Below are positions 1-53,388 of a stretch of DNA of 53,388 nucleotides, piece after piece. How positions within the stretch are numbered: position 1 is the stretch's first letter; the number at the start of each line of letters is the position of its first letter. The notes beneath the pieces are model-generated. The model did no database searches and was not told the DNA's origin. It was given only the letters and a program-made list of their open reading frames with translations. The DNA lies in the NCBI GenBank assembly GCA_963575745.1, contig CAUYUJ010000320.1, positions 62,001 to 115,388 of the forward strand. Direction: 5' to 3'. The translations under genes and the position numbers were made by a program. Source of the stretch: Prorocentrum cordatum. Taxonomy: Eukaryota.

Positions 1-1390
1 CAAGCGCCACACATCAATTGGCAAGCTTAACACCAAGCTGGGGATATTCGAGGACATCTGGGGCAAGGGCCACAGCGAAGAGGACGTCGCGCTCCTCCGT
101 GGCCTGCGACAGGCAGCGGCCGCGACACCCACGCCGAGATGGACACTGGAGCAGGTGGACCAGGCCATACAAGGAGCACCCGACAAGGGCAAGGGAGCAT
201 ACCAGATGCGCATGTCGGACTTGAGGAGGCCCCCACCACAGGGCAGAGCCAGCTTCGTTTACATGTGCGACGGATGTGAGGAGGCGATCGCTTGGCCATG
301 GCAGGTATTGGTGGCGATCATAATGCTCGAGCCGAAAGGTGACAGCCAATGCCGCCATGCGATCAGCACGGGTGGAGACAGAGCACTGGCGCTACTCAGT
401 CGGTTTGGGCGCTGTTGGGAAGTGCGGAAACGGGCAATGCAGGTCAAGATGCCCAGGAACGCGGCGTTGCCTGGGCAGGGCTGTTTGAGAGAGGCCATGC
501 TGGAGATCATCGGCGACGAGTCCGCGGACGCGCTGGGGGCGACCACAGCGGGGGCGCTCATCGACGCCGAGAGATTCCACCGCAGCGCCGGGTTCGGCTT
601 CGCGGCAAAGGCAGCCCAGTACTACAACTTCCCACCGCGGATCCCGGCTATGGCGATGCTCCAGCACATGACACCGCGAACGCTCGGACAGGAGGCCTGC
701 TACAGCCAGCGCACGCCGGCCAGCAAGTCCCCGCTTGCAGGCTCGCGCCGCAGCAGCAACCTGGCGAGGGCCCTGGTATGCATCGCGATCAACCGACACC
801 TGAACGACGAGCCCAGCTCCAACCCGCGGATCTGGTTCGACGACATCAGCCTGGGAGCGACGGGGGGCACAGCATCGACGGAAAAAGGACATCGCCATGC
901 ACGTCGCCTCGCTAACGGAGCAGCTGGAAAGACGGAGCAGCTGGAAAGAAGCAACCTGACGATAGCAGATAAGTCGGCGGTGTTCGTCCCCGCGGCAAAG
1001 AGCACAGCCAACATCGCGAGGGGGCTCGCCGAGAGGAAAATCAAGGTTAAGCCAGTCACAGAAGGACGCGACCTAGGGCTTCACAGAACAGCTCGCCTAA
1101 TCATGGCAGGGAAGAGCGAGCAAGGCAGGAAGACGCTTCAACATGACCGGCCGCGAGATGAGGCAGTTGAACACCAAGCAGACTAAAGGCATAGTAGAGC
1201 AAGGAGCCATGGCGTCATTGCTCTACGGATGCAGAGCATGCGGAAGCTCACCATCGGAGCTGAAGAACATCAGGAGGCAGTGCATGCGGTAAGGCAACGC
1301 GGAGAACCTGGACGGGGAGGTGCGTGTGCACGCTGCTCGCACTTGAGGGCAGCGGTCCAGTACGGACAGCACTGCGAGCCCAGCCCCAGG
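1..1390 (+). pseudogene. Decayed non-LTR retrotransposon reverse-transcriptase fragment
   Basis: ORF 155-1186 has RT-like motifs in order: LIDAERFH (LDxxxFD), IWFDDISL (YxDD), IADKSAVF, GRDLG. Drift and frameshifts are evident. Confidence 0.6.
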
Positions 1391-1403
1391 GCCGGCTATC
1401 GCG

Positions 1404-1817
1404 TTTAGTCGGGCCTGTCCCCACACAGGCGGAATTTGGACGAACAAATTGTGAAACAAAGCAAAAGCTATCCCCAAAGCCTCAAACATACCCAGAACAA
1501 ATCGTCCCCAGACTATTTTTTTACAATCTTTGAGTATTCCTCCTGTAGAGGCCTCCTAGATGGGGTCGGAGTAGATGGGGTCGGAGGATCTCGCCGCATC
1601 GCTGATACATCGGCGATGCATCGCCGATGCATCGGCGATGCATCGGCGATGCACTGGAGACGTCGGCGATGCATCGGCGACGTCGGCGTGGATGAAATTG
1701 GGCCCCAAATCGAGCCGCATCGCCGATGCATCGGCGATGCCGCGCGATCCTCCGACCCCATCTACTCCGACCCCATCTAGGAGGCCTAGATCCTGTGGGA
1801 CGACAGGCCCGACGTAA
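1404..1817. mobile_element. MITE family D copy (TIR TTAAGTCGGGC-type)
   Basis: GTCGGGCCTGTC…GACAGGCCCGAC termini; hosts the family C element. Confidence 0.7.
1546..1790. mobile_element. Foldback MITE (family C) nested in a family D element
   Basis: TIRs of about 45 bp (GGCCTCCTAGATGGGGTCGGAGTAGATGGGGTCGGAGGATC), internal CATCGGCGATG repeats, TSD TCCTG. Confidence 0.85.
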
Positions 1818-1939
1818 GGCGATGGCCTCGCCCCGAGCCGCCGCTGTCGACGGCCCCGCGCGCGGCCCCGCGAGGGGCCCCGGAGGCCGAAGCAGGCGGC
1901 AAAAGAGAAAGCCCGCCTCGAATTTTGCTCGAGAGGCGC

Positions 1940-2140
1940 CAGAGGTCCCCAGACCTCCTGGCGTCGTGAAAAAATCACGACGGGAGGTTTTCCGTTATTT
2001 TCAGCCTCCGGGGGCCCTCGCCGGGCCTCGGGGCCGTCAAAAAACAACTCAGGATGCAAAACCGGCCCCAGGGAAGGGGTCCAGACTTCTGGGGGTCGAA
2101 GTTGTGAAAAAATCACGACGTCGGGGGTCTGGGTCTGGGT
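1940..2140. repeat. Dispersed repeat of about 190 bp (copies at about 2380-2570 and 18280-18465)
   Basis: Shared GGGCCTCGGG…AACTCAGGATG…GGTCCAGAC core. Confidence 0.65.
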
Positions 2141-2678
2141 CCGATGTCTTGCCTCTTCCATGCGGTTCCCTCGGAAGTCTCCTGTCCCAGCGCTGGCAGA
2201 AAATCCCCCCCGACAGCAACCGCCCCGACGCGCGAGGCCTTTAGTAAACGCGCCCAACGAAGGAATCGAACAGGGCAAGGCTGTTTAATAAACGCCCACG
2301 GCCGCTTAGTGAACGCCACTTGTCCGGTCCGGGTGGTCTTTCCTAGAAGTGCAGCCAGGCTCCTGAGAGAGGAAACGCCAACCCAGACGTCGGGCGCCTC
2401 GAACAAAAATCGAGGCGGAAGCTTTGGGTTGTTTCCGGCCTCTCGGGGCTCTCGCCGGGCCTCGGGACCGCCAAGAAACGACTCGGGATGAAAAGGCGGT
2501 CCCGGGGAAGTGGTCGGGAGGTCGGGGGCCCGTGCCTCGAAGAAGCCGACGCGTCGGATGTCTGGGAATTAATGAAGAACGAGGCCTGCGGAGCTGCCCG
2601 GGAGGCCCCCCAAGAGGCCCCCCAAGAGACCCCAGCAGGTTCTCCCAAGGGGGTGCCCGGAAGGGCTCCAGAGCGTCA

Positions 2679-2710
<32 letters not shown>

Positions 2711-2919
2711 CTCCCCTATCGGGGTCGGCGGCGCCGGCCGTAAGGACTTCCCAATGATTACCAGCCTGGAACATATCCCTATCCCTATGCTGGGCACCTC
2801 CTCATCACGGTGTCAATCTTAGGGATTCCCATATTTTTGGAAGGCGAATCCTTAAGATTGTCATCGCCTTTTGGCGTGTCAATCTTAGGGATAGGGGTAA
2901 TTACGTTCGATAAAATGAG

Positions 2920-4118
2920 GAACGAACGAACGAACGAAGCTGCCGTCGCCGGGAAGGGCCGGCGCCCCTGCAAGGGAGGCAGGCGCGCCCGTAGCGCGCT
3001 GGCCCTCTGAGAGGACCGGGAACGTGCTGCAACATACGCATGGCGATTCAGTGCCTGTGCGGGGTAGGAGGAGACAAGAGAGGCAAGAGGGGCGCAGACG
3101 GATCACGAATGTGGAAAATATGGTGCGTCTCGTCACCTCCATGAGGAATTGCACGTACTCGCTCTCGTATTCAGACCATACTTATGTGCCTTGCGCTGCA
3201 GATACCCACGACTCCCAATGCTTCTCACGAGCGAACAAAACCAAGTCATCCTCCCATCTTGAAAACCGCCCTGGGCGCGAACGGATCGGACAGGCGGCCG
3301 TTCCTCTGGATTGTTCCCTCCACCAGACGTTGTCTCTCCACTCGGTGGTCCTCCGGGCCCACCGGTCCACAGCCACGTTTGCAGTCTTCCCTGCCCAACG
3401 CCACTTTACTTTGAGATAACTGTCTTCCCAACATTGACAACCGGCTTGCTTGGCCGTGTTTTCCGCGGCATGGGTAGACCGCTTGATCCAACTGATGTAC
3501 TCTTCGTCGGGTCGTCGCCTTGGGCCCACCATCCGGCGTAGCATTATTCTCCGTGTGCTTCACAAGCGCCTTTTCTGCGTCACAGTAAGTTTCCACGACT
3601 CTGCACACCGCAAGACAATCTTGGAAACAGTCGCTTCGATTCGAATAGTTTAAGCCGTTTGATCTGCGAGGCGTCCCGTTTCATCAACATGTCATTGAGG
3701 CTGGAGAACTTGGCCCATCCTTCTCTTAGTCTGTGCTCAAACTCCGCGGTGGTATTCCCGTTCATTGTGATCATTGTGCCAAGCACTTTGAAGCCTTCGT
3801 TGCAACTGCATAGCGGATATCTATCGCCCGCCAATTTGACATGCTCCCCAGAGTACACTTCTCTTCCCACGCATTGTATGCTGCACTTCCCAGAATTCAG
3901 TTGAATCGCAAGTTCTTGTTTGATAGAAGCAAGCATTTTCCCGAACACGCGTTTTGACTTAGCCACGATGGTCGTGTCGGCGGCGAACATGGCGTACGTC
4001 ATCCTGTTCTCCCCCAGCACGTTGCTCCCGATGATGGTGCCGTAGCCTCTCTTCTCCCACTCCTCCTTCAAGGGCTTCATGGCTTCTCTGATTGTGTTGG
4101 CGATAAGAGCCGGAGACA
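2920..4118 (-). mobile_element. 5'-truncated RTE-like LINE (RT C-terminal half, 3' UTR, (TTCG)n tail)
   Basis: Motifs LSPALI, MFAADTTIVA (FADD), LNSGKC, FKVLG..I, and KWRWAGK..RW..W..RGR..RW in the RTE-type C-terminus. Frameshifted; short tandem-repeat tail at 2920-2938. Confidence 0.8.
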
Positions 4119-4297
4119 GTGGTAAAATGAAGAGCGAAGCCCTTTGCTGGCACCAGAAGAGCCGCCGGCGCACGAGGAGGGCAGGAGGAGCGACCACGCA
4201 GCGACGATGGGGGAGCCGCGGGCCCCCCTGCCGAGGCAGGAGCGGTCGCTGCCGCAGCGCGCTGGCTGCACGCACAGCAGGAGCCCGACCACAAGAG

Positions 4298-4462
4298 TGA
4301 AGGGGCCCCGGGACACAGAAATAAGTACACACAAAGAAAAGGATTCCCCATATTTTCCCATAGTTTCTGAGTTTCTGTTCTCCTCCCCCCAATTCCCATA
4401 TTTCCCCATATTTTCCTGGGGGTCGACGATTAATGGTGTCTGTGCGTTTCTTTCTCTCCTGA
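4298..4462. mobile_element. Short element family B, copy 1
   Basis: TGAAGGGG…CTCCTGA with TSD AAGAG. Confidence 0.85.
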
Positions 4463-4784
4463 AAGAGGCCCAACCCTCAAGACCCCGGGGCGTCCATGGC
4501 CCTTTGATGTGGGGGCGCCACGCTCTCCACGGCAAAGCCATCGGAGCCCAAGAAGCCCAGGGCACCCTCTGGAGGCAAGCGGGGTGTTCTTTCGGCGCGT
4601 GTCTCCGCTGTACGTTGGAGGTCTGGGAAGCTGTCGACCCCGCGCAGGGGAGGAGGAGGAGGAGGAGGAGGAGGAGGAGGAGGAGGAGGAGGAGGAGGAG
4701 GAGGAAGAGAGCTGTCTCGATCAAGCATGTGCTTAGAGAGCGGCTCACATCATTCACCTGACCCACCTCCCCTTATTTCTTCCC

Positions 4785-5660
4785 ATGGTTGTTCTTGCTC
4801 GTCTCCGGTGGATTCAGCGCCAGGTGGCCACTCGTCGTGTCCACATTTCCATCGGCGAGGCCACGGACCCCGACAAGATGAAGTACAAGATAGTGCTGTC
4901 TCCGGAGCGTGCGCCTCCTGGTCCTGCACACTCGCTGGTGGTCAGCTCGGTCATCGAAGAACTCATCAACACCCTCGGCACTCTGTCTGCCACAGACCGT
5001 GGTCATGCACATAGCGACGGTACTTCAGTCGTGCAGATCTGGCTGGACAAACCACAGTTTCGTCGCGATGATCCTGTTCTCCCTCCGCGTGCCGAAGGCG
5101 ACGATGGGGCTGGTCCTGCGCCCACTGCGCGGCCGAAGCACGAGCAGCCAGAAGAGGAACTCGGCGAGCGCTCAACACTTCGGCGCCGGCGCGGCACGCC
5201 CGACCCGAGCAGAGCTCCCTCTGTAGGGGCAAGCTCGTGCCACTCGGTGAAGAGGCCTGCTGCTACTACTGTTGCTGTGGAGGACGTGAAGACCGCCGCA
5301 GACGAGGAGACCGGAGCAGCTGCTGTAGCCGCGCCGCCTTCTGCGCCAGCGCACTCTTCCGCTCCAGCGCAGCAGGCCTCTGAGCCGAGTCCAGCGCCGG
5401 AAACGCCCGAGGCCATGCCTTCGCCAGCGGTGACAGAGGCAGGAACTTTCATGCAGCAGCCCCCCGCGGTCTCTGGGCATGCGCCTGCTGGCAACGTGGT
5501 GGATATGCTGGCCCTGGCTCGACAGCTCCAGTCATTGGGACAACAGTTGCCACCCCTGCTGCCTCAAAGCTGGGAGATGGCACGCGACCCTGTGAGCGGC
5601 ATGACGTACTTCTTCAACCGTGTGACAAGTGAGTCTAGTGGGCTGCCCCCTCACGTGTAG
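4785..5660 (+). CDS. Intronless 291-aa ORF with a C-terminal WW-like domain; possible retrogene
   Basis: Open ATG-TAG frame in non-repetitive sequence. The C-terminus LPQSWEMARDPVSGMTYFFNRVTSESSGLPP fits the WW consensus except that the second Trp is Gly. Confidence 0.65.
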   Translation: MVVLARLRWIQRQVATRRVHISIGEATDPDKMKYKIVLSPERAPPGPAHSLVVSSVIEELINTLGTLSATDRGHAHSDGTSVVQIWLDKPQFRRDDPVLPPRAEGDDGAGPAPTARPKHEQPEEELGERSTLRRRRGTPDPSRAPSVGASSCHSVKRPAATTVAVEDVKTAADEETGAAAVAAPPSAPAHSSAPAQQASEPSPAPETPEAMPSPAVTEAGTFMQQPPAVSGHAPAGNVVDMLALARQLQSLGQQLPPLLPQSWEMARDPVSGMTYFFNRVTSESSGLPPHV

Positions 5661-7249
5661 CGTGCACCATGTCTCAGCGTAGCATTTCGCATTTTGCAAC
5701 GCGCACCCTGTCAGCCAGGCACAATTCGAGAGGAAGCCATTCGACGCACGCTTGAAGCTTCTGCGCACATATTGGCCAGGTAGCTGTGCAGATTGGTCGG
5801 CATCGGCAACTGGTCGCGGCTCGTAACGTGACCAAACGATTAGAAAAAAAAAAACGGAAGCGACACGATTTTTCTTCTTTTTTTAACAAAACAAGTTTTC
5901 CGGGGGGGCGCGTAGGACACGATTAGGCGCCGCGACGCCGGACGCTTTGCGCCCAGGGCGGCGGCGAAGCGGGCGGCGGAGCCGGCGGCGGGGGGGAGGA
6001 GGGGGAGAGGGGAAGAGAGCGGGGGAGGGGGAGGCCGGAGGTGGTTCCCCTCGCCGCCCCTCCTCCCCTCTCCTCTCCGCCTTCCCTCTCCCCCCTCCTC
6101 CCCTCTCCTCCCCGCCTTCTCTCTCCCCCTGACAGGCGGCGTCAGGCAGCCCGCCGGTCCCGCGACCGCACGCGCCTCCTCGGTCCAAGAAACGCACCCC
6201 TCACGCGGACCACGGGGTCTTAGCGAACAGGGGGTTGGGACGGGCAGTCACGACCCTCGCCCCCCTCCCGCCCTCAGGAGTGGAGGGGAGGGGGGTCGTG
6301 ACCTTCGCCCCTGCCCGTGGGAGCCCCCATTCGCCCGCGAACAGGGGGTTGGTACGAACGTTCACGACCCCTCTCCCCCCCAGCCGCGGCCGCGGCTGAG
6401 GGGAGGCGGGGTCGTGACCATCCGCACGTGGGAGCCCCCATTCGCGGACCCTTCCCGTTCCCTTTCCGCCCCCTCTCCTCCCTTCCCTCCCTCCTCCCCT
6501 TCCCCTCCCTAGCCCCCCTTCCCCGCCCCCTCCCCATCCCCTCCCCTCGCAGAGAGGGCGGCGCCTTTGTCAAGCGAGCGCAGCCAGCCAGGGGAACTGC
6601 GCTCAAATGAGCGCTCGGCGGCGAGCGGCCAGGGGTACGGAAGAGGGTGGGGCGGGCGGGGCGAGGGTAGCGGAAGGACACGATTAAACAAAAAGTTTCC
6701 GGGCGAAAATCCTAATCGGGGCGTTCCTTGTTTCTGGGGGAGGGGGGGGGCGGGGAGGGAAGGTCGCATTTTTTTAATCATGTGGTCACATTAAATCCTG
6801 TGTCTGGCCCCCGCTCGGCCCTGGAGGGCCCGGCGCTGTGTCATGGACACCCTGAACCCAAGCTCCCCCGATGCGGGCCCTCCTCCTCTTCTTCTCTCTC
6901 CCTCCCTTGCGTCCCCCCTCTTGAGTCTTGAGTGGGTGCTTGGGCTCTGGCCTCGCCCTCTCTGCGTGGCTCGTGGCCTGGGGAGTCCTCGTCGCCGCCG
7001 TCTCCATCCCGCTGAATCTCTGCCCAGTCCCACCGAGGCTTCAACCCTCCGCCTTAATGAGGAGAAGAAGAAGAGGAGGAGGAGGAGGAGGGGGAGGAGG
7101 GGGAGGAGGAGGGGGAGGAGGGGGAAGAGAGAGAGGAGGAGGGAGGAGGAGGAGGAGGAGAGGAGAATGGAGGAGGAGGAGGAGGAGGAGGAGGAGGAGG
7201 AGGAAAAGGAGGAAGTCTGGGGCGCAGGCGACTCCGCTCGTGCGGCCAC

Positions 7250-7360
7250 CTCGGCGAGGCGCCCCCACCGCAGCGGCGGCGCCGCCGCGGCCGCCGGCCC
7301 GCCGCCAGCGCAGCCCGCCCCCGCCGCCCCCGCGGCGCCGGCCGCGGGGCCCGGGCGGGC
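7250..7360 (-). CDS. Putative formin C-terminal exon (ARPGPAAG…WGRLAE)
   Basis: Follows exact excision of the TIR element 7367-7671 through TSD-borne AG|G. The 3' boundary (GAG|GT) is tentative. Confidence 0.5.
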
Positions 7361-10300
7361 CTCGTCTTGGGTCGGGCATATCCTCCTACACGGGCGTCGT
7401 CTTCGGGCGGGCCTCGTCCTCGGTCGTCTTCGGTCGGGCGGGCCTCGTCCTGGGTCGGATCTTGGAATCAAAACGAAGCGTAGTTTCTGTGGAGGTTCTG
7501 AGTACAAATGAAACGTAGGTGCTCTCTAAATTGAACAAAATCTCGAAAAACAGAAAACTCGAAAAATATGGAGCATGAGAAGAATATAAAAGAACAGAGC
7601 GATCGTCCCCAGATTATCTGTGGAGACTGTTTTTGGAATCTTCCTCATGTAGAGGGCCATGCCCGACTTCGGCCTCGTCCAGGCGCCAGAGCGCGCGCAG
7701 CTCCGCGGGCCCCGGGGCCTCGCCCGCGCAGAGGGCGGCGGCGGCCGCGGCGTCCGCGGCCAGCAGGTCTCGCGGGCGGGGGGACCCTGAGACCCTGGCG
7801 CGACTGAAGTTTTCTCTCGAGCCGGGCGTTGTCGCTCAGCTGCGGGCACCCGGGGCCCTCACAGATCGATCCGGCTCGAAAGCTGACGCAGAAAGGTGGG
7901 GTCCGGGGCTCCGGGCGCGATTCGCTGGTCGGGTGCGGCCAAGAGGGGGGCGTCCAAGAGGGGGGGGCGCAAATCATGGCCGGCGGCATGTGCGCGGCCC
8001 AGGGGGGGAGGCGGGGACGCATGGAAGCAAGAAGGGGCGACATGAAATCTGGGGAAAGATCCTGGCCCTCGCCACGAGATCCTTTCCCCCCCACCTGGTC
8101 GTCACCCCCCTCTCTGCCGTCCCCGAGCGTACGATGCTGCATTTTTCTTGTGCGACGTCGGGTCTCAAGGCAGGGCTGAACCTAACCGGTGTTTTTCGTT
8201 CTCGTTTTGTCTTTGCTTTTCCCTCGTGCTGTCTTCAGTCCACCTCCTGCAGCAGAAACGAAGTCGAAACGAGCAACGGCCCACGACATCGCCCAAACAC
8301 CGTGTAGGTCCAGCCCTGTCTCAAGGAACACACGGTCGGGGACGTCTGCTCGGCGTGTCTGAAGGGACCCCAGGACACACAAAAGAATACACACAAATAA
8401 ACAGATTCCAAATATTTTCCCATATTTTCTGGGTTTCTGTCTTCCCCCCCACTTCACATACTTTCCCATATTTTCTTGGGGATCGACGATTCATTGTGTC
8501 TGTGTGTTTTTTTACCTCCTGGGTGTCGCGGCGCGACGCGCGCCGCGCCCTGCGGCTGGGCGGCCCGTGTCGCTCCGCTGGTCCGCGCGGGCGGGGGCCC
8601 GCGCGGCGGAGGCTCTGGGCGTGGACGCCCGGGGGACGGCGCTGCACCGACCTCGCCGACGCTTACAGTCGGGGCGTTGACCTAAGGAACCCTGAAAAAG
8701 GAACGAGGCCCCCTTTTCCCCAATAAGTTAGACTTTGATCTCCGATCAAAGGCATGAGGAAAACCTGAGGCGAGCTGTGAAACACTTAAGGAACACGGAG
8801 CCCCTCCCCACCGAAAAGGGTTCCTTCTTCAGGGCCCCGACTGTAGCTGCACCGATACGCAACACGCAACACGTAGCGTACTGATACGGAGCTCAACACG
8901 CAGGCTGAAACCGTGGTCCAATACGTGGAGCCAACACGCAACGTATCGACACGGACGCCTTGAACACGGGACGTGCTGCGTTTCAGAACGGGCGCATCGA
9001 GGCAACTAAGCGCAGACGTGCTCCAGCGGATCGTCGCGCGGACTTCTGTCCGTGCAAAACCCCGAGCTGGCAAGCGGCAAGCGAAGCGAATGTCACGTAG
9101 ACTTTTTTTATAGTCTGCCTTCCTGGCCCAAGAAAAAAAGATCCGCACGAGATTCACCTCGGAGTCCAGAACGCGAAGTTCTCCAGGACACTCGGGGCCC
9201 GCCCTATCGTTTCCGACTGAAGTCCGCTCTGCGATGTTGGCGCCATTGGAAGTGGACAGCGCGGCGCGCCGCAGCGCTGGGGGGGGGCCAGATGAAGAGG
9301 CCCCAGGACACACAAATAAATACACACAAATAAAAGGATTCCCCATATGTTCCCATATGTTCTGGGTTCTTTGTCTTCCCCCCCACTTCCCATATTTTCC
9401 CATATTTTCAGGGAACCGACGATCAATTGTGTCTGTGTGCTTTTTCCCTCCTGACCAGAACCGGCGGCGCGACACGCCAGGCTTCAGTTCCCGACCGGAT
9501 CCGTAGCGGCGGCCTCGCGGGCGGGGCCCCCGGGGCCGCGACCCCGCGGACACGGGGCGCCGCTCCGCGGAGGCCCCGCGCCGAGCGTGCCCGCACGACC
9601 GCGCAGATCCGCGGGATCGCGCCCCGGAAGCCAGACCGCGAGGGCGCAGATACGGATCGATTTCGGTCGGGCACGTCCTCTCCTACAGGCGGAACTTGGT
9701 AGACAAATGAATACTCGAGTCGCAAAAAAAAGTACGGGAAGGAAATCGCCCCCGCGCATTACTTTGTGGCAGCGTTCCTCCTGTAGAGGGACATGCTCGA
9801 CTTAAGAAAAGCTGTTCGCCGCCCGTGGAGGCCGCTGGGAAAGAGCAGGTCGTCCCAGAGCAGGCAGAAGTCGGCGCTCCGCAGGGACTCGGCGCAGAAG
9901 CGGCGCCGCAGGGCGGCGAAGTTCTGGGCGGCGCCGTCGCGCGCGAGCGCGAGCTGGCCAATGGACGCCCGGGCCCGCTCGAACTCCCGGGGCATCCTCG
10001 CCCGGAAGGCATCCGCGGGGTCCTCTCGAAGGGCAAAAACCTTCATGAGCGTGATTTCTCCGATTTTTGGCGCTCCGCGCGGATTTCCTGGATCCGCGCC
10101 GGGCACCCCCCCCGGCGGCGCCTCCGGCGCCGCGCGCCAGGGAGGGGGGTCCAGCGCCGATCCAAGAACTCCGCGCGGACCTCCTGTGGAACCATGCTTT
10201 TGCAGCTGTGTTGTTCCTCTATCCTCGATGGCCTCCAGCGTCGCTTCCATCAGTTTCTGCTTCGCCGCCAGCTCCTTCGGTGGCAACTCATGGGAGCCTC

Positions 10301-13300
10301 CCATACCATCTTGTTGGCTCTTGCGAGTCGACACACATCGACGCGAATCGACGCTAAGTCCACGCTCATCGACGCTAGATCGACGCTCATCGACACTAAA
10401 TCGGCGCAAGCGCACGCCGAAGGCTCCAGTGAGTTCTTTCTAAAAGAAGAAAGCGGTATGAACATAAACTTTCGACGCCCCGCGCGGTGCGCCTATAGTG
10501 TATGTTGACGTAGCTTTCCCTTCTTCGAATTGATTTGTCACCGAAAGCTCCTCCCGAGAAGCCCTGCCCCCGAGCCTTCTGAGCCGGCCTGCCCCCTGAC
10601 GAGCCCTGCCAGTGGGCCCTGCCCCCTGTCGGGAGCGGCCAAGAGGGGAGTGTCCAAGAGGGGGGGGGTGCAAATCATGACCGGCGGCATATGCGCGGCC
10701 CAGCGGGGGGGCCAGGGACGTGATGAAACAAGAAGAGGCGCCCTGAGATCTGGGCAGATATCATGGCCCCCGCCATGATATCCACCCCCCCCCTAGTCAT
10801 CACCCCCCTCTTTTCCGCCCCCGACCCTGAGAAGCCCTGCCAGAGAAACGTTCCCGGGCCTTCTGAGGGGGCCCTGCCCCTCCTCACCTCCCCCCTGCAA
10901 GGCCCAGCGCCCCTCGAACGGGGACTCCACTGACGGGCACTTTGGCCAGTGACCCGGCGAACCCAGCCCTCACCGCTGTGGACAACGCTGAAGTGCCAGA
11001 AAGAGGCCCTCAAAAGGGCAGCTTTCGGCAACTTCCCGAAGTACCCGTTGGTATTATGTCGGGCGTGCCCCCCTATACAGGGGGATTTTCGACGAAACAT
11101 ATTTAAAATACCCCAAACATGCAGCAAACATAGCAAAAAATGCTCAAAAAATAGTCCCCCGACTATTTTTGGACTCTTTCTTTATATTTGTGGGGTACTT
11201 TTTATTTCTCGTCGGAAATCCCCACGTAGGGGGACAGGCCCGACCTAACGTTAGTACCCATTACGGTGCCGCTGAAAGGCTCCTCCTCCTCCTCTTAACG
11301 TTAGTACCCATTACGGTGCCGCTGAAAGGCTGTAGGGGGACAGGCCCGACTTAACGTCAGTTAGGGGGCCACATGCGAACCCTACCCCTACCCACCACGA
11401 TTTCTGAGGGGGAGGGTGGGGTTCACTTCGCTCGGGAGCTCCCCCCCCACTCAGAAATCGTGGGGGGTAGGGGTAGGGTTCGCATGTGGCCCCCTATTAA
11501 TACCCATTACGGTGATCTGTTGCCGGAAGCTCCTCCTCCAGCGACGCCACGTGCTGCTCGCAGTCCTCCAGGCTCACCCGCACGGCCTTCCGCACGGCGG
11601 CCCCGCCGTCCGGGCCCTCGACGCGGCGCCTCGCGACGTTGCACAGGCACGGCCGCAGCTCCTCGCAGAGCTGCGCGGCCTGCTCCCCGAAGAAGCGGAA
11701 GAAGACCTCGAAGAGGAGGTGCCGGACGTCGTCGCCTGGAGCACGGAGGGAGACGCCGGTGCTACACAACCCTCTGATGGGCCTGTTTTCCACCACCACC
11801 ACCATAAGTTGGAGGGGGGAATAAGGTGGAGGATGAGGATGAGGATGAGGATGAGGATGAGGAGGAGGATGATGATGATGATGATGATGAGGAGGAGGAG
11901 GAGGCGGAGGAGGAGGAGGAGGAGGAGGAGGAGGAGGAGGAGTAGGAGGACCCCCTCTCCCTTCAACTTATGATGGTGGTGGTGGTGGAAAACAGGCCCA
12001 TCAACCCTCGGCAACAAGCTACCTCAAAAGCGTCGGCCACGCCCCTCCAGTGTCGGGGCGCCCCTTCAGTGTCGGCACGCCCGGAGGCGTCGTGGCCGGG
12101 GGGCATTCGATCGTTTCAGGGTCAAGCCGAGAGTTCGATGATGATCGACATTGAGCGAGGCGCGCCAAGAAGTTCGGCGTGTTCATCGCCAGCCACTCCA
12201 GGAACACACACAAGCTCAAGTTGGATGTGCAGCACATGTTTGAGGTTAAATGTGGCGAGGATGCTGCGCGCTTCTGTTGGAGGGGCGCGCCCAAGCCGAA
12301 CCTGTAGCGCAGCACCGTGCATTGCCTCGTCTGGCTACCGAGCGGTATGGCCAGACAGCGCCAGCCACGGAGCTTATACTGTAAGATGTCCGAGCGTGCG
12401 CATCGCCCCATATACTGCATATGGCATACATGTGTGCGTGTTTAGAATGCACATATATATATATATATATATATATGTATAGCTAGTGTTATGTGTAACC
12501 ATGTGTGTATGTATATATATGTGTATATATATGCATTCTATATATACACTGCATTTCCATACCTAGGCTCTGCCTAGAAGGGTTCTTACTCGGAGGCTTA
12601 CCCATCGGTCGGTCGGAAGAAGTAGGTAGAAACATGAAGTAGGAAGGCGTTGGAAATAGATTGGGTTTCCGCACGCCTCCTGAAGAGGAAGGAAGAAGGA
12701 AAACCACTCGACTCTTGAAGTAGGAAGGCGCTGAAAGTAGATTGGAATCTGGGAATCCAAAAATACCTACTTTCAACGACCGATGGGTAAAGGGCCGGGC
12801 AATGGGGCACGCCCCGGGCGGTCCCCCCGGCATCCGCCCCGCGGTTCCCCCAGTTGCGCCCCCTGGGTTCACCCAGCTTAGCTTAGCTAAGCTTTGCTTA
12901 GCTTTGCCTAGCCTGGCTTAGCTTAGCTTAGCATAGCTTAGCTTATCCCATCTTAGCTTATCTTAGCTTAACTAGCTCTGCACAGCCTAGCTTAGCTTAG
13001 CTTAGCTTAGCTGATCTCATCTTAGCTTAGTTTAGCTTAGCTTAGCTTATCTCATGTTAGCTTAGCTTAGCTTAGCTTTGCCTAGCCTAGCCTGGCTTAG
13101 CTTAGCTCAACTCAGCTTAGCCTCGCCTAGCTTAGCTTACCTCAGCTTAGCTTTAGCATAGCTTAGCTTACCTTAACTTAGCGCAACGCAGCATAGCGCA
13201 GCGCAGCATTAGCACAGCATAGCATAGCATAGCCAAGCATAGCATAGCATAGCTCAGCACAACATAGCGTAGCGCAGCATAGCATAGCATAGCATAGCAT

Positions 13301-16300
13301 ACCATGACATTGCTTAGCACAGCACAACGCAGCATAGCAAATCATAGCATAGCACAGCACAGCATAGCATAGCATAGCATATAATATAATAGCATAGCGC
13401 AGCATAGCATAGCATAGGCATAGCCTAGCCTAGATGTAGATGCTGCTGTCCTAAATGCTCCAACTCCTAGGTAGGGTCGCACTGGGATAATGATATGTTT
13501 TGGGGGGGCCCCTCGCCTTCGTCATCGTCCCTGACGGCATCGAGCAGCCCCAGGGACCACAGCTCGAACCCACCCGCCTGGCCGAGCTCCGTGCCCTCGT
13601 TCAGGATGTTGCCCGCGGCGAGCACCAGCCCGAGGAGGGGCAGCAGGGCCGCGGAGCGCAGGAAGGCCTCCGACACCGCCGCCAGGTCGTCGAGCATCTG
13701 CGAGGCCGCCAGGACGCGGTCCTGGTAGGCCCGCACAAAGGCCCAGCACTCCATGCGCAGAAGCACAAGCAACGCCATCAGCATACACTCGTGGCGCTCC
13801 GCGCGGAGTTCTCGGAGCCGCGATGGCCCCCCCCCCCCTCCCCGGCGCGCGGAGCGCGCCAGGGGCGGCGCCGGAGGCGCCGCCGATGGGGGGCCCCAGC
13901 GCGGATCCAGGAAGTCCGCGCGGAGCGCCAGAAGATTATGCTCACGCCGTTTCTTCTTCTTCGGATGCGCGCAGGGTAGGCAGCCACGCCGCCGACGGCC
14001 CACACGTACTCCTCCAGCGGGGCCAGGGGGGCTTGCGGCTGCTCGTCCAGTGCTTTGCGGATGAGCTCCAGCTGTGCTGCCTTGCCGGCCGCATGCTGGC
14101 GCACCAGCTCCAGCTCGCCTGGCGTGAGGAGCTGGTCGTCCAGGCCGGCCAGCGCCAGCGCCACGTCGCGCGCGGGCGGCAGCCGCTTCAGCTGCGGCTC
14201 GTGCTCCAGCCGCGTCCGGCTGTCAAGCACACACAGCCGCCTGGAAGTCTCGCTGCTCTGCCGGACGAGCTGGGGAGGCTTCTGCGCGGGGAGGTCGCCG
14301 CGGGCGCGAGGCTCCTGTGCGGGGGCCTTCGCGTAGCGGCCCTCCAGGGCGGGCACCGGCAGAGCGGCGTCGTCCCCGACACGGTCCCAGATCGTCGCCC
14401 CTGGTCAGGGACCAGGAAACAAACGACACCACCCCACCTACGGCCCCACGCGGCTTGGCGTATGCCAGGGTACCTGGCGTGGGCTCTTGCGTGGTAGGCG
14501 CTACGGCGCCCGATGGGCCGTAGCGCAACATGGAGGGCCGCAGGTGGGGCTAGAGGAACAGAAAACGGCATCAACATAAACTTTTGGTGGTCCGCACGGA
14601 TTTCTTGAATCCGCGCTGGACCCCCTCCCTGGAGCGCCGAGCGCGCCAGGGGCGGCGCCGCCCGGGGGGCCCAGCGCGCATCAAAAGATATCTGCGCGGA
14701 GCGCCAAAAGTTTATGTGTACTGCCGTTCTTTGTTCTTCGATCGGTGGAGTGGTTTGTTTTTTGGTCGAGGCCTGGGGGCATGTCCTTACCGAGCACCAG
14801 CCGCTTCCACCACAGGGGCTTCATCGGCTGGGCCGGCGTCACCTTGGGCCTCTCGGGCCCGCCCGCGCCGGGCCCCCCTGCGCCAGGCTTCCCCTTATCT
14901 CGGAGGGCGCGGGCCACACACGCCGAATGCAGCGATCCTGGCCAGGCCAGGATCGGCGTTCGCGGGCAACGACAGGGGGGGGACATGCATATAGGGAAAG
15001 ATGCATCGACCCCCAATCGCCCATTGATCGGCGATAGGGGCCCGATTGCCCCACCCCGCCCAGGAAGGCACGGATTCACTATCGGGGGCCTGTCGCCGAT
15101 CTGTCGGCGATGTATCGCCGATTCCAGGTCGATGCATCCCCCCTATGCCTATCCCCCCTATATCGTTGCCCCTCAGGTGTAGACATGGCATCGGGAGGAG
15201 CCAAAACGTACCCTCGGGACGACGCGCCCCCAGCTCGGCCTCGCAGCGGCTACGGCTCTGGCCACGGCGGGCGCCAAAAAGCCGAGCCGCTGGGCGCTCC
15301 GAGGTGGGCTCTGAGCAGGTGGGCTCTGAGCCCCCCCCACCCTCCAGGGTATGGCCAGCCCTGGGGCATGTTCGTCGGCTCGGACGAAGCGGGGGGGGAT
15401 TAGCAAAAGAGGGAGTGGCGCGAGTCCGCCCGCGGAGCTGGCTTCCCCGGCAGCTGCCGGCACCGGCAGGCGCCGGCTCGTCATGAAGAGCCGCCCAGCG
15501 GCGCGGCCGAAACCAGCCGCGCGCGGCAGATCTCGCGACGCCCCTTCCCCTTCAGGCCTCGGAACAGAAATAGCGAACACGCACGCCGCATTCATCGGCC
15601 AACGCCTCCCCCTCCCCCCCATGTCCAAAGTCGGCGGTGGATCTGACGAGCTGCACTCCGACCGCAGGCCCCCCCGCGCGCGCCAACTCTGAGTTTGGGG
15701 GAGCGGGGGAGTGTCCACGAATTGTTTCCCGCTGCCGTACCCCCAGTGTCACCACAAGTTGGGGGGGAGGGGGTCCTGTGCTCCACCACCGTCACCACAA
15801 GTTGGAGGGGGAGGGGGTCCTCCTCCTCCTCCTCCTCCTCCTCCTCCTCCTCCTCCACCCCCCCCTCGTCCGACCCGAGTGCCCCCATGTCCCCTGGTCC
15901 CCGGCAGCGCGGCCGCGACCTGCGCGCGACGCCGCAGGGGGGCCGCGGGTGCCGGGCGCGCGCCACGGGTGGGGCGGATAGTATGGGATGCCAGGCGGCA
16001 CCTCCCCCCGAGGTCGAGGGACCCCAGCAGTGGGCCCGCACCTCAAGTAAGAGGCCAAACCCAGAAGAGGTCGGCGATGCGGCGCGCGACGGCGGGCTCT
16101 CTTGCGGGAGGGGAAGGGGGGGGGGAAGCTTCCATGGGCGGAGGCTGCTCCTTAGAGGGCGCCAGCCCCTGCATCCACAGACAGGGCCCGCGCCTTCTAA
16201 GAGGCAGGGGTGCTCCTGAGAAGAACCCCCCTCTGCGCGGCAGGGGGAGGACGGGGGAAGCTTTCTCGGACTCCTTAGAGGGCGCCGGCCCTAGGTCTAC

Positions 16301-16756
16301 AGACAAGGCCCGCGCCTTCCAAGTGGCAGGGATGCTTCTAAGGAGAACCCGCCTCTGCGCGGCAGGGGGGAGAGGGGGGGGGAAGGCTTCTTCGAAGGAG
16401 GCTGCTCCTGAGAAGGCGCTCGCCCTACGTCCACAGACAAGGCCCGCGCCTTCCAAGTGCCAGGGGTGCTTCCAAGGAGCCCCCTTCTGCGCGCGGCTGA
16501 CCCGTGGGCCCGCACCAAAAGGTCACCCTGGCGAGGGGACACTCTTCCGGTCCGTCGCCTCGCGCGTGGCCTCCCCCGATCTGTACAGCCCGGGGAACTC
16601 CGGCCTTGGAAATCCCGGGACACATCACCATCGACGAACATAAAGACGAAGTTGAAGATGATGATGAAGATGAAGATGAAGAAGATGATGATGATGATAA
16701 TGATAATGATGATGATTGTGATGACAAAGCATGTGAAGACGAAGATGCAGATGGAT

Positions 16757-16803
<47 letters not shown>

Positions 16804-19172
16804 AATAATGATGATGCTGATGATACTGATTATGGCTATGATGGTGAAAATGATGATGGTGGTGATGATGATGATGATGGTGATGATGATGCTGATGATG
16901 ATGATGATCATGATGACGACAATGACGATCATGATTACGACGAAGACCGTAGCCTTTCTGGCTCAAGCCACGTGGGCTCAAGGAGCGTATGAGCCAAGCC
17001 TGCAGCCCAGCTTCGCCACAGCGCCGGGCGAGCCCGACGCCATAGCCACGAGCGCAGAGTGCGCCCTGCCCTCCGCAAGCACCGTCGGCGTCGCAGTCGT
17101 GACCCCTTGGCTCCCCCGAGGGCCACCCTCGCGTGCCACCGCCTCGCCCGCGGCCTCCCCCAAGACGAAGCCAGGACAAAGGCCAAATTCGGGCGAGGCT
17201 AACTCGAGAGATCCGACGGCACTGGAGGATGTCTCGAAGCCAGGACGAGGACACCTTCGGGCGCGAATAACTCGAGAATCTGTGAGATCCGGCGGCTCCT
17301 GGAGGATGTCTCGGGCGCCGCAGAGCCTTCCGGCCTTCCGGCACGCCCTGAGAGCATTCTGGAACGCTCTGGAACGGAGCTATCCTTGTCCCAGCCCCGT
17401 CCGGCATTGCATCATCCAGGAGTCGAAGAATGGCCAAGGCGTCGTCAAGGTGTGCACAGCATAAGAACAGGGACGCAGGCTGCCAAGACCAGGCACAAAA
17501 GAAAGCCCGTCCAGGAACGACGGGGGCAACGAAAGAACGAGAGAAACCCGACGCTCCTCGGGGGAACTATCCATCGAGGCCGGCCGAGCAAGCATCACTC
17601 CCAGGGGGGACGCGCACACGGGGCCAGCCGTCGGGCACTTGCCCGTGGAGATCCTGGATCTCCCCGTCCGATGTGCAGCCCGGCGCCCTCCGGCCTTCTG
17701 CCTCCCCTTGCCGCCGCCGCCCCCGCCCGCGCCGGCGTCGGCGGCGCCCTGCGCACCTAGGGGGCAAGCAAACCTACCTCGCTTTTGACCACCCTCGCTG
17801 CCAAGAGATACCAAGCGATGCCAAACTACAGCCTGTGCTGGTCAGGCCGCTGGACGAGGAGGCGTGTGGTATGACTTGGTTTTGTCTGGAAGCGAAAGCG
17901 GGGTATGTAATTCACGCTCTGAGCACCGGCGCCCGCGGGGCCGGGCGGCTTGCCCTTGCCCGTGGCGGGCGGCCCGCCCTTGGCCTTGCCCTGCCGGGCG
18001 GCGCGCGCACAGGCGGGGGGGGGCGAGGCCAGGCCCCCCCCCGTGTTTTCTGAAGGGGCCCTGGGACACACAAATAAATACACACAAATAAAATGATTCC
18101 CCATATTTCCCCATATTTTTTGGGTTTTTGTCTTCGCCCCCACTTCCCATATTTTCGCATATTTTCTGGGAATCGACGAATAATTGTGTCTGTGTGTTTT
18201 TTCCCCTCTTGATTTTCATCGGGCAAGGGACCAATGATGGGCCGAAGGGGAAGGATGCAAGGGTAACCTTGGAACGCGTGACACCCCCTCGAGCAGTGAA
18301 AAAAGCACGACAGGCGGTTTTTCTGCATGTTCGACATGCGGGGGCCCTTACGGGGCCTCAGGGCCGCCCAAAACCAACTCAGGATGAGAAAGCGGTCCCT
18401 GGGAATGGGTCCAGACCTCTGCGGGCCGACGCAATGAAAATTCATGACGTCGGGGATCTGGGAAAGTTGCTCATCCCTACTGTGCGGGTTGACTGTATTG
18501 GAATCGAAGTCATAAGAGGTGCCATGAAATCTGAGGATGTATCATGGCCCCAGCCATGATATCATCCCCCCCATGGTCATCACCCCCCTCTCGCCGCCAT
18601 CCCCGACTCAGGGCGGAAGCGCGAAGGGGCGGGCTCCTGAGAGAGCCGGGGGCGTCTCAGAGATTGCTCTTACCTCGAGCAACGACCGTCACCTTGGGGA
18701 GGGGTGCGCAGACGGTCGGTCTGCTGAAACGAGGAACGCTACAAGAGGAGCGAAACCCCAGTTTAGCGCCAACAGCGCCTGGGTGCACGAGTAGAAACAG
18801 AAAAGACGACCTAAACAAACTTTTGGCGCTCCAGGCGGATTTCTTGGATCTGCGCTGGACACCCCCTCCCTGGCGCGCGCAGCGCGCCAAGGGCGGCGCA
18901 GGAGGCGCCGCCAGGAGGCCCAGCGCGGATCCAACAACTCCGCGCGGAACGCCAAAAGTTTCTGTTTAGGGCTCTTTCCCTTCTTCGAACGAGGAGGGCT
19001 AGAGGAGTAACCACGGAATGACCCCCGTCTCAAGGCTCCCGGCCCGTGCGCGCGCCGCCAGCCTTCCCCGCGCCAGCCGGCGTCGGGGCCGCCGCCGCAG
19101 CAGCTGCGCTGGCCTCGGGCGCCTGCGCCGGCGGCGCGGCGGACGTCCCGTCCGATTCGGCGGGCTCCATGC
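7250..19172 (-). CDS. Formin (FH1-like + FH2) multi-exon gene, partial model; 5' and 3' ends not resolved
   Basis: Joined exons give FH2 motifs in the correct order: PMKPLWWKRL (lasso), ATIWDRV, VLDSRT..LKRLP, LEEYVWAVGGVAAYPARMECWAF, LLGLVLAAGNILNEGTELGQAGGFELWSLGLLDAVRD (GNxxN/GF motif), RVSLEDCEQHVASLEEEL, DAFRARMPREFERA, DFCLLWDDLL. Exon phases agree at every modelled junction. Confidence 0.9.
7367..7671. mobile_element. MITE family D copy forming a formin intron
   Basis: TIR GTCGGGCAT/ATGCCCGAC; perfect 8-bp TSD GCCTCGTC at 7359-7366 and 7672-7679. Confidence 0.8.
7674..7768 (-). CDS. Formin post-FH2 exon (DLLAADAAAAAALCAGEAPGPAELRALWRLDE)
   Basis: Phase-1 join gives FPS-DLL; GAG|GC donor; protein-like composition. 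Confidence 0.65.
8360..8522. mobile_element. Short element family B, copy 2
   Basis: Homologous to copy 1; TSD GTGTC. Confidence 0.85.
8666..8843. mobile_element. Tc1/mariner-type MITE
   Basis: TA|CAGTCGGGGC…GCCCCGACTG|TA. Confidence 0.75.
9293..9454. mobile_element. Short element family B, copy 3
   Basis: Homologous to copy 1; TSD CCAGA. Confidence 0.85.
9662..9805. mobile_element. MITE family D copy
   Basis: GTCGGGCACGTCC…CTACAGG / CCTGTAGAGGGACATGCTCGAC inverted ends. Confidence 0.7.
9833..10022 (-). CDS. Formin FH2 C-terminal exon (DPADAF…LLWDDLLFPS)
   Basis: FH2 C-terminal helix pattern DxF…M..F..A…F..L…F…DF..LW; GAG|G acceptor and G|GC donor. Confidence 0.85.
10026..10221. mobile_element. 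MITE family A copy forming a formin intron (Introner-like)
   Basis: Palindromic core TGGCGCTCCGCGCGGA…TCCGCGCGGA; 5-bp TSD TCCTC at 10021-10025 and 10222-10226. Confidence 0.85.
10224..10274 (-). CDS. Formin FH2 mini-exon (ELAAKQKLMEATLEAIE)
   Basis: AAG|G acceptor and GAG|GA donor; 51 nt; bridges LEE and DPADAF exactly. Confidence 0.75.
10441..10528. mobile_element. Internally deleted MITE family A copy
   Basis: Only the two arms remain (TAAAAG…CTTCGA). Confidence 0.55.
10629..10824. mobile_element. MITE family E (other copies at 7929-8126 and, partially, about 18500-18607)
   Basis: TCGGG…CCCGA termini, TSD CCCTG, homologous internal sequence among copies. Confidence 0.75.
11054..11248. 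mobile_element. MITE family D copy
   Basis: TIRs plus an 8-bp TSD with one mismatch (CGTTGGTA/CGTTAGTA). Confidence 0.75.
11362..11496. mobile_element. Near-perfect hairpin MITE (family G)
   Basis: TAGGGGGCCACATGCGAACCCTACCCCTACCC… mirrored at the right end; degenerate 5-bp TSD TCAGT/TTAAT. Confidence 0.75.
11533..11735 (-). CDS. Formin FH2 exon (DDVRHLLFEV…VASLEE)
   Basis: CAG|G acceptor and GAG|GA donor; 203 nt, correct phase; FH2 post region. Confidence 0.85.
11775..12003. mobile_element. Foldback MITE (family F) carrying a (GAT/GAG)n microsatellite
   Basis: TIR TGATGGGCCTGTTTTCCACCACCACCACCAT…; flanked by the direct repeat ACCCTC. Confidence 0.85.
12877..13430. repeat. Compound pentanucleotide microsatellite: (GCTTA)n then (GCATA)n
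   Basis: Direct inspection; the unit switches near 13180. Confidence 0.95.
13517..13752 (-). CDS. Formin FH2 exon, part b (ECWAF…GNILNEGTELGQAGGF…DDDE)
   Basis: Contains the hallmark FH2 GNxxN…GF motif; AAG|GC donor. Confidence 0.93.
13758..13964. mobile_element. MITE family A copy inserted in a formin FH2 exon
   Basis: Long imperfect TIRs; TSD ATGCG at 13753-13757 and 13965-13969. Confidence 0.88.
13965..14400 (-). CDS. Formin FH2 exon, part a (ATIWDRV…AYPAR)
   Basis: CAG|G acceptor; TIW, LE..Y, VLDS, LxxLD, LxxxE and YxxR motifs. Ends at the 212-bp MITE insertion. Confidence 0.9.
14551..14741. mobile_element. MITE family A copy nested in a formin intron
   Basis: Same TIRs (TAGAGG…CTTCGA) and palindromic core; TSD not recognisable. 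Confidence 0.75.
14773..14893 (-). CDS. Formin exon, start of FH2 (…PERPKVTPAQPMKPLWWKRLVLGKDMPP)
   Basis: KPLWW matches the FH2 lasso KxLxW motif. CAG|GC donor in phase 1 fits the next exon. Confidence 0.85.
14960..15175. mobile_element. MITE family H
   Basis: Imperfect TIRs GGGCAACGA…GATGCATCGACC; TSD GGCGT/GGTGT. Confidence 0.7.
16100..16495. repeat. Degenerate tandem repeat of about 120-130 bp, three copies
   Basis: ACAGACAAGGCCCGCGCCTTC recurs at about 16177, 16299 and 16433. Confidence 0.8.
16650..16940. repeat. (GAT)n microsatellite
   Basis: Direct inspection. Confidence 0.95.
16946..16982 (+). other. Dinoflagellate spliced leader plus tandem relict SL (retroposed mRNA 5' end)
   Basis: ACCGTAGCCTTTCTGGCTCAAG matches DCCGTAGCCATTTTGGCTCAAG at 20/22. 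It is followed directly by CCACGTGGGCTCAAG, which matches the relict 15-mer CCATTTTGGCTCAAG at 12/15. Confidence 0.9.
17695..17756 (-). CDS. Formin exon, Gly-rich (GAQGAADAGAGGGGGGKGRQK)
   Basis: TAG|G acceptor and AAG|GC donor. In phase on both sides; exact 3' boundary uncertain. Confidence 0.55.
17927..17990 (-). CDS. Formin exon, FH1-like (GKAKGGPPATGKGKPPGPAGA)
   Basis: CAG|G acceptor, G|GT donor, 64 nt, in phase with the next exon. Confidence 0.65.
18051..18212. mobile_element. Short element family B, copy 4
   Basis: Homologous to copy 1; TSD TTTTC. Confidence 0.85.
18792..18988. mobile_element. MITE family A copy
   Basis: Same core; perfect TSD ACGAG at 18787-18791 and 18989-18993. 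Confidence 0.85.
19063..19172 (-). CDS. Putative formin exon (Ala/Pro-rich linker GMEPAESDG...AGAGK)
   Basis: CAG|G acceptor and AAG|GC donor. Phase 0 join to the next exon (GKAKGGPP). Low complexity, so homology support is weak. Confidence 0.45.
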
Positions 19173-19639
19173 CTGGGAAAGGCATGGGGGGGGGGAGGCA
19201 GAGCTGGAGGAGGGACGGGGGAGGGAGGAAGAGGAGGGGGAGGAAGAAGGAGGAGGAGGAGGAGGAGGAGGAGGAGGAGGAGGAGCAGCAGGAGGACCAG
19301 TGCAAACCCAAGACTCACCAACGATGTTGCAAAAAACCTTCCGTCCAGGTTCCCTCTTCATGGGCACCATACGAGGACGTATGCTCACTCAGGGAAGTGC
19401 CCCGTTTGACAAGAATCATCTGAACATCCTGAACCGTGCGAAAACACCGCTCATGGGACTTCAAAACAGCGGATCAACGTTACGGTCTGCATCCTGACGA
19501 TCTGGAATAATGCTAAAGCACCATGCCTGGGACTTCAGCACCGCGGGTTAACGTGACAGCTGCGCCGTGACAGTCTTACATCGTGCACCAAACCACGATT
19601 TCTGATACGTCAGCCATCCAAATCAATCAAACAATTGAT

Positions 19640-19870
19640 ACGAATGTGCGCGGCGTTACGGCGAAAACCGCATTTTGAAATCGGGCCGTCCTCCATCCGT
19701 GAAGCTCTTGCGAACTTTTGCGACGAATGTGCGCCGCGCTTAAGCGAGAACCACGCTTTGAAGCCGACCCGCCCTCCATCTGTGAAGCTGCTGCAAAAAT
19801 TTAAGACGAGTGTGTGCGGCGTTGGAGCGAGAACCGCATTATGAAAACAACCCGCCCCCCATCCGTGAGA
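19640..19870. repeat. Degenerate tandem repeat of about 84 bp, three copies
   Basis: ACGAATGTGCGC…GAGAACCGCA…CCATCCGTGA recurs. Confidence 0.75.
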
Positions 19871-22398
19871 GAAAAACAAAATCTCAGCTGCAGGATCGTA
19901 AATGGTGAAGACGTTTCACGCGAAGCGCCCGGCACCCCGTGCCGACACGTATTGGGTTGCGACAGGGAGGATTTGTTCACAAGGGGAAGGAATGCAGGGG
20001 GAGGACGAGAAGGAGGAGGAGGAGGAGGTGAAGGAGGAGGAGGAGGAGGAGGATCTGACGGTACGGGCCTTGGCGGCCAGCAGCCTGGCGAAGAAGAAAG
20101 GACGAGGAGGAGGAGGAGGAAGAGGAGGAGGAGGGAGGAGGAGGAGCAGGAGGAGGAGGAAGACTGGAGGAGGAGGGGGGGGGGCAGAACTGGAGCTGGA
20201 GGATGACTGGAGGAATAGGAGAAAGGGGGGGCACACGGGAGGAGGAAGCGGAGGAGGACCGGCGGAGCGCAGGAGGACCCCGTCGTGACTGGCGAGCAAG
20301 CGGCAGGCGTTGGCTCACGTCTGGGCCTCCAGAGGCCCGCTCCAGGCCCCATGGCATTCAAAAGCGCTTCGGGGAGAAACGGCTCCCGCGTCACGTGTAA
20401 ACCGTGTCGCCCAACTCGGGCAGCAAGTCTGCCCGATGCACAACCTCACCGTGGCCACGGTGGCCGTGCCTGGCAGGCACTTCTGCGCTCGAGGCTTGCT
20501 CGGCGCTTGCGTTTTGGGACTCTGGGTCCGCGAACCGCGCGCGGCCCCTTAGATGCCGACCTCGCCGCCGGTGGAAATCGGACCGCCGAGCGTCGTGGAG
20601 CAGCCGTTTTCTTGGCAGTGGCAGCGCGCATAGCCACCAGGGCCCCCTGAAACATCGCCCTGGCCCTGTCGAGGTCTTGCGGACTCACTCATCCACCACG
20701 CGCACTTGCGCGTCGCTTCCAACGCGCCGTGGGCGTTGCGCCCCCATGGCACCAGGTCGGCCGCCTGGCCGGAATCTGGACGCATGGCCTCGTACATCGG
20801 CATAGCACTGGAGTCCGTCCGACGTCGGCTGCCCAAGTCTGCATGTACTTCATGGTCGTCTTCTGCCGGCGCACTCCGCACTGTTCGCACCCCTGCAGCA
20901 GATCACGGCTCGATCCCAGAGCCTTCGTCTGTTCGGTCGGGTGGCTGCAGTCCTCTGGTCGGCGCTTCCCCGGCCTGGCCCCCTTAGACGCCAGCAGCTG
21001 ATAGCCAAACCCGACTGGTCTGAACGCCACCGCCGCCAACTGACTCGGCTTGGCGGCCTTCGCCTGCTGACCCTTCTCAGCCTGCTCCAGTCAGGTGACC
21101 GTTGAACGCGTCGGCGGCAACTGCTCCTCCTGCGCGCGGCCCCGCTGGAAGGTCGCCCCAGACTGGCTCGCGGCCCGCGCGGCAGCGGGCGACCGACGCG
21201 CCTCCAGCAGCGCGCCAATCATAGACGCAAGCGATGAAAAAAACAAATTCTGGGGCGGACGATCAAAAAATGATTCCGCCGGCCTGGTTGCCCCCAAACT
21301 AGGGGAGGGGGGGGGGGGGCAGGCCGACGGGGGGCAGATAATCCCGGGCTGTCTGGGGGGGCCCCGGGGGCGCCCACAGGCAGACAATTCAAAGCCAGGG
21401 GGGGGGGCGACGATTCAGAGCCGCAGGGGCCGAAGGGACCTGGCCGACGGAGGGCGGGCAATCCCAGGCTGCGCGGGGGGCTGCGGGGACCCCGCGGGCC
21501 GAGACAATTTGAAGCCGCACGGGTGGCCACTCGGCGCGGCAGGGGCCACGGGGGCATGGCCGACGGAGGGCGGACAATCATCCCACGGGCTGACAACCCT
21601 CCTCCTCCGCCTCCTCTCCCCCCTCCTCCCTCCCACCCGCGCTATCCTCCTGCACCTCCGCCTCCGCCTCCTCCTCCTCCTCCTCCTCCTCCTCCTCCTC
21701 CTCCTCCTCCTCCTCCTCCTCCTCCTCCTCCTCCGTCCCCTCCCTCCTCCATCCTGCAGCTGCGAAAATACAGCGCCGACGCTGCGCGACTGCAGCGCCG
21801 CGGGTGGACGAGCGAGCGCAGGGGGGGGATTGAACGCGTCAGTTCGAGCGCGGCGGAAAAAAATGCCCCAGAGGGGGGGGCAGACGATTGAAACAACAGT
21901 TCTGGCGGCTGAGTTTTAGTAGTCTTCCAAGACAACCCATATGTTAGCTCCCCTCCTAATCCTCCTCTTTTTTTTAACATTGGCCACGCAAAAGGTCTCG
22001 CAGGCCGCTCCCAGCCCCAACTGAACTGAAAAAACAAGGCGCGGGAGGGCGGGACAAACGGCCCAACACTCGAGCCTTCACAGGGCGGCGGCCCTGCACG
22101 GGTGCGCGAAGAAACGAGGAGGGGGAGGGAGTCTAACATCGCTTCACCTTCGTGAATCCGAGCTTTGAGGCCCTCGGGGGGAGAGGTCGTCGGATCGGTC
22201 GCCCCCGCTCGCTGCTCGCGCTCGCGCCCCGACTTCGGCGCGGAGGGCGCCCGGCTCGGCGAGAGGGCTCCGAGCGCCCCGCCGTCGGCTCGTGGGCGGC
22301 GCCCGCTGCTCGCGCGCGGCTTTGGAAAAACGCGGCGGCGGCGGCGTCGGCATCGTCGTCGTCGTCGTCGGCGTCGTCGGCGTCGGCGGCGGCGTCGA

Positions 22399-22456
<58 letters not shown>

Positions 22457-22899
22457 ATCGTCGACGTCGTCGGCGGCGTCGGCGTCGACGCTTCTTTCGG
22501 CGGCGCGCCCAGGGGGGACGTGCGAAGAGGCGGGCCTTCTGAGAAGGCTCGGAAGCCCCCCCCCCCGCCACCTGAGAAGCTTTCTGGGCCTTGCCCGAGG
22601 ACGCAGAGAACTTCTCAGAAGGCGCGAGGGCTTCCGAGAAGCCCCAAAGCCTTCCGAGAAGGCCATCTCCTTCTCACCCCCCCTCCTCGCTCGCCGCCGA
22701 TTCTTCCAACCGCGCGGGTCATGGGCGGCAGCGGGGGAGGAAACCCGGGCAGCTCGCTACGTTCTGTCGTCGGCTGGTCGTTCTTCCCAGGCGGCAGCGC
22801 CTGGTGCCGCCGACGGCTTCGAACGGGCATCTTGGTCTGCTCGCTTGCCCCCTCGCTCGTGACAGCGTCGCGGACTTCTCGCGTTCTTCAGGGTTTTCG

Positions 22900-24330
22900 C
22901 GCGCGCGACCAAGTGGGGATTTCCCAGTCGGTCGCGCGCGCGCGCGCGTACCCGTGGGCCTCGGCCTACGTGGCGGCCAGGGAAAATCGCGCGGTGGAAG
23001 CGGCGCGCGTCGCGAAAGCCGCTGACCGAGTCCACGGGGAACATCCGCGGCGCCTCCTTGCCAGTCTTGCCGGACACCGCGCGAGCGGCCCTGGCCCCGC
23101 TGACGCCCGCCGCGCCGACCGGCGCACGAGGCACTTCGTCTGCCCCGCGGCGCCTCCACGGAAGGCGCTCGGGGGGGGTCGCCGTCGCCTGCGGCTTGAG
23201 ACCCAAGTCGTTCAGCATCTTCCTGCGCCTGTCAAAGGCGATGGCCCAGAAGCAATCGCGCCCGCGAGCTCGGCGCAGTGGCGACCGCAAAGACCGCGAA
23301 CGTGGCGGGCTGAGCTGGCGTCGCCGACGTAGACTGGAACGGGAGCTCGGCGGACGGCGCCATCGCAAACGGGCTGGTCCTGCGAGGTTCGCCGCGAGCG
23401 CCCCTCGAACATCTCGCCGCGATTGCGCCCATGCTGCCAACCATCTGGTCTCCTCCTCTTCGCTCTCGGCCTTCGGGTCGAACGGGGCGAGCGTCTCACC
23501 CGCATCGCTGTCTAGCCAATAACCGTAATCGCCTCGCCTTCGGCTGGGCCCTTATCTGCTTCAACCTCGTCCAGTCAGTCATCGGCGTCATCAGTCCCAG
23601 CTGCTGCCCACGCGCCTCCGACGTCTACTGACGAGGCCCTTCCAGCGACGAAAACGAGGAAATTATGATTAGCATCCATGGTATTCGGGGAGCTGGGCGC
23701 CGCGTTTCACGATGACGCCTGCCAGCCCCACCTGGCGCAGCTAGGGAAACTTCCTGGCCAAGTACCACGTCTGAGTGTCATCGTGGCGTTCCTCTCGCGA
23801 TCGCCTCGGAAGACCGATCCACCGATCGATACTTCGAACTCCATATCTAGTTGCACTTGCTTACGAAGTGCGAACACAGCGTCCCTCCCTATTTCGCTCG
23901 TCAAGACATGCTCTGACACTTGGTTCGCTGCTGATATTATCTCCTAACTGGCAGACAGAGGCTGGGACAGCTTGGTGCCATGCCTCCTTCCTTGGGACCA
24001 CCGTGCCGTGCCTCCAGCCCGCCGGCGACTTCAGCCAGGGTCGACAAGTCGTCAGGGGATTTTCTCCGCTCTATTGTGACATGGGGTCCCTGTAGGGCGT
24101 CGGCAGAACCGGGTTTCGTGGAACCTGGTTCAGTGTACGGCAGACCCGGTCTTGTGATTCTGGCCGCTTCTGGGACTCTGGGGCCCCACTGCTAAACGGG
24201 TCCCCTGACCCCGGGGTCCTGGCTACACTTTTTGGTCTGCGGGTCGGGAGCGGGCCCCTTCCAGTCAAGAGCTAAGCGGGACGCGGGTAGCCCTAATTGG
24301 GGAGGGTCCTGGCTACACCCGACCCTGTAC
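22900..24330 (-). pseudogene. Probable decayed LTR-retrotransposon gag/aspartic-protease remnant
   Basis: Frameshifted fragments include an acidic linker then WLAAWAQSRRDVRGALAA, a degenerate AVxxTA protease-like motif, APVGAAGVSG and EAPRMFPV. Pattern recognition only. Confidence 0.35.
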
Positions 24331-24979
24331 ATCTGTCGACCATGCCCTGCTCTGGCGGCTCGCGCCGCCCTCCGCCTCGCATGGCGCCTGGCTCGGCTCC
24401 TGGGCAGCTGCCTGGCCGCCATGCCTCCCAGCTTGCGTCGGGCGCCCAGGCTGCCGGCGCTGTGCCGGCGGCCACGGCGGCCATGGCGGCCGGGGCTGCC
24501 TCGGCGCGCGGCGCGGCCGATAGCGGCGCCACGGACCGCGTCGCGGCAGCGCCAGCCTGCGCGGGTCGAAGCCCCGAGCCGATGGCATCGCCCACAGCCG
24601 CGGCCACGCCCCAGGCGGCCCCGCGCCGGGCGGTCTCGGCGGCAGACGCGGCGCTCCAGGCGCCCGCTGCGCCGCTGGCATCCCTGGCGGCTCGGCCGGC
24701 GGTGCCAGCCAGCCGGCCCTTCCTGCTGGCGGGCCTTCCAGCCATCTGGCAAGAATGCCTGGATAGGTTTCACTCAGCCCGTCGAACGGAAAGTGTCTAA
24801 GGAGTTTGCTGGCCAGCCTGTCGAAAAAGACCCGCCCCCGTGCCACGGAGTGGGCAAGTCCTCACATCCTTTGCCAACTCCCTCGAGCTCTTTTAAGAGG
24901 CCCGGACCCCAATCTGCCAAATCCCTCGGGGCTTCTCGCGTGCCCCGTGGGGCTTCCCGCGGCTTGTCGCGTGACCCTC

Positions 24980-25580
24980 CCGGAGCCAAGAGGGCCCCAA
25001 GACGGGCCAAGAGGGCTCCAAGACGCCCCGATGACGGTCCAAGAGGGCCCCGAGTCGCCGAACGATCGGCGCAAGATGCCCCAAAACGGCCCGAAGACGG
25101 CCCAAGAGGCCTCCAAGACGCCCCAAGCGACCTTGCAAGGGGGCCCCAAGAGGCAAAACTCAGTGATCCCCCTTAGATGGTTGAGCGATTTGGGCGTTCT
25201 CGCCTTTTCTGTTTTCCGACGCTCCAAAAAAAAACCAAGACCAAGAAGCCGTCAAGAGGGCTCCAAGACGGCCCACGAGCGCCCCAACACGGCCAAAGAG
25301 GCGCCCAAGACGGCCCCAGAGGGCCCCAAGTCGGCCCCAAAGGGGCCCCAGAGAGGGAACTCGAACTGCAAATCCAAGCCTCCCGCCCCAGGAGGCCCCA
25401 GAAGGCCCCCAGGTGCCCCCAAGAAGCCCCAAGAGGCCCCCAAGAGGCCCACAAGAGCCCCCAAGAGGCCCCAAAGGGGCCCACAAGAGACTCCAAAAAA
25501 GGCCCCCAAACGGCCCCGTAAGAGGCCTCCAACGTGTCCCCAAGAGGCCCCCGAGAGGCCTCCCACGAGATCCCAACGAA
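24980..25580. repeat. Degenerate CCCCAAGAGG-type minisatellite (also at about 2600, 28380-28930, 42240-42570, 43060-43210, 45570-45890)
   Basis: Recurrent units of about 11 bp (GGCCCCAAGA). Confidence 0.85.
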
Positions 25581-25760
25581 CATCCAATGGGCTTCACAAT
25601 CACAGCCCGGGCACGGTGGCGAAAGATAGTGACCGACCGTCTCTACAGTGACGACCTGGGGCCGAGTTATGCTCGAGCTGGTGCGTCAGGTCGCCCCGGC
25701 GGCCTCTTGAGTGCACGGGCGTGACAGGAACCACGCACACCGCTACCAGTGAAGACTGTA

Positions 25761-25933
25761 CAATCAAAAACCCAAATGAGGACGCGCGGTAAGGACGCAA
25801 GACCCTTGGAAGCCGAAGTTGGGATGTTTGGGGCGGCGGCCGACGAAAACCTCAAGGACGCAAGAGCAAGGAAGAGCAAGGACGCTAGGGTACCCTGAGC
25901 AAAGTCGCGCATCCTCATTAGGGTTTTTGACTG
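25761..25933. mobile_element. Tc1/mariner-type MITE (family Q)
   Basis: TA|CAATCAAAAACCC…GGGTTTTTGACTG|TA; homologue at 30262-30410. Confidence 0.8.
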
Positions 25934-26152
25934 TAAGGGCGATGCTGCTATTCGAGAGAACCTAATGTGTGCACGCACGCTTCACCGGTGCAGAGTCCCA
26001 TCCTCACCCGCTAGTGGAGCCGCCCCGTCCCTCGAAAAAATCCCCGCCCTCCTCTCCAGCCCCCCCTCCCCCTTTCTCAAGCGAGGTTACCCCCCAAAAC
26101 CTAGCACCTCCTCGGGGGGGGTTCACCCCCATCCTTCCCTCCTCGCCGCCGC

Positions 26153-26222
<70 letters not shown>

Positions 26223-26414
26223 TCGCTTGCCTGCAGGCGAGGGGCGTCTGTCGGGAGGGCGGGCGGGACACGTCGTCGTCGTCCTTTGACAGCGACTCGG
26301 TGGGGCGGGCAGGCGGGCGGGACAGCGTCGCGGGCAGTCGGGCACACGGGCGGAAGACATCGTTTTCGTTGTCGTCATGGTCGTCCTCGTCCACGTCGTC
26401 GTCGCCGCCGCCGC

Positions 26415-26463
<49 letters not shown>

Positions 26464-28954
26464 GTCATCGTCTTCGTCGTCTTCGTCGTCGTCGATGGCA
26501 TCGTGGGCGCTGTCGTGGGCGAGTCCATTGGTCGGGCGTGCGGGCGAGGCACGTCATCGACGTTATCGTTGGCGAGTCGGTCGGGCGGGCGGGCGGGACA
26601 GGTCGTCGGCGTCGTCGCCGCCGTGGTCTGGTCGCCGTCGCCGTCGTCGTCGTGGACGTCGTCGTCGTCTGCTGGTGCCAAGGGGGGTCGCCAGCGCTGG
26701 GGGGGGGGGGGGGGGAACCGCCGCCAACCGTCGAGATTCACTCTGGGGAGGGGGACGGGTTCGAACCCCCCTCCCCTTGACACCCCCCCGCCGCGTACTC
26801 ACAAGACGCTCGTTCTGAGATTCACAGCAATATTTTTGATAAACAGGGTTCGCCAATTGGGGCTCCGATCTCGGCTCCAAACGAATGCGGAGGAGGCAAA
26901 CGAGAGATATGAGGCAGAGGGCAAAGCAACAGGATTATAGCATGACAAGGAGGATGTGGAGGAGGAGGAGGAGGAGGAGGAGGAGGAGGAGGAGGAGGAG
27001 GAGGAGAAGGAGGGGGGAGGACGAGGAGGGATGAGAAGTGAGGAGGGTCACGAGGGAAGCAGGTGAACGAGAAGGAGAAGGATGAAGAGGGGGATGAGAA
27101 GGAGGGGAGGAGGAGAGGAGGAGGAGGAGGAGGAGAAGTGAATGAACCTCGCTCTTTTGAAGGGCCCTGTGGCGCCGCACGCGGTCCGCGCGCCCACGAC
27201 CGGGGCCGCCCCCGTGCGCGGCTGCGCGCAGCAGGGGGAGCCCCCAAGTTGACGGGCGCCCGACCTTGGCCTCCCAGGGAAGGGGGGGAGAAAAAAAGGA
27301 GGGACGAGGAAGAGGAAGGAAGGAGGGAGGAGGGAGGGAGGAAGGAGGGAGGGAAAAGGGGGAGGAGGGAGGGAGGAAGGAGGGAGGGGAAGGAGGGAGG
27401 GAGGGAGGGAGGAGGGAGGGAGGAAAAAGGGGGAGAAAAAAAAAGGAGGGAGGAGGAGGAAGATGATGAGCAGGACAAGGAGGAGGAAGAGGATGAGGAG
27501 GAACAGGGGGAGGAGGGGGCGGAGGGAGGAGGGGGGAGGCAACGAAGAAAACGGGAGAGGAAGATAGGAGGATAGGATGAGAAGGAATCGAAAGAGGAAA
27601 TTTACAATGAGCGCGAGGAGAGGAGGAGGGAGCAAGAGGGAGGAGGGGGAGGAAGAGAAGGATCAGTGCGACGTCAGCTACCATCGCAGGTCGCACCGCG
27701 CGATGCGCGACGCGTGACCATCTTCGCACGCGCGCGCTGCCTCCTGGAGAAGGGCGCCGCTCCCGTCCAGGCCGAGACGCGCGAGGCGCGATTTCCTTCG
27801 CGCACGGGGGGGGGGGGGCGCGGGCGGGGGGAGGCAGTTTACAAGGGAGGGACATGTTTTGCTAATTAGAAACGAATCTCGGCAGCTGATGGCGAGCTGT
27901 GGTGCGCAGACCGGTTGTCGAGGCCTGAAATCTCGTGGTGGGCTTATTCTTGATTTGCGCATGGCTCGGAGCTAGCTCAGGACTGGGGCGCTCGAAGCTG
28001 GCTAAATGGAAGCAGCTCACGTCGGGGGTGCATGTGCGAATGCACTCGGGTCTAAATCCGCCGACCCTGTCGGAGTGTGAAAGAGGCTATTCCGTCTCGC
28101 TCGTCTTCGTCGACGTCGTCGTCGTCGTCGCCGCTCCCTCTCTTTCCCTGGGCCCGTCGCCGCTCTCCCCTGTTCCTGGGCCCTCCTCCTCCCGCGCGCC
28201 AGCCAAACGAAATCGAGCAACGTCGCAGCTGAGTCGAAGGGGAGCCCCTTCCCTTTGATCTCTTCCCCGCCAGGGGGGGGGGGGTCCTGGGGGGGGCGGT
28301 CCCGGGGAAAGCCCCCGGGGGGGGGTCCCGGGTCAGAATACCACCTCCCTGGGGGGGGCCCGGGGCCCCAAAAAATCCCGAAACGTGCCAAGAGTACCCC
28401 GAGAGGCTCCCAAGAAGGTCCAAGAGGACCCCGAATCGCCGAACGATCGGTCCAAGACGTCTTTACGGCCTCCACGCGGCCCAAGCAGGCTAGAAGACGC
28501 CCCAAGAGGCCTCGAAAAGCACTCCCAACAGAGCCCCCACAGGCAAAATTCACTGATTCACTTTGAATTTCCCGAAGCGCCAAAACGGCCTGAGAGGCTC
28601 GCCCCAAGAAGCCTCCAAGAGGGTCCCGAAACAGGCCAAAGAGGACCCGACGACAGCCCAAGACGCCTGCAAGTCGGCCGAGAGGAGCCCCCCGAGAGGG
28701 CTCCAAGAGGGTGCCCAGATAAGGAACCAAACGGACATTTCGGGCGCCCGGCCCCGAGAGGCTCCCAGGAGGCCCCCAAAAGGCCCCCATGAAGCTCCGA
28801 GAAGCCCCCAAGAGGCCCCCCGGAAGCCCCGAAACGCCCCCAAGAGGCCCCCAAAATGCCCCCAAAGGATTCCCCAAACTGCCCCCGAGAGGCCTCCGAG
28901 AGCGCTCCGAAGAGACCCCCAAAAGAATCCCTGAGGACTCTGACCAACGTCACT

Positions 28955-29027
<73 letters not shown>

Positions 29028-29049
29028 GCGTCGGCGTCGGCGTCGGCGT

Positions 29050-29130
<81 letters not shown>

Positions 29131-29135
29131 TCGTC
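28955..29135. repeat. (CGT)n/(CGGCGT)n microsatellite (similar tracts at 22340-22490 and 26155-26480)
   Basis: Direct inspection. Confidence 0.95.
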
Positions 29136-30261
29136 GCCTCCCTTCAGGGTCGGCGGCGCCGGCCGCAAGGCGTTCGCAATGCTGCGGGGGCGAGGACGAC
29201 GCGGCTGCGCCGCGCCCGGCCTCACGCAATTGATGACTCGCCCTTCTTTGCTAGCTCTTGGCGGACAACAGCGCGGGGAAGGGAAGGGGGGAAGAGGGAG
29301 AGCGAAAGGCGCTCTGACTGCGGTTGCTGTTTCAGCTTGAAAACAATGTCGCGTGGTAGGCGGCCCCCCTAGGATGATCTCGTCCTGTCGGTGACCCAGG
29401 GACTTGCCATTGATGACTCGGCTCTACTTGGACTCGCTCTCTTGGAGACTTCGGCTGGGCGGCAGGATTATTCTGCGCCCAGAATGAACTACCACGGGCG
29501 CGGCAGTTTATTGGGGCGCTGGCGGGATGCCCTGCCGCGCGCAGTAAGTGGCCGCGCTGAGCATGGCACAAGCTGCGCATGCTAGCAAAGGCCCCACGAC
29601 ATCCCTCGTCGGTGGGGGGGCGCGTATGGGGCCGCTGAAAAGGGCGGGCTGCCTTCTTCTGGCGACGCTGCGGCGCCGGCAGTTGAGACAGGTCCAATAT
29701 CCTTCCGGACGCCACCTTCATTCGACCAGGATGAGGCCGACTCCAACGGCGTGAGAAGCTACAAATGGGGCGGGGCGTGGGGAAGCGGACGACGGCGAGG
29801 AAGCGGGGCCCCCTGCAGCCGAGCTGGAACTCGCCCATGGCACCGCGATAGCATTACCTGGGCCACATACGGCAAGAGCCTCCGCAATGAAGGCGCAATT
29901 GGCGGACCAGCCCCGCCGGGCAACTCCGCTAGCTCGACAGCAGCCTTCGCCGCCGATGCCGCGCTTGCGCGGCGAGGAAAAAACGCTCCAAAGCTCTGGC
30001 CACAGATCTGAGGTACGTCGTGAGCAGCACGCATTCTGGATTCCCGTAACTTGGCCTCGGCTGTCGGTGGCTGGCGTGTACGCTTGCTCCCAGCGCGGTT
30101 GCTGCGCCGGCCTGCTGACCCCCGAGAGGGCATGCGTCCACTCGAGGGGTCCTGCTGGGAAGACGCGACGGTCTACGTGGGCAGTTAGCTTCGCGCGTGG
30201 GACTTTCGTCGACGCTGCTCTGGCAATTGTAAGCTTGAGCCCAGCATAGAAGGAGCGCCTC

Positions 30262-30410
30262 CAGTCAAAAACCCTAATAAGGACGCGCGGTAAGGAAGCA
30301 AGACCATTGGAAGCCGAAGTTGGGATTTTTGGGGCGGCGGACGACGAAAACCCCAAGGACGCAAGGGCACCCTGAGCAAAGTCGAGCGTCCTTATTAGGG
30401 CTTTTGACTG
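30262..30410. mobile_element. Tc1/mariner-type MITE (family Q) inserted in a LINE remnant
   Basis: CAGTCAAAAACCCTAATAAGGAC TIR with right-hand TA; internal sequence shared with 25761-25933. Confidence 0.8.
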
Positions 30411-31524
30411 TATAATGGAGGTTCTCTGACGGCTTGCAATGAAAGCCTCCTGCACTCCAGCGGTCAGCTCTGACTTCGGTCGCTACGGGGGCAGATGCGA
30501 CCGCGGCTAGGGCCGCCACACGCGCGGCGGCTGGGCTGGCTCGAGGCAGCAGGGTCCTGGCGCGCCCGCGCATCCTGGCAAATGCTTCCCCAATCTCGGA
30601 AAACTCCACGAGTCCCTGATCAGCTCGGTGGAAGCTCGGGCGTCCGTCTGTACAAGGTGCAAACAGAGCCTTACCTAACCGCGAATCCTGTCAGCGCAAA
30701 TTCGGGCGGGCCATCGATAAACCACTCGAAATACTCATCATGCCCGAAGTCCTGCACTGAGGTAGTAAAGTCTGAAGCGGCCTGGGCACCCAGCAGGAGA
30801 ATCTTAAGATCACCTGGATTGGCCAGCACATCCCACGTGTCTTGCGTGATCAACTCGCCCCGAACAAGCTGCGCCGATGATGCATGTCGTCACTATGATG
30901 CCCACGCGCACAGGTACCATCTGCGTCGTAGCCACGCTGCGGAGATGATGCTGGGCCAGAAAACATAAGCTCGCAAAGGCGCGAATCAGTGTCTTGCATC
31001 GGGCTGATCGCGTCAATGCTGCGAGGAGAGAACGAACCACGGCTGCGTGCAACTTTGCTGTGTTCGGAGCTCCTAGCTTGACAAGGGCCACGAGACCGTT
31101 CAACCTGGACCCTGCCTTCTGACAGAACACCCGAAAACATTGCTGGCGAAGTACCTGCGCAAGCTCCAACAAGCCCAATTCCAGATTGAACCGCGAAAGA
31201 AATCACAAACGCCATCCGGCACTTCGAAGACTCAGAACAGCCGCGCCCGCTTGGTCCCCGAGGCACCCCCAGCGAGCTGGCGGATGAACGAAAGCGACTC
31301 GAAGTAACCCAGAGAGAGGCTGCAAACGTCTGAAGCACGGGCTCGTCGCCGATTCACATGCCATACCCGCCCAATGCAGCGCGCGCGCCGAACCTTGCTT
31401 CAATCGTGGGCCGCCGAGCACAGACAACGACGCGCTTGTTCGTACATCCGGGGAGGCCAAGCCGACCACCTCAGCCCCATGGCGCCCCCATGGCTGCAAG
31501 CCGGACCCAGCCAAATTCTGAAAC

Positions 31525-31622
31525 TAAAAGAACAAAGCAACGCCATAAACCAAAAACATGAACTTTCGGCGCTCCGCGCGAAGCGCCAAAAGTTCATGTT
31601 TATGGTGTGTGTTCCCCTTCGA
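31525..31622. mobile_element. Internally deleted MITE family A copy
   Basis: Hairpin CATGAACTTT…GGCGCTCCGCGCGAAGCGCC…AAAGTTCATG ending in CTTCGA. Confidence 0.6.
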
Positions 31623-32894
31623 GAGAGACACGTCGGCTCGCTCGAGGGCTCTGATCCAGCCGCCCTCTATTTCAGTTTCGACGGGGGCGTGGAACGTGGA
31701 GGGGAGGAGGATCGGGAGGCAGGCCCCCTGCGCTCATGTCCCGGGCCAACGTCTCGACGATCGACCGCGCCCCAGCTGGGCCCCGCCGCCGCCGTCAACA
31801 GCGCGGGCAGGGGCACCAGTAGGCGCTGCCATGCGTTCGTCCTGACCTCGCAATGCGGGATGGCGAATAATAAAAAATCGGGAGAGAACGATTAAAAACA
31901 TAGTTTCCTGCTATTTCTGCACAATTTTCTGACTGGAGGAGAGCGATTTTTTTAAACAAAAAATGTAGAGCCCGCGGCCGGTTTTTCCTAATCGTCATCT
32001 TGGGCGCCGCCGCGTGAACACGACCCCGGGTCATTTATTAGTCGTCATCCTCCATTAGGCCTGCGCCCTTTCAGCATGTTGGACAACTGTCGAGTCGGTG
32101 TCCGTCGGGTCGGGGAAACTAGTGGAAAGTCGCCGCCGTGGCTCACGGTGGACATTGCGATGGAGGTGCCGAACGAAGGGTCCACGGCAATCGACCACGC
32201 CACGACGCTGCAAGGGCATGGCGCCACTAGCGAGGCACTTAGCTTCCGTGCCAAAGCGGCCAAATGCACAAGCCGTGGTGTAGAAACCGTGGACCATGAA
32301 GCGGAAGTGGCGGGAAATGCCGATGGTCTCGAAGCATCGCGTGAGCCGCGCCCGAGCAGCGCTCGTGAACGCCGCACCGAAGTCGAAGCTCGTGCAGAGA
32401 AGCGCGTGCCTCTCCCCCATTGCCGGACAAGCCGGGCAGGCGGCCCCTCGCGCCCAGTTCGGGGGCGCGTGCCAAGAGTGGGCGGCCAGGGGCGAAACCC
32501 TGCTGAGCGTCGCGGCATTCCGCCGGGACCGCGGCTGGACGCGCCCAGCCAGCGCTGCCGCTTCGATCTTGGAGTCGGCGCTTTTGAAGCTTGAAAGGTG
32601 CACCTGCCTTGACCAGCGGTGGCACGCCGTGACGTTCTTGGGCTCGTCGCCCTTCGGGGTGAAAGCGACATCCGAACAATTGAACTGGACGGACGCCGCT
32701 CAACTTCTTCGTTTCCAACCCACCTCCTCCTCCTCCTCCTCCTCCGCCGCCTCCTCCTCCTCCTCGTCCTCCTCCTCTTCCTCTTCCTCTTCCTCTCCTC
32801 CTCCTCCTCCTCCTCCTCCTCCTCGTCGATCCTCCTCCTCCTCCTGTTCTCCTCCTCCTCCTCCTTCTCCTCTTCCCCCTCGTCCTCGTCCTCG

Positions 32895-32926
<32 letters not shown>

Positions 32927-35104
32927 CTCCTCCTCCTCCTCCTCCTCCTCCTCCTCCTCCTTGGCATGCCAGTCATGATGGCCATAAACAGCTTGAAAAA
33001 TAACCCGCACGCGCCATCGATTTCCGCCAGGGCTTTGTAGGGCGGCCCTTTGGGGCCAAGGGCCCACGCCCGAGATTGCCGGGTTACCCGCTCGACGACC
33101 TCCATGGTAGGCTGGCTGACTGGCTTTGGAAAAGTCCCACTGGTGCTGCCACTACGCCAGGTGCGCGCGGATGTCCCCACGCCCGCCGCCTTGGCGCTGA
33201 AGATCGGTCTCCGGTGCTCCACGCGGGAGTGCGCCCTGCTAGACGCGTGCCTCGCCCGCGTGGGACCCACCGCCTGCGAGGGATGGTGGCTCTCGCCCAG
33301 CATACCAGCGAGCCACATGCTCCTTCATTCCGAGGAGCGCCACACTCGGAGCTGGCGCTCGGCAGTGGCCAGGGCGCGGAGCCAGCCAGTCCAGTCAACG
33401 TGTCGCTGGTGCTGTTGAATGTGATGGGGGGCCTCGTTCAATTGGGCCTCAGCCATTCCGTTTTCATGATGTTGGTGATGTTGGCGAAAGTGGCGACGCC
33501 CGTGATAGGGGGCGCCGCTGTCCATGTCCGGGCGCGCCCGTCCCAACTCAGTTGCTGGCGGCCGTTCGCCCAGGCGGGCGCCTCGCCGCCAAACCGCGCG
33601 AGCGATGCTGCGCAGGGTGGCCTAATGGGTTTCCTTGGCGCTGCCGAGGGTGCTGGAGACTGGCCGCCGCTGGATCTCGGATAAGACGGACTGCGCTGCC
33701 CGTGCCAGCACTTGCCTCATGTCCGCGAGCTTCGAATGGACCGAGCCGCACGCTGCGCGCGAGTCCTTTGTGAGGGGTCGCAGCGTTTTTGTTATAGCTC
33801 GCCGAAATCGCGAGAAGGATCGGGGCGTGGTCGCTGACGCTGCAATCGATGACCGTCGCGACGTCTTCGGCCGTCTGTATGACAATGGAATAGAAGAGAC
33901 CGAACTCTATACGCCAGCACCTTTTCCGGCCCCGCATTGAAGCTCGCACAGGAAAGCGGATCCTGATGTATACGGGATCCTGGTGTATACATTCTTTGTT
34001 GTTACCCCAGGAAAACGGGCAAACAAGTATACGCCACACCACCCCGACGTCATCCCCGACCTTCAAAAAGTCCTGGTTTTGAAAGTCAGCCAGCCACTGG
34101 CGATGTATATGCTCTAGTTTCCGAAAGCACTGGCTCACCCCGCGAAGTGCTCCACAGTAATATGAGGTTCAGCGTGGTCGTGTTTTGGGAGGACCTTGCG
34201 AAGTGCGTTGGGACGTCCTTGATAATCTCGAGCGAGCAGTCGAACAACGGTTGCCCCCATCGGGGTTGACATTGATGTCGGGGAGGCGGAGGGGGGTGGG
34301 AAGGGGGGGGGGGAGGCAGAGGTGAAGGAGGTTCGACGCCAATGAAGTGAAGAGTCGAGGGGAGAGAAAATCCGGGTCGGGTGCCCACACGCCGACAGGG
34401 TCGGCGGATTCCCAAGGATTTCCTTAAGTTTCCTAGGAATTCTTCCGGGATGACGGGAAGCGTCTTCGAGGTACGAGAAGCAAGCGGGACGTTCTGGCTG
34501 AATCCTTGAGTAAATATATATATATATATATCTTTATATCTATGGGTTGCCGCGCTGCACGGGATTTTTCGTTGGCGGATGACGGGAAGCGTCTTCGAGG
34601 TACGAGAAGCAAGCGGGACGTTCTGGCTGAATCCTTGAGTAAATATATCTTTTCTTTAACTATATGGGTTGCCGCGCTGCACGGGATTTTTCGTTGGCGG
34701 ATGACGGGAAGCGTCTTCGAGGTACGAGAAGCAAGCGGGACGTTCTGGCTGAATCCTTGAGTATATATATATATATATATATCTTTATATCTATGGGTTG
34801 CGCGGGCGCACGGGATTTTTCATTGGCGGATTCCCCAAAATGGCCATTTCGCTCGAGACATCCTCGAAAAATCGAGGTGTTGGAGGCTATCGTTTAAGAC
34901 GTTTTATGTTAAAAATGACGGTTTCGCTCGAGACATCCTCAAAAAATCGGGATGTTGAAAAATATCAAAAATTTTTTGTTATGCATGAAAAATGAGCGTT
35001 TCGCTCGAGACATCCTCGAAAACATGAGATGCCGACAGAGGTGTTTTAGAACCTCTTATGTTAAAAATGACGTTTTCGCTCGGGACGTCCTCAGAAAATG
35101 AGCA

Positions 35105-38100
35105 GGTGGTCTGCCGTGCTCCTGTGTGGAGCACGGCAGACCACGGCCATTTCGCTCGAGACATCCTCAAAAAATCGAGGGGTGGTCTGCCGTGCTCCTG
35201 TGTGGTCTGCCGTGCTCCTGTGGTCTGCCGTGCTCCCCACAGGAGCACGGCAGACCGCGCGTAGGAACCGAGAGGAGCACGGCAGACCAAGACGAGGAGC
35301 ACGGCGGACCAGGCTTAGGAACCGAGAGGAGCACGGCAGACCAAGACGAGGAGCACGGCAGACCAGGCACCAAGAGCGCCCTGAAGACGACGGAAAGGAT
35401 GACCAAGACGAGGAGCACGGCAGACCAAGACGAGGAGCACGGCAGACTATGCAGGAAGAGTGCCCTCAAGACGGCCGAACAACGGCAGACCCCCTAGGAT
35501 CACGGCAGACCACAGAAGAGCACGGCAGACCAACCGGAGCACGGCAGACCACACAAGAGCACGGCAGGCCACACAGGAGCACGGCAGACCACACAGGAGC
35601 ACGGCAGACCACGGCGGAACATACTGAAGTACAGCAGAACGCACACAACACACGGCAGACTCCACGGGAGCACGCCAGACCACACAGGAGCACGGCAAAC
35701 CACACACGAGCACGGCAGACCATACAGGAGCACGCCAAACCACACAGGAGCACGGCAGACCACACGTTCGCACGGCAAACTCCACAGGAGCACGGCAGAC
35801 ACCAAAGAAGCACGGCAGTGGTGTTGCTGGTGTGGTCCCCTCGGGATACCGCATTGACGTGTTGCTGGTTTGCCCCCCCCCAGGATAGCTTCTTGACGTG
35901 TTGCTGGTTTGTCCCCTCAGCACCTTCTTGACGTGTTGCTGGTTTGCCCCCTCAGGATGACTTCTTGGCGAGTGGCTGGTTTTGCCTCAGGGTAATGACG
36001 GGAAGCGTCTTCGAGGTACGAGAAGCAAGCGGGACGTTCTGGCTGAATCCTTGAGTACACATATACATATCTTTATATCTACGGGTTGCTTTATCGCACG
36101 GGATTTTTCGTTGGCGGATTCCCCAAAATGGCCATTTCGCTCGAGACATCCTCGAAAAATCGAGGTGTTGGAGGCTATCGTTTAAGACGTCTTAGGAACC
36201 GAGAGGAGCACGGCAGACCAAGACGAGGAGCACGGCAGACCAGGCTTAGGAACCGAGAGGAGCACGGCAGACCAAGACGAGGAGCACGGCAGACCAGGCA
36301 CCAAGAGCGCCCCCAAGACGACGGAAAGGATGACCAAGACAAGGAGCACGGCAGACTAAGACGAGGAGCACGGCAGACTATGCCCTAAGAGTGCACTCAA
36401 GACGGCCGAACAACGGCAGACCCCATAGGAGCACGGCAGACCACAGAAGAGCACGGCAGACCAACAGGAGCACGGCAGACCACACAAGAGCACGGCAGGC
36501 CACACAGGAGCACGGCAGACCACACAGGAGCACGGCAGACCACAAAGGAGCACGGCAGACCACACAAGAGCACGGCAGACCCCACAAGAGCACGGCAGAC
36601 CCCACAGGAGCACGGCAGACCCCACAGGAGCACGGCAGAGCAGACCCAAAAGGAGCACGGCAGACCACACAGGAGCAAGGCAAACCACAGGAGCACGGCA
36701 GACCACACAGGAGCACGGCAGACCCCACAGTAGCAAGGCAGACCCCAAAGGAGCACGGCAGACCACCGGAGCACGGCAGACCACACAGGAGTACGGCAGA
36801 CCCCACATGAGCACGGCAAATCCCAAATGAGCACGGCAGACCACAAGAGCACGGCAGACCACACAGGAGCACGGCAGACTCCACAGGAGCACGGCAGACC
36901 ACAAAGGAGCACGGCAGACCACACAGGAGCCCGGCAGACGCCACAGGAGCACGGCAGACGCCACAGGAGCACGGCGGAACCCACAGGAGCACGGCAGACC
37001 GCGCGCGGGTACAACATAAACGCGCCTTTTTGTTGTACCCCGAACGCCGCTGGCGTTTCCCCAACAGGAGCACGGCAGATCTCACAGGCGCGCGGCAGAC
37101 CCCAAATGAGCACGGCCGACCACAGGAGCACGGCAGACCCCAAATGAGTACGGCAGACCCCAAAAGAGCACCGTAGACGCCTCAGGAGCACGGCTGACCA
37201 CACAGGAGCACGGCAGCCTGGGCCGGTTCCGGCGCCGGCCGGCGCCGGAAAATTGAATTCCGAGGCGGTGCCGAAAAAAAGCCACTCCAAGACATATTTT
37301 TCTTTCGAAAATATTGATTTTCTGCTCCCGGCGCCCGGGAACCCCTTCCGGGCCGCTTCCGGCACCCGGGCCGGCGCTCGAGCCGAACGCCTGGGCCAGC
37401 ACCCGGGCCAGCGCCCGGGCCGGTTCCGGCGCCGGCCGGCGCCGGAAAATTGAATTCCGAGGCGGTGCCGAAAAAAGGCCACTCCAAGACATATTTTTCT
37501 TTCGAAAATATTGATTTTCTGCTCCCGGCGCCCGGGAACCCCTTCCGGGCCGCTTCCGGCACCCGGGCCGGCGCTCGAGCCGAACGCCTGGGCCAGCACC
37601 CGGGCCAGCGCCCGGGCCGGTTCCGGCGCCGGCCGGCGCCGGAAAATTGAATTCCGAGGCGGTGCGGAAAAAAGGCCACTCCAAGACATATTTTTCTTTC
37701 GAAAATATTGATTTTCTGCTCCCGGCGCCCTGGAACCCCTTCCGGGCCGATTCCGGCACCCAGGCCGGCGCTCGAACCGAACGCCCGGGCCGGCACCTGG
37801 GCTGGCGGCCGACGCGCGATGCGCTGCCACAAGCCAGCTTCCCGCAAGATCGGTCCAGAGTGGGAGGGGACGGAGCTGGGCGGGTGAAGGACCACCAGAG
37901 CACTGCTCCAGCCTTCCCTCAGCCCTGGGTCTGCTGACCACACAGGAGCACGGCAGACCACACAGGAGCGCGGCAAACCACAAAGGAGCAAGGCAGACCC
38001 CAAATGAGCACGGCAGTCCACACGTTCGCACGGCAGACCGCACAGGAGCACGGCAGACCGCACATGAGCACGGCAGACCAAGAAGGAGCACGGCAGACCA

Positions 38101-41100
38101 CACAGGAGCACGGCAGACCACACAGGAGCACGGCAGACCACACAGGACACGGCAGACCCCACGGGAGCACGGCAGACCACACAGGAGCACGGCAAACCAC
38201 ACAAGAGCACGGCAGACCATACAGGAGCACGCCAGACCACACAGGAGCACGGCAGACCACACGTTCGCACGGCAAACTCCACAGGAGCACGGCAGACCCC
38301 AAAGGAGCACGGCAGACCACAGGAGCACGGAAGACCGCACAGGAGCACGGCAGACCACACAGGAGCACGGCAAACCAAGAAGGAGCACGGCAGACCACAG
38401 GAGCACCGCAGACGCCACAGAAGCACGGCAGATCGTCGTCGTCGTCATCGTCGTCGTCGTCGTCTTCGTCAATAACGATCTCGAAAATTACGACAAAAAA
38501 CGATGACAGAAAACGACCACAAACATAACACAAAAACCAACCGAACACGGAATCCAACAACAAAAAAACAATCAGAAAAACGACCGCAATCATAAAATGA
38601 TAACGACGGCGACAGCGAGAACGGCAACAGCGGACGATTATAATGAAAACGACGACCACGACAAAGGAAAGGCACGCGACGACGACGACGGACAAACAAA
38701 AGACAAGACAGGCTGGAACAGAAAAAGTAGGCTGGGCGACAACGGGTGGGGGCCCGCGTGGCCGAGAGAAAAGCACGGTGTCGACACCATGATGTGGCCA
38801 GGGCAGCAGACTACCTCGACAGACCAGCGCGGCAGGCCACCATTTAGTCTGTTCTGTTGCGTTTATGGGTTTCTCTGACGTTCTCGCCAATACGGTCTCT
38901 GACGCACGTGGTGGATAAAAAACGGCGCTTCCCGTTCTTGTCCGGTCAGGTATCTATGGGTTGCGGGATTGCACGGGGTTTTCGTTGGCGGATTCCCCAA
39001 AATGGCCATTTCGCTCGAGACATCCTCAAAAAATCGAGGTGTGGTCTGCCGTGCTCCTGTGTGGTCTGCCGTGCTCCTGTGGTCTGCCGTGCTCCCCACA
39101 GGAGCACGGCAGACCGCGCGCAGGAACCGAGAGGAGCACGGCAGACCAAGACGAGGAGCACGGCAGACCAGGCACTGAAACCGAGAGGAGCACGGCAGAC
39201 CAAGACGAGGAGCACGGCAGACCAGGCACCAAGAGCGCCCTCAAGACGACGGAAAGGATGACCAAGACGAGGAGCACGGCAGACCAAGACGAGGAGCACG
39301 GCAGACTATGCCCTAAGAGTGCCCTCAAGACGGCCGAACAACGGCAGACCCCATAGGAGCACGGCAGACCACAGAAGAGCACGGCAGACCAACAGGAGCA
39401 CGGCAGACCACACAAGAGCACGGCAGGCCACACAGGAGCACGGCAGACCACACAGGAGCACGGCAGACCACAAAGGAGCACGGCAAACCACACAAGAGCA
39501 CGGCAGACCCCACAAGAGCACGGCAGACCCCACAGGAGCACGGCAGACCCCACAGGAGCACGGCAGAGCAGACCCAAAAGGAGCACGGCAGACCACACAG
39601 GAGCAAGGCAAACCACAGGAGCACGGCAGACCACACAGGAGCACGGCAGACCCACAGTAGCAAGGCAGACCCCAAAGGAGCACGGCAGACCACCGGAGCA
39701 CGGCAGACCACACAGGAGTACGGCAGACCCCACATGAGCACGGCAAATCCCAAATGAGCACGGCAGACCACAAGAGCACGGCAAACCACACAGGAGCACG
39801 GCAGACTCCACAGGAGCACGGCAGACCACAAAGGAGCACGGCAGACCACACAAGAGCCCGGCAGACGCCACAGGAGCACGGCAGACGCCACAGGAGCACG
39901 GCGGAACCCGCAGGAGCACGGCAGACCGCGCGCGGGTACAACATAAACGCGCATTTTTGTTGTACCCCGAACGCCGCTGGCGTTTCCCCAACAGGAGCAC
40001 GGCAGATCTCACAGGCGCGCGGCAGACCCCAAATGAGCACGGCCGACCACAGGAGCACGGTAGACCCCAAATGAGTACGGCAGACCCCAAAAGAGCACCG
40101 TAGACGCCTCAGGAGCACGGCTGACCACACAGGAGCACGGCAGACCACACAGGAGCGCGGCAAACCACAAAGGAGCAAGGCAGACACCAAATGAGCACGG
40201 CAGTCCACACGTTCGCACGGCAGACCGCACAGGAGCACGGCAGACCCCACATGAGCACGGCAGACCAAGAAGGAGCACGGCAGACCACACAGGAGCACGG
40301 CAGACCACACAGGACACGGCAGACCCCACGGGAGCACGGCAGACCACACAGGAGCACGGCAAACCACACAAGAGCACGGCAGACCATACAGGAGCACGCC
40401 AGACCACACAGGAGCACGGCAGACCACACGGTCGCACGGCAAACTCCACAGGAGCACGGCAGACCCCAAAGAAGCACGGCAGTGGTACGTGGCACTGCTG
40501 TGGTATGCCGTACTAAAAACGTGGAATATCTCATAAGCCCAGGGGACAAAAGAACGCTTCCCGTTCTTGTCCGGTCAGGTTCCCCAAAATGGCCATTTCG
40601 CTCGAGACATCTTCAAAACATCGAGGTGTGGTCTGCCGTGCTCCTGTGTGGTCTGCCGTGCTCCCCACAGGAGCACGGCAGACCGCGCGCAGGAACCGAG
40701 AGGAGCACGGCAGACCAAGACGAGGAGCACGGCAGACCAGGCACTGAAACCGAGAGGAGCACGGCAGACCAAGACGAGGAGCACGGCAGACCAGGCACCA
40801 AGAGCGCCCTCAAGACGACGGAAAGGATGACCAAGACGAGGAGCACGGCAGACCAAGACGAGGAGCACGGCAGACTATGCCCTAAGAGTGCCCTCAAGAC
40901 GGCCGAACAATCATCAAACAAACAATGAGTCTAACGTCGTCTTGGAATCGTTTTTGAGGGCATCAGTACGGCCCCCCAAAAACAAAATCGGCCCAAAGAT
41001 GACCCGCATAGTGCCCTCAATACGGCCGACCATGACGATTTCGCTGGGGACCGTGTTTCATAATTAAGATGATCAGCACCGTCTGTTGCAACAACGCTGG

Positions 41101-44100
41101 GCTGGTCTGCCGTTCTCCTGTGGTCAGCTGTGCTGCTCTGCCGTGCTCCTGCGGTCTGCCGTTCTGGTCTGCCGTTCTGGTCTGCCGTGCTCCTGTGGTC
41201 TGCCTTCATGGTCTGCCGTGCTGCTGCCGTCTGTCGTGTTGCTGCGCTGTGCCGTGTAAGCTGATAAACCGGTCAGACCGATGAAGAAAACGAGAGTCGG
41301 GTTACAACGGCTACGCAGATTTAAACTGCTAGTCCAAAGGCTCTCCAGAGGACCCCAACATCTCCCAAGCACACCCCGAGAAGTCCATCATCATCATCAT
41401 CCTCATCATCATCATCATCATCATCATCATCTCATCATCACCATCATCATCACCATACTCATACTCATACTCATCATCATCCTCCTCCTCCTCCTCATCA
41501 TCATCATTATCATCATCGTACGCATCACCATCACCATCAGCAGCAACATGATCATCACCAACAACAGCAGCGTCAATGACATGCTCTGGTCTGCTATGTT
41601 CCTATGGGCTGCCGTGCTGGTCTGCCGTGCTGGTCTGCCGTGCCGGACTGCCGTGCTCGTCTGCCGTGTCGGTGTGTTGTGCTGGTCTGCCGTGCGGGTC
41701 TGCTGTTCTGGTCTGCCGTGCTGAAGCTGAAGCTTTGGGGGCTTAAAGCCAGAGAAAGAGAGAGACATAGAGAGATAGAGAGGGAGAGAGATTCTCTAAC
41801 TAAGGGGTACGGGCTCCATCCCGAAACTCGTTGGCGGTTCTCTAACTAAGGGGTACGGGCTCCATCCCGAAACTCGTTGGCGGATGACGGGAAGCGTCTT
41901 CGAGGTACGACAAGCAAGCGGGACGTTCTGGCTGAATCCTTGAGTAAATATATCCTTTCTTTAACTATATGGGTTGCCGCGCTGCACGGGATTTTTCGTT
42001 AACGGATTCCCCAAAATGGTCTGGCGTGCTCCTGTGTGGTCTGCCGTGCTCTTGTGTGGTTTGCCGTGCTCCTGTGTGGTCTGCCGTGCTCCCGTGGGGT
42101 CTGCCGTGTCCTGTGTGGTCTGCCGTGCTCCTGTGTGGTCTGCCGTGTTCCGGAAAATTGGCCGTTTCGCTCGGGACGTCCTCAAAAAATCGGCTCCGGA
42201 GGGGACTCCGAAGCAGCATTATCTTGGAATCGCTCCCGGAGGGCCTCCAAACGGCCCAAGAAAGCCCCCGAAGGCCCCCCAGAGGACCCCCAGAGCGCCC
42301 CAAGAGACCCCCAAGAGGCCCCCAAGGGGCGGCCAGAGGCCCGCCAGAGCGCCCAAAACGCCCCAAGAGACCCCCAAGAAGCCCCCCAGGGGCTCCAAAG
42401 AGGCGGCCAGAAGTCCCCCAGAACGCGCGAAAAGGCTCCAGGAGTTCCCTGAGAGCTTCAAAACGCCCCATAGAGCCCCCGAAGGCCCCCCCCGGGACTC
42501 CCCCAAGAGGCCCCCGAGAGGCCACAGGCTACGACAGCCCCAAGAGCGTCCAAGATACCTCCAAGACGGCGCCGAAGCCAGGAAACGCAACAGGGATGCC
42601 CGCAGGGCGTTCAGAGATGGTCTCACGCTCTGCAGCAACACCATGCTTTCAGGGTCCGCGGATATTCCTTTCTGATTCGCGGCTGCCTGCTTCTTCTCTC
42701 AACGGCGGACTGCAGCAACACCGTGCTTTCATGTTCGGAGGAGTTTCCTTTCGATTCGCGGCTGCCTGCTTCTTCTCTCAATCCCGGATGTCTGTGACCC
42801 TGTACCTTACGATGTATTTAGCCTCGAGTCTGCTCCGAAGGAGCCGATGCGGACGCGTAGGTGATAGGGGAGGAAAGAGGGAGGAGGAAAGGGAGGAAGG
42901 GAGAGAGAGGGGGGTGGGCGGAGAAGGAGACAACGAGGATCATCGAATGGTCAGGGGCGGGGTGGCCAGGAAAAATGGCCGTTTCGCTCGGGACATCCTC
43001 AAAAAATCGGCTCCGGAGGGGACTCCGAAACAGCATTATCTTGGAATCGCTCGCGGAGGGCCTCCAAACGGCCCAAGAGAGACCCCGAAGGCCCCCCAGA
43101 GGACCCCCAAAGCGCCCCAAGAGACCCCCAAGAGCCCCCAGGACGGCCCCCAAGACGACCCACGGTGCCGCCAGGACGGCCCAGGATGTCCTCAGGACGG
43201 CCTCGAGACGGCCTCCAGACGAACTCGAGGATGACGGGAAGCGCCTCCGGCGTGCACCGTTGGTTCTGGGGCTTACTTTTCTCTAACTAAGGGGTACGGG
43301 CCCGCACTTCGGAACTCGCTGGCGGCGGCCTGCGGCAGCAGAGGGACGCGGGCACCCCGAGCCAGCCGGCAAAGGTCCTCTTGCTCGTCGTCGTCGTCGT
43401 CGTCGTCGTCTTCGTCAATAACGATCTCGAAAATTACGACAAAAAACGATGACAGAAAACGACCACAAACATAACACAAAAAACAACCGAACACGGAATC
43501 CAACAACAAAAAAACAATCAGAAAAACGACCGCAATCATAAAATGATAACGACGGCGACAGCGAGAACGGCAACAGCGGACGATTATAATGAAAACGACG
43601 ACCACGACAAAGGAAAGGCACGCGACGACGACGACGGACAAACAAAAGACAAGACAGGCTGGAACAGAAAAAGTAGGCTGGGCGACAACGGGTGGGGGCC
43701 CGCGTGGCCGAGAGAAAAGCACAGTGTCGACACCATGATGTGGCCAGGGCAGCAGACTACCTCGACAGACCAGCGCGGCAGGCCATCATTTAGTCTGTTC
43801 TGTTGCGTTTATGGGTTTCTCTGACGTTCTCGCCAATACGGTCTCTGACGCACGTGGTGGATAAAAAACGGCGCTTCCCGTTCTTGTCCGGTCAGGTTCC
43901 CCAAAATGGCCATTTCGCTCGAGACATCCTCAAAAAATCGAGGTGTGGTCTGCCGTGCTCCTGTGTGGTCTGCCGTGCTCCTGTGGTCTGCCGTGCTCCC
44001 CACAGGAGCACGGCAGACCGCGCGCAGGAACCGAGAGGAGCGGCAGACCAAGACGAGAGCACGCAGACCAGGCACTGAAACCGAGAGGAGCACGGCAGAC

Positions 44101-44728
44101 GAGGACACCGCAGACCAGGCACCAAGAGCGCCCTCAAGACGACGGAAAGGATGACCAAGACGAGGAGCACGGCAGACCAAGACGAGGAGCACGGCAGACT
44201 ATGCCCTAAGAGTGCCCTCAAGACGGCCGAACAATCATCAAACAAACAATGAGTCTAACGTCGTCTTGGAATCGTTTTTGAGGGCATCAGTACGGCCCCC
44301 CAAAAACAAAATCGGCCCAAAGATGACCCGCAGAGTGCCCTCAATACGGCCGACCATGACGATTTCGCTGGGGACGTGTTCAATAAATTAAGAGTGTATC
44401 AGCACCGTCTGCTGCAACAACGCTGTGCTGGTCTGCCGTTCTCCTGTGGTCAGCTGTGCTGCTCTGCCGTGCTCCTGCGGTCTGCCGTTCTGGTCTGCCG
44501 TTCTGGTCTGCCGTGCTCCTGTGGTCTGCCTTCCTGGTCTGCCGTGCTGCTGCCGTCTGTCGTGTTGCTGCGCTGTGCCGTGTAAGCTGATAAACCGGTC
44601 AGACCGATGAAGAAAACGAGAGTCGGGTTACAACGGCTACGCAGATTTAAACTGCTAGTCCAAAGGCTCTCCAGAGGACCCCAACATCTCCCAAGCACAC
44701 CCCGAGAAGTCCATCATCATCATCATCC

Positions 44729-44779
<51 letters not shown>

Positions 44780-45480
44780 CCATACTCATACTCATACTCA
44801 TCATCATCCTCCTCCTCCTCCTCCTCATCATCATCATTATCATCATCGTACGCATCACCATCACCATCAGCAGCAACATGATCATCACCAACAACAGCAG
44901 CGTCAATGACATGATCTGGTCTGCTATGTTCCTATGGGCTGCCGTGCTGGTCTGCCGTGCTGGTCTGCCGTGCCGGACTGCCGTGCTCGTCTGCCGTGTC
45001 GGTGTGTTGTGCTGGTCTGCCGTGCGGGTCTGCTGTTCTGGTCTGCCGTGCTGAAGCTGAAGCTTTGGGGGCTTAAAGCCAGAGAAAGAGAGAGACATAG
45101 AGAGATAGAGAGGGAGAGAGATTCTCTAACTAAGGGGTACGGGCTCCATCCCGAAACTCGTTGGCGGTTCTCTAACTAAGGGGTACGGGCTCCATCCCGA
45201 AACTCGTTGGCGGATGACGGGAAGCGTCTTCGAGGTACGACAAGCAAGCGGGACGTTCTGGCTGAATCCTTGAGTAAATATATCTTTTCTTTAACTATAT
45301 GGGTTGCCGCGCTGCACGGGATTTTTCGTTAACGGATTCCCCAAAATGGTCTGGCGTGCTCCTGTATGGTCTGCCGTGCTCTTGTGTGGTTTGCCGTGCT
45401 CCTGTGTGGTCTGCCGTGCTCCCGTGGGGTCTGCCGTGTCCTGTGTGGTCTGCCGTGCTCCTGTGTGGTCTGCCGTGTTC
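35105..45480. repeat. Satellite of about 20 bp (CACAGGAGCACGGCAGACCA) in arrays of both orientations
   Basis: Very many GAGCACGGCAGAC cores separated by short variable linkers; this explains the CRAP/WSAVLL pseudo-ORFs. Confidence 0.95.
37218..37800. repeat. 197-bp tandem repeat, three copies
   Basis: Near-identical ORFs at 37253, 37450 and 37647; contains the 24-nt palindrome TTCCGGCGCCGGCCGGCGCCGGAA. Confidence 0.95.
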
Positions 45481-46789
45481 CGGAAAATTGGCCGTTTCGC
45501 TCGGGACGTCCTCAAAAAATCGGCTCCGGAGGGGACTCCGAAGCAGCATTATCTTGGAATCGCTCCCGGAGGGCCTCCAAACGGCCCAAGAAAGCCCCCG
45601 AAGGCCCCCCAGAGGACCCCCAGAGCGCCCCAAGAGACCCCCAAGAGGCCCCCAAGGGGCGGCCAGAGGCCCGCCAGAGCGCCCAAAACGCCCCAAGAGA
45701 CCCCCAAGAAGCCCCCCAGGGGCTCCAAAGAGGCGGCCAGAAGTCCCCCAGAACGCGCGAAAAGGCTCCAGGAGTTCCCTGAGAGCTTCATATCGCCCCA
45801 TAGAGCCCCCGAAGGCCCCCCCCGGGACTCCCCCAAGAGGCCCCCGAGAGGCCAGAGGCTACGACAGCCCCAAGAGCGTCCAAGATACCTCCAAGACGGC
45901 GCCGAAGCCAGGAAACGCAACAGGGATGTTCTCTGACGTTCTCGCCAATACGGTCTCTGACGCACGTGGTGGATAAAAAACTGCGCTTCCCGTTCTTGTC
46001 CGGTCAGGTTCTTCGAGATTCCCTGGGGATTCCCAATCACATCCCCTTGGGACCCCCTACAGAGATTCCTAGGGATTCCCCAGAGATTCCCTAGGGATTC
46101 CTGTAAGGAGTCCTTGGGGACCTCCCCGCCCGAGGCCTCGATCCTCCTCGGGCGGGCCCCGCGGGCAGGGCGCCCCACAGCACGTCGCGCCGCAGGAGGC
46201 CGGGGGGCGGGGGCGAGGATGGGGAGGGAGGGAGGGAGGGAGGGAGGGAGGAGGGGGAGGGAGGGAGGGAGGGAGGGAGGGAGGAGGGAGGGAGGGAGGG
46301 AGGAGGGGGTGGAGGGAGGGAGAGAGGAGGGTGAGGAGGACCTTGACCCCGACCTTGGACCACCCTTAGCGCCACCCTGGTCTGATTTGGCCGTGCACTA
46401 TCCCCAGTCGTGCTACATGATATGCTGACGCTGGTGCAGCCATGCTGTGCACACTATTGCACGATGTACGGTCATGATATGTACAGCCATGCTATGTACA
46501 GCGGCGCTATGATCACGAATGCGCCATGTACAGCCACGCTATGTAGACCACTATGTAGACGCTATGTAGACCACTATGTACACTCTTGCACTCTGTACAG
46601 TCACGCACTATGTGCAGTCATGCAGCACTATGTGCAGTCTGACTTGGCCGCGCACGATGTACAGTCATGATCCGTCGACAATGCGCTGGTCACTTGTCTA
46701 AGGATCTGGCACGGTGAGCCTGATCCGGCGGGTTGCATCGAAAACTGGGCCTCGAGGCGACGAGGCGCTGCCCCTCGGGACCGCCAGGT

Positions 46790-46836
46790 AGAGGAGGACG
46801 GGGAGGATGAGGAGGAGGGGGGGGGAGGAGGAGGAT

Positions 46837-46867
<31 letters not shown>

Positions 46868-47035
46868 GAGGAGGAGGAGGACGAGGAGGAGGAGGAGGAG
46901 GAGGAGGAGGAGGAGGAGGAGGAGGAGGAGCACGAGGAGGAAGAGCACGAGGAGGAGGAGGAGGAGGAGGAGGAGGAGGAGAAGGAGAGAGAGGCGAATG
47001 AGGAGGAGGAGGAGGAGCAGGAGGAGGATGAGGGG
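46790..47035. repeat. (GGA)n microsatellite (one of many: 4650, 7060, 19250, 20000, 21660, 26960, 32720, 52510)
   Basis: Direct inspection. Confidence 0.95.
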
Positions 47036-47079
47036 CAGGAACGCACGTCGCCAGGAGAGGGGGCAGTCTGGCGCGAAGC

Positions 47080-50000
47080 TTCAGCCAACAGCGACAATCG
47101 CGGCGTGCTTCGCACGCGCTGTAGAATTATAGCTACCTTCGAGGCAGGGTTGCTGCTGAAGCTCAGCGCGGTACTTGTGACAGATATGGAAGAACACTGC
47201 GGCTAAATAATTCGCATTCTTATGGGAGATGGTGTCGGACTCCCTGGCTGCATTGTAATCCGAAGCGGGGCCAAACCCTAGACGTATTATCGGGTCACCA
47301 GGAATGATAGCACGACGAAGGGCGAGAAGGTGGGCGAGACGGGGACGCAACAGATAATGGCTTATAGAGTCAGGGGCCGGCACCTCACGGCCGCGGCAGG
47401 TCGTGAGCGCAGCCGGAGTAAGACTCCCCAGCCCGGGCGGACGTGACCCAGGCCCCGGAGAGCTTTCTTAAATGGGCCCAGGTTTGTGAAGGTGTCGCCT
47501 TCCTAAGAACATCACGAAGGCTAGCCTGCCGTTCCTCGAGCTCTGGCCGTCTGATGGGGGGTCGATCGAGAAACCACTTGCCAAATCGCCTCTCCAGAAG
47601 ATCAGTGATGACATCGGGAAAGAGGGAGGAGCAGAGGGGGCGGAGGAAGACCGTCTGAAGCCGTGGTCTAGTCTTCCTGGAGCTGCGGCGAATGCCGTGA
47701 CTTTCGGAAACGTTTTGAAAAGTCCGGGAAAGTTACCTCTCCCTCTCCGGTGGCCGCCCCAGCGCCCTGCAAGGAATACCAATCGCGGCTGCCTTGGCCC
47801 GCGCGAGCGCTTCCTTCGGAATCGCAATTCGGGTAGGCAGGCTGTCAAACGAAGCGTAGTTTTCAGCGATGCTCTGACGCCGAATCCAAAGCCGGGGTGA
47901 CCACTTGTTGCTGATAAAATACGCGAGGAATCCGCGGGCATGAGCCGCCTCTCGAAGCCGCTCCCGACAAACGCTCCACCCCCCGAGCGCGCACTGGCTG
48001 GCTCTTCACGCGGCGGCAAGGCACGACAGACTCAGAGGGACAAGAGCAGCGCTGGGCAGCCAACGCCCAGTGCCCATCAACTCGGCAACCCAGAACGAGT
48101 TAGGCGGCACCCTCAGCAGCTCGTGGAGTGCCAGCCCCTCCTTGAACAAAAGCTTGGGGCCAGGAGGGAAAAGCTGCGCAACGTGAGAGAGGCAGGGGGG
48201 AATGACCGCGAGATACAGACGCAGCGCAGCCTTTGAAAGAAACCTTCATCAAGTGCACTTCCTGGCATCTGCCCCGCCATTCTGTCCAGGGCCCTTCCAC
48301 TGGGTGGGGGGGTCCTCCGAGGGCCCGAGCACGACTGCGAGGTATCTGGCGGATCCCTCGACGTTGATGCCCCCCCCCCCCCCATCCTAGCGCATGCGCA
48401 GCGAGGGCGGCGCGAGCCCGCTCGCGAACGTGCTCATCGCAGTCCGCCCAGAGGGGGACGAAGCGACACTTCTGCGGCTGCAGCTCGAGGCCCAAGCGCT
48501 TCGGCCCTCTGGATGGCACGGCGAAGATGGGGCGCGCTGCGACTGCCCATGGCGACGGCTCCAACGTCGACGGCGCAACCTCCAAGGGCCCCCTCGTCTT
48601 CCGTCGGGAAAGCCTCGCGCGAGAATCGAACCCGCCGATCGAACCCCAACGCCCAAAGACTCCCAGACAGAGGGCGCCCACGGGGAACGCCTGACGCGAT
48701 GGGGAAAAGAGGCGCTGGTATTTCTCCGACACGCGCATGTCCCATGCAAGCCCGTCGAGCGACGACGCGGAGGAGGTATGGGGGGGCGACGTGGCCGACA
48801 GCGCGACGAGGGAAGAGTTGGGGCACGCTCGGGAGGGCAGCCTTTCCATCAAAACTTACAAACCCAGGGGGGCCTCGTGCCCGCGCCGGGAAGGAGGCCC
48901 GCGCGCCCGGTTTCGGAGTCGAGCGCGACGTCGCGTTTACCGGAACGCCTTCCGCGGGCGAAGACTTTTTTGGAGCCCCGCGGGCATCCCTGACAACGAC
49001 TCAGAACATATGAAAGTTGAGAGAAGCAGCAACCGCTTTGCTGTCAGAGTTCTTCAAAGCCAGCGGGCGGGCGCGCCCGGGGGCCCGATCGCATTCAATC
49101 CGATCGGCGGCCTCCTCTCCTTTCGGGAGAAAGGCAAGAAGACAAGAATTAAAATGCTCGGGCGGATGGTGGCCAACCGCCATCTGACACAGAACGCCAT
49201 GCAAGACTTCCGCGGGAAGTGGGCGCCCCCGCCACGCTCGCGCAGGGGGCCCGTCGGGCCCCGGCGCGGGCTCGCGAGCCCGCCGGAAGGCGAGGCGGAG
49301 ATCGCCGAGCTAGGGGGGAGTTATCAAGCTGTGGCGTGCACTGATCAAGAAATTGGCCGATCAGCTGATCCTGAACAGGCGACTCAGTGAATGCCGGCCG
49401 CCATTTTTTTCTCTTCAGCAATCAGAGGCCCGCGCTCTCTCGCGACAGCCTCCGCGTCTTCGCCTTGCCCCGCGGGCTGCGCGTGGCGCATTGCTGACAG
49501 CGACGGAGCGCGCTTCGCAGGGTCCCACAGCAGCGCCTCCTTGATCAAGACATCCGCTGCTCGCCGAAGGAGGGCGGTGGACCGACTGGCGGGGGTCGCC
49601 GCGGCTTCGCGCGCAACGGGCCGCGCCTGCGCCGCCCGCGCCTGCGCGCGGAACTCGCTGGGCCTCTTCAGGTAGACGGCGCCGTCACTGAGCCGAGCTC
49701 CGTCGCGCCGATAGGGGCGTCATCGATGGGCCTCAAAGCGAGCCAGGCGTCTTGGCGCCAGCCAGCTCTCGCGACCGAGTTGAGCGTCAGCAGCCGCGCC
49801 CGCGTAGCTGGGCGCGCCGCGACCTGCCGCGAGCTGCCGTTGTCGCTCACCAGCACTTATGGCTGAAGTTCGTTGCGAGCGAGCTCCGCAGCTGACGTCG
49901 TCATGTCCATGGCGATCTGCCACTGCTCGTAGATCGGTTTGAACTCAATGCGACAGCCGCCGAGACAATTTGCCGAGATCTTCTTGTACTCGTGGCTTCT

Positions 50001-51330
50001 GAAGGTGAAGGCGGGGATCTTCCGCTCGCGCTTGGGCTCGCCATTCCGCGTCTGCCGCCGCAGGGGGAGGATTGCGCGGTCACTGAGCTTCTGCGCGTCC
50101 ATCGAGACAGCGTCGCTCCCCGCCTGGAGGTCGCACTCGGTCTCCACCGCGAAAGACGACGAGAGGGGCGCGAAGATCCTGTCGATCGCACGCAACGCGC
50201 CAGCGTCCTTCGCGAAGTGGGCGGGAAGCGGCGAGCACGCCTCCAGGATGTGAGAACCCCTGATGTTGTCCCACCAAGCGGCTCAGACCGATTAGCGCGC
50301 CCTGCGTCTGACCGCTGGGCCTGCCGCGGCTGCGGACGCAGGAGGGGCCCGCGGGCGCATCAGTCATGTCGAGGCCGCCAGCTGCCGCGAAAGTCCGTTT
50401 CACGGGATCCTTCTGGGCCCACTGCGCTGCTTCCTGCCATGCCGGCCGGATGCGTTCCTTCCCATATTCGCTGATGTCGAAGTCGTGGATGTTCATGAAC
50501 TTCATTGCGCACTGAGCGCGCGGGTCGGCGATCGTCGTGATGACGGCGCGGACGCGCTCCAGCGCCCGATGTTGGATCGTGGGGAGAACCGCGCGGCCCG
50601 CGGTTGTAATGGCGCGCTGGTCGTGCCATGGGGTCAGTATGGCAACCCCTCCGGCCCCGGGCCATTCTGGACAGTAGAACGGTGCATATTGTAGTGGGTG
50701 TTGTATTGGTTGGTAGTTTTCGATCGTCTCGGCATGACCGTGGACCTCCTGAACCATCGCGCTGGAGCGCTGGCGAAGATGCTCCACGACCACGTTGACC
50801 TTCCGTCTTCTTCGGGCGGCGAAACTGTGGAGAAGTAGCCCGTGAGCGCTCCACGCGACGACCGCGAGTCCCCGAGCGGCATTGCTGAGCTCCCACCACG
50901 GGACCCACCTTTGGCTAGGTGCAGGTCCAGCCCGTGGTGTCGACCTCCCGCCACAGATCGTGGAACCTGCTGGTGATGGTCTGCCAGGCGATGCCGAGGC
51001 GGGTCGCGAGAGGCACGTCCCATGCCAGCTGCAAGGCTTCATCGGGGCCGCGCACTTGTACTCCAACGATCGGCCCCGAACCGACGTTGACGAGGCCCTC
51101 CTGCCGGCGCGCCCAGCAGTCCTGGTCGGGCGCCGCAGCCTCAATGAGGCCCAGGAGCATCTGCGTCTGGACCTCCCTCCTGATTTCCTTCCCGTTCTTA
51201 TCGGCATTGACGTACATAGTGACGAGGTGGCCGCTGACCGCCTGCACGTCGAACCTGCGCCATGTGCCGCCTGGGAGTATGAGCGCAGCCAGTAGCGCTC
51301 CCGCCCGTGCGACACCAGCGACACCTCCAT
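47080..51330 (-). mobile_element. Near-full-length decayed LINE (ORF1 remnant, APE endonuclease, RT, C-terminal zinc-finger-like region)
   Basis: Endonuclease motifs: VAWSAHGLL, VQEVH, AGGVAI, NIHDF, AIDRIF, LSDRAI. RT motifs: FLPKG…RPLALKNSDSK, SGVPRGRPLSGSLW, CAVDVG, LQPQKC. C-terminal PDSISHYLL. Many frameshifts; the 3' end abuts a (GGA)n tract. Confidence 0.88.
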
Positions 51331-51339
51331 GGCGGCTGC

Positions 51340-51790
51340 AACGCGCAAGGCAAAAAAAAACTTTACAGGTAAAAACGTTTTTTTTTGCCTGTGGCGCTTT
51401 TTTTTTTGCCTTGCGCGTCGGGTCCCCGGGGCACTGGCCGGGGCGCGCGCGCCGGGCGGGGGGGTGCTCCTCCGCTTCCCTCGGCCTGGCTCACATAAGG
51501 AATCGCGACCAGGGTTTTTGCCTGTGGCGCTCCTGGGGCCCAAAGAAGGAATCGCGACCTGGGTTTTTGCCTGTGGCGCTTTTTTTTTGCCTTGCGCGTC
51601 GGGCCTCCCGGTCTTGCCGAGAGCGCGCGCGTGTAGAGGAAGTGCTCCCCTGCTCTCCTCCGCGTCAGTGGCGCTCCTGAAGCCCAAAAAAGGAATCGTG
51701 ACCTGGGTTTTTGCCTATGGCGTTCTGGGGCCCAAAGAAGGAATCGTGACCTGGGTTTTTGGCCTGTGGCGTTTTACTTTCGCCTGCGCG
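51340..51790. repeat. Modular tandem repeat (AGGAATCGYGACCTGGGTTTTTGCCTGTGGCG)
   Basis: Four or five degenerate units upstream of the LINE. Confidence 0.75.
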
Positions 51791-52714
51791 CTCGGGCCGG
51801 GCGGACGGAGGTGCCATGCGGACGCAGCCACTGGAGCCTTCGGTGGAGCTTCATATGGGGCTACGACCCGTGTGAGGGGTGTGAGGAGATATGGTCGGGC
51901 ATGCGGTGAAAGTGCTGACGATGACGGGAGGGGGGAGGAGGAGGAGGAGGAGGAGAGGAGGAGGAACGCGGGGGACTGAACGCTGGAGGCCGATGCGAAG
52001 TACTAGAGATGAGGAGGTGTATTAGGAGAGGGACGACGACAAAGAGGACGAGAAGGAAGAGAAGGAGGAGGAGCAAGAGGGGGGACGCAGGAGGAGGAGG
52101 CAGAGGAGAAGGAGGCACAGAACGAGGACGAAGAGGAGGCAGGAAAATCAGCTGCGTGAGCTGATTCTCTATCCTATCCTTTGCTATCCCCCCCTTTCGT
52201 TCCCCCCGACCGTGGGCGGTCAGGAGTGCCCCGAGGGCGCTAGAGTTCAGTCGGGCCTGTCCCTCTACAGGGGGGATATCCAGGAATAGTAAAAAAACTT
52301 TGGAGACGATCCAGGAGAATCCACGAATACCCAGGAATTGTTTTTCGTTGCCCCCCGACGGCAGCTGCCTCCCCGAGCGTGGCGAGAAGGCTCGGGGCGC
52401 CCGCCCCCCGCGCACGGGCCCCCCACGGCTCACGAGGGGCGCCCGCGAGTCGAGGCGCGGGGGCGCCACCGTGGGTTGTAACAACACCCATCCGAGCACA
52501 CGAGAATGAGAGGAGGCGGAGGAGGAGGAGGAGGAGGAGGAGGCGGAAGAGGAGGACGAGGAGGAGGAGGAAGGGGATGATGATGAGGATGAGGAGGAGG
52601 AGGAGGAGGAGGAGGAGGGGAAGGGGGAGGAGGGGCAGTGATGCAACACCACGGGCAGTGGTGCCGTACAGCGGCATTCCAGGCTTCTGCTGGGCGGGCA
52701 GGAACATACGTACA

Positions 52715-53388
52715 GCGGGTCGGGTCGGGCGGGCGGGACACTAAAGTCGGATGCGTATACAGCATGACACATGAGAACCCTAACGGCCGGAACGGGACGG
52801 GCGGACCCTATCGGGCGGGTCGGGCGGGCGGACCCTAACGGGCGGGTCGGGTCGGGCGGGCGGGACACTAAAGGCTGATGCGCATACAGCAAGACACATG
52901 AGAACCCTAACGGGCGGGGCGGGACGGGCGGGACGGGCGGACCCTATCGGGCGGGTCGGGCGGGCGGGCCCTAACGGGCGGGTCGGGTCGGGCGGGTGGG
53001 ACACTAAAGTCGGATGCGTATACTGCATGACATATAAGAACTCTCACGGGCGGAGCGGGACGGGGCAGACCCTAGCAGGCGGGTCGGGCGGGCGGACCCT
53101 AACGGGCGGCTGGGGACAGGCGGGCGGGACACTAAAGTCTGATACATATACGGCATGACGCATGAGAACCCTAACGGCCCGGGCGGGACGGGCGGACCCT
53201 ATCGGGCGGGTCGGGCGGGCGGACCCTAACAGGCGGGTCGGGTCGGGCGGGCGGGACACTAAAGTCTGATGCGCATACAGCGTGACACATGAGAACCCTA
53301 ACGGGCGGGACGGGACGGGCGGACCCTATCGGGCGGGTCGGGCGGGCGGACCCTAACGGGCGGGTCGGGTCGGGCGGGCGGGACACTA
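52715..53388. repeat. Tandem satellite of about 127-135 bp running off the window end
   Basis: GGGACACTAAAG…GAGAACCCTAACGG recurs about every 130 bp (5-6 units). Confidence 0.92.

Follow-up and report, generated by a model that had tools for sequence, protein, structure and literature searches.

Our analysis suggested that a hairpin-forming transposable element, inserted in a conserved formin exon of the core dinoflagellate Prorocentrum cordatum, is probably removed from the RNA of its locus with nucleotide precision and by a non-canonical route, which we liken to the removal of Amoebophrya introners and Euglena introns. Direct support comes from the anatomy of the element, an exact 212-nt gap in transcript contigs, the absence of canonical splice sites and the restoration of a conserved protein, and we infer that the removal acts on RNA from this very locus. 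In the proposed mechanism, a conserved FH2 exon would have received a non-autonomous inverted-repeat transposon (family A), with CGCAT as the duplicated target. Transcription of the pre-mRNA would run through the element, and 212 nt, comprising the element and a single copy of the duplication, would then be excised from the RNA with precision, so that the ancestral frame is regained. The most likely aid would be the predicted hairpin of the two arms (about -150 kcal/mol), which would juxtapose both the exon ends and the copies of the direct repeat; structure, rather than sequence signals, may thus define the cut. A relaxed spliceosome and a separate machinery are the candidate cutters. All coordinates (Table 1) refer to the window, which is the whole 53,388-nt stretch of DNA analyzed here.

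Table 1. Features of the formin locus and of the inserted element, in coordinates of the window.
Feature	Position	Strand	Evidence or remarks
Formin exon A, upstream of element	13971..14399	-	Contig pieces 13965-14399, 0 mismatches; tblastn to dinoflagellate formins
Formin exon B, FH2 core, downstream of element	13513..13752	-	Pfam FH2; contig pieces 13513-13752, 0 mismatches, 4/4 runs
Family A hairpin element body (MITE)	13758..13964	-	207 nt, without own ORF; segment absent from transcripts of 4/4 runs
Direct repeat GCGCAT, upstream copy	13965..13970	-	6 letters fitting either side of the joint
Direct repeat GCGCAT, downstream copy	13753..13758	-	
Terminal inverted repeat, 5' arm (gene strand)	13888..13962	-	75 nt, 77% complementary to partner
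Terminal inverted repeat, 3' arm (gene strand)	13760..13834	-	75 nt; ends paired in minimum-energy fold
Intron B, 372 nt, direct repeat CCAGG	14400..14771	-	Absent from contigs of 3/4 runs (X1, X9, X12); one GC..AG/G placement
Formin exon, FH2 start (MKPLWW...)	14772..14896	-	Contig pieces in X9, X12; tblastn with P0006
Intron D, 1781 nt, direct repeat AGGCGA	11732..13512	-	One GC..AG/G placement
Next formin exon (DVRHLLFEVFF...)	11500..11731	-	tblastn with P0001 (100%) and homologues
Putative intron F, opposite-orientation family A copy, 201-nt period, duplication GAGGA	10021..10226	-	One GA..AG/G placement

First, the element lies inside an exon of the conserved FH2 region, in a gene that is on the minus strand at this locus. 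On the gene strand, CGCAT occurs at 13969-13965 and again at 13757-13753, with a spacing of 212 nt, and the preceding G extends it to a 6-nt direct repeat (GCGCAT, period 212); given this repeat, both GCGCA and CGCAT are candidates for the 5-nt target duplication. The preliminary description of this DNA had reported a 212-nt insertion that splits an FH2 exon, which was borne out with this refinement of the repeat. Terminal inverted repeats, a flanking target-site duplication and a short, multi-copy body lacking a transposase gene are the features of a MITE, and the body has no gene because 207 nt is too short for one. The element RNA was predicted to fold into a single end-to-end hairpin (-151.1 kcal/mol, z = -8.36), an energy that none of 200 dinucleotide shuffles reached. 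The preservation of this hairpin at the formin copy was not above that of non-genic copies (z of -8.3 vs -12.7 and -13.4), and a search of 13600-14100 against Rfam gave no match at E up to 1. A candidate compensatory change at the tip (C...G at the formin copy vs T...A in four other copies) was dropped, because the 6-nt repeat makes the true ends ambiguous.

Including the formin copy, five copies or fragments of family A, which starts with TCGAAG, were found in the 53-kb window by blastn; the four others (approximately 10065-10179, 10444-10530, 14563-14740 and 18817-18987) were 69-80% identical. The target duplication was CGCAT for the formin copy, CTCGT for the copy at 18787-18993 and GAGGA for that at 10021-10226, and none was seen for two of the five (14551-14741 and 10444-10530). 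Contig depth over the element core was 1500-6500 in the four transcript runs described below. Among the longest contig pieces, which were those kept, none of more than 75 nt matched the formin element at 90% identity or above in any of these runs; together with the distance of the in-window copies, this indicates that no closely related copy of the element is expressed and that the element is probably old. Its perfect target duplication is also compatible with a young insertion. New copies of inverted-repeat elements can already carry imperfect arms taken over from the source copy, and thus the divergence of the arms does not in itself date the insertion. The copy at 18787-18993 was considered as a further intron and rejected, since its excision gave no convincing frame on either strand; it is probably non-coding. 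A screen of the window that used sequence only (4-6-nt direct repeats, inverted ends and frame-fusing removal) returned 258 candidates, mostly microsatellites and the long open frames that GC-rich DNA contains by chance, which we regarded as noise with no further case; the proposed signal-free removal concerns a single locus.

Second, transcript evidence was obtained from assembled contigs of four runs (X1, X4, X9 and X12) belonging to four studies. The run records describe X4 as polyA RNA, which is the only definite entry, X1 as 'RNA?' and both X9 and X12 as '?'. In each of the four runs one contig connected 13752 directly with 13965, leaving out exactly 212 nt, and the flanking contig pieces showed no mismatches (Table 1). 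The shorter side of the joint comprised 240 (X1), 55 (X9), 31 (X12) and 25 (X4) letters; with an acceptance threshold of 31 letters to each side, the X4 joint was borderline or below (25 letters, or 31 with the six ambiguous ones). Depth at the joint was 5.5-8.4 vs 4.7-9 over the exons, and in X1 a single 1138-nt contig crossed the junction unbranched. Contigs of X1, X9 and X12 also skipped intron B, and the depth over its unique stretch (14400-14559) was zero in all four runs. Thus, the contigs are processed-transcript-like. The region 14900-15800 had no contig cover and is uninformative on transcription. Two outcomes had been named beforehand as speaking against a non-canonical intron, namely a lack of transcripts and the use of a GT..AG junction only; neither was found, and the 212-nt skip was present in every run. 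Of the two readings originally offered, a non-canonical intron or a gene-killing insertion, this skip favors the former, and the original claim is partly supported overall.

Third, the host gene and the frame of its product were consistent with exact excision. Exon B matched the Pfam FH2 profile (PF02181; E = 1.3e-13, 51.3 bits, cut-off 34.8, profile positions 164-241 of 372). Exon A alone gave no match to Pfam FH2, and tblastn aligned it with dinoflagellate formins (E from 1.6e-12 to 8.6e-20); the public record of the host protein is named FH2 domain-containing protein. Removal of the 212 nt yielded an open frame (...AYPAR/MECWAF...), and retention of the element gave a stop at 13778, with truncation within FH2. 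All four homologues (P0003, P0004, P0006 and P0007), which were among five retrieved of 88 matches and were all from dinoflagellates, were colinear with the exact excision and carried R-[LIVM]-[DEN]-C-W without a gap, in agreement with the earlier proposal that exact removal restores the FH2 consensus. Exon A (145 aa) gave no match in searches for longer and for near protein relatives, which thus yielded no transcript-derived protein crossing the junction in the correct frame, and an exact 27-nt pattern from exon A had no match in metagenome contigs. With regard to the sibling introns, intron B is a composite in which one inverted-repeat element encloses a copy of family A (14551-14741), and intron D contains long pentanucleotide microsatellites; the contigs stop at 13513, and the far side of intron D is based on the public model and the homologues only. 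Colinearity with the homologues, used as the only criterion, suggests that 10021-10226 is intron F of the same gene.

Analysis of the splice-site content revealed seven equivalent cut placements (GC..CT, CG..TG, GC..GC, CA..CG, AT..GC, TC..CA and CC..AT). None of the seven was GT/GC/GA..AG and none had an AG acceptor, the latter as the preliminary description had stated. Introns B, D and F served as an internal control: each had exactly one GH..AG/G placement, with a GC or GA donor, and thus the GH donor and AG acceptor that Roy-type introners obtain from the duplication or the element ends, a feature found in none of the seven placements at the formin element. The canonical alternative noticed at the outset does exist, in that a GT at 13945 and the AG at 13750-13749 delimit a 197-nt in-frame intron, whose use would replace ME with IRRRRNG and add five residues. 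Two other routes were considered and rejected. Nested canonical splicing in two steps would use the AG at 13789-13788, the last in the element, and then the exonic AG at 13750-13749; since there is no AG between 13788 and 13750, a series of GH..AG steps cannot end at any of the seven placements. U12-type (AT-AC) introns have AT..AC or GT..AG borders with an extended ATATCC-type donor, and the sole AT placement here was AT..GC with the donor ATCCGAAG, which lacks this feature.

The public annotation of the locus points in the same direction. Among 5.8 billion protein clusters, the only near-identical protein was one P. cordatum model (one member, from one contig). This model, CAK0789895.1, maps 100% to the window, forces a 211-nt GA..AG intron at the element and places exon A in the wrong frame. 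According to the genome report (PMC10666404), donors in the P. cordatum annotation are GT, GC or GA and acceptors AG only, and the pipeline was restricted to these. The error in CAK0789895.1 is the one that would be expected from a pipeline so restricted when given a transcript with a 212-nt gap. The lack of other borders in the annotation speaks against signal-free removal, although the pipeline could report no others. The same report gives the share of AGG acceptors as 79.7% in P. cordatum models vs 93-97% in other free-living species; if signal-free removal were general in core dinoflagellates, this low share could be its trace. As the public model is out of frame here because only GT/GC/GA-AG borders were allowed, similar errors may be common in dinoflagellate annotations.

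The main rival explanation is a copy of the gene with an empty site: the insertion would have killed the copy in the window, and the source of the transcripts would be a paralogue, a recently duplicated copy or a subpopulation of cells free of the element. We consider this unlikely, but it carries more weight than any other alternative. Inverted-repeat elements are mobile, P. cordatum is described as having very many duplicated genes (PMC10666404), contigs cannot separate spliced RNA from the transcript of an uninterrupted gene, and the perfect target duplication would allow a young insertion. In addition, none of the four runs had a contig across an unspliced exon-element boundary, which would have been direct evidence that the element is transcribed here; we counted this against removal at the RNA level. 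However, the exon occurs in only one protein and one contig among the clusters above, and the formin exons were found only once within the window. Over approximately 800 nt, the exons of the window matched the contigs of the four studies without a difference, whereas the element had no relative of 90% identity over more than 75 nt among the transcribed copies, and exon decay would be expected if the insertion were old and the copy dead. Moreover, the public model, which derives from transcripts of the same strain, bears the signature of the 212-nt gap at this locus. Removal at the RNA level also has against it the use of assembled contigs only, the records of X1, X9 and X12, which do not firmly identify them as RNA, the borderline joint in the one certain RNA run, the single locus, the indirect argument on age and a hairpin no better preserved than in non-genic copies.

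An artefact of reverse transcription or assembly appears far less probable. In this case, template switching across the base of the hairpin via the 6-nt repeat would have produced the joint, and the true mRNA would still contain the element, which would disrupt it. A strong hairpin (-151 kcal/mol here) flanked by a direct repeat, in the absence of splice signals, is the typical situation for such switching, which was reportedly described by Cocquet et al. in 2006 and by Houseley and Tollervey in 2010. However, the joined form was the main or only one in all four runs of the four studies, at exon depth, and the X1 contig passed through the junction without branching. Furthermore, the restored frame fits all four homologues, in a gene otherwise truncated within FH2. 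Fragmented RNA is the usual library input for short-read RNA-seq, and in such libraries a retained element should, by reasoning rather than as a measured result, yield abundant exon-element boundaries. Finally, canonical splicing as the main form, by GT(13945)..AG(13749) or GA(13959)..AG(13749), is very improbable: both site pairs are present, GT..AG is in frame and assembly drops rare variants, leaving room for minor use, but neither joint occurred in the contigs of any of the four runs, GT..AG would lengthen a motif that is colinear in the four homologues, and GA..AG would shift the frame.

Several known systems come close to the formin element and its probable removal. In Amoebophrya sp. 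A25 and A120, RNA-supported non-GT-AG introns that form MITE-like repeated families have been reported (Farhat et al. 2021, PMC7789003); a hairpin between the inverted repeats of the two intron ends brings the exon borders together, and direct repeats of 3-5 nt overlap these borders, which leaves the cut position ambiguous. As described there, such introns make up more than 60% of all, U1 snRNA was not found, and those of A120 are typically about 240 nt long. The formin element resembles them in its inverted repeat, its direct repeat at the border, its skipping in transcript contigs and its non-GT-AG borders; thus, the likeness to Amoebophrya introners suggested early on fits the anatomy reported in that paper. 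On the other hand, the host is P. cordatum, a free-living core dinoflagellate and not Amoebophrya, a parasite of the Syndiniales. The arms are also longer (75 nt vs 8-20 nt; PMC7789003), A120 families start with TAT whereas family A starts with TCGAAG (PMC7789003), and the P. cordatum annotation, as published, lists GT/GC/GA-AG borders only (PMC10666404).

Introner-like elements of Polarella glacialis and Symbiodinium are described as inverted-repeat transposons that become introns on insertion, and their class 12 has a 5-nt target duplication (Roy et al., bioRxiv 10.1101/2020.10.14.339549). Our element is like class 12 in both its inverted repeats and the length of its duplication. The rule given by Roy et al. 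is followed exactly by intron B, in which an NNAGG duplication and the first C of the element produce GC..AG, and by intron F, in which an NAGGH duplication produces GA..AG. Those elements make introns only where the duplication or the element provides a GH donor and an AG acceptor; the CGCAT copy supplies neither and is still absent from transcripts. Nonconventional introns of euglenids are reported to lack conserved GT-AG borders, to have a stable structure that joins the junctions and to carry short direct repeats that make the cut ambiguous; in Euglena they account for approximately 72% of all introns, and a MITE origin is suspected (PMC6221363; PMC12501133). The formin element shares with them the non-canonical borders and a predicted structure joining its ends, in a host unrelated to the Euglenozoa. 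[quoted passage not shown] 2015, PMC5032977). GCGCAT is likewise present at both borders and once in the transcript contigs, but it has no AG/G, whereas IRIB, as described in that paper, always contain the AG/G of a spliceosomal site. Full-text literature searches, with limited cover of subscription papers, returned no description of hairpin introns lacking an AG acceptor in Prorocentrum or elsewhere among the core dinoflagellates.

If removal at the RNA level is true, the locus would represent a natural experiment, with copies of one family in one gene that differ in having an AGG-type or a signal-free duplication; both copies are absent from the message, the AGG-type one as judged by homology only. 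It would also extend Amoebophrya-type signal-free removal to a bloom-forming, culturable core dinoflagellate, in which the machinery could be addressed. More broadly, core dinoflagellates, and not only Amoebophrya, might possess a route for removing hairpin-forming transposons from pre-mRNA that requires no GT/GC/GA..AG signals and in which the inverted repeat and the target duplication serve as guides, a generalization that we advance tentatively and with less confidence than the reading of this single locus. If such a general route exists, insertions into exons would be harmless from the start, which would help to explain the spread of introners, and dinoflagellate annotations that allow only GH-AG borders would mis-model a whole class of introns.

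Fourteen of the 24 sequencing runs listed for 13480-14420 contained all or part of this stretch; they came from seven studies, two were on record as RNA, and 13 carried at least half of its words, with shares (0.50-0.75) close to its exonic fraction. We aligned contigs of four runs from four studies (X4, polyA RNA; X1, recorded as 'RNA?'; X9 and X12, recorded as '?') to 13440-15810 and found, in every run, one contig that joined 13752 to 13965 and skipped 212 nt, with six letters ambiguous at the joint, no mismatches in its flanks and a joint depth (5.5-8.4) similar to that of the exons. Past the joint the contigs continued for 240 (X1), 55 (X9), 31 (X12) and 25 letters (X4); under the acceptance rule of 31 letters on both sides of a joint, X4, the sole certain RNA run, was borderline. 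Intron B was skipped by a contig in three runs (X1, X9 and X12), and the unique intron stretch 14400-14559 had a depth of 0 in all four; thus, the contigs resemble processed transcripts. Depth over the element core (13830-13885) was 1500-6500, coming from many other copies, and no contig piece there resembled the element at 90% identity beyond 75 nt. On the contigs from this one locus, it appears fairly probable that the element is precisely removed from the formin pre-mRNA without canonical signals.

Exon B matched the Pfam FH2 domain (E 1.3e-13, profile positions 164-241 of 372), and exon A alone gave no FH2 match in the Pfam search. Queried against 1.84 billion representative proteins, exon B had 88 matches, the top one being the public model CAK0789895.1 (P0001, 201 aa, 'unnamed protein product [Prorocentrum cordatum]'; UniRef name FH2 domain-containing protein), which was 100% identical to the window and formed a cluster of one member on one contig. 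Five of the 88 were compared, namely P0001 and four dinoflagellate formin homologues (P0003, P0004, P0006 and P0007; 45-55% identity over exon B). These four aligned to both exons, gap-free across the junction, where their motif R-[LIV]-[DEN]-C-W paired with the R-M-E-C-W produced by exact excision. Because the homologues are colinear across the junction, exact 212-nt removal restores the ancestral coding sequence, and the earlier claim that it restores the FH2 consensus held for all four. Element retention leads to a stop at 13778.

The preliminary description weighed a non-canonical intron against a gene-killing insertion; the exact skip favors the intron, again with fair probability, and an uninterrupted DNA copy as the source of the transcripts seems unlikely. 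Exon B was found in only one protein on one contig (5.8 billion clusters searched), the formin gene had no duplicate in the window, and the exons equaled the transcripts over ~800 nt, though the element seems old. Such a copy could nevertheless lie outside the public assembly, which is incomplete (4.15 Gb in passages of PMC10666404 vs ~4.75 Gbp in a preprint abstract). Reverse-transcriptase template switching across the hairpin, which would have made a false gap, is very improbable, since the joined form predominated in four studies and was unbranched in X1. Canonical GT..AG or GA..AG usage is more improbable still: a minor level is compatible with the contig data, but both junctions were absent from the contigs of the four runs. 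The GT(13945)..AG(13749) sites exist as described and keep the frame, but put IRRRRNG in place of ME; the proposed check for GT-AG-only usage found no 13945/13749 joint in these contigs and the exact skip in four of four runs.

Removal of the element can be placed in seven equivalent ways (GC..CT, CG..TG, GC..GC, CA..CG, AT..GC, TC..CA and CC..AT), which yield an identical mRNA because the direct repeat is 6 nt. Dinoflagellate introns, in passages of 10.1101/2020.10.14.339549 and PMC10666404, combine a GT, GC or GA donor with an AG acceptor; no placement gave this combination, and, as had been claimed, none had an AG acceptor. Nested two-step canonical splicing was ruled out, as the gene strand has no AG between 13788 and 13750. 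Three introns of the same gene served as controls (Table), each with one canonical placement. Introns B and F obey the rule of Polarella class-12 introners, whose 5-nt duplication (NNAGG or NAGGH) supplies the splice sites (10.1101/2020.10.14.339549, in part).

Features of the formin locus and family A copies (a slash within a motif marks the junction)
Feature	Position (strand)	Repeat or duplication	Remark
Exon A	13971-14399 (-)		
Element	13758-13964 (-)	GCGCAT	
Exon B	13513-13752 (-)		
Intron B, 372 nt	14400-14771 (-)	CCAGG	one GC..AG/G placement; control
Intron D, 1781 nt	11732-13512 (-)	AGGCGA	one GC..AG/G placement; control
Intron F	10021-10226 (-)	GAGGA	one GA..AG/G placement; control; family A copy, opposite orientation
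Family A copy	14551-14741		nested in larger element
Family A copy	18792-18988	CTCGT	
Family A copy	10026-10221 (within intron F)	GAGGA	opposite orientation
Family A fragment	10444-10530		87-nt internal-deletion derivative; both ends kept, core lost
P0001 residues 1-45	14094-13960 (-)		wrong frame of exon A
P0001 residues 46-122	13748-13513 (-)		
P0001 residues 123-201	11736-11500 (-)		

CAK0789895.1 is mis-modelled (11500-14094, minus strand), its first 45 residues being out of frame. Its intron at the element, GA(13959)..AG(13749), is 211 nt, and the true N-terminal frame is lost because this is one base short of the 212-nt transcript gap. The P. cordatum annotation pipeline limited donors to GT, GC and GA and acceptors to AG (PMC10666404, in part), and a transcript carrying the gap seems to have been forced to fit such sites in the model. 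It also reads through a likely GT donor at ~11508, on to a stop.

The reported 212-nt insertion with a CGCAT duplication was confirmed on the gene strand (minus; 13969-13965 and 13757-13753, period 212 nt), the repeat extending to 6 nt with the G before CGCAT. Within the 207 nt between the repeats, inverted arms of 75 nt each (13760-13834 and 13888-13962) are 77% complementary, and the RNA folds into a single end-to-end hairpin (-151.1 kcal/mol, z -8.36; none of 200 dinucleotide shuffles as stable). Four further family A copies or fragments in the window are 69-80% identical to it; the consensus ends are TCGAAGAAG...TTCTA, with a 5-nt target duplication, and the 87-nt derivative had no recognizable one. 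By its anatomy, the element can be classed as a miniature inverted-repeat transposon; an Rfam search of it returned no matches. Intron F, a predicted intron and the third family A copy in the formin gene, sits exactly where homologues run on (...AIE/DPADAF...). In predicted folds its ends are unpaired (47 cross pairs), whereas those of the signal-less element are paired (64 cross pairs), and non-genic copies pair even better. Terminal pairing thus seems decayed in the GA..AG copy and retained in the signal-less one, an anecdotal contrast among few copies. The hairpin might bring the two element borders together.

The perfect match of CAK0789895.1 identifies the window as P. cordatum DNA, and the high window G+C (55-69% per 2 kb) agrees with the value for that genome (59.7% in passages of PMC10666404). 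Intron B consists of two elements, the family A copy being nested within an outer one that has inverted repeats and the ends GACCAaaAAACAAACcAC / GACCAggAAACAAACgAC. A donor-like GTAAGG at 14790 is exonic in contigs. The X9 and X12 contig match stops at 14896, and 91-117 further letters are absent from 13440-15810, so the intron upstream is longer than ~900 nt; since its acceptor side (14896/14897, minus) reads ...CCGAGAT/AAGGGG, an AG/AT placement would need a 2-nt repeat. Intron D contains a pentanucleotide microsatellite of ~560 nt (12875-13433; AGCTT, then AGCAT units), and a 10/21-nt tandem repeat (10328-10407) adjoins the 87-nt derivative. A 163-nt direct repeat (9293-9454 and 18051-18212; 89% identity, 8.76 kb apart), both copies containing the same small 14-nt tandem repeat, flanks most of the formin locus and may be a further mobile-element family. 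At 34400-45400, repeats that resemble one another at 75-98% identity are densely packed (each several hundred nt long; A strongly exceeds T at 36-40 kb), which suggests a satellite or an array of tandemly amplified elements.

The non-canonical introners of Amoebophrya A25/A120 (PMC7789003, in part) lack GT-AG borders and carry an inverted repeat together with a direct repeat of 3-5 nt. The element is alike in these anatomical features and, by this analogy, would quite plausibly work as an introner of that type; it also resembles the nonconventional introns of Euglena in passages of PMC6221363 and PMC12501133. In the model of Roy et al. for spliceosomal introners, splice sites must come from the duplication or the element, a defining feature absent here. 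In our full-text literature search, hairpin-bounded introns lacking AG were not described for Prorocentrum or any other core dinoflagellate. A bolder and more tentative reading is that a signal-independent removal pathway may be common to core dinoflagellates.
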